From an uncultured Eubacteriales bacterium (GTDB lineage Bacteria > Bacillota > Clostridia > Oscillospirales > Oscillospiraceae): DNA of 64,000 nucleotides. The stretch is from the NCBI GenBank assembly GCA_900549545.1, contig URPA01000001.1:27275-91274 (forward strand), written 5' to 3'. How positions within the stretch are numbered: the first letter of the stretch is position 1; the number at the start of each line of letters is the position of its first letter. Of this stretch, positions 1 to 64,000 are shown piece by piece. A model generated the notes under the pieces. It saw nothing but the letters and a program-made list of their open reading frames with translations, ran no database searches and was not told where the DNA came from. The translations under genes and the position numbers were made by a program.

Positions 1-20
1 CCCACACCGAAGCGCACCAA

Positions 21-347
21 ATGGCCTATGATTTTTCGGTGTACCTTCATGAGAAAATGAAGAAATTTCCGCACTATGAAAAATTCACGCTGCAAAAGGA
101 TATTCGGGAAAGTATCGACGGAATACTGGACGAAATAGAAATGTTTGAGATCACAAAGGTAGCAAGTCACCTATACGCGGCCGACCGCTTAAAAAGACGA
201 CTGGTACGAAAGATCCGGCTTGCTTACGATCTGGGATATTCGGCCATGAACAAAGACGCCTATTTCTATTGTGCCAAACAGACCGGAGCGATCGGCGCGC
301 AGATCGGCGGCCTGATAAAGTCGATCGCAGAAAATAAGAGAAAATAA
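21..347 (+). CDS. avd: DGR accessory variability determinant, Avd-like four-helix-bundle protein. The true start may lie upstream of the window edge.
   Basis: 108 aa with KKFPxxEKF, LAYDLGY and GLIKS motifs typical of the Avd/four-helix-bundle family. It sits directly upstream of a template-repeat-like segment and a DGR-type RT. The reading frame stays open back to position 3. Confidence 0.55.
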   Translation: MAYDFSVYLHEKMKKFPHYEKFTLQKDIRESIDGILDEIEMFEITKVASHLYAADRLKRRLVRKIRLAYDLGYSAMNKDAYFYCAKQTGAIGAQIGGLIKSIAENKRK

Positions 348-376
348 TAAAATTTGGGGCAACCGTTAATTCGCAC

Positions 377-515
377 TTCACGCGCTCATTGGCGGCGGCA
401 ATTGGAACAACGGCGTTCACGACGGTTCGCGCGCGGTCAACGCCAACAATTACCCGTGGAACGTCAACGGCAACATTGGCGTGTGGTGCGTGTGTGACTT
501 GTAAAATCGCATAGA
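377..515 (+). repeat. DGR template repeat (TR), approximate boundaries
   Basis: Non-coding spacer between avd and the RT. One frame reads LIGGGNWNNGVHDGSRAVNANNYPWNVNGNIGVWCVCDL followed by a stop. This resembles the C-terminal variable segment of C-type-lectin-fold DGR targets, with in-frame AAC codons at the expected variable positions. Confidence 0.6.
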
Positions 516-669
516 CCGCGCGATCTCCGGATCCACGGCAAGGGTTATATATGAATAATCAAAATATATAGTCAGACGGTTCGCACAGACGGCCGGAAGG
601 CCGTTCCCGTTCCGGAGAGAAGCCGGACAAAAGAACAAAGGCACCGCCGAAAAGTAGGCCTGAAATGGG

Positions 670-1725
670 GTGAAATGCGGTAGGGCAAACATGAAAACAA
701 TTAAAAACTTAATAGGTAAAATCTGTACTTTCCCGAACGCGATCAAAGCGTACATGAAGGCCCGGAAATGTAAAAGGCTTCGCCCGGAAGTGTTGGAGTT
801 TGAACAGAACAGGGAAGACAACCTTCAAAAAGCAATAGACGCCATACAAAGCGGTGACTATACGCCGGGAAAGTATAGAATTTTCAAAGTGTGGGAGCCA
901 AAAGAAAGAATTATTATGGCGCTTCCGTTCTTCGATCGTGTAATTCAACACATGATCGTAAATATTATTGAACCGATTTTTGAAAAGCGGTTCATTTTCC
1001 ATTCATACGCCTGCAGGAAAGGGAAGGGCGCGCACGAAGCAAGCGACACCCTTTCAAAATGGCTTTATGAACTGGAAGTGGTACAGGGGAAGAAAATCTA
1101 TGCAATAAAGGGAGATATACACCACTATTTCCAGAGCGTAGCGCACGACGTATTAAAGAAAGAGATCCGGCGGTATATTTCAGATAAAGCACTTTTGAAA
1201 ATTCTGGATCGGATCATAGATCACAACGGCATTTTCCCGCCGGGCGTGGGAATACCAGTCGGGAACCTTACTTCACAGTTATTCGCGAATGTATACTTGA
1301 ACAAACTGGATCAATATGTAAAACACGTCCTGAAAATAAAATATTATGTTCGCTATATGGACGATTTTATAATATTATCAGAGGATCCGGAAGAGTTGCG
1401 GCACGTTCTGGAACTGATAGAAGAATTTCTTCGCCGGGAATTAAAACTGGAACTGAACCCGAAGACAACGATCCTTGCAGCAAAGAACGGAATAAACTTC
1501 GTAGGGTATATTCACTTCAAAGATCACAAGAGGGTAAGAAAGGACGCCATGCGGCGCCTAAAGAAATTATTAAAAGCCTTCGACACCGGGGAAGTAGAAC
1601 TGGAAGACTTCGATCGTTCAATCGAAAGCAGGTTCGGCCACATGAAACACGCAGACAGCTATATTTTGATAGAGGAAACACAGGAGAAAATAAAAGAAAT
1701 CAAGGAAAGGAAGGCGTCGGCCTGA
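670..1725 (+). CDS. diversity-generating retroelement reverse transcriptase
   Basis: 351 aa. RT motifs are present, including YVRYMDDFII (YxDD). The DGR-specific motif-4 signature IPVGNLTSQLFANVYL is present, with SQ in place of the QG seen in group II intron and retron RTs. The size is typical of DGR RTs. An alternative start is at 691. Confidence 0.8.
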   Translation: MKCGRANMKTIKNLIGKICTFPNAIKAYMKARKCKRLRPEVLEFEQNREDNLQKAIDAIQSGDYTPGKYRIFKVWEPKERIIMALPFFDRVIQHMIVNIIEPIFEKRFIFHSYACRKGKGAHEASDTLSKWLYELEVVQGKKIYAIKGDIHHYFQSVAHDVLKKEIRRYISDKALLKILDRIIDHNGIFPPGVGIPVGNLTSQLFANVYLNKLDQYVKHVLKIKYYVRYMDDFIILSEDPEELRHVLELIEEFLRRELKLELNPKTTILAAKNGINFVGYIHFKDHKRVRKDAMRRLKKLLKAFDTGEVELEDFDRSIESRFGHMKHADSYILIEETQEKIKEIKERKASA

Positions 1726-1777
1726 AAACAGGTCAGAAATTGCCGCCCTTTCCTTTTATTATCTTTATAAAAGAAAG

Positions 1778-2278
1778 GTGGTGAAAAACATGGAAAAGTT
1801 AATTCATATCTATGCGGAAGCAGCGGGAAACACATTTTTGCAGTTAGTTTTGATCGCGGTGGTGATTGATACGATTTTCGGAGTTCTTCGCGCGATCAAG
1901 GAAAGAAGGTTCAATTCTAATTTCGGGATCAACGGCGCGATCAGAAAATGCGGAATGTTAGTTTGCCTTCTTGCACTGGTTACGGTGGATCATATTGTAG
2001 CGGTAAACCTGATCGGTTTCATTCCGCAGGAAGTGCGCGCAGTAATGGCGGTAGACAGGATCGGAACAATGGAGTTCTTCGCGATCCTTTTTGTAGCCTA
2101 TGAGATCATAAGCATTTTGAAAAATATGTATCTTTGCGGCCTTCCAGTAAAGAAGATCTGGCAGACTGTAAAGGCATTTCTGCAGAAGTACACAGACGAA
2201 CTTCCGACAGACGAAGAAGCGGAAGAACCGGAAACACTGGAAGAGACAGCAGCGCAGGAAGAAGGGGCGGCAAAATGA
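1778..2278 (+). CDS. phage holin (holin family 4_1 / LL-H-like); alternative start at 1790
   Basis: 166 aa with an N-terminal hydrophobic segment and an acidic C-terminal tail. It lies immediately upstream of the endolysin, and its stop overlaps the endolysin start (ATGA). Confidence 0.65.
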   Translation: MVKNMEKLIHIYAEAAGNTFLQLVLIAVVIDTIFGVLRAIKERRFNSNFGINGAIRKCGMLVCLLALVTVDHIVAVNLIGFIPQEVRAVMAVDRIGTMEFFAILFVAYEIISILKNMYLCGLPVKKIWQTVKAFLQKYTDELPTDEEAEEPETLEETAAQEEGAAK

Positions 2279-4083
2279 CGAAAAAAGAATTTGTTTCACT
2301 GTTAGGGGAGCAGGCCCGCGCCGATATGGCGAAAACGGGGATCCTTGCAAGTCTCACGACAGCGCAGGGAATACTTGAAAGCGGGTATGGTACAAGAGAA
2401 CTTGCAGTGAACGCGAATAATATTTTCGGAATGAAAGCCGAACTTTCCGGCAATAACTGGCCGTCCGATTGGGGCGGCCAGACCTACACAAAGGAAACGA
2501 ACGAACAGAAGCCGAACGGCGAAGTCTACACAATAACGGCAGCGTTCCGAAAATATGAGAGCATGGCCGAAAGTATCAAGGATCATTCCGATTACTTAGC
2601 AGGAGCGAAGCAAGGGAACGATCTTCGATATGCGGGACTTGTGGGCGAAAGAGACTACAAGAAAGCGATCCAGATCGTAAAGGCCGGCGGCTATGCGACG
2701 GACAATAATTACGTTTCAAAAATATGTTCCATTATAGAAAAATGGAACTTGACACAGTACGACACACAGGAAGCGGGGCAGAATATGAATATTAAAATCA
2801 TTGACGCAACCATGAAGAAAAGCCCGTGTTTAACAGGCGGGCGCACGATCGAACCGATCGGCCCTTATCTTCATTCTATCGGTTGCCCTTGCGAAAAAGC
2901 AATAAGCATAATTAACAATGAGAACCGCGCAGACGCCGGCGCAGGCGTTCACGCGGTTATTCAGCACACCGGGGAAGTTTACGTGGGACTTCCGATCGAT
3001 CCGGAAAAGAAAACGGCCGTTAGAAACTGGCATGGTGGCAGCGGACCGAAGGGAAGTTGTAATAATACCCATATCGGCGTAGAAATGACAGAGCCGGCCA
3101 CGATTAAATATACCGGCGGCGCGTCGTGGATCGAACTTTCAGACGGTAGCAACACGAAGGCGGTTGTTCTGAAAAATTATAGAAACGCCGTGGAATACTT
3201 CGCGTATTTGTGCCAGAAGTTCGGGTGGAACCCGGAGAAAGACGGCGTTATTCTTTCCCATTCGGAAGGACACGCCCGCGGGTATGCCACAAACCACGCA
3301 GACGTTGAACATATTTGGAAAAAGTACGGCCTGACAATGGACCAGTTCAGAAAGGACGTAAAAGCAGCCATGGCAGGCGACGCCATTTCGGTTTCAGGAT
3401 CGCCCGCGGTGACAGACACGGGCGCGCAGGGCGTGAAGGCGCTTTCTGGTACGGTAACGGTAATTTACACCGGATCCGACGACTTGAACGTGAGAACAAC
3501 GCCTTCGTTTACTTCCGGAAATGTGAAGAAGGTTGTAAAAAATGGCGCAGCCTTCACGGTTACCGGAATTTCCAAAGACGAAAAATGGTACCAGATCAAC
3601 GACGGCGGGGCAGCGGCCTATATAACAGCCGTTCCGGACTATGTTTCATTCAAGGCAACACCGGAACAGAAGGCAAGCACAGCGGGAACCGGTTATTTCA
3701 GAGTAAGGAAAGACTGGAAGGACGCGGCAAGCCAGATCGGAGCCTTCAAGGATAGAGAAAACGCCGTGGAACTGGCAAAGCAGAACGCCGGTTATTACGT
3801 CTTTGACAATGACGGAAACAGGATCTACCCGGAAGCACCGGCGGCGCCGGTTGCTGCAGAATACAAAGTGAACGTGACGACTTCGGATCTTCGTATCAGG
3901 AAAGGACCGGGAACAACGTTCGACTACTGGAAGAAAGAAGGAAAACCAGTCTACACAGGAAAGGGAACCTTTACAATCGTAGAGGAAGTAGAAGGCCCCG
4001 GCGCTTCAAAATGGGGCTTACTGAAAGCCTACGCCGCAGGCCGTAACGGTTGGGTTTCCCTTGACTACGCAAAGAAAGCGTAA
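2275..4083 (+). CDS. phage endolysin with three parts: an N-terminal glucosaminidase (LytD/FlgJ-like), a central amidase_2 (PGRP-like N-acetylmuramoyl-L-alanine amidase), and C-terminal SH3b-like wall-binding repeats
   Basis: Start ATG 2275 overlaps the holin stop. The upstream extension in the ORF track (from 2134) overlaps the holin in another frame. Domain-level sequence similarity supports all three parts. Confidence 0.8.
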   Translation: MTKKEFVSLLGEQARADMAKTGILASLTTAQGILESGYGTRELAVNANNIFGMKAELSGNNWPSDWGGQTYTKETNEQKPNGEVYTITAAFRKYESMAESIKDHSDYLAGAKQGNDLRYAGLVGERDYKKAIQIVKAGGYATDNNYVSKICSIIEKWNLTQYDTQEAGQNMNIKIIDATMKKSPCLTGGRTIEPIGPYLHSIGCPCEKAISIINNENRADAGAGVHAVIQHTGEVYVGLPIDPEKKTAVRNWHGGSGPKGSCNNTHIGVEMTEPATIKYTGGASWIELSDGSNTKAVVLKNYRNAVEYFAYLCQKFGWNPEKDGVILSHSEGHARGYATNHADVEHIWKKYGLTMDQFRKDVKAAMAGDAISVSGSPAVTDTGAQGVKALSGTVTVIYTGSDDLNVRTTPSFTSGNVKKVVKNGAAFTVTGISKDEKWYQINDGGAAAYITAVPDYVSFKATPEQKASTAGTGYFRVRKDWKDAASQIGAFKDRENAVELAKQNAGYYVFDNDGNRIYPEAPAAPVAAEYKVNVTTSDLRIRKGPGTTFDYWKKEGKPVYTGKGTFTIVEEVEGPGASKWGLLKAYAAGRNGWVSLDYAKKA

Positions 4084-4148
4084 AACGTAACTATCGACAG
4101 TTCATGAAAACCCCTTGAAAGTCAAGAAAAAAGGAAAATATATCACCG

Positions 4149-4180
4149 AAACCCCGTCAATAAAAGGCGGGGTTTATTAT
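4149..4180 (+). terminator. rho-independent terminator after the endolysin
   Basis: Stem aaaccccg/cggggttt (8 bp) with an 11-nt loop, followed by a T/A-rich run. Confidence 0.55.
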
Positions 4181-4191
4181 TTAAAAAAATA

Positions 4192-4241
4192 TAACATATT
4201 CCGGAATATATATTGACATATTCCGGAATATGTTATATAAT
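4192..4241 (+). promoter_or_regulatory. consensus sigma-70-type promoter (TTGACA - 17 bp - TATAAT) embedded in two direct copies of a 14-bp perfect palindrome, atattccggaatat. Putative operator.
   Basis: TTGACA at 4213-4218 and TATAAT at 4236-4241, with an exact 17-bp spacer. Palindrome copies lie at about 4196-4209 and 4219-4232 and overlap the -35 element and the spacer. Confidence 0.65.
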
Positions 4242-4298
4242 AAAGACAGTTAAGGAAGACTTAACGAATACATGGGCAAGCATAGAAAGGAGAACAAC

Positions 4299-4430
4299 AT
4301 GAGCGAAATGGATAAAAAGGAAATAAAAGAAGTCATAGAATGGTGTGACGAAAAGGGGCATAGCGAACATGAAATCTTAGAATTGATAAGACGAATTGTC
4401 GACGCGAAGCCGCGAGAAGAAAATGAATAA
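4299..4430 (+). CDS. hypothetical 43-aa protein, below the ORF-track length cutoff
   Basis: ATG at 4299 lies 7 nt after a GGAG-type Shine-Dalgarno (aaaggagaacaac). The product is MSEMDKKEIKEVIEWCDEKGHSEHEILELIRRIVDAKPREENE. It is the first gene downstream of the operator-promoter. Confidence 0.45.
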   Translation: MSEMDKKEIKEVIEWCDEKGHSEHEILELIRRIVDAKPREENE

Positions 4431-4511
4431 GAAATAAGGGACACAGAAAGGGCGGTGGACTTGCCAAAGCCGCCCGATCCGTTAAATTCATTATAAAAGG
4501 AATAAGACAAA

Positions 4512-4733
4512 ATGGCAAGAGCAAAGAACGAAGAGTTTAACCAGATTAAATATCAGAACGAATTTAAGAAGGCAAATTATGATCGCGTGGAAATCCTTGT
4601 GAAAAAAGGAGAAAGGGCAATTATAAAAGAAATAGCAGCAGCAGCAGGACAAAACGTAAGTGAATATATAAATCAGGCGATAAAAGAAAGAATGGAACGC
4701 GATCAGCGCATGACGGCAGAAGAACAGGAATAA
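4512..4733 (+). CDS. ribbon-helix-helix (CopG/Arc/MetJ-like) DNA-binding protein
   Basis: 73 aa. The pattern RVEILVKKGERAIIKEIAAAAGQNVSEYINQAIKERM shows a beta-strand followed by two helices, typical of RHH proteins. Confidence 0.6.
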   Translation: MARAKNEEFNQIKYQNEFKKANYDRVEILVKKGERAIIKEIAAAAGQNVSEYINQAIKERMERDQRMTAEEQE

Positions 4734-4806
4734 TAAAAAGGACTATATAACAACGGGCGCCGGCCTTTCCAATCTGGAAGGGATAGCGCCCGCTGTGGTT
4801 ATATAG

Positions 4807-5796
4807 TTATCCTTCAAGTACAAGATCATAGAATACATTTTCGGAAAGTATTTCTATGTCGTGGCCTTTGAGGATCAGATCTTCGGCCTTTTTCTGCTTG
4901 TTGCTTTTCCCATCCTTGATAGACTGGCAAAAGTCATTATTACCCAAAATTAAATAGTTCGTTTTCTTCGTGACATTATCGCCAACAGAACCGCCAAAAT
5001 CAACGACTAATTGCATAGCGTCTTTACGCGACATTTTTTCAAGTGTTCCAGTGAACACACACACTTTACCAAAAAGCGGGTGAGAGGTATCGAAAGAAAT
5101 GTTTTCCGTAGAAATATCTTTAGCGTGCAGTTCGCTTCTTTTACTGGATAATTTGAAATCTTCGAGACTTTGTCCGGTGGCTAAAATATCGGCTTGCAAT
5201 TTTTCAAAAATGGCGTTGCATATTTCACAATCAACGGCCGCCCTATGAGCGCCGGCGGTAGAAATTCCGTAATGATCGGCAACGGTTGCTTGCTTATGAT
5301 TTTTTAGACCAGGAAGAATTTTCCGCGCGATCCGCATAACATCAATAAAGGAGTTTGACAAAATAAGCGAGCGACAGTTCAGAAGATTGTCATATAAAAA
5401 GTTAATATCGAAGTTGACGTTATAGCCAACAATAAGATCGGAACCAACGAAATTATAAAATTTTTGCATAGTTTCTGAAATATCCGGGGCGCTTTTCAAC
5501 ATATCGTTCGTAATGCCTGTAAGTGAAGTTATGTATTCGTCGATAGGTTCGGAAGGCTTCACAAGTGTTGAAAAAGTACCGATATTTTGGCCGGAAGAAT
5601 ATTTCATGGCCGAAATTTCAATAATTTCACAGTAACGCGGATCAAGGCCGGTCGTTTCAATGTCGAGTACGGTATAAGTAGAAGGAAAATCTATAACGCT
5701 TTTCCCCTTACCTTTTCGCACGACTTTTTCACGCGATCCGTCGGAAGTGGTGATATACGGGCGTCCGTCTTCGTCAATACCAATAGAAATAAACAT
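4807..5796 (-). CDS. DEDDh 3'-5' exonuclease (DnaQ/epsilon-like) fused to a C-terminal BRCT domain
   Basis: Exo I motif VLDIETTGL, Exo II YNVNFDINFL and Exo III HRAAVDCE give an intact DEDDh set. The C-terminal GKVCVFTGTLEKMSRKDAMQLVVDFGGSV...NYLILGNN segment resembles the LigA-type BRCT domain. Confidence 0.75.
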   Translation of the reverse strand: MFISIGIDEDGRPYITTSDGSREKVVRKGKGKSVIDFPSTYTVLDIETTGLDPRYCEIIEISAMKYSSGQNIGTFSTLVKPSEPIDEYITSLTGITNDMLKSAPDISETMQKFYNFVGSDLIVGYNVNFDINFLYDNLLNCRSLILSNSFIDVMRIARKILPGLKNHKQATVADHYGISTAGAHRAAVDCEICNAIFEKLQADILATGQSLEDFKLSSKRSELHAKDISTENISFDTSHPLFGKVCVFTGTLEKMSRKDAMQLVVDFGGSVGDNVTKKTNYLILGNNDFCQSIKDGKSNKQKKAEDLILKGHDIEILSENVFYDLVLEG

Positions 5797-5879
5797 ATTT
5801 TGTTCCCCCTTGCGGTTAGATTTTTAAGGGCAGCAGGTAGAAAAGTTCGCGTTGCTGACCTTTAGCACAATTTTAGAAA

Positions 5880-5924
5880 CTTTATGTGTTAAAGTCAAGA
5901 AAGTTTCTGAACATTAACACATAA
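5880..5924. promoter_or_regulatory. inverted-repeat operator in the divergent intergenic region
   Basis: A perfect 12-bp inverted repeat: tttatgtgttaa at 5880-5891 and ttaacacataaa at 5913-5924. An inner inverted repeat, agaaacttt / aaagtttct, lies between them. The right arm overlaps the XRE Shine-Dalgarno. Confidence 0.55.
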
Positions 5925-5938
5925 AGGAGCCGCAACGA

Positions 5939-6187
5939 ATGAAAATATATTCATACAGGGGAAAGAAGAACCTTTCCGGTGATAAAATCAGGGAAGCCAG
6001 ATTGAAACAACGCCTTTCACAATCTGATTTAGCGGCAAAAGTACAGATTGCAGGCGTGACACTTGAAAGGGATAGCATAAGCCGGATCGAGATAGGAACC
6101 CGCTTTGTCACTGATTATGAATTAAAAATTTTTGCAAAAGTTTTACACGTAAATGTGGAATGGTTGTTGGAAGAAACCGAAGAATAA
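5939..6187 (+). CDS. XRE-family helix-turn-helix transcriptional regulator
   Basis: 82 aa with an HTH_3 pattern (LKQRLSQSDLAAKVQIAGVTLERDSISRIEIG). Confidence 0.75.
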   Translation: MKIYSYRGKKNLSGDKIREARLKQRLSQSDLAAKVQIAGVTLERDSISRIEIGTRFVTDYELKIFAKVLHVNVEWLLEETEE

Positions 6188-6220
6188 CGCCGGGGCTATA
6201 ATGGCCGCGGCGTTATTTTT
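6186..6220 (+). terminator. rho-independent terminator after the XRE gene
   Basis: Stem aacgccg/cggcgtt with a GC-rich interior, followed by ATTTTT. Confidence 0.5.
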
Positions 6221-6235
6221 GAAAGGATCGAAGCC

Positions 6236-7276
6236 ATGAGACATTTTTACCACCTGACACATGATGATAGAATAAAAATTGAAGCACTTTTGAAAGAAAA
6301 ACACACACCGAAAGAAATTGCAAATAATATCGGTTGCCATATTTCTACAATATATAGAGAACTGAAACGCGGCAGGTATGAACACCGCAATTCTGACTGG
6401 ACAACAGAAGAACGGTACAGTCCAGATATAGCGGACGAAAAATACCGGGAAAATTTGGCCGCAAAAGGTCCGGGGCTAAAAATTGGAAATGATATAGAAT
6501 TAGCGGAGTATATCGAAAATAAGATTGTGAATGAAAAATACTCACCGGGAGCAGTATTAGGAGAAATCAAACACAAGGGAATTACGTTTTCTGTTACAAT
6601 AAGCAAAACGACACTTTATAGTTATATAGACAAGGGAATTTTCCTTCATTTGACAAATAAAGATTTGCCGGTAAAGAAGAATGAAAAAAAGAAATATGAT
6701 AAAGTGCGCAGAACACGGGCGCAAAAGGGCGACAGCATAGAAAAACGCCCGGAAGTAGTAAATACAAGAGAAACGTTCGGACATTGGGAAATGGACACAG
6801 TAGTTGGACTTCGGGGGAAATCGAAAAAATCACTTCTGGTATTAACGGAAAGAAAAACAAGAAAAGAAATCATCATGGAATTAAAACGGCATACGGCCGC
6901 GGAAGTAGTTAAATCATTAAATAAGCTTGAAAGAAAATGGGGAAAAATGTTTTACAAGGTATTTAAAACAATTACCGTTGATAATGGATCGGAATTTGCG
7001 GACTTTGAAGGAATGGAGAAGGCAGCGCGCAGAAAAGGAAGCAGAGTGAAATTATATTATTGTCACCCATATAGCAGTTGTGAAAGGGGGTCAAATGAAA
7101 ATCAAAACAGAATGATCCGGCGGCACGTACCTAAAGGGACAGATTTTGACACGGTGTCCGGCGACACAGTAAAACAGATAGAGATCTGGATCAATAACTA
7201 TCCGCGCCGGTTGTTTAACTATGGAACAGCCGAAGAGCGCTTCAACGAAGAAATGGCAAAGTTAGAAGGTTGTTGA
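6236..7276 (+). mobile_element. IS30-family transposase gene. The inverted repeats of the IS element were not resolved.
   Basis: 346 aa with an N-terminal HTH. The DDE region reads GHWEMDTV ... TVDNGSEF ... NENQNRMIRR, as in IS30 transposases. Confidence 0.8.
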
Positions 7277-7390
7277 ATATGCACAAAAAAGCAGAATGGA
7301 AATTGTGAAAAAGAGAGAACACAAAAACCAGTGATATTTTTCGCATTTAACGCTTGACTTTTTATTTTGAAAAATTTTGCCGAAAAATGA

Positions 7391-7419
7391 TTGACAAATC
7401 ATAAATCATCCTTTATAAT
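7391..7419 (+). promoter_or_regulatory. consensus promoter for tRNA-Leu
   Basis: TTGACA at 7391-7396, a 17-bp spacer, and TATAAT at 7414-7419. Confidence 0.55.
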
Positions 7420-7449
7420 AACCTACGTTGCTTGCGAGAGCAGCGTAAC

Positions 7450-7533
7450 GCAGAAGTGGCGGAATTGGCAGACGCGCACGGTTCAGGTCCGTGTGGTAGT
7501 AATACCTTGTGGGTTCGACTCCCATCTTCTGCA
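7450..7533 (+). tRNA. tRNA-Leu(CAG), class II with a long variable arm. CCA is not encoded.
   Basis: Hand-folded. The acceptor arms GCAGAAG and CTTCTGC pair. The anticodon loop is ttCAGgt. A long variable arm is present. The T arm reads GTGGG-TTCGACT-CCCAT. Confidence 0.75.
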
Positions 7534-7544
7534 CTGGTTCATGG

Positions 7545-7575
7545 AACAGGAAGCTGAATGGCTTCCTGTTTTTGC
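7545..7575 (+). terminator. rho-independent terminator after tRNA-Leu
   Basis: Perfect 10-bp stem aacaggaagc/gcttcctgtt followed by TTTTT. Confidence 0.7.
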
Positions 7576-7748
7576 GTTCTCCGTTACTTTTCGGAGTATG
7601 ACTGAATATGATGCATTTGCAACAGACAAATTCCACCATAAGAGGTAAAGTTTTGATAGTAATTTAGTAGGAAATGGTATATACTGTAAGTTGTGGCTTA
7701 AAATAAGCAGTACAGTGTGTGAAAGAAAAGAAGAGAGGAAGGAACATC

Positions 7749-8486
7749 ATGCTTACTTTAGAGAATCTCTCCTTTGATGTGAATGATGAAAAAGGAGAAA
7801 TAGGAATCATCAAAGATATAAGCTTTACAGTGGACGACGGTAAGTTTGTGGTCATAACAGGCCCCAACGGCGGCGGTAAGTCCACCACGGCTAAATTAAT
7901 CATGGGAATTGAACGCCCCACAGGAGGACGCATCCTCTTTGACGGGCAGGATATAACAGATATGAGCATTACGGACAGGGCCAACCTGGGTATCAGCTTT
8001 GCGTTCCAGCAGCCGGTCCGTTTTAAGGGCGTGCAGGTAATTGATTTGCTCCGCCTGGCAGCCAGGAAGAAGCTGACGGTATCGGAGGCCTGTCAATACC
8101 TGTCCGAGGTGGGGCTCTGCGCCAAGGACTATATCAGCCGCGAGGTCAATGCCAGCCTGTCCGGCGGCGAGCTCAAGAGAATCGAGATTGCCACTGTCAT
8201 TGCCAGGGCTTCCAGGCTTTCCGTGTTTGACGAGCCGGAGGCAGGCATTGATTTGTGGAGCTTCCAGAATCTGATTCAGGTGTTTGAGCGCATGAGGCAG
8301 AATACCAACGGCTCCATCCTGATTATATCCCACCAGGAGCGGATTCTCAACATTGCGGATGAGATTGTGGTGATTGCGGACGGCAAGGTAGTGAACCAGG
8401 GGACCAGGGATGAAATTATGCCGCAAATCATGGGCACTGCGTCCGCGGTGGATGCCTGCAGTAAATTTTATGAGACAGCGCAGTGA
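7749..8486 (+). CDS. sufC: Fe-S cluster assembly ATPase SufC
   Basis: ABC ATPase with a Walker A motif GPNGGGKST and the signature LSGGELKR. Start chosen at 7749, after a GAGGAAGG Shine-Dalgarno. Confidence 0.8.
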   Translation: MLTLENLSFDVNDEKGEIGIIKDISFTVDDGKFVVITGPNGGGKSTTAKLIMGIERPTGGRILFDGQDITDMSITDRANLGISFAFQQPVRFKGVQVIDLLRLAARKKLTVSEACQYLSEVGLCAKDYISREVNASLSGGELKRIEIATVIARASRLSVFDEPEAGIDLWSFQNLIQVFERMRQNTNGSILIISHQERILNIADEIVVIADGKVVNQGTRDEIMPQIMGTASAVDACSKFYETAQ

Positions 8487-8503
8487 GGGGAGGAGTGAGC
8501 GAT

Positions 8504-9424
8504 ATGGCAGACAGCATCCAGGAGAGAATATTAATGGAAGTGGCCGACCTTCACGGTGTTCCGGAGGGGGCCTATAATATAAGGGCCAACGGCCAGACAG
8601 CCGGCCGTAATACAACGGCCAATATAGACATTGTTACAAAGACAGATAAGCCGGGCATTGACATACGAATCAAACCAGGCACCAGGAACGAGAGCATACA
8701 CATTCCCGTGGTGGTCAGCGCCAGCGGATTAAAGGAAATGGTATATAACGATTTCTTTATCGGTGAGGATTCGGATGTGGTCATCGTGGCGGGCTGCGGT
8801 ATCCATAACTGCGGGGACCAGGATTCAGAGCATGACGGAATCCACCGCTTTTTTGTGGGAAAGAACGCCAGGGTCAAATACGTGGAAAAGCACTACGGAG
8901 AGGGCGACGGCAACGGCAGGCGCATCCTGAATCCGGGCACAGAGGTCTACATGGAGGAAAACAGCTACATGGAGATGGAGATGGTCCAGATTGAGGGTGT
9001 GGACTCCACCAACAGGACCAATTCCGCGGAGCTGGCGGCAGGAGCCAAGCTCATTGTGCGTGAGCGTCTCCTGACCCATGGCAGCCAGAATGCAGAGAGT
9101 ACTTACATTGTAAACCTGAACGGGGAGGATTCCAGCGCGGATGTGGTGTCCCGTTCTGTTGCAAAGGATACCTCCAGGCAGACCTTTAATTCCAAAATCG
9201 TGGGCAATGCCAAGTGCAGCGGACATACGGAGTGCGACGCCATCATCATGGACGATGCCAGGATATTGGCAATTCCCGGATTGATTGCCAACAACATTGA
9301 CGCTGCCCTGATTCATGAGGCAGCCATAGGCAAGATTGCAGGGGAGCAGATTGTGAAGCTTATGACCCTGGGCCTTACGGAGGAAGAGGCGGAAGCCCAG
9401 ATTGTCAATGGCTTCTTGAAATAG
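8504..9424 (+). CDS. Fe-S cluster assembly protein, short form of the SufB/SufD family
   Basis: The C-terminal segment HEAAIGKIAGEQIVKLMTLGLTEEEAEAQIVNGFL matches the conserved C-terminus of SufB/SufD. It lies immediately downstream of sufC. Confidence 0.7.
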   Translation: MADSIQERILMEVADLHGVPEGAYNIRANGQTAGRNTTANIDIVTKTDKPGIDIRIKPGTRNESIHIPVVVSASGLKEMVYNDFFIGEDSDVVIVAGCGIHNCGDQDSEHDGIHRFFVGKNARVKYVEKHYGEGDGNGRRILNPGTEVYMEENSYMEMEMVQIEGVDSTNRTNSAELAAGAKLIVRERLLTHGSQNAESTYIVNLNGEDSSADVVSRSVAKDTSRQTFNSKIVGNAKCSGHTECDAIIMDDARILAIPGLIANNIDAALIHEAAIGKIAGEQIVKLMTLGLTEEEAEAQIVNGFLK

Positions 9425-9548
9425 TCAGACAGAACAATCCAACATGCAAGAGAAGCTGCTGCGGCCCAACAGGCCGCAGCTTGCGTATGTACCGGCGCAG
9501 ATGATGGGGCGGTACAGCAGCATTATTATGATACAGGGGGATAAAATC

Positions 9549-10844
9549 ATGGGGGAAAATCGTGAGGGAAGGGCTGCTGCCCTTCTGCCTATTCTGGTAT
9601 TTCTGCTGATTTTCTTGGGCTCCGGGTTCATCACCGGGGATTTTTACAGCATGCCGGCCATTGTGGCCTTTTTGATTGCACTTTTAGCGGCCTTTGCGCA
9701 GAACCGGGAGCTGGGCTTTTCGGAAAAGATAAGGCTGGCCGCCCAGGGGGTAGGGGATGAAAATATCATTACCATGTGCCTTATATTCCTGGCGGCAGGC
9801 GCCTTTACGGGAGCTGTGAAGGCAGCGGGCGGCGTGGATTCCACGGTTAACCTGGGGCTTTCCATCCTGCCTTCCAACGTGGCAGTGGCAGGGCTGTTTC
9901 TGATTGGGTGCTTTATCTCCATTTCCATGGGAACATCCGTTGGCACCATCACGGCCCTGGCGCCCATTGCAGTGGGAATCAGCCAGAAAACAGGGTTTTC
10001 CATGGCTGTCTGTGCAGGGGCCGTGGTGGGCGGGGCCATGTTCGGGGATAACCTGTCCATGATTAGCGATACCACCATAGCAGCGGTAAAGACACAGGGA
10101 TGCGAGATGAAGGATAAGTTCAGGGAGAATTTCCTCATCGTGCTGCCGGCCGCCATTGTAACGGTTCTTTTGTTCCTGGTCCTGGGAAAGGATGCCTCGT
10201 TTCAGATGCAGGGCAGCCTTGATTACAACCTGTTCCGGGTGGTGCCCTATCTGGTGGTGCTCATTGGCGCGCTGGCAGGGGTGAACGTATTTCTGGTCCT
10301 CATGGCAGGCACGGTGCTGTCCCTGATAGCAGGAGTGGCCACGGGAGCCTTTGGACTGGGGGAAATGTTCACCCATGTGGGCCTGGGTGTGACAGGCATG
10401 TATGACATCACGGTGATATCTGTGATTGTGGCCTGCATCGTTGCCCTGGTAAAGGAGTACGGAGGCATTGCCTTTATCCTTTCGTTCATCAGGAAGAGAA
10501 TCAGCGGGGAAAGGGGAGGGGAGCTTGGAATCGCTGCCCTGGCCCTGCTGGTGGATATGTGCACGGCCAACAATACGGTGGCCATTGTCATGGCAGGCCC
10601 CATAGCAAAGGAAATCAGCGATGATTTCGGCGTGACGCCCCGGCGTTCCGCCTCCCTTCTGGACATGTTCAGCTCCATGGGACAGGGACTGATTCCTTAC
10701 GGCGCGCAGCTTCTGGCGGCAGCCAGCCTCACAGGGCTGACGCCCTTTGAAATCATTCCCTATTGTTTTTATCCCATCCTCATGGGAGTCAGCGGGCTGA
10801 TATTCATATTCATTAAAAAGAGACATGGAAAGGTACTGGTATGA
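9549..10844 (+). CDS. Na+/H+ antiporter NhaC-family membrane transporter
   Basis: Polytopic membrane protein with an NhaC-like pattern. Start chosen at 9549 after an AGGGGGA Shine-Dalgarno. The ORF track offers an alternative start at 9444. Confidence 0.6.
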   Translation: MGENREGRAAALLPILVFLLIFLGSGFITGDFYSMPAIVAFLIALLAAFAQNRELGFSEKIRLAAQGVGDENIITMCLIFLAAGAFTGAVKAAGGVDSTVNLGLSILPSNVAVAGLFLIGCFISISMGTSVGTITALAPIAVGISQKTGFSMAVCAGAVVGGAMFGDNLSMISDTTIAAVKTQGCEMKDKFRENFLIVLPAAIVTVLLFLVLGKDASFQMQGSLDYNLFRVVPYLVVLIGALAGVNVFLVLMAGTVLSLIAGVATGAFGLGEMFTHVGLGVTGMYDITVISVIVACIVALVKEYGGIAFILSFIRKRISGERGGELGIAALALLVDMCTANNTVAIVMAGPIAKEISDDFGVTPRRSASLLDMFSSMGQGLIPYGAQLLAAASLTGLTPFEIIPYCFYPILMGVSGLIFIFIKKRHGKVLV

Positions 10845-12169
10845 AGACAAAAAATCAATGGGCAAGTAAACTTGGATTTATTATGGCAACCGCCGGGGCT
10901 GCCATAGGACTGGGGAACCTGTGGAAGTTCCCCTATCTCATGGGACGCAACGGAGGGGCTTCCTTTCTGGTGGTATACTTATTTTTCATCTGCATCCTGG
11001 GCGTGCCGGTGATGATGCTGGAGATGTCCCTGGGCAGAAAGACCCGGCACGACCCTGTGCAGGCATACGGGGATATCCATCCCAATGCCAGGATAGCCGG
11101 GGTATTCGGAGTGGCGGCAGCCTTTCTGATTCTGTCCTATTACAGCGTTATCGGGGGCTGGATTATTAAGTATATTGTGAGTTATGGAACCACCTTCCAC
11201 GCCCCGGAGGATTTTACGGCGTTTATCAGCGCCCCGGTGGAGCCGGTGTTCTGGCATTTCCTGTTCCTGTTTATGACAACGGCTGTCTGTTATCACGGCA
11301 TCAGCGGCATTGAGAATGTCAGCCGAATCATGATGCCCCTGCTTTTCCTGCTGCTGATTGTAATTATTGTGAGGAGCGTAACCCTGCCGGATGCTGCCCT
11401 GGGCCTTAAGTTCATCTTCATTCCCAGCAGCGCGGCCTTTAACATGAAGGCGGTCAGCGCGGCCCTGGGGCAGGTGTTCTACTCCCTGAGCCTTTGTATG
11501 GGAATCACCATTACCTACGGAAGCTATCTGGGGGATAAGGAAGACATACCCAGAAGCTGCGCCAGCGTGGCGGGACTTGACACCATCATTGCGGTGATGG
11601 CAGGCATAGCCATATTTCCGGCCGTGTTTTCCTTTGGACTGGAGCCGGGACAGGGACCCGGCCTTATATTCGGCACGCTTCCCAAAGTATTTTCCTCTAT
11701 TAAAGGGGGGACGTTCTTTGCAATCCTGTTTTTTGCACTGGTGCTGTTTGCTGCTGTGACCAGCGCCATTGCCCTGTTGGAGGTGGTGGTTTCCTTCGCA
11801 GTGGACAGCCTTAAGTGGACCAGGAAAAAGGCTACGGTCATCCTGGGTGTCCTGATTTTCCTGACAGGGGTGCCCAGCGCCCTGTCCTTCGGTGTTCTGG
11901 GGGATGTGACCGTACTGAATTACAGTGTGTTTGATTTTGTGGGAATGGTTACGGACAACATCCTCCTTCCATTTGGGGGCCTGGCCATGTGCTATTTCAT
12001 TGGATGGAAATGGAATCCCCAGTATCTGGTGGATGAAGTGGAGAAAAACGGAGTCACCTTCAGGCTTAAAAAGCTTTGGATATTCTGTATACGGTTCCTC
12101 ACCCCAATTCTGGTGGCAGTTGTCACCCTGACTGGATTTGCCAGTATTTATTCTATTGTGCGCGGATAG
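10841..12169 (+). CDS. sodium-dependent transporter, neurotransmitter:sodium symporter (SNF/NSS) family
   Basis: N-terminal GLGNLWKFPY signature. It overlaps the upstream stop (ATGA). Confidence 0.8.
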   Translation: MKTKNQWASKLGFIMATAGAAIGLGNLWKFPYLMGRNGGASFLVVYLFFICILGVPVMMLEMSLGRKTRHDPVQAYGDIHPNARIAGVFGVAAAFLILSYYSVIGGWIIKYIVSYGTTFHAPEDFTAFISAPVEPVFWHFLFLFMTTAVCYHGISGIENVSRIMMPLLFLLLIVIIVRSVTLPDAALGLKFIFIPSSAAFNMKAVSAALGQVFYSLSLCMGITITYGSYLGDKEDIPRSCASVAGLDTIIAVMAGIAIFPAVFSFGLEPGQGPGLIFGTLPKVFSSIKGGTFFAILFFALVLFAAVTSAIALLEVVVSFAVDSLKWTRKKATVILGVLIFLTGVPSALSFGVLGDVTVLNYSVFDFVGMVTDNILLPFGGLAMCYFIGWKWNPQYLVDEVEKNGVTFRLKKLWIFCIRFLTPILVAVVTLTGFASIYSIVRG

Positions 12170-12202
12170 GAATACATATATGGGTAGAGGAGGTGCGCCC
12201 AT

Positions 12203-13954
12203 ATGGAGAATCAGAAACGGGAAAATCTGCTGAACCTGGCCCTGGATGCCACGGAGGAGGAACGGCTGAAATCAGTGAACCTGAATGTGGGGTATGACCC
12301 TGAGGAGAAAACCTGGGAGCTTATTGTCAGGTACAATGGTTCCCTTGCGTCCCTCCGGGACACAGGCATACGGGTGGATGAACTGGCGGCGGGATATGCG
12401 GTCCTGGTAGTGCCGGAGAGTCTTATGGAACAGGTCAGCAGCATGGAGGAAATTGTATACATTGAGAAACCAAAGAGGCTGTTCTTTGCCAGCAACATGG
12501 CAAGGGCAGCCTCCTGTCTGAGTACGATTCAGACCAGCACCGGGGCAGGGGCCGGCGGGGCGGGAGCAGGCGTCATAAGCGGCCTGGAGTCCGGCCTTAC
12601 GGGAAGGGGCGTGCTGGTGGCGGTTATTGACTCCGGCATTGATTACTTTCATCCGGATTTCAGGAACCCGGACGGGACCACCCGCATCGGCCTGCTGGCA
12701 GACCAGGACAGGGACCGTATTTACACCAGGGAGGAAATCAATGCAGCCCTAGAAACCGGAAGCCGGTCCTCTGCCCTGGCCCTGGTTCCCTCCACAGACC
12801 CCAGCGGACACGGCACAGCAGTGGCGGCCATAGCGGCCGGCAACGGCAGGGAGGGGAACGGCGTATACCGGGGGGTTGCCTATGAGAGCGAGATTATGGT
12901 GGTGAAATTGGGAACGCCCCTGACGGACAGCTTTCCGCGGACCACCCAGCTGATGAAGGCCCTGGATTTGGTGGTACGGCGGGCCCTGGACATGAACCGG
13001 CCCCTGGCCGTAAATCTGAGCTTTGGAAATACCTACGGCTCCCACGACGGGACCAGTCTGCTGGAAACATTCATTGACGACATGTCAAACATTGGGAGGA
13101 ACGTCATTGTGGCCGGCACGGGAAATGAGGGAACCGGGGCAGGGCACAGGGCAGGCAGGCTGGTTATGGGACAGGAGGAAAATGCGGAGCTGTCCATTGC
13201 ACCTTATGAGACAGGGATGGGGGTACAGCTGTGGAAGTCCTATGTGGACCAGTTTTCCATCCGTCTGATTACGCCCTCAGGGGAGATGATAGGGCCCATT
13301 GACAGCCGCCTGGGGCCCCAGACGCTGCGTTACGGCGGAACACAGATACTGATTTATTATGGTAAGCCCAGTCCCTTCAGCCGGGCCCAGGAGGTATACT
13401 TTGATTTCCTGCCTGTCAGGGATTATCTGGACAGCGGAATATGGACCTTCCGCCTGACGCCGGAGCGGATTGTGACCGGACAGTACGATATGTGGCTGCC
13501 TTCCAGGGGAATCCTGAACCCGTCCACCCGTTTCTTAAGGCCGGTGCCGGAAACCACCCTGACCATTCCCTCCACTGCGGCCAATGTGATATCCGTGGGA
13601 GCCTACGATGACTCCTACCGCGCCTATGCGGATTTTTCCGGACGCGGCTTCACCCGCCAGACAGGGCAGGTAAAGCCGGATTTGGCAGCTCCGGGAGTGG
13701 ATATTGTCACAGCCAGAAGGGGCGGCGGATACGAGGCGGTGACAGGGACCTCCTTTGCGGCCCCCTTTGTCACGGGCAGCGCGGCCCTGCTGATGCAGTG
13801 GGGCATTCTGCAGGGAAACGACCCCTTTCTTTACGGCGAGAAGGTAAAGGCGTATTTTACCAGAGGCGCCAGGCATCTGCCGGGGTATGATGTGTGGCCC
13901 AATGAAAGGCTGGGGTACGGCACCCTGTGCGTGAGGGACAGTCTGCCGGTGTAG
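12203..13954 (+). CDS. subtilisin-like serine protease (peptidase S8), possibly a Csp-type germination protease
   Basis: Catalytic triad contexts VIDSGID, HGTAVAA and GTSFAAP. The 583-aa size and an N-terminal pro-region resemble clostridial CspB/CspA. Confidence 0.7.
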   Translation: MENQKRENLLNLALDATEEERLKSVNLNVGYDPEEKTWELIVRYNGSLASLRDTGIRVDELAAGYAVLVVPESLMEQVSSMEEIVYIEKPKRLFFASNMARAASCLSTIQTSTGAGAGGAGAGVISGLESGLTGRGVLVAVIDSGIDYFHPDFRNPDGTTRIGLLADQDRDRIYTREEINAALETGSRSSALALVPSTDPSGHGTAVAAIAAGNGREGNGVYRGVAYESEIMVVKLGTPLTDSFPRTTQLMKALDLVVRRALDMNRPLAVNLSFGNTYGSHDGTSLLETFIDDMSNIGRNVIVAGTGNEGTGAGHRAGRLVMGQEENAELSIAPYETGMGVQLWKSYVDQFSIRLITPSGEMIGPIDSRLGPQTLRYGGTQILIYYGKPSPFSRAQEVYFDFLPVRDYLDSGIWTFRLTPERIVTGQYDMWLPSRGILNPSTRFLRPVPETTLTIPSTAANVISVGAYDDSYRAYADFSGRGFTRQTGQVKPDLAAPGVDIVTARRGGGYEAVTGTSFAAPFVTGSAALLMQWGILQGNDPFLYGEKVKAYFTRGARHLPGYDVWPNERLGYGTLCVRDSLPV

Positions 13955-14131
13955 GGCATTGCTTCTATGACCTGTGACACATCCACTAGGAAATAGTTAG
14001 AATTTATGATATAATGTGAGCATTAGGCAGCTGTTTACAGGCCTGATGCTCTTTTGCTTACGCAATATTTGAAATTTTTGTAGTAAAAACATGAATCCGA
14101 CAATATAATAATAGAGATAGGGAGTGGATGG

Positions 14132-15142
14132 ATGAATATCAGGGAGTCACTGGAGGCATTGGAAGAATCGTACATGAGTCCCTTTGCGTCCCTTAGCAGC
14201 AGGACCAGGGGACGGGACAAGCCGGAGGAACTGTGCGATATGCGGCCTGAGTACCAGCGGGACAGGGACCGCATCCTGCACTCCAAGGCATTCCGGCGGC
14301 TGAAGCACAAGACCCAGGTGTTCCTGGCGCCTGAGGGGGACCACTACAGAACCAGGCTTACCCATACCCTGGAGGTGTCCCAGATTGCCCGCACCATTGC
14401 CAAGACCCTGCGGCTCAACGAAAGCCTGACAGAGGCCATTGCCCTGGGCCATGACCTGGGCCATACGCCCTTTGGCCATTCCGGCGAATACATACTGAAT
14501 CAGATATGCGAGGACGGCTTTACCCACTATGAGCAGAGCGTGCGCATTGTGGAGGTGCTGGAAAAGGACGGGAAGGGACTGAACCTGACCTGGGAGGTAC
14601 GGGACGGCATACGCAACCACAGGACCTCCGGCCACCCATCCACCCTGGAGGGCTCTATTGTCCGGCTGTCGGATAAGATTGCCTATATCAACCACGACAT
14701 AGACGACGCCATCCGCGCCAGGATGTTCACGGAGCATGAGCTGCCCAGGGTGTATACCGATGTGCTGGGCCACAGTGTCCGGGAACGGCTCAACAACATG
14801 ATTCACGACATCATACTGAACAGCATGGACAAACCGGCCATCACCATGTCGGAGGGAATGGAGGAGGCCATGCAGGGCCTGCGCAAATGGATGTTTGACA
14901 ATGTGTACAAGAATGATATACCCAAGGCAGAGGAGGGAAAGGCCCAGAACATGATTACCCAGCTCTATGAGTACTATATGGGGCATGTGGATAAGCTGCC
15001 GGTGGAGTATGTGCTTCTTATGGTCAATAAGGGGGAGAAGAAGTCCCGGGTGGTGTGCGATTACATTGCCGGTATGAGCGACATCTATGCCATTGACCAG
15101 TTTGAGGAATTATTTGTTCCGAAGCGGTGGAACGTGTACTGA
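14132..15142 (+). CDS. dgt: dGTP triphosphohydrolase-like HD-domain protein
   Basis: HD motif in HTLEVSQIARTIA ... GHDLGHTPFGH. Position upstream of dnaG-sigA, as in the Firmicutes macromolecular-synthesis operon. Confidence 0.8.
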   Translation: MNIRESLEALEESYMSPFASLSSRTRGRDKPEELCDMRPEYQRDRDRILHSKAFRRLKHKTQVFLAPEGDHYRTRLTHTLEVSQIARTIAKTLRLNESLTEAIALGHDLGHTPFGHSGEYILNQICEDGFTHYEQSVRIVEVLEKDGKGLNLTWEVRDGIRNHRTSGHPSTLEGSIVRLSDKIAYINHDIDDAIRARMFTEHELPRVYTDVLGHSVRERLNNMIHDIILNSMDKPAITMSEGMEEAMQGLRKWMFDNVYKNDIPKAEEGKAQNMITQLYEYYMGHVDKLPVEYVLLMVNKGEKKSRVVCDYIAGMSDIYAIDQFEELFVPKRWNVY

Positions 15143-15240
15143 CGGGCCGGACCGGCCGGTTCCGGGCCGCGGCGGGCTGGGGTTAAACAGCCTGTGCCGT
15201 AAAGATACACATTATAAAGATACAGAAGGGAGATTATTGC

Positions 15241-17142
15241 ATGTACTATCCCGATGAAGTCATAGAAGAAGTGAGAATGAAGAATGACATCGTGGACGTG
15301 ATTTCAGGATACGTGAAACTGCAGAAAAAGGGGGCCAACTACTTTGGTCTGTGCCCCTTCCACAATGAGAAGTCCCCGTCCTTTTCCGTATCGCCGGGGA
15401 AGCAGATGTATTACTGCTTTGGATGCGGGGCAGGTGGGAATGTCATCACCTTTCTGATGGAATATGAAAATTTTACCTTCCAGGAGGCGCTCCAGTCCCT
15501 GGCGGACAGGTCCGGAGTGAACCTGCCAAAGATGGAGTACAGCCGCGAAGCACGGGAGCAGGCGGAGCTGAGGGCCAGGCTTTTAGAGGTGAACAAGCTG
15601 GCTGCCAACTATTTCTATTATCAGATGAAACAGCCCCAGGGCAAGCCGGCCTATGATTATTTCCACCTCAAAAGAGGTTTGGCGGATGAAACCATGGTCC
15701 GCTTCGGACTGGGATATTCCAATAAGACCAGCGATGATTTGTACCGCTACCTGAAAGGAAAGGGCTACGAGGACAGTTTCCTCAAGGACACCGGCCTGGT
15801 GACGCTGGAGGAGCGGGGAGGAAGGGACAAGTTCTGGAACCGCGTCATGTTCCCCATTATGGATGTGAACAACCGTGTCATTGGCTTTGGGGGCCGCGTC
15901 ATGGGAGACGGGGAGCCAAAATACCTGAATTCCCCGGAGACAAAGCTGTTTGACAAGAGCCGCAACCTATACGGCCTGAATTATGCCAGGCTTTCCAGGG
16001 AAGGCTATCTATTGATTTGCGAAGGCTACCTGGACGTCATATCCCTGCACCAGGCAGGCTTTACCAATGCAGTGGCGTCCCTGGGCACTGCCTTTACCAG
16101 CCAGCACGCCAATGTGCTGAAACGGTATACGGACCAGGTAATCCTTACCTATGACAGCGACGGGGCCGGGGTGAAGGCGGCGCTGAGAGCCATTCCCATT
16201 TTAAAGGAAGTGGGGATGTCCATCAAGGTGCTGAACATGAAGCCCTATAAGGACCCGGACGAGTTTATCAAGAACATGGGGGCGGATGCATTCCGCCAGA
16301 GGATTAAGGAGGCTAAGAACAGCTTCCTCTTTGAGGTGGATGTGCTGCGGAGGGGATATGAGATGGATGACCCGGAGCAGAAGACCAGGTTTTATCAGGA
16401 GACGGCAAGGAAGCTGCTTCAGTTTGGCGAGGCCCTGGAGAGGGAAAACTATCTCCAGGCAGTGGCCAGGGAGCAGATGATTCCGGCGGATGAGCTGCGA
16501 GGCCTGGTAAACCGCATGGGCATGTCCATGGGCCTTAAGGCCGGCGAGAGCCTGAGCCATTCCGGCCGCGTGGTATCAAAGGATGCAGAGGAAGAGGGAT
16601 ACAGCCAGGAGACAGGCCGTTTTGCCGGCCATGGACACCAGGAGGACGGGGGAAACGGATACCCAGGAGGCGGATATTCCGGAAACGGGCTTTCGGGCAG
16701 CCGCAAACCCAGGCGGCCGGATAAGGAGGATGGAATCCGCCGTTCCCAGAGACTGCTTCTGACCTGGCTCATAGAGACACCGGCCCTGTTTGAGAAGATA
16801 GAGGGCATCATAACAGCAGATGATTTTGTGGAGGATTTGTATCATCAGGTGGCACAGATGGTATTTGACGGACACAGGGAGGGAAAATTAAACCCAGCAG
16901 CCATACTCAGCCGGTTTATCAATGATGAGGACCAGTACAAGGAGGTGGCGGCCCTGTTTAATGCCAGTTTAAAGGAATCCCTGAACAATGAAGAACAAAA
17001 GAAGGCATTTTCGGAGACTGTGATGAAGGTCAGGAAGAACAGCCTGGATGTGGCCAGCCGCAATGCAAAGGATATAACCCAGTTACAGGAGATTATAAGG
17101 CAGCAGGCAGCCCTGAAGCAGCTGCACATCTCCCTGGATTAA
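15241..17142 (+). CDS. dnaG: DNA primase DnaG
   Basis: Zinc-finger motif CPFHNEKSPSFSV ... CFGCG, plus TOPRIM and C-terminal helicase-binding domains. Confidence 0.9.
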   Translation: MYYPDEVIEEVRMKNDIVDVISGYVKLQKKGANYFGLCPFHNEKSPSFSVSPGKQMYYCFGCGAGGNVITFLMEYENFTFQEALQSLADRSGVNLPKMEYSREAREQAELRARLLEVNKLAANYFYYQMKQPQGKPAYDYFHLKRGLADETMVRFGLGYSNKTSDDLYRYLKGKGYEDSFLKDTGLVTLEERGGRDKFWNRVMFPIMDVNNRVIGFGGRVMGDGEPKYLNSPETKLFDKSRNLYGLNYARLSREGYLLICEGYLDVISLHQAGFTNAVASLGTAFTSQHANVLKRYTDQVILTYDSDGAGVKAALRAIPILKEVGMSIKVLNMKPYKDPDEFIKNMGADAFRQRIKEAKNSFLFEVDVLRRGYEMDDPEQKTRFYQETARKLLQFGEALERENYLQAVAREQMIPADELRGLVNRMGMSMGLKAGESLSHSGRVVSKDAEEEGYSQETGRFAGHGHQEDGGNGYPGGGYSGNGLSGSRKPRRPDKEDGIRRSQRLLLTWLIETPALFEKIEGIITADDFVEDLYHQVAQMVFDGHREGKLNPAAILSRFINDEDQYKEVAALFNASLKESLNNEEQKKAFSETVMKVRKNSLDVASRNAKDITQLQEIIRQQAALKQLHISLD

Positions 17143-17160
17143 CAGCATTTCATAGGAAGG

Positions 17161-18294
17161 ATGGACCAAGTTATGGAAGGGACGGACGTGTTTGAGGAGA
17201 AACTGGCAGGACTTCTGGAGGAAGCCAAGAAAAAGAAAAACGTATTGGAATACCAGGAGGTCATGGATTATTTTGGTCAGGAACCGCCGGCAGCACAGCA
17301 GTTGGACAGGCTGTTTGAGTTCCTGGACCAGAATAAGGTGGATGTCATCCGCATGGGGATAGAGGAAGAGCTGGACCCGGACCTTTTCATCGAGGAGGAG
17401 ATGGAGCTGGATGAAGAGGAAGAAATCGATGTGGAGCACCTGGATCTGTCGGTTCCCGAGGGCGTCAGCCTGGAGGACCCTGTGCGTATGTATCTGAAGG
17501 AGATTGGTAAGATTCCCCTTCTGGGCATGGAGGATGAGGTGGAGCTGGCCAAGAAGATGGAGCTGGGCGACCCGGAGGCCAGGAAGCGCCTGGCAGAGTC
17601 CAACCTGCGCCTGGTGGTCAGCATTGCCAAGCGGTATGTGGGCAGGGGAATGCAGTTTTTAGACCTGATTCAGGAAGGAAACCTTGGGCTCATCAAGGCA
17701 GTGGAGAAATTTGACTATACCAAGGGGTATAAGTTCAGTACCTACGCCACCTGGTGGATTCGCCAGGCCATCACCAGGGCCATTGCGGACCAGGCCAGGA
17801 CCATACGGATTCCGGTTCACATGGTGGAGACCATCAACCGTCTGGTGCGCACCTCACGCCAGCTGCTGCAGGAGCTGGGCCACGAGCCGTCGCCCGAGGA
17901 GATCGCGCACAAGCTGCATCTCCCGCTGGAGAAGGTCGAGGAGGTCATGCGCATCGGGCAGGAGCCCATCTCACTCGAGACGCCGGTCGGCGAGGAGGAT
18001 GACAGCCACCTCGGCGACTTCATTCAGGACGACGAGGCCGAGGAGCCTGCGGATGCCGCGTCCTATGCCATGCTGCGCGAGCAGCTGGCGGGCGTGCTGA
18101 AGACGCTCACGCCGCGTGAGGAGCGCGTGCTGCGCCTGCGCTACGGCCTGACGGACGGCCGCATGCATACGCTGGAGGAAGTCGGGGAAGAATTTAACGT
18201 CACACGCGAGCGCATCCGCCAGATCGAGGCGAAGGCTCTGCGCAAGCTGCGCCATCCGTCGCGTTCTAAAGTGCTGAAAGACTTTTTAGGATGA
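17161..18294 (+). CDS. sigA: RNA polymerase sigma factor SigA (RpoD)
   Basis: Regions 2 to 4 are present, including [41 protein letters not shown]. Codon usage changes abruptly near 17.88 kb, inside this gene. Confidence 0.9.
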
Positions 18295-18323
18295 CAGCTG
18301 GAACGCCCCTGAAAAAATTTCTC

Positions 18324-18351
18324 TTGACTTTACGGAAAAAATCCGTATGAT
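18324..18351 (+). promoter_or_regulatory. candidate promoter for the orphan ACP gene
   Basis: TTGACT at 18324-18329, a 16-nt spacer, and TATGAT at 18346-18351. A GC hairpin (gcgcg...cgcgc) follows in the 5' leader. Confidence 0.4.
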
Positions 18352-18406
18352 ATAGAGAGGAGAGAGGCGCGACTTTGCAGCGCGTCAAAGACAGGAGCGA
18401 AGAACG

Positions 18407-18637
18407 ATGTTTGAACGGATCACGACATATCTGGCAGAGCAGTTCGATTTCCCGAAGGATTCGCTGCACTGGGATACGACGTTTAAGAGCCTGCAGCTTG
18501 ACTCGATGGACATGGTCGAAATGATGATGGACATGGAAGAAGAGCTCGGCGTGGATTTTGACCAGAACGATATGGCAGAGCTGACCACCATTGGTGAGCT
18601 TGCCGATTACATTGAAAAAAAGCTGAACGAGGGCTGA
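18407..18637 (+). CDS. acyl carrier protein-like (phosphopantetheine-binding) protein
   Basis: 76 aa. The motif LQLDSMDMVEMMMDMEEELG aligns with the ACP DSL serine motif and helix II. Confidence 0.65.
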   Translation: MFERITTYLAEQFDFPKDSLHWDTTFKSLQLDSMDMVEMMMDMEEELGVDFDQNDMAELTTIGELADYIEKKLNEG

Positions 18638-18659
18638 ATCAGGCCGTTCCGGTCTGTGA

Positions 18660-18932
18660 CAAGGTCGCACTAGTCGGGGAGATAGCGGTGCCCTGTGACC
18701 TGCAATCCGCTATAGCAGGGATGAACTCCCATACCCGGGTTCGTGCTGTTTTGCTGTCCGAATAAGCGGTGTTGAGGCATCGGTCTTGCGCAACGGGCTC
18801 CCGTGAACCATGTCAGGCGGGGAACCGAGCAGCATTAAGCGGATCTGTCCGTGTGCCGCAAGGACGCCGCTGCTGAGCTGGCTGTTCGGGAAACGGAAAT
18901 GGTTCCGGATTCAAATATGGGTGTGCGATCTT
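18660..18932 (+). ncRNA. ffs: signal recognition particle RNA, Bacillus-type long form with an Alu domain (scRNA/ffs). Ends are approximate.
   Basis: Matches B. subtilis scRNA as recalled from memory. The segment gtcggggagatagcggtgccctgtgacctgcaatccgctatagcaggg matches the 5' domain. The segment ccatgtcaggcggggaaccgagcagcattaagcgg matches the conserved domain IV. Position upstream of dnaX, as in Firmicutes. Confidence 0.8.
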
Positions 18933-19053
18933 GTCATGGATCGGAATGGACAATAGAACGCGCGGAAGGGACGCCCCTCCCGCGCGTTTTTTGCACCGGC
19001 GCGATTGCAATTTGCGCTGTTTTCGCGTATACTATGCACTGGGAGATGATGAC

Positions 19054-20730
19054 ATGTATCAGGCACTTTACCGCAAATACCGCCCGCAGACCTTTGACGA
19101 CGTCGTCGGCCAGCAGGGCGTGACCCAGACTCTGAAGAATCAGCTCCAGACCGGCCGCCTGAGCCATGCCTATCTGTTCACGGGCACGCGCGGCACCGGC
19201 AAGACGACCTGCGCTAAAATTCTGGCCAAGGCCGTGAACTGCGAAAATCCGCAGGACGGCAACCCCTGCAACCGCTGCGCCGCCTGCCGGAGCATCGATG
19301 CGGGCGCGTGCATGGACGTGCTGGAGATCGACGCCGCCTCGAATAACGGCGTGGACAGCGTCCGCGCCCTGCGCGACGACGCCGTCTATACCCCGGCGGA
19401 GGTCAAAAAGCGCGTGTATATCATTGACGAGGTGCATATGCTCTCAACCCCGGCCTTCAATGCCCTGCTCAAAATTCTTGAGGAGCCGCCGGAGCACCTG
19501 CTTTTCATCCTCGCCACAACTGAGCTTCAAAAGGTCCCGGCGACGATACTTTCCCGCTGCCAACGGCACAGCTTCCGCCGGATAGACAACAAAACCCTCA
19601 CAAGCTACCTTGAGTACGTCGCGGGGGAGGAGCATTTTGACCTGAGCCATGACGCGGCTGAGCTTATCGCCAGAATGGCCGAGGGCGGTGTGCGCGACGG
19701 TCTGAGCCTGCTCGACCAGTGCTCGGCCTATGACAAAATCGACACGCAGGCGGTCTATTCCGCCATGGGCCTCGCGGGCAACCGCAGAATTGCCCAGCTT
19801 TTTGATTATATCTTAAACCATGACACCGCCGCGGCGCTCAATGAGTTTTCCGCAATGTGGATGGATGGGAAGGCCCCGGCCTCACTTTTGCAGGAGCTGG
19901 GGACGCTGCTGCGCGATGTGCTTTTGATGCAGGTCGCGCCGAAGAGCGTTATGGAGCTGGCTTCCGGTGCGTATGACCGAGAGGCGCTCTCCGGCTTTGC
20001 AAAGCGCTGCACCAGAGATGAGCTGCTTTTCGCGGCGCAGACGGTGCAGAATGCTGCCGCCGGGATAAGGGACGCAAAAAATCCGCGCATGGCCGTTGAG
20101 CTCTGCCTTGTGAGTCTCTGCGGCGATTTGGCGGGAGAGAGCGTTGCGGGCCTGAAGGCGCGGATATCCCGTCTTGAAGAGGCTGTCGCCCATGGAATAA
20201 GCGTCCGGCCTGAGGCGGCCCCGGCGGCGGACTATGAGCGCGATATCCCGGGGGAGCCGGAATATGAGCCGGAGGAGCCGATGCCCGTACCGCGCAGATA
20301 TCAGCCGGACGAGGTGGAGTTTGAGCCGCCGGAGGTTTTTATTGAGGAACAGCCGGAGGACGCATTCTTTGACCGCAAGCCCAAGGCGGAAGCGCCAAAG
20401 CCCGTGAGCGCTGACGTTTGGAAGGCTGTGTGCGACGAGGCGGCCAAGGCCCTGCCCATGGAGGTGCGCATGAGCCTCGGCGATGAAAGCCGCATGAGAG
20501 TCTACGGCGAGGGCGATGTGCTGAAAATCGAGGCGCAGAAGGGCTTTTTGCTTGACCGTTTGAAAAGGCTCGGCATTTCCGAGATATTCTCCGCCGCGGC
20601 AAAGACCGTGACCGGGCGGGATATGAACGTGCGCGTGTCTGAGCTTGACGACAGCCCGCGCGAGCAGCGCAGCCTTGATGAGCTCAGGCAGTTTAAGGAA
20701 GTAAGTTTTATAAACACCATAGGAGGATAA
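19054..20730 (+). CDS. dnaX: DNA polymerase III subunit gamma/tau
   Basis: N-terminal sequence MYQALYRKYRPQTFDDVVGQ, Walker A motif GTRGTGKTT, and zinc motif CNRCAACRSI. The 18931 start in the ORF track would overlap the SRP RNA and is rejected. Confidence 0.9.
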   Translation: MYQALYRKYRPQTFDDVVGQQGVTQTLKNQLQTGRLSHAYLFTGTRGTGKTTCAKILAKAVNCENPQDGNPCNRCAACRSIDAGACMDVLEIDAASNNGVDSVRALRDDAVYTPAEVKKRVYIIDEVHMLSTPAFNALLKILEEPPEHLLFILATTELQKVPATILSRCQRHSFRRIDNKTLTSYLEYVAGEEHFDLSHDAAELIARMAEGGVRDGLSLLDQCSAYDKIDTQAVYSAMGLAGNRRIAQLFDYILNHDTAAALNEFSAMWMDGKAPASLLQELGTLLRDVLLMQVAPKSVMELASGAYDREALSGFAKRCTRDELLFAAQTVQNAAAGIRDAKNPRMAVELCLVSLCGDLAGESVAGLKARISRLEEAVAHGISVRPEAAPAADYERDIPGEPEYEPEEPMPVPRRYQPDEVEFEPPEVFIEEQPEDAFFDRKPKAEAPKPVSADVWKAVCDEAAKALPMEVRMSLGDESRMRVYGEGDVLKIEAQKGFLLDRLKRLGISEIFSAAAKTVTGRDMNVRVSELDDSPREQRSLDELRQFKEVSFINTIGG

Positions 20731-20734
20731 AATT

Positions 20735-21079
20735 ATGGCAAAAGGCGGATTTCGCGGGGGCTTCCCCGGCGGCAATCAGATGAACATGGTGCGTCAGGCA
20801 CAGAAAATGCAGCAGGAATTTTTGAAGATGCAGCAGGAGCTCGAGTCCACGGATTTTGAGTTCTCCGCGGGCGGCGGCGCAGTCAAGGCCACTGTCAGCG
20901 GCACCAGAGAGTTCAAGTCCATCGTCATTGACCCCGAGGTCGTTGACCCCGACGATGTGGAAATGCTTCAGGACCTGATTCTTGCGGCTGTCAATGGCGC
21001 GCTCAAGCTCTCCGATGACAAGACAAACCAGTCCATGGCAAAGCTTCAGGGAGGCATGGGCCTGCCCGGCATGTTCTAA
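20735..21079 (+). CDS. ybaB: nucleoid-associated protein YbaB/EbfC
   Basis: 114 aa of the YbaB family. Immediately downstream of dnaX. Confidence 0.85.
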   Translation: MAKGGFRGGFPGGNQMNMVRQAQKMQQEFLKMQQELESTDFEFSAGGGAVKATVSGTREFKSIVIDPEVVDPDDVEMLQDLILAAVNGALKLSDDKTNQSMAKLQGGMGLPGMF

Positions 21080-21220
21080 TAAGCTTATTTATCTGCCCGG
21101 GCCGGTTCTGGCTCGGGCAGAAATACTGCCTGTTTCGACTGCATTTGCGCCGTGATTGTGATAGAAAAAGACATATAACATCGAGCGCGACAGGCATTTG
21201 GCGCAGACAAGGAGGAATAC

Positions 21221-22909
21221 ATGAATACACCGTGGACCGAGAGCGTGGAAGTAAACGCTCCGCTGCCGGAATACCCGAGGCCCCAGCTTGCCCGGCGGGA
21301 TTGGATGAATCTCAACGGCCTGTGGGACTATGCGATAAACACTTCCACCCGCTTTCCCAAGGAATTTGACGGGCAGATTTGCGTGCCCTATTCGCCGGAG
21401 GCACCTCTTTCCGGGGTGAACCGGGCGCTTAAGAGCAATGAATATCTCTGGTACAGACGCAGCTTTGCCGTGCCGGGGGCCTTTGCCGGAAAGCGGCTCA
21501 TCCTTCATTTTGGAGCGGTTGACCAGACGGCGACAGTCTGGGTCAATTCCGCCGCCCCTGTCACCCACGTGGGTGGCTACCTGCCCTTTGATATTGATGT
21601 GACGGACGCGGTCGAGAGCGGCGCGCTGACCGTGACGCTGCGCGTAAGCGACGGGACCGAGAAGGGCGGGCACACCCGCGGCAAGCAGAAAACCAAGCGC
21701 GGCGGCATCTGGTACACGCCCCAGAGCGGCATATGGCAGACGGTGTGGCTCGAGGCCGTGCCGCAGTGCTACATAGAGTCCCTGAAAATCACCCCGGATT
21801 TTGACGGCGCGGCGGTTGAAGTCTCCGCGCAGATACACGGCGGGGAGCCGGCATACGCGGAGTTTGGCGGATACAGCTATCCGCTGCCTGCCCGCATCCC
21901 GGTGCCCGATTTTGAGGCCTGGTGCCCGGAGAATCCGAAGCTCTACGGCATAGTTGTCCGCTGCGGGGAGGATGTGGTGCAGAGCTATTTTGCCATGCGC
22001 AAGTTCTCCGTTGAAATCGGCAGCGGCGATAAGCCCCGGCTGTTTTTAAACGGTAAGGAGTATTTCCACAACGGGCTTTTAGACCAGGGCTACTGGCCGG
22101 ACGGGCTCTACACCCCGCCCACGGATGAGGCCATGGTGTATGACATCAGCATGGCGAAGGCAATGGGCTTCAATACGCTTAGAAAGCACATCAAGGTCGA
22201 GCCCCTGCGCTGGTACTATCACTGTGACAGGCTGGGCATGCTCGTCTGGCAGGATATGCCCAACGGCGGCGGCAATTATAACGCCGCGGTGGTGACAACG
22301 CCCGTTGTCACGGGGATGCAGATAAAGGACAGCTCTTATGCGCTCTTCGCCCGCTCCGATGCTGACGCGCGGGCGGAGTTCAAGGCGGAGCTGGGAGAGA
22401 TGGTGCGCCATCTGTATAACTGCCCCTGCATCGCCATGTGGGTTATCTTCAATGAGGGTTGGGGCCAGTTTGACGCGGCAAAAATGCTCTCCTTTGTGCA
22501 GAGCATGGACAAAAGCCGCACCATTGACCACGCCTCCGGCTGGCACGATCAGGGCGTGGGCGAGGTCAGGAGTGAGCATGTATACTTCAAGCGCTATAAC
22601 TATAAGCCCGATAAAAAGGGGAGAGCGGTGCTGCTCAGCGAGTTTGGCGGGTACAGCCACAGCGTAATCGGCCACTGCTATTCAAATAAGGACTTCGGAT
22701 ATAAAAAATTCGCTACCGCCGCCCAGCTTGAGCTCGCTCTTGAGGAACTGTATCAAAACGAGATTGCCCCGGCAAAGGCTCAGGGCCTTGCCGCCGCGAT
22801 ACTCACGCAGATCACGGACGTTGAGGACGAGCTCAACGGCCTGATAACCTACGACCGCAAGGCTGTGAAAATTGCCCCGGAAAAGCTGCGGGAGATAATA
22901 TATGTATAA
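21221..22909 (+). CDS. glycoside hydrolase family 2 protein
   Basis: The GH2 sugar-binding and TIM-barrel pattern includes the NEGW acid/base motif (VIFNEGWGQFD). Confidence 0.65.
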   Translation: MNTPWTESVEVNAPLPEYPRPQLARRDWMNLNGLWDYAINTSTRFPKEFDGQICVPYSPEAPLSGVNRALKSNEYLWYRRSFAVPGAFAGKRLILHFGAVDQTATVWVNSAAPVTHVGGYLPFDIDVTDAVESGALTVTLRVSDGTEKGGHTRGKQKTKRGGIWYTPQSGIWQTVWLEAVPQCYIESLKITPDFDGAAVEVSAQIHGGEPAYAEFGGYSYPLPARIPVPDFEAWCPENPKLYGIVVRCGEDVVQSYFAMRKFSVEIGSGDKPRLFLNGKEYFHNGLLDQGYWPDGLYTPPTDEAMVYDISMAKAMGFNTLRKHIKVEPLRWYYHCDRLGMLVWQDMPNGGGNYNAAVVTTPVVTGMQIKDSSYALFARSDADARAEFKAELGEMVRHLYNCPCIAMWVIFNEGWGQFDAAKMLSFVQSMDKSRTIDHASGWHDQGVGEVRSEHVYFKRYNYKPDKKGRAVLLSEFGGYSHSVIGHCYSNKDFGYKKFATAAQLELALEELYQNEIAPAKAQGLAAAILTQITDVEDELNGLITYDRKAVKIAPEKLREIIYV

Positions 22910-22911
22910 CA

Positions 22912-22940
22912 AAAAAGCCCCGAAAAATCGGGGCTTTTTC
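22912..22940 (+). terminator. rho-independent terminator after the GH2 gene
   Basis: aagccccg-aaaaat-cggggctt stem-loop followed by TTTTT. Confidence 0.7.
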
Positions 22941-23225
22941 AGCTTGCCCAAAAAGTCCTACAAGGACTTTTTTGACCGCTTCAACCGCCGAGCGTTTTGA
23001 ACTAATTCAAAACGCTGCTTCGCCCGAAAAGCCCGTAAATACGGTCTTTTCTGCGGCGGGTTATTGTACACGAGGTGGGCCTGTCTCGCTGAGGCTCGGT
23101 CACGGCGCGGCTCTGATATGCCACCGGCATATCATTCACTACCGCGCCGCCGCTTCGCTACCCCTCGAGCACCCCCGCTGCTTCTTTATCTTCACTTTTT
23201 TGCATAAGTTTTTTGACAGTCTCAG

Positions 23226-23260
23226 CAAAAGCCCCGGTTTTCTAAAAACCGGGGCTTTTT
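23226..23260. terminator. bidirectional terminator serving nagB on the minus strand
   Basis: Perfect palindrome aaaagccccggttt-tcta-aaaccggggctttt. Confidence 0.65.
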
Positions 23261-23277
23261 AATGTGCGCCTTACGCT

Positions 23278-24012
23278 TTACGCTTTATATCCAATCTCAT
23301 TTGCAAGCTCGGCGCTGATGACGACTGTCACGTCGTGGTGCAGCTTAATATAGGTCACGGGGCATGCGGGGGTGATGGCATCGTCAATAAGCAGCTTTTT
23401 GGCGGCGGCGGCCTTGTTAGAGCCGCTGATTATCAGCAGCAGCTTTTTGGCCTGCATGATATCGCCCATGCCCATGGTGACGGCGGTGGTGGGAACCTCG
23501 TCCCGGCTGGCGAAGAAGCGGGCATTCGCGTCGATGGTGCTGGGGTCAAGGCTCTCAAGATGCGCGTAGTAATGCAGAGCGTCCGCCGGCTCATTGAAGC
23601 CCACATGACCATCGGGGCCGAGGCCGAGCAGCTGAATATCCGTCACACCGTTGGCAATGGCTGCGCGGAACTCCGCGAGATTTGCCTCAACATCACCCAA
23701 ACCCTTGGCGACATAGGTGTTCTTTTTGTCAATGTTTATGCGGTCGAAGAGATTGCTGTCCATGAAATAGCGGTAGCTCTGGTCATGGTCTGGGGCAAGG
23801 CCGACATACTCGTCAAGGTTCACGGAGCTGACGCGGGAGAAATCCAGGCCCTCTTCCTTGCAGCGGCGGGCGAGCTCATCATAGATTCCGATGGGGCTTG
23901 AGCCGGTGGCAAGACCAAGGCGGCAGTCGGGCTTCTCGCGGACAATTTTTTCGATTATATCGGCAGCGGCGGCGCACTGGGCGGCGTAGCTGTCGGCAAT
24001 GATAACGTTCAT
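23278..24012 (-). CDS. nagB: glucosamine-6-phosphate deaminase
   Basis: NagB family sequence (MNVIIADSYA ... GLGPDGHVGFNEP). Start at 24012 follows a GGAGG Shine-Dalgarno. The longer extension to 24051 is rejected. Confidence 0.85.
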   Translation of the reverse strand: MNVIIADSYAAQCAAAADIIEKIVREKPDCRLGLATGSSPIGIYDELARRCKEEGLDFSRVSSVNLDEYVGLAPDHDQSYRYFMDSNLFDRINIDKKNTYVAKGLGDVEANLAEFRAAIANGVTDIQLLGLGPDGHVGFNEPADALHYYAHLESLDPSTIDANARFFASRDEVPTTAVTMGMGDIMQAKKLLLIISGSNKAAAAKKLLIDDAITPACPVTYIKLHHDVTVVISAELANEIGYKA

Positions 24013-24103
24013 GCTGTTCCTCCTCTTTTTTGTAAGCGCGAAACAAATCACTTACTATTTTGTGTTTCTGATTATATTTGTTTTGTTGTGTTTAGTCAAT
24101 ATT

Positions 24104-25456
24104 TCATTCTGTTTTATTTGCCGCAAAATACGCACGGCACTCCCGGCCGATAAGCGCCGAGAGCCCCAGCAGGGCGATGAAGTTCGGGAGGGACATCAGG
24201 GCGTTTACAGTGTCTGCCGCCGCCCAGACTGAGCTTGTTGTCATAATTGAGCCCAAAACGGCGCAGAGGCATATGAGCAGGCGATAGGCCCGGTCAGAGC
24301 CGGGGCCGAGAAGATAGCGCGAGCAGTAAAGCCCGTAAAGTGAGCTGCCAAGGACTGTCGTGAAGCCGAAGAGAAACAGCGACAGGGCCAGAAATACAGC
24401 CGAGAGAGTGTGCCCGAAAACGGTCGCCGCCGCGCTCTCAAGCAGCTCAGCGCCCACAAGGCTGCCCCAGGAGATATCCACACCGCTGACGAGAATGGCA
24501 AGGGCGGCGAGTGTGCAGATGACAACGGTGTCGGCAAAAACCTCAAAAATACCCCAGAGCCCCTGCTTTGCGGGCGCACCGCTTGTTGAGCCATGCGCCA
24601 TGGCGGCATAGCCCAGCCCCGCCTCATTGGAAAATGCCCCGCGCCGCACGCCCCAGTGCAGGGCGTGCTTGAGCGTAAGCCCGCTTGCCGCTCCGCCGAC
24701 AGCACGCAGAGAGAAGGCGCTATTGAAAATATCATGCAGCACAGCGGGCAGCATTTGCGCGTGGCAGATGATTACAGCAAGCGTAAAAACAATAAAAAGC
24801 CCGCTCATAAGCGGCACGAGCAGCTCGGAGGCTCTGCCCACGCCGCGGGCGCCCTTTGAAAGCACGCGATACAGAATAACAGACAGCGCTATACCCAGCA
24901 GCAGGCGAAGGGGACGCATAGCACCGGCGGCAAGGCCCAATTCAGCCGCCGCCTGCCCGAGCGCACCCACCGCGCCGCCTATCTGGGCCATGGTGCCCAT
25001 GCAGAGAACCGAGATGGCGGCAAAAAGCGCGTACATCACGGCAAGCGGCTTAAAGCGCCGGCCGAGGCCGTATTCTATATAATACATCGCTCCGCCGATG
25101 TATTCACCGTTTATCTTCTGCCGGTAGCGCAGGCCGAGGAAAATCTCCGCGAATTTTATCACCATGGCGGGAATCGCGGAGAGCCACAGCCAGAGCACCG
25201 CGCCCGGCCCGCCCATGGCTATGGCCTGAGCTGTGCCGATGATATTCCCGGTGCCGACGGTGGAGGCAAGCGCCGTGCACACCGCCTGAAGCTGAGTGAC
25301 CGCACCATTATCCTCCCGCTTTTTGAAAACCATGCCCAGAGCGGCAGAAAAATGCCTGAGCGGTAAAAAGTGACATCTGATGGTGAGAATAAGCCCGCAG
25401 AGGAGAAAAAGCGGCAAAAAAAGTCCCGACCAGAGGGCGGAGTTTAAAATTTCCAT
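24104..25456 (-). CDS. alanine/glycine:cation symporter (AGCS family)
   Basis: 450-aa polytopic membrane protein with AGCS-family sequence features. Confidence 0.75.
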   Translation of the reverse strand: MEILNSALWSGLFLPLFLLCGLILTIRCHFLPLRHFSAALGMVFKKREDNGAVTQLQAVCTALASTVGTGNIIGTAQAIAMGGPGAVLWLWLSAIPAMVIKFAEIFLGLRYRQKINGEYIGGAMYYIEYGLGRRFKPLAVMYALFAAISVLCMGTMAQIGGAVGALGQAAAELGLAAGAMRPLRLLLGIALSVILYRVLSKGARGVGRASELLVPLMSGLFIVFTLAVIICHAQMLPAVLHDIFNSAFSLRAVGGAASGLTLKHALHWGVRRGAFSNEAGLGYAAMAHGSTSGAPAKQGLWGIFEVFADTVVICTLAALAILVSGVDISWGSLVGAELLESAAATVFGHTLSAVFLALSLFLFGFTTVLGSSLYGLYCSRYLLGPGSDRAYRLLICLCAVLGSIMTTSSVWAAADTVNALMSLPNFIALLGLSALIGRECRAYFAANKTE

Positions 25457-25588
25457 TTGCGAAATCCTTAATATTTATAAAAATGACTTTATTTTAGAGT
25501 TACAATGTGGTAACATACAGCCGACAACAGAGAGCTGTTTGTCCAATATATGCAGACCCAAACCCCATGATTCTGAAAGGATTAAAAA

Positions 25589-26473
25589 ATGAAAAAGATA
25601 ATTTCTCTTATACTTTGTGTGCTGATGCTCTTTTCCCTTGGCGTTACCGCCTTCGCGGACGGGGATAACGCGCCAAACCAGAGCCGCGCGGTAATCGGCG
25701 CGGACCTCACGCCGGAGCAGGTCAGCTCCGTGTACGAGCTTTTCGGCGTCAAGCGCGGCGAGCCCATTGAGCTGACCGTTACAAACGCGGAGGAGAGGGA
25801 ATACCTCGAGGGCTATGTGGATGATTCCATAATCGGCACCCGCTCCATATCCTGCGTGTATGTTGAGCTGCTGCCCGAGGGCTCCGGCATGGATGTTACG
25901 ACGAGCAACATCACCTGGTGCTCGGCAGAGATGTATATCAGCGCCCTTGCCACCGCCGGCATAACCGACGCGAAGATTGTCGTCGCCTCACCCTTTGAGG
26001 TCAGCGGTACCGCCGCCCTCACCGGCGTTTACAAGGCCTATGAGGACATGACCGGCAAAAAGCTGGACGATATCGCGAAGCTCGTCTCCACGCAGGAGCT
26101 GACCATCACAGGTGAGCTTGCAAACGAGATTGGCAGCATGGACTCCACCTCCATTGTAAACGACCTAAAGCTCATGCTCGACGAGACCGCCCAGATGACT
26201 GACGCCGAGATCCGCGACCAGATAATCCAGATAGCGGGGCGCTATAATGTCACGCTCACCGAAACTCAGATAAACCAGCTCATAAGCCTCTGCCGCTCCC
26301 TTGAGGGGCTGGACGGGGACGCGCTCAGGGCCAGGGTTGAGGATGTGCAGAACACTCTGCAAAAGGTGTCAAACGCGAAGACTCAGGTCGTGGGCTTCGT
26401 CCAGTCCGTGAAAAAGGTCGTCACCTCCATCAAGAGCTTCTTTGAAAAAATCGGCGATATCATCGGTCTGTAA
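25589..26473 (+). CDS. secreted DUF1002-domain protein (YpuA-like)
   Basis: Signal peptide MKKIISLILCVLMLFSLGVTAFA followed by a DUF1002-like repeat body. Confidence 0.5.
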   Translation: MKKIISLILCVLMLFSLGVTAFADGDNAPNQSRAVIGADLTPEQVSSVYELFGVKRGEPIELTVTNAEEREYLEGYVDDSIIGTRSISCVYVELLPEGSGMDVTTSNITWCSAEMYISALATAGITDAKIVVASPFEVSGTAALTGVYKAYEDMTGKKLDDIAKLVSTQELTITGELANEIGSMDSTSIVNDLKLMLDETAQMTDAEIRDQIIQIAGRYNVTLTETQINQLISLCRSLEGLDGDALRARVEDVQNTLQKVSNAKTQVVGFVQSVKKVVTSIKSFFEKIGDIIGL

Positions 26474-26642
26474 GCCGGATTTTAAGAAAATAAACACAAA
26501 ACGCCGCCTCTTTTCGAGACGGCGCTTTTTGCTACAAATTTTTGAACTATGTCTAAACACTCATAAATAAAAAGACTTTACATTGCCCTTATGAAAGTGC
26601 TATAATATATTCACATCATCGGAAAAAATATGGAGGCAAGCT

Positions 26643-27221
26643 ATGTCGTCATCCACCAAAGAAGCACTGTCCACGGCTCTGAAAAAGATGCTGGGCGTCA
26701 AGCCCATTGACAAGGTAACTGTCAAGGATCTGGTCGGGATCTGCAATGTCAACCGACAGACGTTTTATTATCATTTCAACGATGTGTATGATCTGCTTGC
26801 CTGGACCTTCGAAGAGGACGCCGACAAGTATCTGCCGAGCAAAGTCATATACGACAACTGGCGAGAGGATGTCATGACCTATTTCCGTTATCTCAAGAAT
26901 AACAGGGTCGTGGCGCTGAATATTTTTAATTCACCCCGCCGCAAATTCATGCTCCAGCATATTAAAGACAGGCTGCACAGCTGTGTGCGGGATTTTGCTT
27001 TGATAGTGTCCGAGGGCAAAAATATCGACATGCAGGATTTTGAGTTCGTGGTGGACTTATACACGAATCTTGTCGTCGGCCTTATCTCCCAGTGGATGGA
27101 TTCCGGCATGCCCGAGTCCCTGCCCGGCAACCGGGAACGGATAATGAGCCTGCTGGATAACAGCATTGAGGTCATGCTCGGCAGCTTCCAGCGGCCCGGG
27201 AAAATCGCCGCGCAGTCATAA
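26643..27221 (+). CDS. TetR/AcrR-family transcriptional regulator
   Basis: N-terminal TetR HTH (VTVKDLVGICNVNRQTFYYHF). Confidence 0.75.
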   Translation: MSSSTKEALSTALKKMLGVKPIDKVTVKDLVGICNVNRQTFYYHFNDVYDLLAWTFEEDADKYLPSKVIYDNWREDVMTYFRYLKNNRVVALNIFNSPRRKFMLQHIKDRLHSCVRDFALIVSEGKNIDMQDFEFVVDLYTNLVVGLISQWMDSGMPESLPGNRERIMSLLDNSIEVMLGSFQRPGKIAAQS

Positions 27222-27238
27222 TAATATAGTATAATCAC

Positions 27239-27268
27239 AACCGCCCTGCTGCTTGCAGGGCGGTTATT
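27239..27268. terminator. bidirectional terminator between the TetR and brnQ genes
   Basis: Stem ccgccctgc-tgctt-gcagggcgg. Confidence 0.55.
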
Positions 27269-27273
27269 AGTTC

Positions 27274-28584
27274 TTATGCCTCTTCTATTTCTATTTCGGC
27301 ATCATCGTCAGGCCGGCGCTTCAAAACGAGGTTTACAACAAGGCAGAGGGCGAGGACAACAAGCGTTGGCAGCAGCCACGCGAGGTCCATCCCGTAAAGC
27401 GGCAGGGAAGTGACGAATTTGCCGCGGTTGAAGGTACACACGGCGCTGAACACCAGAGCCGCGCCCACGCATACGCGGTAGAGCCAATCCGGCAGCTTAT
27501 CGCCCGCGATGGAGAGCAGGATGATAACCAGCATCGGCGGGTAGACAACATTTAAAATAGGTGATGCGAAGGCGATGATGCGGTCAAGCCCGAGGTTCGC
27601 CGCTGCGGCGGAGAACACGCAGATTATAGTTACAAGCAGGCTGTATTTGATCTTGCCGCCGGAGAGATTGCAGAAAAAGCTTGCAGCCGAGCTGACAAGG
27701 GCCACCGCCGTTGTTACACATGCCAGCGCGACAACTATGCCGAATACCGCCACGCCGACCTTGCCCAGAAGCAGGGTGACAATGTTGATGATAAGCTCCG
27801 CTCTGGTGAGCGGGGTTTTGTAAATGCGGGAGACGCTTGCGCCGAGGTAGGCAAGGCCGAGATAGACAACAAGCAGCAGAACGCCGGAGAGAATGGCCGC
27901 TCCCTGAACAATGCCGTTGCGCTCGGCAGAGTCCTTATAGCCCTTGTCGGCGGCGGATTTTAGAATAATGATGCCAAATACCATCGCCGCGAGAACGTCC
28001 ATGGTCTGGTATCCGGCTTTGAGCCCCGTGGAGACAACGGAATCAACCCAGGTCATATCCGAGGGCGTGCCCAGCGGGGAGACAATGCCTTTGATGATGA
28101 GCACCAGCAAGCCCAGCAGCAGAAGCGGCGTGAGCACCTTGCCGACTATATCGACCACGGCGGATTCCTTTATGCAAAGCAGCAGAATAAGCGCGAAAAA
28201 TATGATCGACACCACAAGTGACGAGGCGGAGGGAAGCAGCGGCAGAACGGACATTTCAAAGGTCGTGGCGGCGGTCCTCGGAATGGCGACCAGAGGGCCG
28301 ATACACAGCACGACAACGCTCATAAGCAGCGCGGCGGGCACCTTGCCAAGATGACCGGTTATCCCGTCCGGCCCGTCAGTGCGCAGAAGGACAAATATCG
28401 TCAGCATCGCGAGGCCAATATCTGAAATATAATAGGCGACAAAGCCAAGCAGCCACTCGCTGCCGGACTGAAGCCCCAAATACGGCGGGAAGATAACATT
28501 CCCCGCCCCAAAGAACATGGAGAACAGCGCAAAGCCAATAACAACACAGTCTTTCAGATGATTTTTGCTTTTGATTTTCTTCAC
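27274..28584 (-). CDS. brnQ: branched-chain amino acid transport system II carrier (LIVCS family)
   Basis: FFGAGNVIFPP signature with 12 predicted transmembrane helices. Confidence 0.8.
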   Translation of the reverse strand: MKKIKSKNHLKDCVVIGFALFSMFFGAGNVIFPPYLGLQSGSEWLLGFVAYYISDIGLAMLTIFVLLRTDGPDGITGHLGKVPAALLMSVVVLCIGPLVAIPRTAATTFEMSVLPLLPSASSLVVSIIFFALILLLCIKESAVVDIVGKVLTPLLLLGLLVLIIKGIVSPLGTPSDMTWVDSVVSTGLKAGYQTMDVLAAMVFGIIILKSAADKGYKDSAERNGIVQGAAILSGVLLLVVYLGLAYLGASVSRIYKTPLTRAELIINIVTLLLGKVGVAVFGIVVALACVTTAVALVSSAASFFCNLSGGKIKYSLLVTIICVFSAAAANLGLDRIIAFASPILNVVYPPMLVIILLSIAGDKLPDWLYRVCVGAALVFSAVCTFNRGKFVTSLPLYGMDLAWLLPTLVVLALCLVVNLVLKRRPDDDAEIEIEEA

Positions 28585-28819
28585 CGAATTCCTTCTTTCA
28601 TGCCAATTAATTCCATTTATCTAATAATAACACAGTTTGCACAAAAATCAAAGAAAAACAAGCCCGTTAAAAAAATATTTTGTAAAAGTTGAACAAGTGA
28701 CAATTTTTCGACCATAAAGAACAGAATAAAAGATAATTAAGCCCGTAACAAAGCCCGGTGTTGAAAGAATAAAAAAAATAGAGTATAATAATCCGAATCC
28801 CTTTAGATTGGAGAAAATT

Positions 28820-29302
28820 ATGGCTGAGCAAAAGACAAACGTCATGCGCACGCTTGAGCAGAAAAAGATAAAATATACCCCGCATGAGTACCCCCACGGT
28901 GATGAGGCAGTGGACGGGATGACCGTTGCGGGCATTCTCGGCATTGAGCCGGAGAGAATATTCAAGACTCTGGTTGCCCGCGGCGCGAGCAAGAAAATAT
29001 ATGTTTTTGTGCTGCCGGTCTGCGCGGAGCTTGAGCTTAAAAAGGCGGCGAAGGCGGCAGGGGAGAAGTCTGTTGCGATGGTGCACGTGAGCGAGATAAA
29101 CGCCCTGACCGGCTATATCCGCGGCGGCTGCTCGCCCATCGGCATGAAAAAGCGCTACCCCACTTTTTTTGACGAGAGCATCCTCAAACAGGAGACGGTG
29201 CTTGTCAGCGCGGGCAAGATAGGCCAGCAGGTGGAGCTTTCGCCCGCCACGCTCATTGAGCTTACCGGCGGCAAAACAGCAGATATCAAAACCGAGGAGT
29301 AA
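28820..29302 (+). CDS. ybaK: Cys-tRNA(Pro)/Cys-tRNA(Cys) deacylase YbaK
   Basis: YbaK/EbsC family. Start chosen at ATG 28820, after a GGAG Shine-Dalgarno. An in-frame TTG lies at 28808. Confidence 0.7.
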
Positions 29303-29305
29303 ACC

Positions 29306-32131
29306 ATGCAGAACACCATATTTATAAAGGGCGCAAGAGAAAATAACCTTAAAAATATTGATGTTGAGATACCAAGAGACAAGCTGGTTGTCATGACCGG
29401 GCTTTCAGGCAGCGGCAAATCCAGCCTCGCCTTCGATACAATTTACGCCGAAGGCCAGCGCCGGTACGTGGAGAGCCTCAGCTCCTACGCGCGGATGTTC
29501 CTCGGTCAGATGGATAAGCCCGATGTGGACTATATTGACGGGCTTTCCCCGGCAATTTCCATCGACCAGAAGACTACCTCCCGCAACCCCCGCTCCACCG
29601 TCGGCACGGTGACGGAGATTTATGACTATCTGCGCCTTTTGTGGGCGCGCATCGGCGTGCCGCACTGCCCTAAATGCGGCAAGGAGATCCGCCGCCAGAG
29701 CATTGACCAGATAGTTGACCGCATCATGGAGCTGCCGCAGGGGACGAAGATCCAGCTTTTATCCCCGGTCGTGCGCGGCAGAAAGGGCGAGCACGTCAAG
29801 ATTTTTGAGGACGCGAAGAAATCCGGCTACGTCCGCGCCCGGGTGGACGGAATAATCTATGAGCTTTCCGAGGAAATAAAGCTCGAAAAAAATAAAAAGC
29901 ACAATATTGAGATAGTTGTGGACAGGCTTGCCATAAAGCCGGACATTGTCCGCCGCCTGACGGACTCCGCCGAGACTGCGCTTGCCCTCTCGGGGGGGCT
30001 GCTGTTTGTGGAGCTTGTACCCGACGGGGAGGTGCTCAGCTTTTCGCAGAACTACGCCTGCGACGACTGCGGCATTTCGATGGAGGAGCTTGCCCCGCGC
30101 CTGTTTTCCTTCAACAGCCCGCAGGGGGCATGTCCGGAGTGCACGGGCCTTGGCATGAAGATGCTCATTGACCCGGAGCTTATCATGCCCAATCCCAAGC
30201 TCAGCATTATGGACGGGGGCATTACGGCCTCCGGCTGGAGCAATGTCCGCTCGGACGGGATAGCCAAGATGTATTTTGACGCGCTGGGCCGCCGCTATCA
30301 CTTTAAGCTCACAGACCCGATAAAGGACCTCTCCCCGGAGGCCATAAAGGCTATTTTGTACGGCACCAAGGGCGAGCCGCTTGAGCTGCACTATGAAAAG
30401 AGCGAGGGCTACGGCGTCATAAAGCGGGAGTTTGAGGGCATTGTCAACAATCTTGAGCGCCGCTATAAGGAGACGCAGAGCGCCGCCATGCGCGCGGATA
30501 TCGAGGAGTGCATGTCCGAGATACCATGCCCAAAGTGCGGCGGAAGAAGGCTAAAGCCCACGGCGCTGGCTGTGACGGTGGGCGGCATGAACATTGCCGA
30601 TTTTACCGACCTCTCCGTTGTGAAGGCGCTGGACTTTGTAAACGGCCTGACGCTTAACGAGAAGGAGACAATAATTGCCGAGCGCATTTTGAAGGAGATA
30701 AAATCCCGCCTGGGCTTTTTGCAGAGCGTGGGTCTTGGCTATCTGACCCTCTCCCGCGCCGCGGGGACGCTCTCCGGCGGCGAGAGCCAGCGCATCCGCC
30801 TTGCAACGCAGATAGGCTCAAGCCTGATGGGCGTGCTGTATATTCTCGACGAGCCGAGCATCGGACTGCACCAGCGGGACAATGAAAAGCTTCTGCGCAC
30901 CCTCTGCCGTCTGCGCGATCTGGGCAACACCCTGATTGTCGTTGAGCATGATGAGGACACCATGCGCAGCGCGGATTATATCGTGGACATCGGCCCCGGC
31001 GCGGGTATAAACGGCGGCAAGGTCGTCGCCGCGGGCAGCGTGGAGGATATCTGTGCCTGCCCCGAGTCCATAACCGGGCAGTATCTCAGCGGGAAAAAGT
31101 TCATCCCCATCCCCGCCGAGCGGCGAAAGGGCAACGGGTACAGCATTGTTATCCGCGGCGCAAGAGAGAATAACCTTAAAAACATCGATGTTGAGATACC
31201 GCTGGGTGAGCTCGTGTGCGTCACGGGGGTATCCGGCAGCGGCAAGTCCTCGCTTATTAACGAGGTTTTGTACAAGACTCTCGCGGCGGAGAAAAACCGC
31301 GTCAAGGTGCGCCCCGGCAAGTGCGACAGGGTTGACGGGCTTGAGTTTGTGGACAAGGTCATTGCCCTCGACCAGAGCCCCATCGGCCGCACGCCGCGCT
31401 CTAACCCAGCGACCTACACAGGGGTATTTAACGACATTCGCGAGCTTTTCGCTCAGACTCAGGACGCGAGGCTCCGGGGCTACTCTGCCGGGCGCTTCTC
31501 CTTTAATGTCAAGGGCGGCCGCTGCGAGGCCTGCTCCGGCGATGGGCTTGTGAAGATAGAGATGCACTTTCTGCCGGATGTGTTCGTGCCCTGCGACGTC
31601 TGCGGCGGCAAGCGCTATAACCGCGAGACGCTGGAGGTCAAGTATAAGGGCAAAAACATTTCCGAGGTGCTGGACATGACCGTGGAGGAGGCCTGCTCCT
31701 TCTTTGAAAACCAGCCCCGCATCCTCGGCAAAATTCAGACGCTTTTTGACGTTGGCCTCGGCTATGTGCGCCTTGGTCAGTCGAGCACGACACTCTCCGG
31801 CGGCGAGGCGCAGCGCGTGAAGCTCGCGACGGAGCTGTCAAAGCGCAGCACCGGCAAGACCGTCTATGTGCTCGACGAGCCGACAACGGGCCTGCACATT
31901 GCTGACGTCCACCGGCTTATCGAGATACTCAACCGCCTTGTCGAGGCGGGGAACACCGTTATTGTAATCGAGCATAACCTTGATGTCATAAAGGTTGCCG
32001 ACCATATAATCGACCTTGGCCCCGAGGGGGGCGACGATGGCGGAACCCTCGTCTTTGAGGGGACGCCCGAGGACTGCGCCAAGTGCGGCGAGAGCTACAC
32101 CGGCCAGTTTTTGGAGAAAATGCTGAAATAA
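29306..32131 (+). CDS. uvrA: excinuclease ABC subunit A
   Basis: 941 aa with two ABC modules and the canonical UvrA N-terminal sequence. Confidence 0.95.
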
Positions 32132-32149
32132 ATTTGAACGGAGAATTCC

Positions 32150-34369
32150 ATGGATAGGGAAAACCGGCTTATCGAGCTGTCCGGGACAGTTGACTCGGTA
32201 ATTTATAAAAATGAAGAGAACGGTTATACCGTGCTGCGCCTGACCGATGAAAACGGCGAGAGCGTCACGGCGGTGGGCTGCTTTCCCTATGCCGCTGCCG
32301 GGGAGTCGATGATCCTCAGCGGGGACTGGATGACCCACAGCGTCCACGGGCGGCAGTTCAAGGCCGAGTTTGCCCAGAGAATGATGCCCTCCGGCGCGAG
32401 GGCGATTTACAGCTACCTTGCCGGGGGCGCGGTGAAGGGCATAGGCCCCGCTACCGCCTCCGTGATAATTGACCGCTTCGGCGATAACGCGCTGGACGTG
32501 CTTGAAAATTCCCCGGAAAAGCTTGCGGAGCTGCGGGGCATAAGCATGGCCAAGGCGCAGCAGATAAGCAAGGATTTCCGCCGGCAGACGGGGCTTCGGC
32601 GGCTGATGGAGTTTATATGCTCCTTCGGTCTTAGGCCAATCCTCGCCATGAGACTATATAAATTCTATGGCGACAGCGCCCTTTCAATGGTTCAGGATAA
32701 CCCGTACATAATCTCTGCCGAGCATATCGGCGGCAGCTTTGCCGAGGCGGACGCCCTCGCCCTTGAGATGGGCATGGACGGCTTTTCGATGAACAGAATA
32801 AAGGCCGCCCTGCTCTTTGAGCTGCGCCATAATACCGGCAACGGCCACTGCTTTATCCCACGGGAAAAGCTCTCCGCCGCCACGGCCCAGCTTATTGGCG
32901 TCTCCGAGGAGGATGCGGACAGGGGCATTGAGGAGCTTATTGACTCCGCCCAGCTTAAATTTGAGGTCGTCTCCGGCACCAACGCCTGCTACCTGCCGGA
33001 GCTCTATGAGGCCGAGACGGACTGTGCCCGCCGCCTTGCCGCCATGTGCATGGATAAGCGCGAGGAGACGGCGGATATCGCGGGCATAGTAAAACGCCTT
33101 CAGCAGCGGCAGAGAATAAAATACACCGAATTGCAGCTTAAAACCCTGGAGCTGGCGCTTAAAAACCGCGTCGTTATTCTGACCGGCGGCCCCGGAACAG
33201 GTAAGACGACATCATTGCGGGCGATTCTTGCGCTGTTTGACGCGCTGGGGTATAAGACCCTGCTCACCGCGCCAACAGGCCGGGCCGCAAAGCGCATGGC
33301 GGAGCTTACCGGCGCGGAGGCGCAGACCGTTCACCGGCTGCTCGGCGCGAAGTTTGACGATGACGGCGAGCGGGTGGTCTTTGGAAAAAACGAGAAGGAC
33401 AGGCTTTCCTGCGACGCGGTGATTTTGGACGAGGCGTCGATGGTGGATATCCTGCTGATGGACGCGATGATGCGCGCCCTGCCGCCGGACGCAAGGCTTA
33501 TAATGGTGGGGGACGCTGACCAGCTTCCGCCCGTAGGCCCGGGGAATGTGTTTTCCGCGATGATACGAAGCGGCGTTGTGCCCACCGTGCGCCTGAAGGA
33601 AATTTTCCGCCAGAACGAGGGCAGCAGGATAGTTCGCAACGCTCACATGATCAACCGGGGCGAGTACCCCAATTTATCCGAAAACGCGGGGGATTTCTTC
33701 CGGCTCAAGCGTTTGCAGGCCGCGGGCGCCATCGAGACGGTTGCCGAGCTTTGCACAACGCGCCTGCCCAATAAAATGCACATCCCGTCTGAGGACATTC
33801 AGGTGCTATCTCCCACGCGAAAAGGGGAGCTTGGCACAGTGAATCTCAACAAGCACCTCCAGCAGGCGCTCAACCCGCCCAAGGAGGGCAAGCGCGAAAA
33901 GCTCTTCGGTGAGAGCGTTTTCCGCGAGGGTGACAGGGTCATGCAGATACGCAATAATTACGATATCATCTGGCAGAGCGCCGACGGTAAGCTCAGCGGC
34001 GCAGGAATTTATAACGGCGATATTGGAAAAATAATTGCGGTTGACCTTGAGAGCGAAATTCTGAAGGTGGATTTTGACGGGCGCATAGCGAGCTACGGCT
34101 TTGACGGGCTGATGGAGCTTGAGCACGCCTGGGCAATGACCGTGCACAAATCCCAGGGCAGCGAGTACCGGGCGGTGATCCTCACCCTCGGCGCGAGCGC
34201 TCAGGCGCTGCTTACAAGGGGAGTGCTGTATACGGCGGTGACAAGGGCGAAGGAGCTTTTGATCATAGTCGGCGATGAACAGACGGCCTACCGCATGATT
34301 GATAACTTCCGCCAGTCCCGGCGCTATTCCGCACTGCGCGTGCGCCTTATGGAGCTCTGCGGCGTATGA
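32150..34369 (+). CDS. recD2: ATP-dependent RecD-like DNA helicase (RecD2/YrrC)
   Basis: RecD2 family sequence with an N-terminal HhH/OB region, Walker A motif GGPGTGKTT and a C-terminal SH3-like region. Confidence 0.85.
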   Translation: MDRENRLIELSGTVDSVIYKNEENGYTVLRLTDENGESVTAVGCFPYAAAGESMILSGDWMTHSVHGRQFKAEFAQRMMPSGARAIYSYLAGGAVKGIGPATASVIIDRFGDNALDVLENSPEKLAELRGISMAKAQQISKDFRRQTGLRRLMEFICSFGLRPILAMRLYKFYGDSALSMVQDNPYIISAEHIGGSFAEADALALEMGMDGFSMNRIKAALLFELRHNTGNGHCFIPREKLSAATAQLIGVSEEDADRGIEELIDSAQLKFEVVSGTNACYLPELYEAETDCARRLAAMCMDKREETADIAGIVKRLQQRQRIKYTELQLKTLELALKNRVVILTGGPGTGKTTSLRAILALFDALGYKTLLTAPTGRAAKRMAELTGAEAQTVHRLLGAKFDDDGERVVFGKNEKDRLSCDAVILDEASMVDILLMDAMMRALPPDARLIMVGDADQLPPVGPGNVFSAMIRSGVVPTVRLKEIFRQNEGSRIVRNAHMINRGEYPNLSENAGDFFRLKRLQAAGAIETVAELCTTRLPNKMHIPSEDIQVLSPTRKGELGTVNLNKHLQQALNPPKEGKREKLFGESVFREGDRVMQIRNNYDIIWQSADGKLSGAGIYNGDIGKIIAVDLESEILKVDFDGRIASYGFDGLMELEHAWAMTVHKSQGSEYRAVILTLGASAQALLTRGVLYTAVTRAKELLIIVGDEQTAYRMIDNFRQSRRYSALRVRLMELCGV

Positions 34370-35016
34370 AGCTGACGGAAAAGCTGCTTGATTTGTTATA
34401 CCCGCCGCGCTGCGCATTCTGCCGGAGGCTTCTGTGGAGGGACGCGCTTATGTGCCCGGAGTGTGCAAAGTCCCTGCCATACACCGGCGCTGCCGCAAGG
34501 TATGGGAAAATAGCGCACATTGCCGGTTGCGTCTCGCCGCTATACTATGAGGGGGACGTGCGCGCCTCGCTTTTGCGATATAAATTTCATTCCTTAACAG
34601 CTTATTCAAAGGTTTATAGTAAAATTATTGTAAAATGTATTGACGAATGTCAAATTTCCTGCGATATTATCACATGGGTACCTTTGTCCGCCAAGAGACT
34701 GCGCAAGCGCGGCTATGACCAGGCGCGGCTGCTGGCGGAGGAGATTGCGCGGGAAAAGAACATCCCATGCGTCCGTCTGCTGAAAAAGACGGTCAACAAT
34801 CCCGCCCAGTCGGGTACCGGCAGCCCGGAAAAGCGCAAAGCCAACGTTGCCGGGGTGTATGCCTATGCGCCGGACAGGCCCCTTGACGGAAAATCCGTGC
34901 TGCTGATTGACGATATTGTCACCACCGGGGCGACGCTCAGCGAATGCGCACGTGTATTGAAGGCAGAGGGCGCGGGGCCGGTTTACGCCGCGACCCTCGC
35001 CAGAACAAGAGAATAA
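34366..35016 (+). CDS. comFC: ComF-family protein (ComFC-like phosphoribosyltransferase)
   Basis: N-terminal Cys4 motif (CAFCRR...CPEC) and a PRTase motif VLLIDDIVTTGAT. Its start overlaps the recD2 stop. Confidence 0.75.
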   Translation: MKLTEKLLDLLYPPRCAFCRRLLWRDALMCPECAKSLPYTGAAARYGKIAHIAGCVSPLYYEGDVRASLLRYKFHSLTAYSKVYSKIIVKCIDECQISCDIITWVPLSAKRLRKRGYDQARLLAEEIAREKNIPCVRLLKKTVNNPAQSGTGSPEKRKANVAGVYAYAPDRPLDGKSVLLIDDIVTTGATLSECARVLKAEGAGPVYAATLARTRE

Positions 35017-35050
35017 TTAAGTTGTGATATAGATATTGAGGTGAAGCCGA

Positions 35051-36079
35051 ATGGTCATTTTTGAAAAAGATATTGCGGTTGACATGGGAACAGCTTCTAC
35101 TATGCTCTTTGAGCAGGGAAAGGGTATTGTCTCCAGAGAGCCCACTGTTGTGGCTGTCAACAAGTTCAACGGCAAAATATTAAAGGTCGGGCAGGAGGCC
35201 CAGCGTATGCTCGGGCGCACCCCGGCGGACACTGTCGCCATCCATCCCGTGTGCGACGGCGTGATTTCCGACTATGATATCGCGGCGCAGATGCTGCGGG
35301 AGCTTGTTTCGAGAGTGACCTCCGCAAGCCTCTTTAAGCCGAGGATTCTCTGCTGTGTCCCGAGCAGCATTTCCGGCGTTGAGGAGCGCGCCATGATTGA
35401 CGCCGCCATCGAGGCCGGCGGCAGAAAGGTCTACCTCTTTGAAACCGCAGTCGCCACGGCGCTTGGCGCAGGGATAGATATCTCCAAGCCTGACGGGCAC
35501 CTGGTCGTTGATATCGGCGGCGGGACAACGGATATCGCCATAGTCTCCGCCGGCGGCGTTGTCGAGTGCGAGTCTATTAACGCGGCGGGTGCTGCGTTTG
35601 ACGAGTCTATCGTCAAGTTTATCCGCCGCAAGCACAATATGCTTATCGGCCTTGGCGCTGCGGAGGAGCTCAAACGCAGCATCGGCGGCGTTATCCAGCG
35701 CCCGGATGTCGGCCTTGAGGAGGTAAAGGGCCGCAGCCTGACTAACGGCTTCCCGAAGGTCGTCCAAATCAGCGCGGCGGAGCTTATCGAGGCCTTTGTT
35801 GAGCCGATGAACCGCATACTTGAGGGCATACACACCGTGCTCGAGCGTACCCCGCCTCAGCTCGTGGGCGACCTTGCGCAAAACGGCATCATCATGTCCG
35901 GCGGCGGGAGCCTGCTATACGGTATTGACAGACTTGTCGAGCGCAGCACCGGAATACGCACCACGGTCGTGGACGATGCTATCTCCTGCGCTGCCTACGG
36001 CGCGGGCAAAATGCTCAAGCACCTTGACGACATGCAGGACGGCATGATGAATTTCCACCGCCGCAGACAGTTAAAATAA
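35051..36079 (+). CDS. mreB: rod-shape-determining actin homologue MreB/Mbl
   Basis: MreB family sequence with actin-fold motifs (DIGGGTTDIAIVS). Confidence 0.85.
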   Translation: MVIFEKDIAVDMGTASTMLFEQGKGIVSREPTVVAVNKFNGKILKVGQEAQRMLGRTPADTVAIHPVCDGVISDYDIAAQMLRELVSRVTSASLFKPRILCCVPSSISGVEERAMIDAAIEAGGRKVYLFETAVATALGAGIDISKPDGHLVVDIGGGTTDIAIVSAGGVVECESINAAGAAFDESIVKFIRRKHNMLIGLGAAEELKRSIGGVIQRPDVGLEEVKGRSLTNGFPKVVQISAAELIEAFVEPMNRILEGIHTVLERTPPQLVGDLAQNGIIMSGGGSLLYGIDRLVERSTGIRTTVVDDAISCAAYGAGKMLKHLDDMQDGMMNFHRRRQLK

Positions 36080-36098
36080 ATAACCGGGAGGCGTTTCA

Positions 36099-36848
36099 AT
36101 GGACAGCTTAAAAGTTCAGAAAGCCCTGGCAAAATTCAAAAAGAAAAATACGGACGAGCCGCCCCACTGCTCGGCTGTTATCGTCGCTGCGGGCAGCTCC
36201 AGCCGCATGGGGCATGACAAGATAATGGGCTCCCTGGGTGGTATCCCCGTGCTTGTGAGAACCTTGCGCGCCTTCGAGGAGTCCGAGTATGTGGACGAGA
36301 TTATTCTTGTCACAAGGCTTGAAATGATTGAGCACGCCGCTATGCTCTGCGATAAATACGGCATCAGCAAGATATCCAAGGTCATATGCGGCGGCAAGAC
36401 GAGAACGGAATCCGCCCTCTGTGGCGTTTCCGAGACGAAAAAGGGCGCAAAGCTCATCGCCATTCACGACGGGGCAAGGCCGCTTGTGAGCCAGCAGCTC
36501 ATAAAAAGAGTTGTCTACGCCGCGCGGGATAACTATTCCGCCGTCCCCGCCATAAAATGCACCGACACCATGAAGGTGGTCGACAGCGAGGGCGTTGTCT
36601 GCGGCAGCGTTGACAGGGACAGCTTTATGCGCATCCAGACGCCGCAGGTCTTTGAAGCGTCGTTTATAAAGGGCGCGCTCACCAAGGCCGTCAAGGACGG
36701 CATAACCCTGACGGATGACTGCTCCGCCATGGACATGATGGGCATTAAAACCGTCACCGTTGAGGGCGAGGAGAGCAACATTAAGCTCACAACGCCCTTT
36801 GACATGGCCGTTGCCGAGGCTATACTCAAAGGCAGGTCTAAAGTATGA
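36099..36848 (+). CDS. ispD: 2-C-methyl-D-erythritol 4-phosphate cytidylyltransferase
   Basis: IspD family motifs ([13 protein letters not shown]). Confidence 0.85.
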
Positions 36849-37318
36849 GAATCGGCCATGGCTACGATGTGCACCGGCTCGTGCCGGAGCGAAAGCTCAT
36901 CCTCGGCGGGGTGGAGGTGCCCTATGAGCTGGGGCTTTTGGGCCATTCGGATGCCGATGTGCTGACCCATGCGCTGATGGACGCGCTCCTTGGTGCGGCG
37001 GCGCTGGGGGATATCGGCGGTCATTTTCCGGACAATGACCCCAAATATGAGGGCGCGGACAGCATCGCTCTTTTGCGCGAGGTCGTTGCCATCATCGACG
37101 CGGCGGGCTATCGGGTTGAGAATGTGGACTGCACGGTTCTTGCCCAGCGGCCAAAGCTCAAGCCATTTATCCCGGCCATGCGTGAGCGCCTTGCACAGGC
37201 AATGGGGCTTGACGTGTCGGCGGTGAGCGTCAAGGCCACAACAGAAGAGGGGCTCGGCTTTACCGGCGAGGGGCTTGGCATAGCCGCCCACGCGGTCGCG
37301 CTTATCGAGATAAATTAA
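36845..37318 (+). CDS. ispF: 2-C-methyl-D-erythritol 2,4-cyclodiphosphate synthase
   Basis: IspF family motif [10 protein letters not shown]. Overlaps the ispD stop. Confidence 0.9.
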
Positions 37319-37444
37319 CAGGTTTCGCCGTAGAGCATAAGATGTTATGTATCTGTGCGCTATGGCGGGATATATCACGCAGGACAGAGATGCCCTGCGT
37401 TTTTTATATTTGTGCCGCAAAGTTGCGGCTGATAGGAGCGAGAT

Positions 37445-37696
37445 ATGACTCAATATCTGATAATGTGCCGTTCACTGACCGCCGCCCAGAAATCCGCAAG
37501 GCTTCTGGAGCGCTCAGGGATAACGGCGGTTGTGATAAAAGCGCCGCAGCACCTCTCCGGCAACGGCTGCGGATATTCGGTGGCCCTGCACTCAAGGCTC
37601 AGGGAGGCGGCGGCTCTGCTGAGAAAATACCAGATGCTCAGTGGGAAAATCTATGAGAGCGTGGACGGCGGAGAGTATACGGAGGTACGGCCTTGA
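37445..37696 (+). CDS. small DUF3343-like protein, putative sulfur/selenium carrier (tentative)
   Basis: 83 aa. Its stop overlaps the cysteine desulfurase start. Similar small genes are commonly paired with class V aminotransferases. Confidence 0.4.
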   Translation: MTQYLIMCRSLTAAQKSARLLERSGITAVVIKAPQHLSGNGCGYSVALHSRLREAAALLRKYQMLSGKIYESVDGGEYTEVRP

Positions 37697-38805
37697 TTTA
37701 TCTTGATAACGGCGCGACCACGCTCATAAAGCCCGTATCAGTGGGCCGGGCGGTATCTGAGGCAATGCGCAGCATGGCAAGCCCCGGGCGGGGCGGGCAC
37801 CCGCCCGCCATGCTCGCGGCGGAGACGGTATACGCCTGCCGGGAAGCGGCGGCGGAGCTTTTCAACGTCCCGGAGCCGGAGCAGGTGGTCTTTACCATGA
37901 ACGCGACCCATGCCCTGAACATCGCCATAAATTCACTTGCCAGAGCCGGGGAGCGGGTTGTTGTGTCCGGCTTTGAGCACAATTCCGTTACCCGCCCGCT
38001 GACGGCAAAGGGCGCGGAGCTTGTATACGCGGGCACAAAGCTCTTTGACGCGGCGGACACTCTTGAGGACTTTGACAGTAAGCTCAAGGGCGCGGGGCTG
38101 TGCGTCTGCACACATGTATCCAATGTGTTTGGCTATGTTCTGCCGATTTATGAGATAGCGGAGCTCTGCCGCCGCCGCAGTGTGCCGCTTATCGTAGATG
38201 CCTCACAGTCGGCGGGGGTGCTGGATGTGGATATGCAGAAGCTCGACGCGGAGTTTATCGCCATGCCTGGGCACAAGTCCCTTTTCGGCCCGCAGGGAAC
38301 GGGGATACTGCTGTGTAAAAACATGGCAAAACCCTATATGTTCGGCGGCTCCGGCTCAGACAGCGTCCCTCAGCATATGCCGGATTACCTGCCCGACGGC
38401 CTTGAAGCGGGGACGCACAATGTCTGCGGAATAGCGGGCCTTCTGGCGGGGATAAACTACGTCAGAGCCACCGGAACCGGGAACATCCTCCGCCATGAGC
38501 AGCGGCTTTTGAAAACCATGGTGAGTGAGCTTGACGGCAGCGGCGCTGAGCTTTTCACCGGCCCTGGGCAGAGCGGCGTTTTGTCCCTGCGGGTAAAGGG
38601 CATGGACTGCGAGCAGGTGGCGGAGGGGCTTTCTCAGCGCGGCATCTGCGTGCGCTCGGGCATGCACTGCGCCCCCACGGCCCACCGCAGCGCCGGGACG
38701 CTCGATACCGGCACGGTGCGTCTGAGCTTTTCACCATTTAACGACGAGCGGCAGATAAAAACCGCCTGCGCGGCCATCAGGGAAATTGCGGAAAAAGGGA
38801 AATAG
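37693..38805 (+). CDS. cysteine desulfurase-family aminotransferase class V
   Basis: PLP-binding lysine context (AMPGHKSLFGPQG) and an active-site cysteine region (RSGMHCAPT). Confidence 0.75.
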   Translation: MIYLDNGATTLIKPVSVGRAVSEAMRSMASPGRGGHPPAMLAAETVYACREAAAELFNVPEPEQVVFTMNATHALNIAINSLARAGERVVVSGFEHNSVTRPLTAKGAELVYAGTKLFDAADTLEDFDSKLKGAGLCVCTHVSNVFGYVLPIYEIAELCRRRSVPLIVDASQSAGVLDVDMQKLDAEFIAMPGHKSLFGPQGTGILLCKNMAKPYMFGGSGSDSVPQHMPDYLPDGLEAGTHNVCGIAGLLAGINYVRATGTGNILRHEQRLLKTMVSELDGSGAELFTGPGQSGVLSLRVKGMDCEQVAEGLSQRGICVRSGMHCAPTAHRSAGTLDTGTVRLSFSPFNDERQIKTACAAIREIAEKGK

Positions 38806-38841
38806 TTCAAAAGATTTTAACATTATAATCACCGCTTAATG

Positions 38842-38870
38842 TTGCCAACCGGAAGAAAATGCTGTATAAT
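38842..38870 (+). promoter_or_regulatory. candidate promoter for cdaA
   Basis: TTGCCA, a 17-bp spacer, and TATAAT carrying the upstream TG of an extended -10. Confidence 0.45.
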
Positions 38871-38932
38871 ATGCTGATAAGATTTTGCGGTGAGCTGGGC
38901 CGCGCTTTTGAAAAATTTGAACGGAGATTCTT

Positions 38933-39808
38933 ATGGAAGTTTTCAGCGACGCGATCAGGCGCATTACAACTATGGGCGTTGCGGATGTTATCGACATTCT
39001 CATCGTCGCCTACCTGATATATAAAGCGATTTGGTTCGTGCGCAGGACCAATTCATATAACCTTGCAAAGGGGCTTATCCTCATCCTTGTCGTGCTCGGT
39101 GTGTCTGAGTTCACGCATCTGACTATGATCAACTTTGCCCTGCGCAAGGCTGTGGAATTGGGCCTGATCGCGCTGCTGATTCTCTTCCAGCCGGAGCTGC
39201 GCCGCATGCTTGAGCGCATGGGCAGCAGCGTCAGCACCAGCCGCAAGGCGGAAAGCCCCGTCATTCAGACGGCTATCGCCCAGACGGTGCTGGCCTGCTC
39301 GGACATGTCCGAATCCAGAACCGGCGCGCTGCTGATTTTTGAGCGCAATGTCAAGCTCGGCACGATTATGAACACGGGCACGATAATAAATGCCGATGTG
39401 ACGGCGGAGCTTATAAAAAACCTCTTTTACAACAAGGCCCCCCTGCATGACGGGGCGGTCATTATCCGCAATGGCCGGGTCGCGGCGGCGGGCTGTGTTC
39501 TGCCGCTGACCCAGAGCCAGAACCTGAGCAAGGATCTGGGTATGCGCCACAGGGCCGGCATCGGCCTGAGCGAGCAGTCTGACGCGGTGGTCATTATCGT
39601 CTCGGAGGAGACGGGGGCAATCTCCGTCGCGATTGACGGGATGCTCAAGCGCCACCTCACGGCGCAGATGCTGGACAAGCTCCTGCACAGTGAGCTTGTT
39701 TCGGACGAGGAAGACACGGACAACGGGAACGGCTTTATTGCGATGCTCCGCAAGCTGTTCAGGGTGAAGCCAAATGAAGAAAAGAAATCTGATGAAGTCA
39801 ATATATAA
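38933..39808 (+). CDS. cdaA: diadenylate cyclase CdaA
   Basis: Three N-terminal transmembrane helices plus a DAC domain (HDGAVIIRNGRVAAAG ... RHRAGIG). Confidence 0.85.
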   Translation: MEVFSDAIRRITTMGVADVIDILIVAYLIYKAIWFVRRTNSYNLAKGLILILVVLGVSEFTHLTMINFALRKAVELGLIALLILFQPELRRMLERMGSSVSTSRKAESPVIQTAIAQTVLACSDMSESRTGALLIFERNVKLGTIMNTGTIINADVTAELIKNLFYNKAPLHDGAVIIRNGRVAAAGCVLPLTQSQNLSKDLGMRHRAGIGLSEQSDAVVIIVSEETGAISVAIDGMLKRHLTAQMLDKLLHSELVSDEEDTDNGNGFIAMLRKLFRVKPNEEKKSDEVNI

Positions 39809-41030
39809 CAGCCGTGTGTTCTGGGCTGTTGTCTCCCTGATAACGTCTTTTGCCATCTGGTTTTATGTGACGAGCGTTGACGAGGATGAGTACATCCAGA
39901 CCTTCAACGGCGTTCAGGTGGAGCTGAGCGGAGAGAACACGCTCAGGGAAAACCGCAACATGGTCATTACAGACCTTGATACAAGCACCGTCTCCCTGCG
40001 CATAAAGGGGCCGAGGCGGGTTATAAGCTCCCTTGACGCGGACGATATTGTCGCCCGCATCGACGTGAGCAAGCTTACGCAGGCGGCCTATACCTCCCAG
40101 CAGTACACGGTGGAATTTCCCACAAGCGTCAACCGCCGGGATCTGGTCATTGAATCGCGCTACCCGGAGGCTGTGAGCTTTACGGTCGCAAAGCAGACGA
40201 CAAAGACCGTCCCCGTGCGCGGCGGCTTTGAGGGGGAGATTGCCGAGGGGTACACAGCGGAGACGCCGGTGTTTGAGCCCTCCACCATCACCCTGACCGG
40301 CGCGGAGACTTATCTGAACGACATTACCTACGCCTGGGTGACGTTTGGAACAGGCATTACCGTCAACAGCACTTACAGTGTTGAGTCCGGCTTTACGCTG
40401 ATGGACGATAACGACCAGCCCGTATCGACTACGGAGTTCAGCTGCTCGACAGATACCGTGACAGCGACACTGCCGATGCTGGAGATAAAGGATGTTCAGC
40501 TCGGCGTGGATATAGTCGAGGGCGCGGGCGCTACAAGCTCCAATGTAAAGATAACCGTTGAGCCGAAGTCGATAAGCCTTGCCGGAGATTCGGCCATACT
40601 CAACGGCATAAACCGGATAATCCTCGATACCGTCGATTTGACCGATTTCGCCTCCACCTATACAGAGACCTATACTATACCGATTTCAAACGGACTGCGC
40701 AATCTCACGGGTGTCACTGAGGCAAAGGTGACTATCGAGGTCATCGGCCTTGAGACGAAGACCTTCCGCGTAAACTCCATCTCCTGCATAAACGAGGGCG
40801 ACGGGACGGTTGCGGATATCATCACCGAGAGCATAGAGGTCACACTGCGCGGCACGGCGGAGGACTTGGAAAAGGTAAAGAGCGAGAACATCCGCGCTGT
40901 GGCGGACCTTGCCGATTACAAGGGCTCGACCGGCTCATACATGCCGGAGGTCAAGATATACGTTGACGGCTTTACAAATGTGGGCGCAATTGGTACGGAG
41001 ACTATCTCCGTTGAAATAAGGAGGGCATGA
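39774..41030 (+). CDS. cdaR: CdaA regulatory protein CdaR (YbbR-like repeats)
   Basis: N-terminal transmembrane helix followed by YbbR-like repeats. Immediately downstream of and overlapping cdaA. Confidence 0.75.
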   Translation: MKKRNLMKSIYNSRVFWAVVSLITSFAIWFYVTSVDEDEYIQTFNGVQVELSGENTLRENRNMVITDLDTSTVSLRIKGPRRVISSLDADDIVARIDVSKLTQAAYTSQQYTVEFPTSVNRRDLVIESRYPEAVSFTVAKQTTKTVPVRGGFEGEIAEGYTAETPVFEPSTITLTGAETYLNDITYAWVTFGTGITVNSTYSVESGFTLMDDNDQPVSTTEFSCSTDTVTATLPMLEIKDVQLGVDIVEGAGATSSNVKITVEPKSISLAGDSAILNGINRIILDTVDLTDFASTYTETYTIPISNGLRNLTGVTEAKVTIEVIGLETKTFRVNSISCINEGDGTVADIITESIEVTLRGTAEDLEKVKSENIRAVADLADYKGSTGSYMPEVKIYVDGFTNVGAIGTETISVEIRRA

Positions 41031-41031
41031 T

Positions 41032-41448
41032 TTGACTCAGGAGGCTGTAATAACAAAGCTGCTGCCGGATAACATGGCGGAGGTCGTGGTGACACGGGGC
41101 ACCGCCTGCGGCAGCAACTGCGGCAACTGTGAAAGCTGCATTTACGACAGCAAGGTGAAAGCCCTTGCGAAAAACCCCATCGGCGCGCTCCGGGGCGAGA
41201 AGGTGGTCATATCCAGCAAAACCTCCTTCGTTTTCGGCGCGGCAATTCTTGTTTATGTGATGCCGCTGGTGCTGTTTCTGATTGGCTTTGCCGCGGCGCA
41301 TATGCTCGGCGGCAGCGAGGGGGTCTGTGTGCTGACAAGCTTTATCGGCCTTGTGCTGGGCGCGGTCATCGTCGTTTTAAGCCAGCGGCTCAAAAAAGAT
41401 AAAAAGCCCCTTGTCTATACCATTATCGGGAGGGCTGAGGCACAATGA
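41032..41448 (+). CDS. RseC/MucC-family (SoxR-reducing system) membrane protein
   Basis: N-terminal Cys cluster (CGSNCGNCESC) followed by two transmembrane helices. Confidence 0.6.
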   Translation: MTQEAVITKLLPDNMAEVVVTRGTACGSNCGNCESCIYDSKVKALAKNPIGALRGEKVVISSKTSFVFGAAILVYVMPLVLFLIGFAAAHMLGGSEGVCVLTSFIGLVLGAVIVVLSQRLKKDKKPLVYTIIGRAEAQ

Positions 41449-42323
41449 TAAAGAGCATGACGGGTTATGGCAGCGCCAGCGGCAGCGCCCAGGGCTTCAA
41501 TATCAGCGTGGAGCTGAAAAGCGTCAACAACCGCTTTTTGGATACCTCCGTGCGTATGCCGCGCAGCTTCATGTTTGCCGAGGAGACGGTTAAATCCGCC
41601 GTCCAGCGGCATATCAGCCGGGGCAAGGTCGATGTCTTTGTGACGGTCGATTCCGCCGGGACGGACGAGGTCTGCGTCAAGGTAAATGAGGCGCTTTTGA
41701 AGGGCTATGTCACCGCGGTAAAGCACATTGCCGAGGAGTACGGGCTAAATGACGATGTAAGCGCCATGAGTGTTGCCCGCTTCCCGGAGGTTTTGACGGT
41801 CGAAAAGGCTGATATTGACACGGAGGCCGTTGCCGCCGCGATAGGCGAGCTTACAGAGCTTGCGCTGGAGGATTTTGACAAGATGCGCCTGCGCGAGGGC
41901 GAGAAGCTCAGGGACGATGTATTGAGCAGGCTCCAGACTATTGACGCGCTTGTCACCACGGTGGAGCGCTCCGCCCCGGAGACGGTGAAGGCCTACCGCA
42001 GCCGCCTTGAGCAGAAGATGCAGGAGGTACTGGGCACCGCCGGAATCGACGAGAGCCGCATTTTGGCCGAGGCCGCCATTTTTGCAGACCATATCGCCGT
42101 GGACGAAGAGACCGTGCGCCTGCGCAGTCATATGTCCCAGCTCAGGCAGATGGTCGAGGGCTCATCGCCCACCGGCAGGAAGATTGATTTTCTCGTGCAG
42201 GAGTTTAACCGCGAAGCCAATACAATCGGCTCCAAGTGCCAGAATTCGGACATTGCCCACACGGTGGTCGACCTCAAGTCCGAAATTGAGAAGATTCGCG
42301 AGCAGATTCAGAACATCGAATAG
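41445..42323 (+). CDS. yicC: YicC/YloC-family protein
   Basis: N-terminal MIKSMTGYG, characteristic of the YicC family. Confidence 0.8.
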   Translation: MIKSMTGYGSASGSAQGFNISVELKSVNNRFLDTSVRMPRSFMFAEETVKSAVQRHISRGKVDVFVTVDSAGTDEVCVKVNEALLKGYVTAVKHIAEEYGLNDDVSAMSVARFPEVLTVEKADIDTEAVAAAIGELTELALEDFDKMRLREGEKLRDDVLSRLQTIDALVTTVERSAPETVKAYRSRLEQKMQEVLGTAGIDESRILAEAAIFADHIAVDEETVRLRSHMSQLRQMVEGSSPTGRKIDFLVQEFNREANTIGSKCQNSDIAHTVVDLKSEIEKIREQIQNIE

Positions 42324-42332
42324 GAGCGGAGA

Positions 42333-42569
42333 ATGAAGCTTGTACCTATTGGTTTTGGAAACCTCATCTCTGCTGAGCGGGTTGTCTCTGTCGTAAGCCC
42401 GGAGTCCGCGCCCATCAAGCGCATGATTCAGGATGTGCGCGAGCGGGGGCTGCTTATCGACGCATCCTTCGGCAGAAGCACCAAGGCTGTTATAGTCATG
42501 GACAGCGGCAACGTTGTGTTGTCGGCGCTCGCGCCGGATGTTCTTGCGCAGCGCTTCAGTGAGGAATAG
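42333..42569 (+). CDS. remA: RemA/YlzA (DUF370) regulator
   Basis: Near-identical to B. subtilis RemA motifs ([28 protein letters not shown]). Confidence 0.85.
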
Positions 42570-42600
42570 AGGAATTATATTGACAGGAGGGTATTATAAA

Positions 42601-43200
42601 ATGGAGAAGAAGGGGAAACTGTTTGTTATATCCGGCCCGTCCGGGGCGGGGAAGAGCACGGTCGTGTTCAAGGCGGTTGAAAACCGCGACGATGTGTGCT
42701 TTTCCATTTCTGTCACCACCCGTAAGCCCAGACCCGGCGAGGTGGACGGGAAAGAGAATTTCTTTGTGGACCTTGACCGTTTTAAGGAAATGGTCGAGAA
42801 TGATGAGCTTCTGGAGCACGCCGAGTATGTTGCCAACTCCTACGGCACACCCAGAGCCTATGTCCAGAAGAATCTTGACGCGGGCATGAATGTGCTGCTT
42901 GATATCGAGGTGCAGGGCGCGCGGCAGGTGCATGAGAAGATGCCCGAGGCCGTGATGATTTTCATTGTGCCGCCCTCCATGGAGGTTTTGAAGCAGCGCC
43001 TTGAAAACCGCGGCACGGATACCGAGCGCGCCATCGAGGCCCGCCTTATCCGCGCAAAGCAGGAATACGCCGAGGCGGATTTCTACGATTATATTATAGT
43101 CAACGACGATGCCGACAAAGCGGCCAAGGAGTTTGAGGCGATTATAACCGCCGAGGGCTGCCGCGCGGCTGACCATATGGATATCCTTAAAAATGCTTGA
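42601..43200 (+). CDS. gmk: guanylate kinase
   Basis: Walker A motif GPSGAGKST. Start chosen at 42601. The longer ORF in the track is an upstream extension. Confidence 0.9.
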   Translation: MEKKGKLFVISGPSGAGKSTVVFKAVENRDDVCFSISVTTRKPRPGEVDGKENFFVDLDRFKEMVENDELLEHAEYVANSYGTPRAYVQKNLDAGMNVLLDIEVQGARQVHEKMPEAVMIFIVPPSMEVLKQRLENRGTDTERAIEARLIRAKQEYAEADFYDYIIVNDDADKAAKEFEAIITAEGCRAADHMDILKNA

Positions 43201-43231
43201 TTAATATGCCGCATTTGCGGCGGAATGGAGA

Positions 43232-43429
43232 TTGATTATTATGATGCTTTATCCCCCTGTTGCTGAGCTTGTCGATAAGATAGGCAGCCGTTACCAGCTC
43301 GTGAACCTTGTTGCCAAGAGAGCCCGTGTTATCTCCGAGAATGCCGAGGAGAAGCAGGAGCCGCTCGAGCGCAAGCCTGTTTCCTCCGCCATTGACGAGG
43401 TTTACACCGGAAAGCTCAGCATAAAGTAA
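43232..43429 (+). CDS. rpoZ: DNA-directed RNA polymerase subunit omega
   Basis: RpoZ family, following gmk as in Firmicutes. Confidence 0.8.
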   Translation: MIIMMLYPPVAELVDKIGSRYQLVNLVAKRARVISENAEEKQEPLERKPVSSAIDEVYTGKLSIK

Positions 43430-43445
43430 TTTTTCGGAGGGGTGC

Positions 43446-45692
43446 ATGGCGGCAAAAATTGCCAAAATAGCGGTTTCTGCCGCAACATACAGCATAGACA
43501 AGCCCTATGATTACCTTATCCCCGCCGAGCTTTTGGAAAAAGCCGTCCCGGGGGTGCGGGTTTACGTGCCCTTTTCAAGGGGCAACCGCCGCAGCGAGGG
43601 GATAATCCTCGCCGTGGAGGAGGGCAGCAGCCTTGATAAGCTTAAGAGCATCGAGGCGGTTCTGGATGATGAGCCGGTCTTGAAGCCCTGGCAGCTCAAG
43701 CTTGCTCTGTTTATGCGCGAGCGCTTTTTCTGTACCGTGTATGACGCGGCGCGGGCCCTGCTCCCCGCCGGGCTTTGGCTCAAGGAGGACGGGAAGCGCC
43801 GTGTAAACGATAAGACTGTTGAGATGGTGCGGCTTGCCGTATCCCCGGAGGACGCAGATGTCATCGCGGAGAATAAGCGCCGCCGCTCACCGATGCAGGC
43901 GGAGCTTTTGTCCGCGCTCTGCGGCTTTGAGGCCCTGCCAAGCCAGGACCTGATGCGCCACACCGGCGCGTCCCGCCAGTCGCTGAACGCCCTGCGCAAG
44001 GCGGGGCTTGTGGAGCTGTTTTACCTTGAGGTCTACCGCAGGCCGGAGACCTCATCAGTTGAAAGCCTGCCCATGCCGGAGCTCAATGACGCTCAGCGCC
44101 GGGCCTTTGAGGGTCTGAACGCCCTCGCCATGCAGGATAAAAGCGCGGCGGCGCTGCTTTTCGGCGTCACCGGCAGCGGCAAGACCAGCGTCTATATGCA
44201 CCTTATCAGCCAGCAGCTTGAGATCGGCAAAAGCGCGATTCTCCTTGTACCGGAGATTGCGCTGACCCCTCAGATGCTCAGTACCTTTGCCGCGCGTTTC
44301 GGCGATAATATCGCCGTGCAGCACAGCAGCCTCTCCGTCGGGGAGCGCTATGACGAGTATAAGCGCATAAGGGACGGTAAGGCGCGGCTTGTTATAGGCA
44401 CACGCAGCGCGGTTTTCGCCCCGGCGGAAAATCTGGGCCTTATCATCATCGACGAGGAGCAGGAGGAGAGCTACCGCTCGGAAAATACCCCGCGATATAA
44501 CGCGCGAGATATTGCAAAATACCGTTGCTATAAATCAAACGCCCTGCTCCTCTTAGGCTCCGCAACGCCGGATATCCAGAGCCGCTACCTTGCAAAAACC
44601 GGCAAATACGCCTATTTTTCGCTCCCGGACCGCTATAATGAGCTGAGCATGCCCAAGGTGAAAATCGCGGACATGAAGCGGGAGCTTCGCCATGGAAATG
44701 GCGGGAATATCAGCTCTTTCCTGCGGGATGAGCTGCAAAAAAATATTGAAAACGGAGAGCAGAGCATTCTGCTCATCAACCGCCGCGGCGCGAACCGCCT
44801 CATCAGCTGCGGCGAATGCGGTTATACCTTCCGCTGCCCGAGATGCAGCGTATCGCTGACCTACCACAGCAACAATAACCGCCTTATATGCCACCATTGC
44901 GGCTTCTCCCGGCGGCTGCCGGAGGAGTGCCCGGAATGCGGCGGCGCGTTCAAATTCGTCGGCGCGGGCACCCAGCTTGTGGAGCAGGAGCTTAACGAGC
45001 TTTTTCCGGGTGTACCCGTTATGCGGGTGGACACGGATACCGTCAGCCCCGCCGGCTCCCACGAGCGGCTGTTTGAAAAATTTCGCAATGAGAACATCCC
45101 CATCATGGTGGGGACGCAAATGGTCGCAAAGGGGCTCAATTTTGACAATGTGACCCTTGTTGGCGTCATTTCTGCCGACCAGAGCCTTTACGCCGGGGAT
45201 TACAGGGCGGGAGAGAGAACCTTTTCCCTGATAACCCAGGTCATAGGCCGCAGCGGCAGGGCAAGCAAGGAGGGCAGAGCCGTCATCCAGACCTTTACGC
45301 CCGATAATGAGACGCTTATTCAGGCGGCAAAGCAGGATTATGAGGCCTTTTACTGCTCGGAAATTGAGCTGCGCAGGCTGCAAAATTCCCCACCGTTTAC
45401 GGATGCGCTGGCTATAACCGCCTCCGGGGCGGACGAGGTGCAGGTCATCAACGCCTGCCGCTTTGCAAAGCAGCTTCTGGATAACGCCCCCGCCCGCTGC
45501 GGGATATCAACCCTTGGGCCGACGCCGCTTGCCGTAGTAAAGGTAAACAACCGATACAGGTACAGGGTCAACATCTGCTGCAAGGCTAATAACGAGGTTC
45601 GCGCCTGTGTGGCGGATGCGGTGATAAAATGCAGCAAGGACAGCCGCTTCAAAGGCGTGTCCGTCTTTGCGGACAATGACCCGGTGGATTGA
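43446..45692 (+). CDS. priA: primosomal protein N' (PriA helicase)
   Basis: Walker A motif GVTGSGKT and Cys-rich zinc-binding region (CGYTFRCPRC...CHHCG). Confidence 0.9.
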   Translation: MAAKIAKIAVSAATYSIDKPYDYLIPAELLEKAVPGVRVYVPFSRGNRRSEGIILAVEEGSSLDKLKSIEAVLDDEPVLKPWQLKLALFMRERFFCTVYDAARALLPAGLWLKEDGKRRVNDKTVEMVRLAVSPEDADVIAENKRRRSPMQAELLSALCGFEALPSQDLMRHTGASRQSLNALRKAGLVELFYLEVYRRPETSSVESLPMPELNDAQRRAFEGLNALAMQDKSAAALLFGVTGSGKTSVYMHLISQQLEIGKSAILLVPEIALTPQMLSTFAARFGDNIAVQHSSLSVGERYDEYKRIRDGKARLVIGTRSAVFAPAENLGLIIIDEEQEESYRSENTPRYNARDIAKYRCYKSNALLLLGSATPDIQSRYLAKTGKYAYFSLPDRYNELSMPKVKIADMKRELRHGNGGNISSFLRDELQKNIENGEQSILLINRRGANRLISCGECGYTFRCPRCSVSLTYHSNNNRLICHHCGFSRRLPEECPECGGAFKFVGAGTQLVEQELNELFPGVPVMRVDTDTVSPAGSHERLFEKFRNENIPIMVGTQMVAKGLNFDNVTLVGVISADQSLYAGDYRAGERTFSLITQVIGRSGRASKEGRAVIQTFTPDNETLIQAAKQDYEAFYCSEIELRRLQNSPPFTDALAITASGADEVQVINACRFAKQLLDNAPARCGISTLGPTPLAVVKVNNRYRYRVNICCKANNEVRACVADAVIKCSKDSRFKGVSVFADNDPVD

Positions 45693-45740
45693 AAACGAGA
45701 ATTATTCCGCTTTTTTGCGGATTTGAATGGAGAATATACG

Positions 45741-46238
45741 ATGGCGATTCGCAATATTTTGACCAAAGAGGACCCAACCCTGTATAAGCACTGCCGCCCG
45801 GTGACGGATTTTAACCCCAGGCTTCACCAGCTGCTGGACGATATGCGCGAGACCCTCAGCCGTGCTGACGGCGTGGGCCTTGCCGCTCCGCAGGTGGGCG
45901 TTCTGCGCCGTGCGGTGCTTGTTATCGAGACAAACGTTGAAGAGGGTGAAGAGGAATACTTCATCGAGCTTATAAACCCTGAGATTATCGAGACCTCAGG
46001 CACCCAGCGCGGCGCCGAGGGCTGCCTGAGTGTTCCGGGAGAGTACGGCGTTGTGGAGCGGCCCATGGATGTGAAGGTCCGCGCGCAGGACAGGAATGGT
46101 GAGTGGTTTGAGGTTGAGGGCACGGGGCTTACCGCCCGCTGCTTCTGCCACGAGATTGACCATCTGGACGGCGTCGTGTTCACCTCCCGTGCTGAGCGCA
46201 TGCTCAGCGAGGAGGAGCTGCAAAACATTCAGGGCTGA
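45741..46238 (+). CDS. def: peptide deformylase
   Basis: Three PDF motifs: GVGLAAPQVG, EGCLSVPG and HEIDHLDG. Confidence 0.9.
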   Translation: MAIRNILTKEDPTLYKHCRPVTDFNPRLHQLLDDMRETLSRADGVGLAAPQVGVLRRAVLVIETNVEEGEEEYFIELINPEIIETSGTQRGAEGCLSVPGEYGVVERPMDVKVRAQDRNGEWFEVEGTGLTARCFCHEIDHLDGVVFTSRAERMLSEEELQNIQG

Positions 46239-46251
46239 CAGGAGGGCGTTT

Positions 46252-47172
46252 ATGCGCGTAGTTTTTATGGGGACGCCGGATTTCGCCGCCGCCTCCCTCA
46301 GTGAGCTTCTGGAGCAGGGCTTTGACGTGGTGGGTGTTTTCACCCAGCCGGACAAGCCCAAGGGCCGCGGCATGGAGACGGGCTTCTCCCCGGTAAAGGA
46401 GATAGCCGTTGAGCACGATATCCCCGTGTTCCAGCCCGTAAAAATGCGGGACGGGACTGCTCTTAAACAAATTGAGGAGCTCCGCCCGGACATCCTCGCG
46501 GTGGTTGCCTACGGCAGGATTCTGCCTGATGATATCCTCGCTGTGCCGAAATATGGCGCGGTGAATGTCCACGGGTCGCTGCTGCCAAAGTACAGAGGGG
46601 CTGCCCCTATCCAGTGGTCGGTCATTAACGGCGATGAGCGCACCGGTGTTTCAACGATGTTCCTTGCAAGCGAGATGGATGCCGGGGACATTATCTATAC
46701 CGAGGAGACCGAAATCGGCGAATATGAGACCTCCGGTGAGCTTTTTGACAGGCTCAAGCTCATGGGCGCAAGGCTTCTTGTAAAGACCCTGCGTGATATT
46801 GACGCGGGCACCGTGCCAAGACGGACGCAGGAGCATGAAAAGGCAACCTACGCCCCGATGCTGGATAAATCCCTCTCTCCCATCGACTGGAACAGAGCGC
46901 CGAGGGTTATTTTGAAGCAGATTTACGGGCTCCAGCCATGGCCGGTAGCCACGATGGAGCTTGAGGGTGCGATTTACCGCGTTTTTGCGGCGGACTATAC
47001 CGATACAAAGACCGACAAGACCCCCGGGAGCGTTGTCTCCACCGACAAGGGCGGGATAGAAATCGCCTGCGCAGGCGGCGAGACGCTGCTGATAAAAGAG
47101 CTTCAGGCCCCCGGCAAAAAGCGCATGGCGGCTGCAGATTTCCTGCGCGGCCACAAGCTGAAAATCGACTGA
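46252..47172 (+). CDS. fmt: methionyl-tRNA formyltransferase
   Basis: N-terminal MRVVFMGTPDFA, characteristic of Fmt. The upstream extension in the ORF track overlaps def. Confidence 0.9.
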   Translation: MRVVFMGTPDFAAASLSELLEQGFDVVGVFTQPDKPKGRGMETGFSPVKEIAVEHDIPVFQPVKMRDGTALKQIEELRPDILAVVAYGRILPDDILAVPKYGAVNVHGSLLPKYRGAAPIQWSVINGDERTGVSTMFLASEMDAGDIIYTEETEIGEYETSGELFDRLKLMGARLLVKTLRDIDAGTVPRRTQEHEKATYAPMLDKSLSPIDWNRAPRVILKQIYGLQPWPVATMELEGAIYRVFAADYTDTKTDKTPGSVVSTDKGGIEIACAGGETLLIKELQAPGKKRMAAADFLRGHKLKID

Positions 47173-48497
47173 TGGCACAGAATAACGCGAGACGCGCCGC
47201 CCTCGACGCGCTGGAGAGATGCCGACGCAGCGGGGCATGGTCTGGTGCATCGGTCGATGGCGCGATAAAAAAATACGAGCTTGACAGGCGGGACGCCGCC
47301 CTTGCCGCGCGGCTCTGTCTGGGTGTGCTGCAAAACGCTGCCTGCCTGGATTTTTACGTCTCCAACTTTTCAAGCCGCAAGCTTTCGGATATTGAGCCAA
47401 AAACGCTGGATATTCTCCGCCTCGGGGCGTATCAGCTCTCGTTTATGGACAAGATACCTCCCTCCGCCGCCGTGGACGAGAGCGTGAAGCTCTGCAATCT
47501 CTGCGGCATGAAGAGAGCGTCGGGCTTTGTAAACGCGGTTTTGCGGCGCATGGCAGAAAACAGAGATAAGCTCCCCGAGCCGCCCGGAAAGGGGAGCGCC
47601 GAGTATCTGAGCGTAAAATACAGCTACCCCGAGTGGCTGACAGAGCGGCTTATAGGTATTTGCGGCTATGATCAGGCGGAGAAGTTTTTCGAGATTTGCA
47701 ACACCCCCGCGCCGCTGACGGTTCAGGTCAACACTCTGAAGCTAAGCACCGGAGAATATGAGCAGATGCTGAGTGATGCGGGGACAGATTATACTTCCGA
47801 CAGCGCTCTTGAGGGCTGCATGTACATTAATGGTGGCAGTGTTACTGAGCTTCCCGGCTATGATGAGGGGCTTTTCTATGTGCAGGACAAGGCCGCCCGC
47901 CTTGCCGCAGCTATCGCCGACCCGAAGCCCGGTATGCGCGTGCTTGACTGCTGCGCCGCCCCGGGCGGGAAGTCCTTTGCATCGGCTATATTGATGCAAA
48001 ATCAGGGCGAGATACTCTCCCGTGATATCCACGAAAAAAAGCTTGGCCTTATCCGCTCCGGAGCGGAGAGGCTGGGGATAGACATCATCTCCACCGCTGC
48101 GGCGGATGCCCGTGAAAGTGATGCGCAGCTTATGGGCAAGTTTGACGTGGTTATATGCGATGTGCCCTGCTCCGGCATGGGTGTTATCCGCAAAAAGCCG
48201 GAGATTCGCCAGAAATCCCCGGCAGAGCTTGAGGGCTTGCCGAAGATTCAGCGGGAGATAATCAATAACGCAGCGACCTTTGTTAAGCCCGGCGGAGCGC
48301 TGCTGTACTCAACCTGCACGATATTTCCCGAGGAAAACGAGGATATCGTCAGGGCGTTTTTGGCGGAGAATGATGAGTTTCATGCGGAAGATTTCTCTCT
48401 CTGCGGCATAGAAAGCCGCGAGGGAATGTATACATTTTTCCCGCAGATCGACGGGTCTGACGGATTTTTTACGGCGAAACTGAGAAGGAAAAGCTGA
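47172..48497 (+). CDS. rsmB: 16S rRNA (cytosine967-C5)-methyltransferase RsmB
   Basis: NusB-like N-terminal region plus a SAM methyltransferase domain (DCCAAPGGK, DVPCSG). Confidence 0.85.
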   Translation: MAQNNARRAALDALERCRRSGAWSGASVDGAIKKYELDRRDAALAARLCLGVLQNAACLDFYVSNFSSRKLSDIEPKTLDILRLGAYQLSFMDKIPPSAAVDESVKLCNLCGMKRASGFVNAVLRRMAENRDKLPEPPGKGSAEYLSVKYSYPEWLTERLIGICGYDQAEKFFEICNTPAPLTVQVNTLKLSTGEYEQMLSDAGTDYTSDSALEGCMYINGGSVTELPGYDEGLFYVQDKAARLAAAIADPKPGMRVLDCCAAPGGKSFASAILMQNQGEILSRDIHEKKLGLIRSGAERLGIDIISTAAADARESDAQLMGKFDVVICDVPCSGMGVIRKKPEIRQKSPAELEGLPKIQREIINNAATFVKPGGALLYSTCTIFPEENEDIVRAFLAENDEFHAEDFSLCGIESREGMYTFFPQIDGSDGFFTAKLRRKS

Positions 48498-49531
48498 TGG
48501 AGAAAGATATTCTTTCCATGCTCCCCGAGGAGCTGGAAGCCGCCCTTAAAGAGCTGGGTGAGCCAAAATACAGAGCCGGACAGATCTTCCAGTGGCTCAG
48601 CCGGGGCGTGCGGGATTTTGACGAGATGAGCAATCTCTCAAAGCCTTTGCGCGAAAAGCTGAAGGCCGAGTTTCGGCTTTATAAGCCCAAGGCCGTGTCA
48701 AAACAGATCTCCGCACTGGACGGGACGATAAAATACCTCTGGGAGCTGTTTGACGGCAACTGCGTGGAGACGGTCGTCATGAGCTATAAGCACGGCAACA
48801 CCGTCTGCATTTCAAGTCAGGTCGGATGTAGGCAGGGCTGCGCCTTCTGTGCGTCCACAATCGGCGGGCTTGTGCGCTGTCTCGAGCCGTCAGAGATGCT
48901 CGACGAGGTGCTGTTTTCCGAGATAGACTCCGGCAAGCCTATTTCAAACATAGTTTTGATGGGTATAGGTGAGCCGCTTGATAATTTTGACAATGTGATG
49001 CGCTTTCTGGAGCTTGTGAACCACCCCAAGGGGCTGAACATCGGCATGAGGCACATTTCGCTCTCCACCTGCGGGATAATCGAGCGCTTTGATGAGCTTG
49101 CCGAGAGAAACATGCAGCTTACGCTGTCGGTATCTCTCCACGCGCCGGACGATGAGACGCGCTCTAAAATAATGCCCGCAAACCACGGCCGGGGTGTCGA
49201 AAAGCTCATGGACGCCTGCCGACGGTATTATGACAAAACAGGGCGACGCATATCCTTTGAATACGCCATGATTGACGGCGTGAACGATACGGAGTATCAC
49301 GCGCGGCTGCTTGCCAAAGAGGCAAGGAGCGTCAGCGCCCATGTAAATCTTATACCCCTCAACCGTGTGGAGGAGCGGCAGCAGTTTCGCCCGTCCACGT
49401 CGGGGCACATGAAGGCGTTTATAAAGATACTTGAAGAGAGCGGCGTGAACGTGACTGTGCGCCGCAAGCTCGGCGGCGATGTGGACGCGTCCTGCGGCCA
49501 GCTTCGGCGCAGAAGGGAAAAGCTCAATTAA
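48497..49531 (+). CDS. rlmN: 23S rRNA/tRNA (adenine-C2)-methyltransferase RlmN (radical SAM)
   Basis: Radical SAM motif CRQGCAFCAS. Confidence 0.9.
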   Translation: MEKDILSMLPEELEAALKELGEPKYRAGQIFQWLSRGVRDFDEMSNLSKPLREKLKAEFRLYKPKAVSKQISALDGTIKYLWELFDGNCVETVVMSYKHGNTVCISSQVGCRQGCAFCASTIGGLVRCLEPSEMLDEVLFSEIDSGKPISNIVLMGIGEPLDNFDNVMRFLELVNHPKGLNIGMRHISLSTCGIIERFDELAERNMQLTLSVSLHAPDDETRSKIMPANHGRGVEKLMDACRRYYDKTGRRISFEYAMIDGVNDTEYHARLLAKEARSVSAHVNLIPLNRVEERQQFRPSTSGHMKAFIKILEESGVNVTVRRKLGGDVDASCGQLRRRREKLN

Positions 49532-49549
49532 AGGGGGGGCGGGCCAGCC

Positions 49550-50293
49550 ATGAAAAGCTTTGGCATAACCGACAAGGGCCAGTACAGAGCCGATAATCAG
49601 GACAGCTTCATAATTGAAAAGTGCGACGCGCAAAACTGCCTGATCGCCGCGCTATGTGACGGCATGGGCGGGGCAAAGGCCGGCGGCCTTGCAAGCCAGC
49701 TTTCAAACAAGGCCTTCGTCTCCTATGTTTACGCAAAGCTCACCTCCAGAGTCAAGCGCAGCATCAACCCCGAGCGCATGCTCAAGGACGCCTGCGCCGA
49801 GGCAAACGGCGTTGCCTATGAATACTCTCAGTTTGATGAGGAGTTCAGCGGCATGGGCACAACGATTGTCGGCGGTGTGATAAAGAACGACGGCAGCGGT
49901 TATATTATAAATGTCGGCGACAGCCGGGCATACAGAATATCGCGGCGCAGCGGTATCAGCCAGATAACCCGGGACCACTCACTGGTGGAGGATCTCGTCG
50001 AATTTGGCGCGATAACCCGAGAGCAGGCGCGAAACCACCCCCAAAAGAATGTCATAACCCGCGCGCTGGGCTCCGATGCCACGGTGGAGGCGGACTATTT
50101 CGAGTTCAAGCTCAGAAGCGGCGATGTGCTGCTGCTCTGCTCTGACGGGCTATCAAACATCGTTACCGATGAGGAGATGCTCGAGCAGGTCAGGGAGACA
50201 AACGAACCGGAATACCTCTGCCGGGCGCTGATGGACATGGCCCTTGAGCGGGGGGCAAGAGACAATGTCACCGTCGTGGCGGTGACGCGATAA
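49550..50293 (+). CDS. prpC: PP2C-type Ser/Thr phosphatase (Stp/PrpC)
   Basis: PP2C motifs (DGMGG, GDSRAY). Confidence 0.85.
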   Translation: MKSFGITDKGQYRADNQDSFIIEKCDAQNCLIAALCDGMGGAKAGGLASQLSNKAFVSYVYAKLTSRVKRSINPERMLKDACAEANGVAYEYSQFDEEFSGMGTTIVGGVIKNDGSGYIINVGDSRAYRISRRSGISQITRDHSLVEDLVEFGAITREQARNHPQKNVITRALGSDATVEADYFEFKLRSGDVLLLCSDGLSNIVTDEEMLEQVRETNEPEYLCRALMDMALERGARDNVTVVAVTR

Positions 50294-51967
50294 ATGGAGA
50301 AGCATATGGATACTAACGATAAATATATCGGCAAGGTACTCGACGAGAGATACCGCATACAGAGCGTTATCGGCGAGGGCGGCATGGCCATGGTCTATAA
50401 GGCCACCGACCTGCGCCTTGACCGCAGCGTCGCGGTGAAGATAATGCGCGATGAGATGGCGGATGATGAGGAGTTTCGCTCCCGCTTCTGCGCGGAGTCG
50501 CACGCTGTCGCGATGCTCTCGCACCCCAATATTGTCGCGGTATACGATGTCAGCCACAGTGACGCTATGGAATACATAGTGATGGAGCTGGTAGACGGGA
50601 TAACCCTCAAGCAGTATATCGACCGCAAAGGGGCGCTTGCGTGGAAAGAGGCGCTGCATTTTGCCCGCCAGATAGCAAAGGCCCTGTCACACGCCCATGA
50701 GCGCGGCATCATCCACCGGGATATTAAGCCCCAGAACATCATGCTTTTGCGCGACGGGACCATCAAGGTCGGGGACTTTGGCATTGCCGCTCTTGAAAAT
50801 GAGATACACGAGGAGAACGGCCAGGCTATCGGTTCTATTCACTATATCGCACCCGAGCAGGCGAGGGGAGAATTTCCCGACGCGAGAAGCGATATATATT
50901 CCCTCGGCGTTGTGATGTATGAAATGCTCACGGGCGAAAAGCCCTATGTGGGCGAAACTCTTGGCGAGATTGCCGTTCAGCACATGAACGCGCAGCCTGT
51001 GCCGCCGCACGAAAAAAAGGCCGACATTCCGCCCGAGCTTGAGCGCATTACCCTCAAGGCCATGAACGCGGATATTGCCGAGCGCTATCAGACCGCCGGT
51101 GAGCTGCTGGAAGACCTTGACAAGTTCGGCGCGGCCCAGCACCCGGATGAGCCGGATGAGCCGGAGCCTGTTGCACCTATAAAGACGAAGGAGCTCACAA
51201 AGAAAAAGTTCGTCCGCCGCAGAAGAAGGGCGGGGAAGGTCAGCTTTCTCACGGGCGTGTTTGCAGCGCTCGTGTCGGCGCTGCTGCTGTTCGCGTTTCT
51301 GTGGAACTTCTGGCTTGGCGATATTTTTGCCGAGGCTGAGCGGGTGGAGCTGCCGAACTTCGTTGGCATGGATTACAGCGCCATCACCTCTAATTCCGAG
51401 TACGCCTCCATGTATAATTTCAATGTGATTTTTGTGGTCGACCCCGAGGCCCAGCCCGGTGTCGTCACGGAGCAGAGCCCCAATGCCGGGCGCAGCATGA
51501 TGCTCACACCGAGCGGCATCGAGGTGGAGCTGACGGTCAGCACCAATGAGTCTGTGGCTCCGGTCCCCGGCGTCAACGGTATGGATTACAGGGATGCCGT
51601 GAACACCATGTATCAGGTAGGCTTTAATGTTGAGATAGAGAACACCCTTTCCGACGAGTTTACAAGGGATACCGTTATCAGCACAAGCCCCAATCAGGGC
51701 GAGGAGATGAGCATCGGCACGGTTATATATATGACCGTCAGCAGTGGCAGCGAGATACGCCAGGTGTCCGTGCCGAACTTTATCGGCCTTGACGAGAACA
51801 CCGCCGCCGCTCAGATACTGGGCGCGGGACTCGTCTATGGCGGCAGTCAGCGCGTCCAGAGCGACCTTGACGCGGGCACGGTCATTGACCAGAGCGTCGC
51901 GGCGTTTACAAGCGTGGAGGAGCGGTCAAAGGTGGTGCTCACCGTTTCCGCCGGTGCGGAGGGCTGA
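50294..51967 (+). CDS. prkC: Ser/Thr protein kinase PrkC with C-terminal PASTA repeats
   Basis: Hanks kinase motifs (HRDIKPQN, DFGIA) plus three PASTA-like repeats following a transmembrane helix. Confidence 0.9.
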   Translation: MEKHMDTNDKYIGKVLDERYRIQSVIGEGGMAMVYKATDLRLDRSVAVKIMRDEMADDEEFRSRFCAESHAVAMLSHPNIVAVYDVSHSDAMEYIVMELVDGITLKQYIDRKGALAWKEALHFARQIAKALSHAHERGIIHRDIKPQNIMLLRDGTIKVGDFGIAALENEIHEENGQAIGSIHYIAPEQARGEFPDARSDIYSLGVVMYEMLTGEKPYVGETLGEIAVQHMNAQPVPPHEKKADIPPELERITLKAMNADIAERYQTAGELLEDLDKFGAAQHPDEPDEPEPVAPIKTKELTKKKFVRRRRRAGKVSFLTGVFAALVSALLLFAFLWNFWLGDIFAEAERVELPNFVGMDYSAITSNSEYASMYNFNVIFVVDPEAQPGVVTEQSPNAGRSMMLTPSGIEVELTVSTNESVAPVPGVNGMDYRDAVNTMYQVGFNVEIENTLSDEFTRDTVISTSPNQGEEMSIGTVIYMTVSSGSEIRQVSVPNFIGLDENTAAAQILGAGLVYGGSQRVQSDLDAGTVIDQSVAAFTSVEERSKVVLTVSAGAEG

Positions 51968-52854
51968 TGGCAAGGGGCGTTATTATAAAGGCCTTGAGCG
52001 GCTTTTACTATGTGCAGACTGAGCAGGGCGTTATCGCCTGCCGCGCCAGAGGCAGATTCAGGGCCGACGGGACATCTCCCCTCGTCGGTGACAGAGTGAG
52101 CGTCCTCATTGAGGGCAGCGGAAAGGGCCGGGTAGAGAGCGTTGAGCCACGGCGCAACTGGTTCGTGCGCCCGGCGGTTGCGAATGTTGACGCGATAGTC
52201 TTTGCCGCGGCCAACACAAACCCGGTGACAGACCCGTTTTTGATTGACCGTGTGTCGGTTATCGCGGGCGCTGCCGGGTGTGAGCTTATTGTCTGCATCA
52301 ACAAAACAGATATTGACGCGGCGGAGGAGCTGTATGATATCTACTCCAAAGCCGGCTTTACCGTCATCCGCACCAGCGCCGAGACCGGCGAGGGGATAGA
52401 CGCGCTGCGTGAGGCTCTGCAAGGCAAGGTCAGCGCCTTCACCGGTAACTCCGGCGTTGGAAAATCCAGCCTGATCAACCGCCTGCTGCCCGATGCGGAT
52501 ATACCGACGGGGGAGGTCAGCGACAGGCTTGGCCGCGGCAAGCACACCACCCGCCATGTGGAGCTTTACGCGCTTAATAACGACAGCTTTGTAGCGGACA
52601 CACCGGGCTTTGCTTCCTTTGATATTGAGATGATGCAGCCTATCGCCAAGGAGGAGCTTCAGCATCTTTTCATCGAGTTTGAGCCGTACATAGGCCGCTG
52701 CCGCTTTGCCGACTGCGCCCATCTGAAGGAGCCGGACTGCGCTGTGACCCGCGCGGTCGCCGCGGGGGAGATATCCGAAGTGAGGTATAAATCCTATGAG
52801 CGGCTGTATGACTTGACAGCGCGCCGCCTGCCGTGGGAGATAAAAGAAAAATAA
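51967..52854 (+). CDS. rsgA: ribosome small-subunit-dependent GTPase A
   Basis: RsgA/YloQ family with G motifs (GNSGVGKSSL) and a C-terminal zinc cluster (CRFADCAHLKEPDC). Confidence 0.85.
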   Translation: MARGVIIKALSGFYYVQTEQGVIACRARGRFRADGTSPLVGDRVSVLIEGSGKGRVESVEPRRNWFVRPAVANVDAIVFAAANTNPVTDPFLIDRVSVIAGAAGCELIVCINKTDIDAAEELYDIYSKAGFTVIRTSAETGEGIDALREALQGKVSAFTGNSGVGKSSLINRLLPDADIPTGEVSDRLGRGKHTTRHVELYALNNDSFVADTPGFASFDIEMMQPIAKEELQHLFIEFEPYIGRCRFADCAHLKEPDCAVTRAVAAGEISEVRYKSYERLYDLTARRLPWEIKEK

Positions 52855-52959
52855 GCTTTCAAAGCCGAAGCCAACGAGCTTCGGCTTTTGCATATAATAT
52901 GGTCATTTTTTGCCGCCTGCTGCGTATAATGAATTGATTATACGGAGGGGGCGGTTATT

Positions 52960-53109
52960 TTGCGAAAAGGTAAGGGAGGCTTATTTGGCTGCATCGCCAT
53001 TTTTGCCGGGATAATAATCATTTTGTCGCTGGTACTGCCCACATCGTTCTGGTGGTTCATACTTGCGGCGGCGCTTATCGCATTCGGAATATGGTATATT
53101 AGATGTTAG
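52960..53109 (+). CDS. hypothetical 49-aa hydrophobic peptide (TTG start, speculative)
   Basis: GGAGGGGG Shine-Dalgarno 8 nt upstream of TTG 52960. The product LRKGKGGLFGCIAIFAGIIIILSLVLPTSFWWFILAAALIAFGIWYIRC would span two transmembrane helices. Not in the ORF track. Confidence 0.3.
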   Translation: MRKGKGGLFGCIAIFAGIIIILSLVLPTSFWWFILAAALIAFGIWYIRC

Positions 53110-53246
53110 GGAGGGTTTAGGATGAAGATTTATGTGTTTCGGCTGCCCCGGTTTCTGGCGCGCATCATTGAGGGCATACGCAGAGGGTAATAACAGCGCC
53201 TTCGGGCGCATATGCTGTACAAACTGTGCAGCAAGGAGAATAGACT

Positions 53247-54740
53247 ATGGAAATAAACTTTGAAAATAAGACGGTCGGCGCGTACAGGGAGGTTTTTCAT
53301 CAGATAAAGCGCATACAGGAGAGTGCGGAGAGCGTTGTCCCCGACACAAATGACGATATCGGCAGGGTGGCCTCGGTTCAAACCTCTGTGTTGCTCAAGA
53401 GCAAGGAGCTTACCTCCCGGGGCGTCAGCGTGACAGGGGAGATCTGCGCGGCGCTTATGTACATAACTGAGGGCGAGAACGCGGTGTCCTTCGTGCGCAT
53501 TAACAAGAGCTTTGAGCTTGAATATGAAATGGGCGAAATGGAGGGCGATATCAGGGCGCAGATTGCCCTGAGCGTCACAAACTGTGAGGCGAGGGTCATA
53601 AACCCGCGAAAGGTCTCCGTCACGGTGGAGCTTGCCGGGGAGCTGAGCTGCTACCGGCAGGAGACTGTCGCCGTGGAGACTCTGCTGCCCGAAGGCGGCT
53701 GCGAGGGCCTGCACGCCAAGTTTGAGACAATAGAGGCCGTGATAGCAAACGCCGTGTGTGAAAAGACCTTCGCCCTAAATGAGCAGTTCACCATCCCCCG
53801 CGAAAAACCGCTTCCGGCGCAGATAATATCCCAAAAGGCGGAGTTTTGCGTCAGCGAAACACAGCATGTCGGCACAAAGGCGGTCATAAAAGGCAGTCTT
53901 GAGCTTGAAATCTGCTACCTCGCCGCAGATGGAGCTTATCCGGTCACAACGGCGTTTTCTTCGCCGTTTTCCCAGATAATTGACACCGCCGAGGAGGAGA
54001 TGGACGGCTGCACCGTGATGATAGAGCTGACCTCGGCATACTTCGAGCTTATCGACACCATAAACGGCGATAAGGCCGTCGACGCGGAGATACACGCCGT
54101 TTTGCAGCTTGTGAGCCGCCGCCGCAGGGAGGTGAGCTTCATATCGGACGCTTACAGCAATCTCATGAGCGCCGAATGTGCATCCCAGAGCAGCCAGCTT
54201 ACGCTTGCCTCCGGCATGGAGACGCTGAGGCTTGGTAAGGAGGAGCGGATAAGCGTCGCAGAGGATTGCGCGGATGTGCTCTGCGTGCTGGGAACTTTGA
54301 GCCAGCAGACGGCGGGTGGCGGCAAATGCTCCGCCTCAGTCGCACTGGATATAATCTACCGCACGGAGGCGGGGAGCCTATCCGCCGTGCGCCGCGCTGT
54401 GGCTTTGGAAGGGGACTGTCAGGATACGCCTATGCGCGTAATCTCCTCACGGCTCACCGGGCTCTATCTCAGGCCCAGCGGCGGCGAGATTGACAGCCGC
54501 ATAAGCGCGGAGCTGTATTGCCAGAGCAGCCGGTATGCGGATATAACACGGGTAGGCACAGTGACTCTCAGCGAGGAGGACGCGGTCGATTGGGCGGCAC
54601 TCCCGGCAGTGAGTATTGTGCGCATGGAGGGCGAGAGCCTCTGGGAGCTTGCAAAGCAGTATCACTCCTGCGAGGACGCCATTGCCGCCATGAATCCCGA
54701 GGAGACAGCTCAGATGCTTTTGATTCCAAAGCAGATTTGA
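53247..54740 (+). CDS. DUF3794-like protein with a C-terminal LysM domain, a SipL/SpoVID-like sporulation protein (tentative)
   Basis: 497 aa. The C-terminal segment SIVRMEGESLWELAKQYHSCEDAIAAMNPEE is LysM-like. The N-terminal two-thirds resembles DUF3794 of clostridial SipL. Confidence 0.5.
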   Translation: MEINFENKTVGAYREVFHQIKRIQESAESVVPDTNDDIGRVASVQTSVLLKSKELTSRGVSVTGEICAALMYITEGENAVSFVRINKSFELEYEMGEMEGDIRAQIALSVTNCEARVINPRKVSVTVELAGELSCYRQETVAVETLLPEGGCEGLHAKFETIEAVIANAVCEKTFALNEQFTIPREKPLPAQIISQKAEFCVSETQHVGTKAVIKGSLELEICYLAADGAYPVTTAFSSPFSQIIDTAEEEMDGCTVMIELTSAYFELIDTINGDKAVDAEIHAVLQLVSRRRREVSFISDAYSNLMSAECASQSSQLTLASGMETLRLGKEERISVAEDCADVLCVLGTLSQQTAGGGKCSASVALDIIYRTEAGSLSAVRRAVALEGDCQDTPMRVISSRLTGLYLRPSGGEIDSRISAELYCQSSRYADITRVGTVTLSEEDAVDWAALPAVSIVRMEGESLWELAKQYHSCEDAIAAMNPEETAQMLLIPKQI

Positions 54741-54841
54741 GAATTTTGCTCTTGTCATATTGGCGTTCCCGTGTTAAAATATTAAACTGAAATTACATTG
54801 CGTGCTAAGCGTGTTATGAATACAAAAGAGGAGATGCTTAT

Positions 54842-55582
54842 ATGTCGGGACATTCCAAATGGCACAATATACAGAAAACCAAGGGAGCGGCTGACGCGAA
54901 GCGTGCGCAGACCTTTACCAAGATCGCAAGAGAAATGATCGTTGCCGTCAAGGAAGGCGGCGGCGGTGATCCGCGCAGCAATTCCAGGCTCGCGGCCGTC
55001 ATTGCCAAGGCGAAGGCTGCCAACATGCCCAACGATAATATAAAGCGCACCATTGATAAGGCTCTGGGCGCCGGAAACACCGAGAACTACGAGAAGATAG
55101 TCTATGAAGGCTACGGTCCCTGCGGCGTCGCGGTCATTGTTGAGACGATGACCGATAACCGCAACCGCACCGCCGGTGAGATGCGCCATTATTTTGATAA
55201 GTACGGCGGAAACATGGGCGCTGCCAACTGCGTGTCCTGGTCCTTTGACAAGAAGGGCGTCATCGTCATTGACAATGAGGATGAGGAGCTCGATGAGGAC
55301 ACCGTGATGATGGACGCTCTGGATGCCGGCGCTGCCGACTTCGAGGCTGACGGCGAGGTTATGACCGTCTACACCGGTGTTGACGATGTCGCCGCCGTGT
55401 CCGACGCGCTCACCGAGAAGGGCTATAAGCTCCTTTCCGCTCAGGTTGAGATGCTGCCCCAGAACGGCTATATCAAGCTCACCAATGAGGACGATATCAA
55501 GAACATGCAGAAGATGCTGGATATGTTCGAGGATAACGACGATGTCCAGAACGTCTGGCACAACTGGGAGGACGCTGAGTAA
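54842..55582 (+). CDS. yebC: YebC/PmpR-family transcriptional regulator
   Basis: N-terminal MSGHSKWHNIQKTKG, characteristic of the family. Confidence 0.9.
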   Translation: MSGHSKWHNIQKTKGAADAKRAQTFTKIAREMIVAVKEGGGGDPRSNSRLAAVIAKAKAANMPNDNIKRTIDKALGAGNTENYEKIVYEGYGPCGVAVIVETMTDNRNRTAGEMRHYFDKYGGNMGAANCVSWSFDKKGVIVIDNEDEELDEDTVMMDALDAGAADFEADGEVMTVYTGVDDVAAVSDALTEKGYKLLSAQVEMLPQNGYIKLTNEDDIKNMQKMLDMFEDNDDVQNVWHNWEDAE

Positions 55583-55599
55583 GCACCTTTGTAGATTTG

Positions 55600-55628
55600 A
55601 AAAAGCCCCGCTTGGCGGGGCTTTTTTC
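55600..55628 (+). terminator. rho-independent terminator after yebC
   Basis: aaaagccccgc-ttgg-cggggctttt stem-loop followed by a T run. Confidence 0.7.
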
Positions 55629-55663
55629 GGTACCGACAGAATATAAAAAAGCCTCGCAGAGTT

Positions 55664-55835
55664 CGCCAACCGAAGTTGGCGAATAAAGTTAAAATAAGTT
55701 TTTCCCGGGGGCGTGTACCTCGGGAAAAACACTTTGCACGGAGAGAGTGCATTTTTGCCCTCCCACAGTGGGCAAAAATGCGCGGTTCGGAGTGAAACTC
55801 ATTTTTTGTAGACAAAGGCGTTGCCTTTGTCTACA
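55664..55835. other. array of four unrelated perfect hairpins in the yebC-smpB intergenic region
   Basis: Four perfect hairpins. cgccaac-cgaa-gttggcg at 55664-55681. gtttttcccg-N13-cgggaaaaac at 55699-55730. gcatttttgccc-N9-gggcaaaaatgc at 55749-55781. tgtagacaaaggc-gtt-gcctttgtctaca at 55807-55835. Confidence 0.6.
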
Positions 55836-55840
55836 AGTGA

Positions 55841-55867
55841 AAAAAGCCCCGCTTTGCGGGGCTTTTT
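55841..55867 (+). terminator. rho-independent terminator upstream of smpB
   Basis: aaaaagccccgc-tttg-cggggcttttt stem-loop followed by a T run. Confidence 0.65.
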
Positions 55868-55938
55868 CGCGTTTACAAATTATACTTTTATTCCATGATA
55901 AAATGTGGTAGAATACAGCGAAAGGATGTGAAAGCGCC

Positions 55939-56406
55939 GTGCCGAAGCAGCAGGGAATCAAAAAAATAGCGGACAACCGCAAGGCATTTCATGACTACTT
56001 TGTGCTTGAGCGCTTTGAGGCGGGCATCGAGCTTGCCGGGACGGAGGTTAAATCCATCCGCGCTGGGCAGGTCAATCTGAAGGACGCTTTTTGCACCGTG
56101 AAGGATGGGGAGCTTTTCGTGCGCGGCATGCACATCAGCCCCTATGAGCACGGCAACATCTTTAATAAAGACCCGGTCCGCCCGCGCAGGCTTTTGATGC
56201 ACAAGCGCGAGATTTTGAAGCTCCAGGCCCGCGTCATGCAGGACGGCGTTGCCCTTATCCCGCTCTCGCTGTATTTCAAGGACAGCCGCGTGAAGGTGGA
56301 GCTCGGCCTCTGCAAGGGCAAAAAGAACTATGACAAGCGCGAGAGCGAAGCGGACAGGCAGTCCAAACGCGATATAGACAGAATAATGAAAGAGAGGAAC
56401 ATGTAA
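55939..56406 (+). CDS. smpB: SsrA-binding protein SmpB
   Basis: SmpB family ([23 protein letters not shown]). GTG start. Confidence 0.9.
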
Positions 56407-56925
56407 ATGTCAAATCCCATTGTCACCATCGAGATGGAAAACGGCGATGTCATCAAGGCGGAGCTCTATCCCGAAACCGCACCTAACACCGTCAATAACT
56501 TCATCTCCCTCATCAATAAGGGCTATTATAACGGCCTTATCTTCCACAGAGTCATCCCCGGCTTCATGATTCAGGGCGGCGACCCCAAGGGCACCGGCAC
56601 CGGCGGCCCCGGATACAGCATCAAGGGTGAGTTTGACGCAAACGGCGTGAAAAACCCCGTAAAACACACCCGCGGTGTGCTCTCCATGGCCCGCACCATG
56701 GCCCCCAACTCTGCCGGCAGCCAGTTTTTCATCATGCACGAGGACGCGCCCCATCTTGACGGGCAGTATGCCGCCTTTGGCAAGGTCATCGAGGGCATTG
56801 AGGCCGTCGACAACATCTGCGCCGTGCGCACGGATTATAACGACAAGCCCCGCACGCCCCAGCGCATGAAGACTGTCACCGTTGACACCTTCGGCGTTGA
56901 GTACCCCGAGCCTGTAAAGGCCTGA
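56407..56925 (+). CDS. cyclophilin-type peptidyl-prolyl cis-trans isomerase
   Basis: Cyclophilin motifs (FHRVIPGFMIQGGDP, FFI). Confidence 0.85.
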   Translation: MSNPIVTIEMENGDVIKAELYPETAPNTVNNFISLINKGYYNGLIFHRVIPGFMIQGGDPKGTGTGGPGYSIKGEFDANGVKNPVKHTRGVLSMARTMAPNSAGSQFFIMHEDAPHLDGQYAAFGKVIEGIEAVDNICAVRTDYNDKPRTPQRMKTVTVDTFGVEYPEPVKA

Positions 56926-56949
56926 GCCACGGCGCCCCAACACATCAAC

Positions 56950-56973
56950 AAACGGGTCTTTGACCCGTTTTAT
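56950..56973 (+). terminator. terminator after the PPIase gene
   Basis: aacgggt-ctttg-acccgtt stem-loop followed by TTAT. Confidence 0.5.
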
Positions 56974-56975
56974 AT

Positions 56976-57325
56976 GGGGATGTAACGGTTTCGACGGGGG
57001 CGCGGAGGCAGAAATAGCGGGCGGATGCGCCTACCATCCATAAAATGGGCAGCTTTTATAAATTAAAGAACGACGATAATACTGTTCTTCTCGCTGCTTA
57101 ATTAGCGAGCGTCTGACCCGGGAGGACCACGGCCCGGGATCGGGCGTCGATTAGTGGTGCCCGTGAGTGCGCAAAGCTTTGAGCGCACCACGCATAATGA
57201 AGCTACCAAGCCCCGCAGCGTGACGGCCTGCGGCGGGGTGAGGGAATGTAAATGACCGTCTGCGCCCGGAGAAGTTTCTGTTAAAGTACTTTCGGACGGG
57301 GGTTCAACTCCCCCCATCTCCACCA
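56976..57325 (+). ncRNA. ssrA: tmRNA (SsrA), one-piece
   Basis: 5' GGGGAUGUAACGGUUUCGACGGGGG pairs with the 3' tRNA-like end GGACGGGGGUUCAACUCCCCCCAUCUCCACCA. An internal tag reading frame ends in LAA-stop. Immediately downstream of smpB. Confidence 0.85.
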
Positions 57326-57326
57326 A

Positions 57327-57365
57327 AACAAAAATCCGTTCTCGACAGAGAGCGGATTTTTGTTT
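57327..57365 (+). terminator. terminator after tmRNA
   Basis: aatccgttctc-gacag-agagcggatt stem-loop followed by TTTTGTTTTG. Confidence 0.55.
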
Positions 57366-57370
57366 TGTAT

Positions 57371-57456
57371 TCTTCATTTTTCATTATTCAATATTCATCA
57401 TTCATTAAAACGGATTTTCGTAATGAAGAATGAATAATGAATAATAAATAATGAAG
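57371..57456. repeat. AT-rich inverted repeat built from heptad (aatgaat/attcatt) tandem units
   Basis: The left arm tcttcatttttcattattcaatattcatcattcatt is roughly the reverse complement of the right arm aatgaagaatgaataatgaataataaataatgaag. The two arms are separated by a 15-nt segment, aaaacggattttcgt. Confidence 0.6.
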
Positions 57457-57626
57457 CCGCTTCGCTGATGAATAATTATATTATCCGTCAGGATATCATT
57501 TAACTCAGCAGAATAAAAGCATTCAACTGCCACAAAGTTAACAAAGCAAAATATGCGTTTTCACTTGATGCTTGTACAGATTGCATATATAATAGAAAAC
57601 AAATATCAAAAAATGAGGAGCTGCAT

Positions 57627-59534
57627 ATGAAATCCAAGTACTCAGGATATATGGGAAAAATCATGCAGGTGGACCTGAGCACCGAGACTGTCAAGGAGTA
57701 CCCGTGGAGCGATGAGCAGAGAGAGCTGTTTCTTGGCGGGAAGATTATGGCCGCCAGAATACTGTATGAGCACCTGACGGGGAGAGAAGAGGCGTTTTCC
57801 GAGGAAAACTGGGTCGTTATCGCGACTGGCCCGCTCACCGGCACCGGCGCACCCAGCTCCGCGAGGTTTGACATTTCCGCCCTCTCGCCGCAGACGGGGA
57901 TCCTGGCCTCCTCCAACTGCGGCGGCAGCTTTGGCTTTTACCTGAAAAAAGCGGGCTACGACGCGCTGATTTTAACCGGCAAATGCCGAAGCCGCCGCTG
58001 GCTTGAAATTAATGAGGATGAGTTTATCTTCCATGACGCCGACGAGCTTTGGGGCATGAAAACGAGCGAGTGCCAGCGAAAGCTCAATGAGCTCACCGGA
58101 AAAAAGATGCTCGGCAGGCTCTGCATTGGCCCCGCCGGAGAAAACCTGGTGAAATACGCCGGGGTAGTCAGCGACGAGCGCGCCGCCGGGCGCACAGGCA
58201 TGGGCGCTGTGCTGGGCTGGAAAAACCTCAAGGCAATCACCGCGACAGGCAGCAAAACCGTCCCGATTTTTGACAAGGAGCAGACCATTGCCTGGTGCAA
58301 AAAGTGGTTTACATACCTTCAAAACCACCCGCTCACAGGCGAGCAGTTACCCAAAATGGGCACGGCGGGGCTTGTAAGCTCCATGCAGATGCACGGGCTG
58401 CTTGCGACTAAAAACTACTCCGCCGGGCAGTATGAGGATTTTGGGATGGTCAGCGGGGAGGCGCTTGCCGAGGATTATAACATCGTCAACAAGGGCTGCC
58501 TGACCTGCCCGATACGCTGCGGCAGAACCGTAAAGGTCGATGGTCAGGCCGTGAAGGGCCCGGAGCTTGAAACGCTTGGCCTGCTGGGCGGCAACATCTG
58601 CAACAATGACATGCAGAAGATTCTCGACTGGAACTACGAGCTTGACGAGCTGGGGATGGACACGATTTCCGCCGCCAACACCATTGCCTGGGCAATGGAG
58701 GCAAACGAGAAGGGCATCTGGAATAACGGCCTGCAATTTGGCAGGGTGGAGGAACTGTCGCAGATTTTTGAGGACATTGCCTACCGCCGGGGCATCGGAA
58801 ATGAGCTTGCCGAGGGCAGCAAGCGCCTGTCTGAAAAATTTGGAGGCAAGGACTTTGCCATGCACTCAAAGGGACTGGAGCTTGCGGCCTATGAGCCGCG
58901 CCGCGCCGTCGGTCAGGGGCTTGGTTATGCTGTTTCAAACCGCGGCGGCTGCCACCTAAACGGCGGGTATCTTGTCATCTTTGAGGGCCTTGGCCTGAAC
59001 ACCGATTCCCAGACACCCAAGGCCAAAGCCGATTTAACAATGCTGTTTCAGGACCTGATGGAGACGATTTCCGCCTCCGGGCAGTGTCTGTTCACGTCAT
59101 ATGCGTTTTTCCCAGCCTTTCTGCTGACAAAGCCCAACGGCATCATGACCAAAATGGTCAACGCCGCCATTCCTCACATTGGCTGGGCGGTGCGGTTTAT
59201 CAACAAATACCCCAGAGCCGTGGCAATAAATCTGCCAATCTTCCACCACACGAAGATGATAAGCTATGCGGTCGGCATGAAGATGAACTTTGGCAAATAT
59301 ATCTCCATCGGCGAGCGCGGCTATACAATGGAGCGGTATATCAACACGAAGTTCGGCATCAGTTCTGAAAATGACAAGCTGCCCAAGCGGCTGACGGATG
59401 TGCCGCAGGATCCGAAGAACCCCAAAACCAAAATACCGCTTGAAAAAATGAAGAAAACATACTACAAGGCCCGGGGCTGGGATGAAAACGGCATCCCCAC
59501 GGAAAAGACCCTGCGGCGGCTGAAAATCAAATGA
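57627..59534 (+). CDS. aldehyde:ferredoxin oxidoreductase (tungstopterin AOR family)
   Basis: 635 aa with the AOR N-terminal domain (KIMQVDLSTETVKEY) and Cys motifs for the 4Fe-4S/pterin domain (CLTCPIRCGR). Confidence 0.8.
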   Translation: MKSKYSGYMGKIMQVDLSTETVKEYPWSDEQRELFLGGKIMAARILYEHLTGREEAFSEENWVVIATGPLTGTGAPSSARFDISALSPQTGILASSNCGGSFGFYLKKAGYDALILTGKCRSRRWLEINEDEFIFHDADELWGMKTSECQRKLNELTGKKMLGRLCIGPAGENLVKYAGVVSDERAAGRTGMGAVLGWKNLKAITATGSKTVPIFDKEQTIAWCKKWFTYLQNHPLTGEQLPKMGTAGLVSSMQMHGLLATKNYSAGQYEDFGMVSGEALAEDYNIVNKGCLTCPIRCGRTVKVDGQAVKGPELETLGLLGGNICNNDMQKILDWNYELDELGMDTISAANTIAWAMEANEKGIWNNGLQFGRVEELSQIFEDIAYRRGIGNELAEGSKRLSEKFGGKDFAMHSKGLELAAYEPRRAVGQGLGYAVSNRGGCHLNGGYLVIFEGLGLNTDSQTPKAKADLTMLFQDLMETISASGQCLFTSYAFFPAFLLTKPNGIMTKMVNAAIPHIGWAVRFINKYPRAVAINLPIFHHTKMISYAVGMKMNFGKYISIGERGYTMERYINTKFGISSENDKLPKRLTDVPQDPKNPKTKIPLEKMKKTYYKARGWDENGIPTEKTLRRLKIK

Positions 59535-59767
59535 TAAAAGTAAAGTTTATGGGGCTGCTGCGGCTTGAGTCCGGAATACGGGAGCTTGAGCTCGAAGTGG
59601 ACAGTGTTAAAGCCTTATATGAGGCGCTGATGAAGCAGACGGACACTATAACCCGAAAGAAGCTGGACGGCTGCGTCATATTCATAAACGGCAGACAGGG
59701 AAGCAGACGAAGCAGATTAGCTGACGGCGACGAGGTAATTTTAATGTCGCCGGTTGCAGGCGGATGA
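59531..59767 (+). CDS. MoaD/ThiS-family small sulfur-carrier-like protein
   Basis: 78 aa ending in Gly-Gly (VAGG). Its start overlaps the AOR stop (ATGA). Confidence 0.65.
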   Translation: MIKVKFMGLLRLESGIRELELEVDSVKALYEALMKQTDTITRKKLDGCVIFINGRQGSRRSRLADGDEVILMSPVAGG

Positions 59768-59779
59768 AAGGAGATTAGA

Positions 59780-60994
59780 ATGAATCATAAATTTGAAGTT
59801 GCGTATTGCCGCGTTTATCAGGCGGTATTGAAGGTAGGGAACTACTTCATGGGCTATCGTATGCCCGAGTATATGGAGGGCGCCGGGAAGATTCGGGAGC
59901 TTGGCGGCTTCCTTAAAGAGAAGAACATCAACGATGTTCTTGTGGTTACAGGCTCCGGCATGATGCGCCGGGGCACGGCTCAGCCCCTGCTCGACGGCTT
60001 TGATGAGGCCGGCATACGCTACACTGTCCAGTGCTTTGACCACTCCGACCCGACGAGTGACGATGTGGAGGAGGGCTTCAAGGCATATCAGGACAACGGC
60101 TGCAAGGCGCTGGTTGCTCTGGGCGGCGGCTCCCGTATCGACTGCGCCAAGGGCATTGCCGCAAAGGCGGTGCACCCGAGGAAAAAGGTCTCCCAGCTTC
60201 AGGGCCTTTTGAAGGTGCACAAGCGCATCCCGCCCTTTGTCGCCATCCCCACCACGGCGGGCGCGGGCTCTGAAACCACCGTCGCCGCGGTCATTATCGA
60301 CTCAGCCACGCACAGAAAGGCCGCCATCAATGACCCCGCGCTCATTCCGAAGTACGCCGTGTTTGACCCGACGCTGACAGTCGGCCTGCCGCCCTTTACA
60401 ACCGCCACCACCGGCATGGACGCGCTATGCCACGCTGTGGAGGCCTACACCAACCATACATACAACACAAGGCTTGAAAACGACCTCGCAAAGCAGGCCG
60501 TTAAGCTCATCCACGATAATATTCTCATCGCTTTTGAGGACGGCGGGAATCTTGAAGCCCGGCAGAATATGCAGCGTGCGGCTTTCTACGCGGGGCGCGC
60601 CTTCACCCGCGGCTGTGTGGGCTATGTCCACGCTGTGGGGCACACGCTCGGCGGCCTGTATGGAGTTCCCCACGGGCTTGCAATGTCGGTTATTCTGCCC
60701 CATGTTATGCGCCAGTTCGGCGCGCCCGCCCGCATGAGACTTGCGGAGCTGGCCGACGCCTGCGGTATCCTGGGCACGACACAGGCGGAAAAGGCGGCGG
60801 GCTTTATAAGCTGGATAGAGCATACCAACGCGAAGATGGGCCTGCCCTCGACCTTTGACATGATTGAGGATAAGGACATTGACCAGATGATTGCATGGGC
60901 GATGAAGGAGGCCAATCCTCTCTATCCTGTGCCTGTCGTGTGGAGCAAGGAGGATTTCAGAAAGCTCATTGAGAGCATCCGCACGAAGAAATAA
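59780..60994 (+). CDS. iron-containing (group III) alcohol dehydrogenase
   Basis: Fe-ADH family motifs (GGGSRIDCAKGIA, metal-binding His region HAVGHTLGGLYGVPHG). Confidence 0.85.
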   Translation: MNHKFEVAYCRVYQAVLKVGNYFMGYRMPEYMEGAGKIRELGGFLKEKNINDVLVVTGSGMMRRGTAQPLLDGFDEAGIRYTVQCFDHSDPTSDDVEEGFKAYQDNGCKALVALGGGSRIDCAKGIAAKAVHPRKKVSQLQGLLKVHKRIPPFVAIPTTAGAGSETTVAAVIIDSATHRKAAINDPALIPKYAVFDPTLTVGLPPFTTATTGMDALCHAVEAYTNHTYNTRLENDLAKQAVKLIHDNILIAFEDGGNLEARQNMQRAAFYAGRAFTRGCVGYVHAVGHTLGGLYGVPHGLAMSVILPHVMRQFGAPARMRLAELADACGILGTTQAEKAAGFISWIEHTNAKMGLPSTFDMIEDKDIDQMIAWAMKEANPLYPVPVVWSKEDFRKLIESIRTKK

Positions 60995-61010
60995 TTATAC
61001 GGAGTCGGCG

Positions 61011-61706
61011 ATGAACAGGCACTTTGAGATACTCGACCTTGAATATGTCTTTGGCGGAGTTGAGCAGCATTTATATCCTGCTGTACTCTTTGACGGTGAT
61101 GATGCTGTATTGGTGGATTGTGGATATCCCGGCTCACTGCCGATGATAGAGGCCCAGTTGCTCTCGCGTGGTATAGCGCCAGAGCGGATAACAAAACTGG
61201 TACTTACACATCAGGACGATGACCATATGGGAGCGGCGGCAGAGCTTAAAGAGAAATACCCTGCCATTGAGATACTTGCATCCGCTGAGGAAGCACCATA
61301 TATCTCGGGTCAGCAAAAGAATCTCCGCCTGCAGCAGGGGGAGGATATGCAGGATGGCCTTCCCGAAGAGGAAAAGGCTTTCGGCGAAGCGTTTTGTGAA
61401 CGATACAGAGCCCTGCGCCCTGTGGAAGTGGATGTCTTTGTACATGATGGGGACCGATTTGACTGGGGCGGTGGCTGTGTCATTATGGCGACACCGGGCC
61501 ATATGCCGGGGCATATCTCTATTCGCGCTCTTGACGATGAATATATCATAACAGGAGATGCGGCTACCATTGAGGGAAACGAGCTTGTGATAGCCAATCC
61601 CGGATTTTGCCTTGACGTTGAAGCTGCACAAAAATCATTGGATGCAATGCTCTCGCTTAAATGCAAAAGTTATATCTGCTATCATGGCGGAGTTTTTAAG
61701 CGGTAA
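61011..61706 (+). CDS. MBL-fold metallo-hydrolase
   Basis: HxHxDH motif (LTHQDDDHMG). Confidence 0.7.
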   Translation: MNRHFEILDLEYVFGGVEQHLYPAVLFDGDDAVLVDCGYPGSLPMIEAQLLSRGIAPERITKLVLTHQDDDHMGAAAELKEKYPAIEILASAEEAPYISGQQKNLRLQQGEDMQDGLPEEEKAFGEAFCERYRALRPVEVDVFVHDGDRFDWGGGCVIMATPGHMPGHISIRALDDEYIITGDAATIEGNELVIANPGFCLDVEAAQKSLDAMLSLKCKSYICYHGGVFKR

Positions 61707-61875
61707 AAACAAAACGAATGACACACAGCTGGGGATTGACTTTAATCCCCGGCTGTGCTATGCTCGGTTCAAATTTAAATGTAATCCTGCCACCGGGTAG
61801 GGAATGGAAGCATTCGTTGCGCATCGTTAGGTCTTTGAAGATGCGTGTACGGGTGCTTGTTTTATTGGAGGAAAA
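61707..61875 (+). promoter_or_regulatory. structured 5' leader of pnuC, a candidate cis-regulatory RNA or operator
   Basis: 14-bp-arm palindrome cacagctgggga-N8-aatccccggctgtg. A long-range pairing is possible between acgaatg at 61716 and cattcgt at 61827. A hairpin cgcatc-N14-gatgcg lies just before the RBS. Confidence 0.3.
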
Positions 61876-62580
61876 ATGGGCCGAATTGCAAGAAAACTGA
61901 ACTACTTCACAAAAGCAGAGCGGGCGCTTTGGTGCGTGTCTGTGGCGCTGATACTTGTGTTTTTTGTCGTTTTTGACAGGGCGGGGTATCTCACCCTCGC
62001 GGCCTCACTCATAGGGGTAACCTCGCTTATATTCAACGCCAAGGGCAATCCTTTTGGGCAGATGCTTATGCTTGTGTTCAGCCTGCTTTATGGCATTGTG
62101 TCATATACTTTCGCCTATTATGGGGAGATGATAAGCTATATCGGCATGTCCGCGCCCATGGCGGCTTTTGCGCTGGTGAGCTGGCTTAAAAACCCATATA
62201 AGGGCAACAAGGCAGAGGTGAGCGTGCATCGCCTGCGAGCGCGGGAGCTTATAATTGTGCTTGTTTTAACTGTCCCGGTAACGGTTGGGTTTTATTTTAT
62301 TCTTGCGCATTTTAATACCGCAAACCTCATTCCAAGCACTGTGTCAATAACCACAAGCTTTATCGCGGTTTGCTTGACCGCGCTGCGAAGCCCGTTTTTC
62401 GCTTTGGCATACGCGGCAAATGATGTGGTATTGATAATTCTCTGGGCGCTTGCGGCGCTCAGTGACGTGTCATACCTGTCAATGCTTATCTGCTTTATTG
62501 TTTTTCTCGTAAATGACATTTACGGATATATCAATTGGTCTAAAATGCAGAAGCGGCAGGAGAAGGGAGCAAAAAAATAA
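61876..62580 (+). CDS. pnuC: nicotinamide riboside transporter PnuC
   Basis: PnuC family sequence (AANDVVLIILW) with multiple transmembrane helices. Confidence 0.8.
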   Translation: MGRIARKLNYFTKAERALWCVSVALILVFFVVFDRAGYLTLAASLIGVTSLIFNAKGNPFGQMLMLVFSLLYGIVSYTFAYYGEMISYIGMSAPMAAFALVSWLKNPYKGNKAEVSVHRLRARELIIVLVLTVPVTVGFYFILAHFNTANLIPSTVSITTSFIAVCLTALRSPFFALAYAANDVVLIILWALAALSDVSYLSMLICFIVFLVNDIYGYINWSKMQKRQEKGAKK

Positions 62581-62608
62581 AAACAAGCTCATTGCCTATG
62601 GCATATTC

Positions 62609-63121
62609 ATGAAGTATAATGACCGCGAGGTGATTTTTGTGGCAGGAGAAGAAAAAAAGAATTTTAACGCCATGCTCCATGACAGCAAGGACATGCCGAA
62701 AATCAAAATAATCAGCGACCAAGCCAGCATAGAAAAGTATGGTGGGGAGAGAATGTATTTTGCGCCGCCGATTGACTATGACAATGCAATGAAAAAAGTG
62801 CCGGCAGGAAAACTAACTACCGTGGGCGCGCTGCGCGAGCTTTTTGCGCGGCAGTCCGGGGCGGATTTTACCGAGCCTATCACGGCCGGAATATTTGTAT
62901 CCATAGCGGCATGGGCGAGTTATCAGAGAGAAAACGACAAAACGCCATATTGGCGGACGCTTAAGGCAAATGGCGAGCTTAATGACAAATACCCCGGCGG
63001 CGCTTTGGCGCAGAAGGCGCGTCTTGAGGCGGAGGGGCACAGCGTAATTCAGCGCGGGCGAAAGAACATAAAATATTATGTAAAAGACTACGAAAAAGCG
63101 CTGTTTGATTTTGGTGAATAA
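62609..63121 (+). CDS. hypothetical protein with an MGMT/alkyltransferase-like (Atl-like) DNA-binding domain lacking the catalytic Cys (tentative)
   Basis: TTVGALRELFARQSG ... PYWRTLKANGEL resembles the MGMT helix-turn-helix region and the PCHRV motif with Cys replaced. Start chosen at 62609. Confidence 0.35.
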   Translation: MKYNDREVIFVAGEEKKNFNAMLHDSKDMPKIKIISDQASIEKYGGERMYFAPPIDYDNAMKKVPAGKLTTVGALRELFARQSGADFTEPITAGIFVSIAAWASYQRENDKTPYWRTLKANGELNDKYPGGALAQKARLEAEGHSVIQRGRKNIKYYVKDYEKALFDFGE

Positions 63122-63237
63122 TATGGCCTTGAAACCCACGCAAAATTTGTATATAATAAAGCGCAATGCTTAGATAGTTAAATACTAAGATGTTTCTTGC
63201 CTAACCATCTTATAAATAAAAAACAAGGAGTAATATC

Positions 63238-63981
63238 ATGTTACGAAAAATCAAACGGGAGATCCTTGAGGTCAGGATTCTGCTGGGCAGTATACCCGCG
63301 CCGGTTGTGATGGCGTTTGCGGTGTCGGTCATTATGATGAACCTGCTTGCAAACAAGAGCATTAACCTGAGCTGGGAGTATATGGCGCTCGACTGCGGGA
63401 TTTTGATTTCCTGGGTCTCGTTTTTGTCGATGGACATTATCACAAAGCATTTCGGCCCCAAGGCGGCAACTGAACTGTCGGTTGTTGTGGTGCTTGTAAA
63501 TCTCATCTGCTGTGGCTTTTTCTTTATCGCCGGGAGCATACCCGGTGTGTGGGGGCAGTCCTATGTTCCGGGCAGCGAGACTGTTATAAACCACGCGCTT
63601 GACAGCACAATCCGCGGCACATGGTATGTCCTGCTGGGAAGCACGCTTGCGTTTATTGCCTCAGCGGTGATAAACAATTTTTCAAACTATTTTATCGGCA
63701 AGCTCCTGCAAAAAAACGCGGACAGCTTCGGGACTTACGCTGTGCGCAGCTATGTGTCCACCGCCATCGGGCAGTTTTGCGATAACCTCGTTTTCGCGCT
63801 GGTGGTGAGCCGGGTATTCTTCGGCTGGACGCTTATTCAGTGCTTCGCCTGCTCACTCACGGGTATGGTGGTGGAGCTGCTGCTTGAGGTGATTTTCTCG
63901 CCCATTGGTTACAGAATTTGCAAAAGCTGGCAGGCAAAAAATGTGGGCAGAGAGTATTTTGAACTGAGGGGGGAGCTGTAA
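63238..63981 (+). CDS. yhhQ: queuosine-precursor transporter YhhQ (VUT/DUF165 family)
   Basis: VUT-family polytopic membrane protein sequence. Confidence 0.7.
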   Translation: MLRKIKREILEVRILLGSIPAPVVMAFAVSVIMMNLLANKSINLSWEYMALDCGILISWVSFLSMDIITKHFGPKAATELSVVVVLVNLICCGFFFIAGSIPGVWGQSYVPGSETVINHALDSTIRGTWYVLLGSTLAFIASAVINNFSNYFIGKLLQKNADSFGTYAVRSYVSTAIGQFCDNLVFALVVSRVFFGWTLIQCFACSLTGMVVELLLEVIFSPIGYRICKSWQAKNVGREYFELRGEL

Positions 63982-64000
63982 AATGAATGTTCTTATAACC

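Follow-up and report, generated by a model that had tools for sequence, protein, structure and literature searches.

The left edge of the 64-kb stretch of DNA analysed here (the window) carries, on the forward strand, an avd (accessory variability determinant) gene, a template repeat (TR), a spacer and a gene for the reverse transcriptase (RT) of a diversity-generating retroelement (DGR). DNA to the left of position 1 was supplied by a 410-kb metagenome scaffold (L001) that matches the window without a single difference over 11,725 nt, and with this extension the gene order, read 5' to 3', is an mtd-like target gene with the variable repeat (VR) at its 3' end, avd, the TR, the spacer and the RT gene. 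An earlier reading made from the letters of the window (the sequence-only reading) had described a complete cassette, which overstates what is present, as the VR and the target gene lie outside the window, just beyond its left edge. The same reading had expected a hypervariable receptor-binding protein nearby, and a full-length homologue of the Bordetella phage tail protein Mtd is indeed encoded directly upstream of avd.

The RT gene (691..1725, + strand) codes for 344 amino acids when read from ATG 691. An alternative GTG start is located at 670, from which the sequence-only reading had counted the gene. We consider ATG 691 the most likely start because gene calls on 10 contigs use this codon, and because the alignment with PDB chain 8ub7 begins at residue 4 counted from it. 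The open reading frame proved to be an RT as claimed, with matches to PHROG 1423 (1.8e-128) and Pfam RVT_1 (E=6e-24), and it includes the motif 4 sequence VGNLTSQ (1258-1278), GNLTSQLFANVYL (1261-1299) and YMDD (1354-1365). The combination of VGNLTSQLFANVYL with an intact YMDD catalytic box is that of the DGR clade of RTs. Chain 8ub7, which matches residues 4-329 of the protein (189 bits, E=7.2e-55), is taken here as the Bordetella phage RT (bRT) because its 328-aa length and the residue numbers given in 10.1101/2023.10.23.563531 agree; a literature search for this PDB accession found no citing paper. In this alignment, the SQ motif pairs with the bRT motif IGSLTSQLFANVY, and the residues aligned with bRT K29, F66, R74, I76 and D215/D216 are kept in the window RT. 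Among isolated phages, the most similar RT is that of Bacillus phage BalMu-1 (44% identity), and Clostridium phage Saumur has an RT with 42% identity.

The avd gene (1..347, + strand) is truncated at its 5' end by the window edge, and gene calls on ten contigs (L001-L010) extend it leftward past position 1 by either 10 nt, for a product of 118 aa, or 67 nt, for one of 137 aa. Its product matches PHROG 3206 'Avd protein of DGR' (1.3e-15), in agreement with the Avd-like protein that had been proposed. The matches to Pfam bAvd (E=1.8e-9, 38.4-38.5 bits, cutoff 40) and NCBIfam DivGenRetAVD (40.7 bits, cutoff 80) fall slightly under and well below their respective cutoffs, and a search against PDB returned no match at E<=1. 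An Avd gene next to the RT gene is a hallmark of DGRs. Between the two genes, the sequence-only reading had placed a 320-bp spacer with a repeat segment of about 130 bp. The repeat segment is there, and its dimensions are revised to a TR of 127 nt in a gap of 343 nt when the RT starts at ATG 691.

A prophage setting had also been proposed, and it is borne out by tail genes upstream of the cassette, among them a gene for an SPP1-type Dit, and by lysis and integrase genes downstream. The latter comprise a holin gene (1790-2278, + strand; Pfam Phage_holin_4_1 4.7e-21), an endolysin gene with glucosaminidase, amidase and SH3 domains (2275-4083, + strand; Pfam Glucosaminidase 6e-33, Amidase_2 1.3e-10) and an outward-facing IS30-family transposase gene that is used as the phage integrase (6236-7276, + strand; Pfam HTH_38 plus rve, PHROG 4646 transposase 4.5e-141). 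The right end of the prophage lies 88 nt past the integrase gene, at 7364, and five contigs diverge immediately after that position. Over the full length, the integrase shares 60% identity with that of FP_Lagaffe and with the Clostridium phage Saumur transposase, and no other integrase is encoded between the lysis genes and the right end. A full-length, outward-facing IS30 transposase at one end thus replaces the tyrosine or serine integrase, which is the arrangement of IS30-mobilised phages.

Phage DNA of nearly the same sequence is bordered by no fewer than five unrelated flanks, and the lineage, at 96% DNA identity or more, occupies at least five insertion sites with flank GC contents from 31% to 52%. 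The host part of the window has a GC content of approximately 56%, and the closest genome that carries the prophage is labelled Lachnospiraceae bacterium MGYG-HGUT-00092. The right-terminal 17-mer is present in a single copy on each IMG/VR contig, with no inverted copy on these contigs, which lack the left prophage end. A megablast search of 50,697 phage records gave no nucleotide match, such that relatives are seen at the protein level only. The lineage is very common in gut metagenomes: 7165 members of the RT cluster are known from public assemblies, and at least 1000 contigs encode exactly the same integrase protein. The phage is a temperate siphophage that, by its right prophage end, belongs to the Lagaffe-like or 'IScream' class.

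Template repeat, variable repeat and target protein

The TR (372..498, + strand) is 127 nt long and contains 26 adenines. Its bounds are set by TR/VR homology, which stops abruptly at 498. The repeat duplicates the 3' end of the target gene in an invariant form that is not translated. The peptide quoted by the sequence-only reading, LIGGGNWNNGVHDGSRAVNANNYPWNVNGNIGVWCVCDL followed by a stop, is the translation of 385-504, including 7 AAC and 2 AAT codons. The VR itself is found 127-253 nt left of position 1 (L001:9058-9184), and the TR lies 624 nt downstream of it. Within the window, neither repeat finding nor an adenine-masked scan of both strands detected a VR, the best match to the non-A positions of the TR being 49 of 101, which is background level, and the masked scan likewise uncovered no second, remote VR there. 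IMG/VR contigs of up to 37 kb, scanned for exact copies of the A-free 21-mer from the 3' end of the TR, yielded only one TR and VR pair each.

Absence of a VR with adenine-restricted mismatches had been set in advance as grounds for rejecting a DGR. The VR came to light on contigs whose encoded RT is identical to that of the window. In L001, VR and TR share 89.8% identity, with 12 of the 13 mismatches at TR adenines. Over 17 near-identical contigs, TR adenines account for 208 of 215 TR-VR mismatches (97%; binomial p=4e-132, given that adenines make up 26 of the 127 TR positions), and the remaining seven are four T>G, two C>A and one C>G. Sixteen different VRs occur on these 17 contigs, 13 of which have the same TR. 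In the nine closest contigs, which come from different samples so that the diversity is measured between contigs, polymorphic columns number 29/127 in the VR, 2/127 in the TR, 8/977 in the rest of mtd and 1/1035 in the RT gene. An invariant TR paired with a hypervariable VR is the pattern of one-way information flow.

Almost every TR adenine (25 of 26) varies in at least one VR, with A497 alone never varying. This invariance could reflect selection on a conserved C-terminal Asp rather than a location 3' of the initiation site. All but one of the 26 adenines occupy the first or second position of a codon, and changing them cannot create a stop. Adenine mutagenesis covers 15 codons, from which approximately 1.6e14 protein variants are reachable, none with a stop.

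The target protein is a 370-aa homologue of Mtd, matching the Mtd structures 2iou and 1yu0 in PDB (E=2e-16, residues 37-368) as well as Pfam mtd_2nd (8.7e-33) and FGE-sulfatase. The VR forms the last 42 codons of its gene, which, like the target genes of other DGRs, probably encodes a ligand-binding protein with a C-type-lectin fold. By analogy with Mtd, the protein probably binds a receptor. Positions 476-496 of the TR are free of adenine, and a hairpin with the sequence GGGGCGCCC-GAAA-GGGCAGCCCC is located 15 nt after the VR. This hairpin has nine base pairs, one bulged A and a GAAA loop (-12.2 kcal/mol when folded as DNA). It is retained by 19 relatives, in which the stems covary and the loops conform to GRNA. 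The rule put forward by Guo et al. 2011 (PMC3240598) asks for a GC stem of 7-10 bp and a GRNA loop, 4-34 bp from the VR. The hairpin found here fits this rule, and, together with the GC-rich, A-free 3' end of the VR, it constitutes the expected target-site signal.

RNA elements around the template repeat

Base pairing between the spacer and either the TR or the region upstream of it was uninterpretable when RNAduplex was applied to a single sequence, and we used a comparative alignment of 21 relatives whose RT identities range from 57% to 100%. For the 34 pairs proposed, 90.9% of cells are paired, compared with 77.3% for shuffles and 31-55% for slid partners, and 21 of the 34 show changes on both sides; note that the helices were proposed from the same alignment on which these pairs were counted. 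None of 500 shuffles matched the observed values for the percentage of paired cells, for pairs and for cells with changes on both sides, or for the score of covariation, and two of 500 reached the observed count of further pair types. RNAalifold independently found four of the helices, namely a long-range duplex and three stem-loops.

The upstream strand of the long-range duplex, GGGGCAACCGTT, is located at 356..367 (+ strand) in the gap between avd and the TR, and its partner in the spacer (Sp; 499..690, + strand) is formed by 575-581 plus 605-608. The duplex is recognized by both RNAalifold and pair counts, with 99% of cells paired and compensatory changes in three of seven pairs (AU to GC and CG to UA). 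It corresponds to the duplex called avd:Sp 'cPRT Stop' in the DGR RNA of the Bordetella phage. The two parts of its Sp strand are separated by a lineage-specific inserted hairpin with a GGAA loop (589-604, + strand), which is variable in length, longer in two relatives (L101 and L012) and absent in most others. This hairpin could tune the initiation or termination of cDNA synthesis.

The remainder of the spacer, all on the + strand, consists of a stem-loop with a UCCG tetraloop that resembles the Avd-binding element (516-538), an AT-rich hairpin (546-570), a primer strand (571-574), a second stem-loop (611-627) that is followed by an A-rich single strand (628-640), and a terminal conserved region (641-686). 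The primer strand, GTCA, is predicted to pair with TGAC at 495..498 (+ strand) on the TR side, as do TR118-121 and Sp53-56 in the Bordetella phage DGR (10.1101/2023.10.23.563531). Neither strand varies among the 21 relatives, and hence the pairing gives no covariation signal. The first templated base would then be G494. The priming adenosine is predicted to be A574 from its position as the last base of AGTCA, directly ahead of GA, two nucleotides before the Sp strand of the long-range duplex. The lack of any variation at A497 is consistent with a template:primer duplex at 495-498.

Overall, the RNA around the TR contains counterparts, backed by covariation, of the elements reported for the RNA of the Bordetella phage DGR (10.1101/2023.10.23.563531). 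An Rfam scan matched no family in 1-7400, and its only hits in the window are the host tRNA, SRP RNA and tmRNA. A scan for promoters and terminators around the cassette gave counts no higher than in shuffles.

Competing explanations and proposed mechanism

Given that many database records name such genes 'retron-type RT', and that sub-threshold NCBIfam matches to a group II intron RT/maturase (148 bits, cutoff 300), Drt3a and a retron RT are obtained, the RT might be suspected to come from a retron, a group II intron or an abortive-infection or other defence system, with the repeat nearby by coincidence. However, all of these NCBIfam matches are far under their cutoffs, and the 189 bits scored against 8ub7 (328 aa) compare with at most 69 bits (best E=4.5e-18) for group II intron RTs and approximately 23 bits for retron RTs. 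The sequence-only reading had treated a grouping with either of these, or loss of the SQ motif on careful alignment, as fatal to its proposal; DGR RTs are favoured, and the motif aligns with that of bRT. Moreover, the protein is devoid of a maturase/X or endonuclease domain, Rfam found no intron RNA or msr/msd, and an adenine-specific TR/VR pair has no place in such systems, all of which leaves this origin exceedingly improbable. We give equally little credence to ordinary diversifying selection or recombination, without reverse transcription, as the source of VR hypervariability. The receptor-binding tips of phages often become hypervariable in that way, but not with 97% of the differences from the TR on TR adenines, with an untranslated and nearly invariant copy 624 nt downstream, and with changes that avoid every non-A position, including synonymous third positions.

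A DGR by descent that is now silent in this lysogen, the VR differences among contigs recording past activity only, is also very unlikely, albeit less so than the two explanations above. The VR variation was measured between samples only, Faecalibacterium prophage DGRs showed no read-level VR variation when sampled (PMC11792537), and one contig (L005) has lost its VR through a 532-nt deletion. Against silence, every part is intact in the window and L001, including uninterrupted avd and RT genes, the YMDD box, the TR, the hairpin and the spacer helices. Many distinct VRs are found among contigs that differ at only 1 of 1035 RT columns, and therefore diversification must be recent relative to the divergence of the phage. 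With these alternatives weighed, we hold with high confidence that the left window edge carries a functional DGR of the Bordetella phage type in a temperate siphophage, integrated in the chromosome of a gut member of the Clostridia.

For such a functional DGR we propose the following mechanism, in which the priming site, the stop site and the route of homing are modelled on the Bordetella phage system. A transcript that spans the end of avd, the TR and the spacer would fold around a complex of RT and Avd. A spacer adenosine, predicted to be A574, would prime cDNA synthesis on the TR from about G494, presumably through its 2'-OH. Synthesis would proceed toward the 5' end of the TR and halt at the duplex of 356-367 with 575-581 and 605-608, and the RT would misincorporate nucleotides opposite template adenines on the way. 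The mutagenised cDNA would then replace the VR, targeted by its A-free, GC-rich 3' end and by the GAAA-capped GC hairpin that begins 15 nt after it. In this manner, 15 codons for the C-type-lectin-fold tip of the tail receptor-binding protein would be randomised, and the phage could adapt to changed host receptors.

Diversification of an Mtd-like tail tip may even let one phage lineage lysogenise taxonomically different gut Clostridia. We consider this broader idea rather doubtful; if true, VR genotypes would sort by host and not by phage phylogeny.

Comparison with known systems

DGRs of this kind are already well described, and both Mtd-like-target DGRs in Lagaffe-like gut phages and the RNA elements have been published. 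Current understanding is unchanged by any of the results presented herein. The locus is a clear-cut natural case of a DGR of the Bordetella phage type in an abundant lineage of human-gut prophages, and links a DGR to an IS30-mobilised phage found in many genomic contexts. It also offers two resources, which are sixteen natural VR variants on an almost unchanged background, and a DGR RNA map supported by covariation, in which A574 is the predicted priming adenosine and G494 the predicted initiation site.

The prototype is the BPP-1 DGR (mtd-avd-TR-brt), which has the same gene order as the cassette described here, with the TR between avd and the RT gene and the VR at the 3' end of the target gene. 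The target in the present system is a full-length homologue of Mtd (E=2e-16), the RT motif 4 sequence xGxLTSQLFANVY is common to the window RT and 8ub7 (taken as bRT), and in both systems the VR is followed by a GC hairpin capped with GAAA (PMC3240598). Both RNAs continue past the TR with a stem-loop that ends in a tetraloop, and they have in common a primer strand, a stop duplex formed over a long range, a short stem-loop that precedes adenosines, and a terminal structured region (10.1101/2023.10.23.563531). However, the carrier is a siphophage of a Gram-positive gut anaerobe rather than a Bordetella podophage, and the upstream strand of the stop duplex is located in the 24-nt gap between avd and the TR, whereas in BPP-1 it is inside avd. 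The spacer is 192 nt long versus 140 nt, with the extra GGAA-capped hairpin (589-604) in its strand of the stop duplex. In addition, no 21-bp IMH/IMH* pair is recognisable here, and the Avd match is weak, with none in PDB at E<=1.

FP_Lagaffe (Lagaffevirus) has a DGR with an Mtd-like target and Avd, and an IS30-type integrase (PMC5883640). Both this phage and Saumur share the module order of Mtd-like target, Avd, TR, RT, lysis genes, small genes and IS30-family integrase with the present prophage. There is, however, no nucleotide-level match to either, and holin and endolysin come in the opposite order. A second VR is also carried by Lagaffe-type prophages (PMC11792537), whereas the searches of the window and of IMG/VR contigs of up to 37 kb yielded none.

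'IScream' phages are IS30-mobilised gut prophages (Nature 2025, PMC12823448), whose defining feature is a second, truncated, inward-facing IS30 copy at the other prophage end, which here lies over 10 kb to the left of the window; our comparison covers the right end. There, the likeness consists of the outward-facing, full-length IS30-family transposase, the unrelated flanks (at least five) and the abundance in gut metagenomes. DGRs with C-type-lectin tail targets have been reported for one IScream group in a 2026 preprint (PMC12934698).

Cassette and reverse transcriptase class

An avd-like ORF (21-347, in a frame open to window position 1) and a reverse transcriptase (RT) ORF (670 (GTG) or 691 (ATG) to 1725, the ATG probably being the start) flank a non-coding stretch that carries the template repeat (TR, 372-498, as delimited by its homology to a variable repeat, VR) of a diversity-generating retroelement (DGR). 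As the sequence-only reading had recognised, the RT (Pfam RVT_1, E=6e-24) contains a YMDD box (1354-1365) and VGNLTSQLFANVYL (1258-1299), with the SQ of DGR motif 4. The Avd-like gene that it placed upstream is recovered by PHROG ‘Avd protein of DGR’ (1.3e-15), while scoring 38.5 bits against Pfam bAvd (cutoff 40) and 40.7 bits against NCBIfam DivGenRetAVD, which is under the cutoff of 80. The peptide it quoted is the exact translation of 385-504.

The alternative named in that reading, that the RT groups with group II intron or retron enzymes, is contradicted by its similarities. The best relative of solved structure is PDB chain 8ub7 (328 aa; 189.5 bits, E=7e-55, residues 4-329), compared with at most 69 bits against group II intron RTs and about 23 bits against retron RTs, and the protein falls far under the cutoffs of all NCBIfam group II intron, retron and Drt models. 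We take 8ub7 to be bRT, the RT of Bordetella phage BPP-1, because its length and aligned residues fit the numbering of Handa et al. (K29, F66, R74, I76, the IGSLTSQ motif and the catalytic DD 215/216; 10.1101/2023.10.23.563531); a literature search on the accession returned no citing paper. Judged by these alignments, the RT is of the DGR kind.

Variable repeat, target gene and adenine-specific variation

Repeat finding revealed no second template copy within the 64-kb window, and the best result of a both-strand scan that ignored TR adenines, 49/101 matching positions, is background. The VR was located in contigs sought by their encoding exactly the same RT. One of these, L001, a 410,673-nt metagenome scaffold (ENA ERZ28596962), agrees with the window at every one of the 11,725 bases that they share, and window positions therefore equal L001 positions minus 9310. 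Directly upstream of avd is a target gene (L001:8081-9193, 370 aa), whose last 127 nt ahead of the final three codons constitute the VR (L001:9058-9184, preceding window position 1 by 253 to 127 nt) that matches 372-498. The full avd begins beyond the window edge, 10 nt to its left if the product has 118 aa or 67 nt if it has 137 aa. Of the cassette previously called complete, avd, TR and RT are present, but the window edge cuts avd, and the VR and target gene are found a short way beyond it.

The target protein aligns with PDB 2iou and 1yu0 (E=2e-16, residues 37-368), Pfam mtd_2nd (8.7e-33) and PHROG ‘tail protein’ (5e-72), and also matches FGE-sulfatase, a marker of the C-type-lectin fold. 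These matches make it a homologue, over the full length, of Mtd, the tail-fibre protein of the Bordetella phage, and its gene closes a siphophage tail module with a tape measure, an SPP1-type Dit and a Sipho_Gp37-type protein. The hypervariable receptor-binding protein anticipated nearby is thus represented by a VR-bearing Mtd homologue, for which we infer the receptor-binding role. In one contig (L005:5800-6841; Logan ERR13652669), 532 nt are deleted, with a 3-nt overlap at the junction. Lost are the VR, the hairpin that follows it and the 5′-terminal part of avd, so that no target remains for TR and RT; the deletion could be genuine or could have arisen in assembly.

The VR of L001 differs from TR at 13 of 127 positions, 12 of which are TR adenines. 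Across 17 contigs carrying the phage at 95-100% identity, 208/215 TR-VR mismatches fall at TR adenines (A>G 135, A>T 43, A>C 30), which occupy only 26/127 positions (binomial p=4e-132). Sixteen of the 17 VRs are distinct, while 13 contigs share one TR sequence. In the nine closest contigs, polymorphic columns number 29/127 in VR, 2/127 in TR, 8/977 in the rest of the target gene and 1/1035 in the RT. An adenine-restricted VR, the absence of which had been proposed as grounds for rejecting the element, therefore exists, and the pattern bears the hallmark of mutagenic retrohoming. The adenine specificity of the TR-VR differences rules out ordinary diversifying selection or recombination as the source of VR variability. 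The element is presumably active at present in the lysogen represented by the window.

All but one of the TR adenines occupy codon positions 1 or 2 (7 AAC, 2 AAT and a few other codons), and their randomisation would generate ~1.6e14 protein sequences at 15 residues without a stop codon ever being reachable. The seven non-adenine mismatches (of 215), four of them T>G, occur at TR positions including 389, 416, 426 and 443 in contigs L001, L002, L004, L092, L094 and L096, and may stem from ordinary mutation or from infrequent RT errors at bases other than A.

RNA and target-site structures

From an alignment of 21 relatives, extending from just upstream of TR to the RT start with the middle of TR removed, RNAalifold unaided predicted four helices: a long-range duplex (361-367 with 575-581), the inner stem of a stem-loop just after TR, an AT-rich hairpin and a stem-loop at 611-627. 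A fuller 34-pair scheme, with helices proposed from the same alignment used for counting them, has 90.9% of cells paired; column shuffling lowers this to 77.3%, and sliding the 3′ partners to 31-55%. Both sides have changed in 21 pairs. None of 500 shuffles reaches the observed paired cells, both-side-changed pairs and cells, or covariation score, and 2/500 reach the count of further pair types.

These elements have one-to-one counterparts in the Bordetella phage RT-Avd-RNA complex as resolved by cryo-EM (10.1101/2023.10.23.563531). An interrupted stem-loop capped by a UCCG tetraloop (516-538) is the counterpart of the Avd-binding stem-loop, and spacer GTCA (571-574) pairing with TR TGAC (495-498) that of the template:primer duplex. 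Pairing of 356-367 with 575-581 and 605-608, two nucleotides beyond the primer strand, matches the avd:Sp ‘cPRT Stop’ duplex. The short stem-loop at 611-627 and following adenosine-rich strand parallel the stem-loop with A-minor adenosines and Thumb Ring, and the conserved region at the end of the spacer (641-686), which reaches almost to the RT start codon, parallels the bRT-binding stem-loop. By analogy, cDNA synthesis would be primed at the adenosine A574, would copy G494 first and would presumably stop at the equivalent site. Initiation at G494 would explain why A497 is the sole TR adenine never to vary; the alternative is selection on a conserved C-terminal Asp.

Here the stop duplex draws its upstream strand from the 24 nt between avd and TR, whereas in the Bordetella phage DGR that strand is inside avd, and the spacer (Sp) has 192 nt, against 140 nt there. 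The Sp strand of this duplex also contains a hairpin with a GGAA cap (589-604) that the Bordetella phage DGR lacks; it is missing from most relatives, with longer inserts instead in L101 and L012. Hairpins of variable length and sequence are found inside this strand in the window (582-604) and in L101, L012, L138 and L139 (alignment columns 161-208).

At the DNA level, the repeat has an adenine-free stretch (476-496, its last 21 nt before TGAC), and a hairpin, GGGGCGCCC-GAAA-GGGCAGCCCC (L001:9200-9222), begins 15 nt past the end of TR/VR homology. A GC hairpin occupies the equivalent place in 19 relatives (RTs 57-84% identical), with GAAA, GGAA or GGGA loops, stems that differ in sequence yet remain complementary and, in most, a bulged A on the 3′ arm. 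The hairpin agrees with the experimentally defined requirement in Bordetella phage (7-10 bp GC stem, 4-nt GRNA loop, 4-34 bp from VR), a type also seen in other phage DGRs (PMC3240598). The mutagenised cDNA would presumably be targeted to the VR through this adenine-free end and the hairpin. The adenine-free 21-mer, TTGGCGTGTGGTGCGTGTGTG, at the 3′ end of TR and VR is identical in DGRs with RTs only 58-60% identical to this one (L146, L153, L155, L158 and others), which suggests that the end of the repeat used for cDNA initiation and homing is under strong constraint.

Carrier prophage and known relatives

The prophage setting proposed earlier is borne out by the tail module upstream, a holin (1790-2278) and a glucosaminidase/amidase/SH3 endolysin (2275-4083) downstream of the RT, and an outward-facing IS30-family transposase (6236-7276; HTH_38 and rve) as the last phage gene. 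Between the lysis genes and this integrase are a DnaQ-like exonuclease fused to a BRCT domain (4807-5796, minus strand) and a small HTH_3 (Cro/cI-type) regulator (5939-6187, plus strand), and 4807-6187 is probably a lysogeny and accessory region. The prophage ends at 7364. Four contigs (L002, L003, L092 and L095) share phage DNA to that base, with the junction at about position 16674, and diverge beyond it into unrelated DNA. In all, phage DNA of at least 96% identity adjoins a different, unrelated flank in each of five contigs (GC 31-52%), indicative of insertion by the transposase at many sites and possibly into more than one host. The phage falls in the Lagaffe-like or ‘IScream’ class. The host chromosome of the window (GC ~56%, versus ~46% for the phage) carries tRNA-Leu(CAG) 86 nt from the prophage end (7450-7534), a large (Firmicutes-type) SRP RNA (18665-18928) and tmRNA (56976-57325).

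No isolated phage matches at the nucleotide level, and the highest RT identity among isolated phages is 44% (Bacillus phage BalMu-1). The phage is common in metagenomes, its RT cluster at 90% identity having 7165 members; the closest carrier genome is labelled Lachnospiraceae bacterium MGYG-HGUT-00092. Two isolated phages, Faecalibacterium phage FP_Lagaffe and Clostridium phage Saumur, encode an integrase and a transposase, respectively, that share 60% identity with the present transposase across its entire length, and both have the same module order of Mtd-like target, Avd, RT, lysis genes and IS30 integrase. The Lagaffe DGR, with its Mtd-like target and Avd, and the unusual integrase were described in 2018 (PMC5883640), IS30-mobilised gut prophages were named ‘IScream’ phages in 2025 (PMC12823448), and DGRs that target C-type-lectin tail proteins are reported from one such IS30-mobilised group in a 2026 preprint (PMC12934698). 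The DGR conforms to the standard Bordetella phage type, and the prophage that carries it belongs to a class already known from the gut.

Follow-up and report, generated by a model that had tools for sequence, protein, structure and literature searches.

A 64-kb gut-bacterial contig that very probably joins three genomes inside sigA and dnaX

The window, by which we mean the whole stretch of DNA analysed (64,000 nt), opens with the end of a widespread prophage (positions 1-7364) made of mobile-element genes with variable flanks. It comprises the bAvd (21-347), template repeat (~372-498) and reverse transcriptase (670-1725) of a diversity-generating retroelement, a holin (1778-2278), an endolysin (~2275-4083), an RNase_T/BRCT protein encoded on the minus strand (4807-5796) and an IS30-family transposase (6236-7276). 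The same 7.36-kb mobile block is found at 97.4-98.9% identity amid five different chromosomal flanks (L182 to L186), and 12,914 blocks of the gene collection contain its RNase_T/BRCT protein. A tRNA-Leu(CAG) gene on the forward strand (7450-7534; ARAGORN, Rfam RF00005) lies where the mobile element meets the chromosome to its right.

From 7365 to 17860, the forward strand presents near-identity to metagenome contigs L082 and L083 and corresponds to an Enterocloster-type Lachnospiraceae chromosome, hereafter source A. Its genes are, in order, an ABC ATPase, a SufBD-like protein, an NhaC antiporter, an SNF transporter, a CspB-like subtilisin, dgt (14132-15142), dnaG (15241-17142) and the 5′ two-thirds of sigA (from 17161 or 17173). 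Window positions 5241-17880 differ from the Enterocloster-type scaffold L082 by a single mismatch in 12,640 nt, and L083 shows one in 10,434 nt. This gene order is kept in L081, L082 and L083, which then continue into a native sigA (374 aa), trmK, NIF3, PRK and DctPQM. The exact DnaG of source A is carried by 21 contigs that were read, with the continuation shown for these three. NCBI lists the identical DnaG and dGTPase sequences under Enterocloster bolteae or unclassified Clostridium.

The compositional switch at ~7.4-7.7 kb reflects the natural edge of a prophage/IS30 element in the Enterocloster genome, separate from the artefact considered below. The prophage end adjoins the same source A genes in the independent assembly L082, and the mobile block is absent from L081 and L083, whose match to the window begins only at 7365 and 7447. 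The initial annotation had described three regimes, the second switch being possibly chimeric; the first switch stands as a boundary, and as a natural one. It resembles the prophage or genomic-island boundaries known from the vicinity of tRNA genes: the block is low in GC, encodes phage lysis functions together with a diversity-generating retroelement and an IS30 transposase, stops ~85 nt short of the tRNA-Leu and is variably present among host strains. We noted nothing unusual in comparison with a typical boundary of this kind.

Source B, a Faecousia-like Oscillospiraceae, is represented by a short middle piece (17881-19390, forward strand). It contains the 3′ third of sigA (to 18294), a 76-aa acyl-carrier-like protein (ACP; 18407-18637), a large SRP RNA (18665-18928; RF01854, 193.9 bits) and the 5′ part of dnaX (from 19054), whose first 337 nt lie in this piece (370 nt including the run shared with the next source). 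Faecousia-like contigs are 100% identical to window positions 17861-19424, L167 with no mismatch in 1,564 nt, and protein P0001 is 100% identical across 137 C-terminal SigA residues. The exact ACP sequence is named Oscillospiraceae bacterium or Faecousia intestinalis (NCBI, UniRef). Natively, in L090 to L099, the order is dgt, dnaG, sigA, ACP and dnaX, and native source B contigs carry a different sigA 5′ part and their own dnaX downstream. Taking those of the 72 metagenome contigs with B's native sigA that reach far enough, the mismatch density relative to the window is ~0.30 to the left of 17861-19445, 0.007 inside and 0.33 to the right.

The remainder of the forward strand (19425-64000) belongs to source C, an uncultured Oscillospiraceae represented by contig CABRUT010000001.1 of the metagenome-assembled genome (MAG) GCA_902474235.1. 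It holds the rest of dnaX, ybaB, a GH2 enzyme gene, nagB, uvrA, recD2, mreB, priA, def-fmt, rsmB, rlmN, a PP2C/PASTA kinase pair, rsgA, smpB, AFOR and Fe-ADH genes, the tmRNA (56976-57325) and others. Over window positions 19391-64000, there is one mismatch to CABRUT010000001.1 in ~44.6 kb, aligned in three stretches; L084 has no mismatch over 19391-31079, L102 has one over 31445-52323 and L187 has none over 49780-64000. We found no further junction at 1-7.4, 7.4-17.9, 19.4-31.1 or 31.4-64 kb; positions 31080-31444, inside uvrA, are uncovered by these loci, and the whole UvrA is an exact match to a recorded protein in NCBI, Logan and ENA assemblies, on contigs of up to 238 kb. Upstream of dnaX, the MAG contig carries another SRP RNA (78.6% identity), small ORFs and a RhuM gene, and no sigA. 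This native dnaX 5′ end of source C is found in at least four independent assemblies, and its RpoZ cluster is named Oscillospiraceae bacterium.

The left and right regimes are told apart by codon choice, not by bulk GC. Between the genes at 7719-17142 and those at 19054-60994, the fraction of AGG among Arg codons falls from 0.40 to 0.13 while CGC rises from 0.20 to 0.51 (p = 9e-17). The same comparison gives 0.32 vs 0.07 for Gly GGA (p = 2e-27), 0.64 vs 0.35 for Leu CTG (p = 2e-19) and 0.59 vs 0.37 for Val GTG (p = 2e-12); source A is rich in AGG, GGA and CTG. Within sigA, Arg is encoded up to nt 17806 by 12 codons (five AGG, two CGG, four CGC and one CGT) and from nt 17839 on by 16 (13 CGC and three CGT, with no AGG or CGG; Fisher p = 7e-4). 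By likelihood, the best codon-usage change-point in the gene is codon 230 (nt 17848), and its gain of 35 nats over a one-regime model was matched by 7 of 20,000 synonymous-codon shuffles. The step is visible in sigA because Lachnospiraceae-type codon usage meets Oscillospiraceae-type codon usage there.

These tables and the change-point bear out the initial annotation's proposal of different codon regimes on either side of a switch within sigA, and its placement of the break near 17.86-17.90 kb agrees with the drop in sequence identity at 17861-17880. Several of its figures have to be revised. For the ~42, 54 and 60% GC given for the three segments, we measure 43.6% (1-7400), 54.3% (7700-17860) and 55.7% (17881-64000); values of ~59-61% are local, from ~17.5 to 22.5 kb, and do not extend throughout the part to the right of 17.88 kb. 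The gene dgt has 8 AGG, 12 CGG and 6 CGC codons instead of 8, 10 and 5, and GC3 along sigA goes from 72.5% to 84.0% instead of from 69% to 83%. Of the preference for NCG codons in the leftmost segment, Pro alone gives a clear case (CCG 70%).

The hybrid sigA (17161-18294, with 17161 and 17173 both considered as starts) contains the first junction, a 20-nt run AGCTGCTGCAGGAGCTGGGC at 17861-17880 on the forward strand that is common to sources A and B and encodes QLLQELG in sigma region 3. The switch from A to B falls somewhere within this run. Listed by position, source A contigs show no mismatch up to 17880 and ~31% mismatches from 17881 on, the native source A sigA 3′ third differing from the window at 117 of 377 nt. 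Source B contigs behave in the opposite manner, with ~30% mismatched up to 17860 and ~99.3-100% identity from 17861. The two sources are ~30% divergent in nucleotides even inside sigA, and the run is the longest exact match between them within the gene and the joint-longest in the 4.1-kb dgt-dnaG-sigA region. A join at the very end of sigA was also considered, given that Megablast ran the source A alignment to 18257, and is ruled out by the per-position mismatches. The initial annotation described the protein as a coherent SigA, and this is what we find: it is full length with all sigma-70 regions. Against GTDB representative genomes, the best among the matches listed are 55-77% identical, with no close reference among them.

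The second junction, 1.5 kb past the first, is a 34-nt run CCCCGGCGGAGGTCAAAAAGCGCGTGTATATCAT at 19391-19424 (forward strand), inside the AAA+ core of dnaX and common to sources B and C. The change from B to C falls somewhere within it. Source C (L084) is ~29% mismatched over 19054-19390 and has no mismatch from 19391, whereas all source B contigs reaching this point differ at 19425 and are ~33% mismatched from 19446. When dnaX of B is compared with that of C, no exact match is longer than this run. The second junction means that there are two sources, not one, to the right of sigA; the earlier idea of one join between two organisms is supported for the join in sigA and short in number, since there are two joins and three sources.

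Exact searches of public collections returned the native versions and not the hybrids. Neither the hybrid SigA (with either start codon) nor the hybrid DnaX is present in an index of 153 billion gene positions, although such searches would also miss a natural recombinant that is rare or has arisen very recently. Their native neighbours are listed: A's DnaG in 55 blocks, the C-terminal part of B's SigA in 31 and C's YbaB in 115. Similarly, a 51-mer across the first junction had no match in metagenome contigs, compared with 72 for B's native 46-mer, and the hybrid 77-mer across the second occurs in no B contig reaching that far, in none of the six C contigs and in no other locus retrieved.

Taken from these sequence comparisons, the window is in all probability (roughly 0.93) an assembly artefact, a contig chimeric between genomes, with three human-gut bacterial sources and two junctions. 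Its parts would be, with the same confidence, an Enterocloster-type Lachnospiraceae with its prophage up to 17880, a Faecousia-like Oscillospiraceae over 17861-19424 and a second Oscillospiraceae from 19391. An assembler mis-join in sigA with flanks from different organisms, already suspected from composition, is supported by near-identical native contigs that each continue differently. The joined genomes, suspected to be related, are not close relatives: one is a Lachnospiraceae and two are Oscillospiraceae, with ~30% nucleotide divergence in sigA.

The most likely course of events starts from a stool metagenome holding all three organisms, in which shared k-mers would tie the genome paths together in the de Bruijn graph and the assembler would walk from one genome into the next at the shared runs. 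Chimeric contigs are known to arise when k-mers common to several species connect their graphs (PMC7299287). Because both joins lie on shared identical runs at homologous positions, the reading frames are kept, and both hybrid proteins, SigA and DnaX, have a coherent look. The 20-nt run is slightly below the node size of some assemblers (k = 21); strain variation in the sample itself could have extended it.

One alternative, which we hold to be very unlikely, is a genuine recombinant with functional hybrid sigA and dnaX, in which homology-facilitated recombination would have brought together DNA from Enterocloster, a patch of Faecousia-like sequence and the C chromosome. Joins that are in frame, at homologous positions and on the longest identical runs (20 and 34 nt) are what homology-dependent recombination would also give, and the minimal processing segment for RecA-type recombination is close to 20-34 nt. 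The full-length hybrid proteins with their complete set of sigma-70 regions would fit as well. However, two independent crossovers would be needed, among three donors from two families with ~30% divergent sequences, and each segment shows 0-1 mismatches to its donor, so that the recombination would be extremely recent. A single chromosome would need to contain 17.9 kb or more of A and 44.6 kb or more of C, with the B piece between them. Apart from the join, the C part matches CABRUT010000001.1 with one mismatch in ~44.6 kb, and the native upstream region of that contig differs; exact searches also found the junctions and hybrid proteins in no other assembly. A homologous-recombination import, the alternative raised initially, does not fit because the 1.56-kb middle piece has two different genomes as its flanks and not one recipient. 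That a living gut bacterium holds a functional chimeric primary sigma factor and a chimeric DnaX, acquired through very recent recombination at 20- and 34-nt micro-identities, is accordingly rated as extremely improbable. An equally slight chance attaches to a working SigA of this kind, which would combine Lachnospiraceae regions 1-2 and part of 3 with Oscillospiraceae regions 3-4.

It is likewise very doubtful that only the first junction is an artefact and the second is natural, homologous recombination with a Faecousia-like relative having given a C strain the sigA-ACP-SRP RNA-dnaX 5′ block. Both sources belong to the Oscillospiraceae and resemble each other in codon usage, and an SRP RNA lies directly upstream of dnaX in both, which makes homologous replacement conceivable; several C contigs (Logan) stop at or near the start of dnaX, suggesting variability or graph tangles. 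Against this, the dnaX genes of B and C differ by ~29-33% to either side of the 34-nt run, and their SRP RNAs share only the 78.6% identity given above. The MAG GCA_902474235.1, one mismatch away over ~44.6 kb, has the native C dnaX 5′ end, the hybrid 77-mer is in no B or C contig examined and the hybrid DnaX is unrecorded.

Finally, a single natural genome, in which the codon step would reflect expression-linked or domain-specific bias in sigA or gene-to-gene variation, has next to no chance of being correct: many bacteria prefer CGC/CGT for Arg in highly expressed, conserved gene regions, and the 3′ part of sigA does encode the most conserved regions, 3 and 4, but the native source A contigs have a different sigA 3′ third, the change coincides to the base with the drop from 100% to ~70% identity against native contigs, and low-expression genes show the same contrast (dgt and dnaG vs dnaX and uvrA). 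Expression-linked codon bias within sigA is thereby refuted.

Read as an assembly chimera, the window resembles the chimeric contigs of short-read metagenomes, which likewise contain more than one genome per contig, each side being correct by itself, and are likewise joined at short identical stretches in conserved genes. Unlike in typical cases, which involve strains or sister species, the join here crosses families, from Lachnospiraceae to Oscillospiraceae; it is also double, with a 1.56-kb middle segment from a third genome, and the shared runs are just 20 and 34 nt. Housekeeping genes made mosaic by homologous recombination between related species present a similar picture, i.e. an abrupt shift in affinity and codon usage within an intact in-frame gene, with break-points in identity runs. 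In natural mosaics, however, the same recipient is found on both sides and donors are usually less than ~10-20% divergent, whereas here the flanks come from different families and the donors are ~30% divergent.

There is nothing biologically new in the window, and its value is one of quality control. The contig, plus any bin or MAG containing it, mixes three organisms and is due to be split at 17861-17880 and 19391-19424. Both sigA/rpoD and dnaX are common marker genes; the hybrid SigA and DnaX should be kept out of protein databases, phylogenies and marker-gene sets. Synteny, horizontal transfer or codon adaptation inferred across either join would be wrong. Evidently, a careful reading of codon usage can locate a misassembly within a few tens of bases, and it can overlook a second join when the genomes have similar codon usage.

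Two minor observations concern the native sigA of source B and the 20-mer itself. In L090 to L099, ORFs of 138 and 234 aa suggested a frameshift or transcriptional-slippage site in source B sigA. This candidate was rejected: among the contigs not picked via the truncated protein, 62 have an in-frame A7 tract, whereas variants with A6, A8 or A10 stem from selection by the query. Separately, and in support of the artefact reading, other public contigs join unrelated sequence at the same 20-mer: L116 does so with an unrelated left flank, and protein P0005 has an IreB-family portion joined to the C-terminal part of SigA at ELLQELG.

The window is best explained, on sequence comparison, as an inter-genome chimeric contig built from three sources through two junctions, an assembly artefact and not a biological entity. 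Segments up to 17880, from 17861 to 19424 and from 19391 on match three different genomes, hereafter sources A, B and C. Both joins are identity-driven and lie at homologous positions, so that reading frames are kept and the hybrid proteins look normal.

Per-gene counts and a pooled comparison separate two strongly different synonymous-codon regimes, one in the genes at 7719-17142 and the other in those from 19054 to ~61 kb. From the former to the latter (pooled over 19054-60994), Arg AGG falls from 0.40 to 0.13 and Arg CGC rises from 0.20 to 0.51 (p = 9e-17 for all Arg codons), while Gly GGA drops from 0.32 to 0.07 (p = 2e-27), Leu CTG from 0.64 to 0.35 (p = 2e-19) and Val GTG from 0.59 to 0.37 (p = 2e-12). 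Within sigA (17161-18294), AGG and CGG account for 5 and 2 of the 12 Arg codons up to nt 17806 and for none of the 16 from nt 17839 on, which are all CGC or CGT (Fisher p = 7e-4), and the log-likelihood change-point falls at codon 230 (nt 17848), matched by only 7 of 20,000 synonymous shuffles. The codon counts and change-point bear out the switch that the initial annotation had placed inside sigA near 17.86-17.90 kb as a possible chimeric join, and its location was accurate. The GC content of ~60% attributed to the sequence past the switch is local only (~59-61%), the overall value being 55.7%; GC3 in sigA does rise, from 72.5% to 84.0% rather than from 69% to 83%, and dgt has the 8 AGG codons counted earlier, with 12 CGG and 6 CGC instead of 10 and 5.

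By exact-protein look-up, DnaG occupies 55 blocks in a public gene index. The gene string of window 7.7-17.1 kb (ABC ATPase, SufBD, NhaC, SNF, CspB-type subtilisin, dgt, dnaG) recurs in three ENA metagenome contigs of 127-411 kb (L081-L083), which continue after dnaG with a 374-aa sigA, then trmK, NIF3, PRK and DctPQM. Listed position by position, L082 and L083 have 0 mismatches to window 15000-17880 and 117 over the next 377 nt; across 5241-17880, L082 differs at 1 of 12,640 positions. Entries in NCBI that are identical to the DnaG and dGTPase carry the names Enterocloster bolteae or unclassified Clostridium, and source A is assigned to the Lachnospiraceae.

A search with 137 C-terminal SigA residues returned a public protein (P0001) with 100% identity to them. 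Its contigs (L090-L099), with the gene order dgt, dnaG, sigA, a 76-aa ACP-like gene and dnaX, show ~30% mismatch to the window up to 17860 and a near-perfect match from 17861. Since the source-A match ends at 17880 and the source-B match begins at 17861, the switch falls inside a 20-nt run at 17861-17880 (AGCTGCTGCAGGAGCTGGGC; peptide QLLQELG) that both sources share without a difference. This run (junction 1) is the longest A/B exact match within sigA, as judged by maximal exact matches, and one of the two longest (20 nt) in the syntenic 4.1-kb dgt-dnaG-sigA region. Between sigA and dnaX, source B accounts for the acyl-carrier-like (PP-binding) gene of 76 aa (18407-18637) and a large SRP RNA (18665-18928; RF01854, 193.9 bits). 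The exact ACP sequence, present on at least 1000 contigs, is named Oscillospiraceae bacterium or Faecousia intestinalis in NCBI and UniRef.

About 275 nt upstream of the 20-mer, source-B sigA carries a poly-A tract (CAG AAA AAA ATG) that varies from A6 to A10 between assemblies. Where the tract is not A7, sigA is called as two genes, of 138 aa and 234 aa (L090-L099). These differences look like homopolymer error or variation; a programmed frameshift was considered and rejected, as most contigs (62 of those scored) have the in-frame A7.

A second divergence of the source-B contigs from the window (~33% mismatch) starts at 19446, and position 19425 already differs in every one of them reaching that far. 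An exact look-up of YbaB led to contig CABRUT010000001.1 of MAG GCA_902474235.1, which shows ~29% mismatch over 19054-19390 and is identical from 19391. Most of the window right of this point is covered by three stretches of that contig: L084 (19391-31079, 0 mismatches), L102 (31445-52323, 1 mismatch) and L187 (49780-64000, 0 mismatches). The 34-nt run at 19391-19424 (junction 2) is the longest exact match between the B and C dnaX genes; it was invisible in the initial annotation because codon usage of B and C is similar. What precedes dnaX in the MAG is an SRP RNA of another sequence (78.6% identity), along with small ORFs and a RhuM gene but no sigA. A cluster-mate of source-C RpoZ is named Oscillospiraceae bacterium. 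The sole stretch right of junction 2 lacking a compared source-C locus is 31080-31444, inside uvrA; a protein identical to the full 941-aa UvrA is recorded in assemblies of NCBI, Logan and ENA, where its contigs reach 238 kb, and a further junction there is therefore not expected. Also in this part, smpB (55939-56406), a peptidyl-prolyl isomerase gene and a tmRNA (56976-57325; RF00023, 151.5 bits in Rfam, none reported by ARAGORN) follow one another in an ordinary arrangement.

Among the Logan contigs of organism C (L085-L089), two independent short-read ones (L087, L089) begin no more than 2 nt from the dnaX start codon, L085 has only 138 nt upstream of dnaX, and L086 and L088 begin inside the gene. 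This suggests that the SRP RNA/dnaX 5′ region of organism C breaks or tangles assembly graphs.

The 51-mer across junction 1 had no match in a scan of metagenome contigs. A control scan with the shared 20-mer and B-specific sequence on its right found 72 metagenome contigs, of which 0/72 had the source-A left flank; in all but one, the 60 nt immediately left of the 20-mer matched native B at 95% identity or more. For contigs extending far enough, the mismatch profile across both junctions runs from ~0.30 to 0.007 to 0.33. The hybrid junction-2 77-mer is in none of the compared loci. An index covering 153 billion gene positions contains neither hybrid DnaX nor hybrid SigA, whether the latter is taken as 377 aa or, from the start chosen in source-A gene calls, as 373 aa, whereas the native proteins of A, B and C occupy 55, 31 and 115 blocks.

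A real recombinant chromosome is accordingly very improbable: three donors, drawn from two families and ~30% divergent, would have had to recombine through two crossovers, both very recent; the 1.56-kb B patch would have different genomes on its two sides; and the product would have to be absent from every other assembly. We give equally little credence to junction 1 alone being artefactual and junction 2 a natural import from B to C, given 1 mismatch in ~44.6 kb between the C part and a MAG with the native C version, and B and C ~30% different on either side of the 34-mer. Codon bias within one natural sigA is excluded by the position-wise identity breaks against source-A and source-B contigs.

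Shared k-mers are a described cause of chimeric contigs (PMC7299287). For the favored assembly chimera, a stool metagenome holding all three organisms would give one k-mer graph, short k-mers common to conserved genes would connect the paths of the three genomes, and the assembler would pass from A to B and then from B to C, a traversal that we infer. Unrelated joins at the junction-1 20-mer support this k-mer as a graph hub: contig L116 (OHME01004159.1) has an unrelated left flank joined there, and in public protein P0005 an N-terminus of the IreB family gives way at ELLQELG to the C-terminal part of SigA, with a later switch to another sigA. Two other proteins (P0002, P0003) change to source-B sequence at an 11-residue motif. 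All four appear chimeric in sigA, and misassembly seems to recur in region 3/4 of this gene as a hot spot. For quality control, the case calls for splitting the contig at 17861-17880 and 19391-19424 and for discarding both hybrid proteins, SigA and DnaX.

The first composition switch (~7.4 kb) has a natural origin: window 1-7364 forms the end of a prophage, with a diversity-generating retroelement, a lysis cassette, an RNase_T/BRCT gene and an IS30-family transposase, and stops ~85 nt before tRNA-Leu(CAG). The block adjoins source A directly in L082, an independent scaffold, is absent from L081 and L083, and recurs at 97-99% identity in contigs L182-L186 with five different chromosomal flanks, making it an actively spreading element of gut Clostridia. 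This prophage end with its transposase is extremely common; its RNase_T/BRCT protein accounts for 12,914 blocks. The retroelement comprises bAvd (21-347), a repeat (~372-498) and a reverse transcriptase (670-1725); window 21-1725 is its 3′ part, the target gene lying beyond the left edge. In related loci (e.g. L183, 15922-16048), the 372-498 repeat has a second copy of ~90% identity inside an mtd-like target gene, and the two fit, as expected, a putative template/variable repeat pair.
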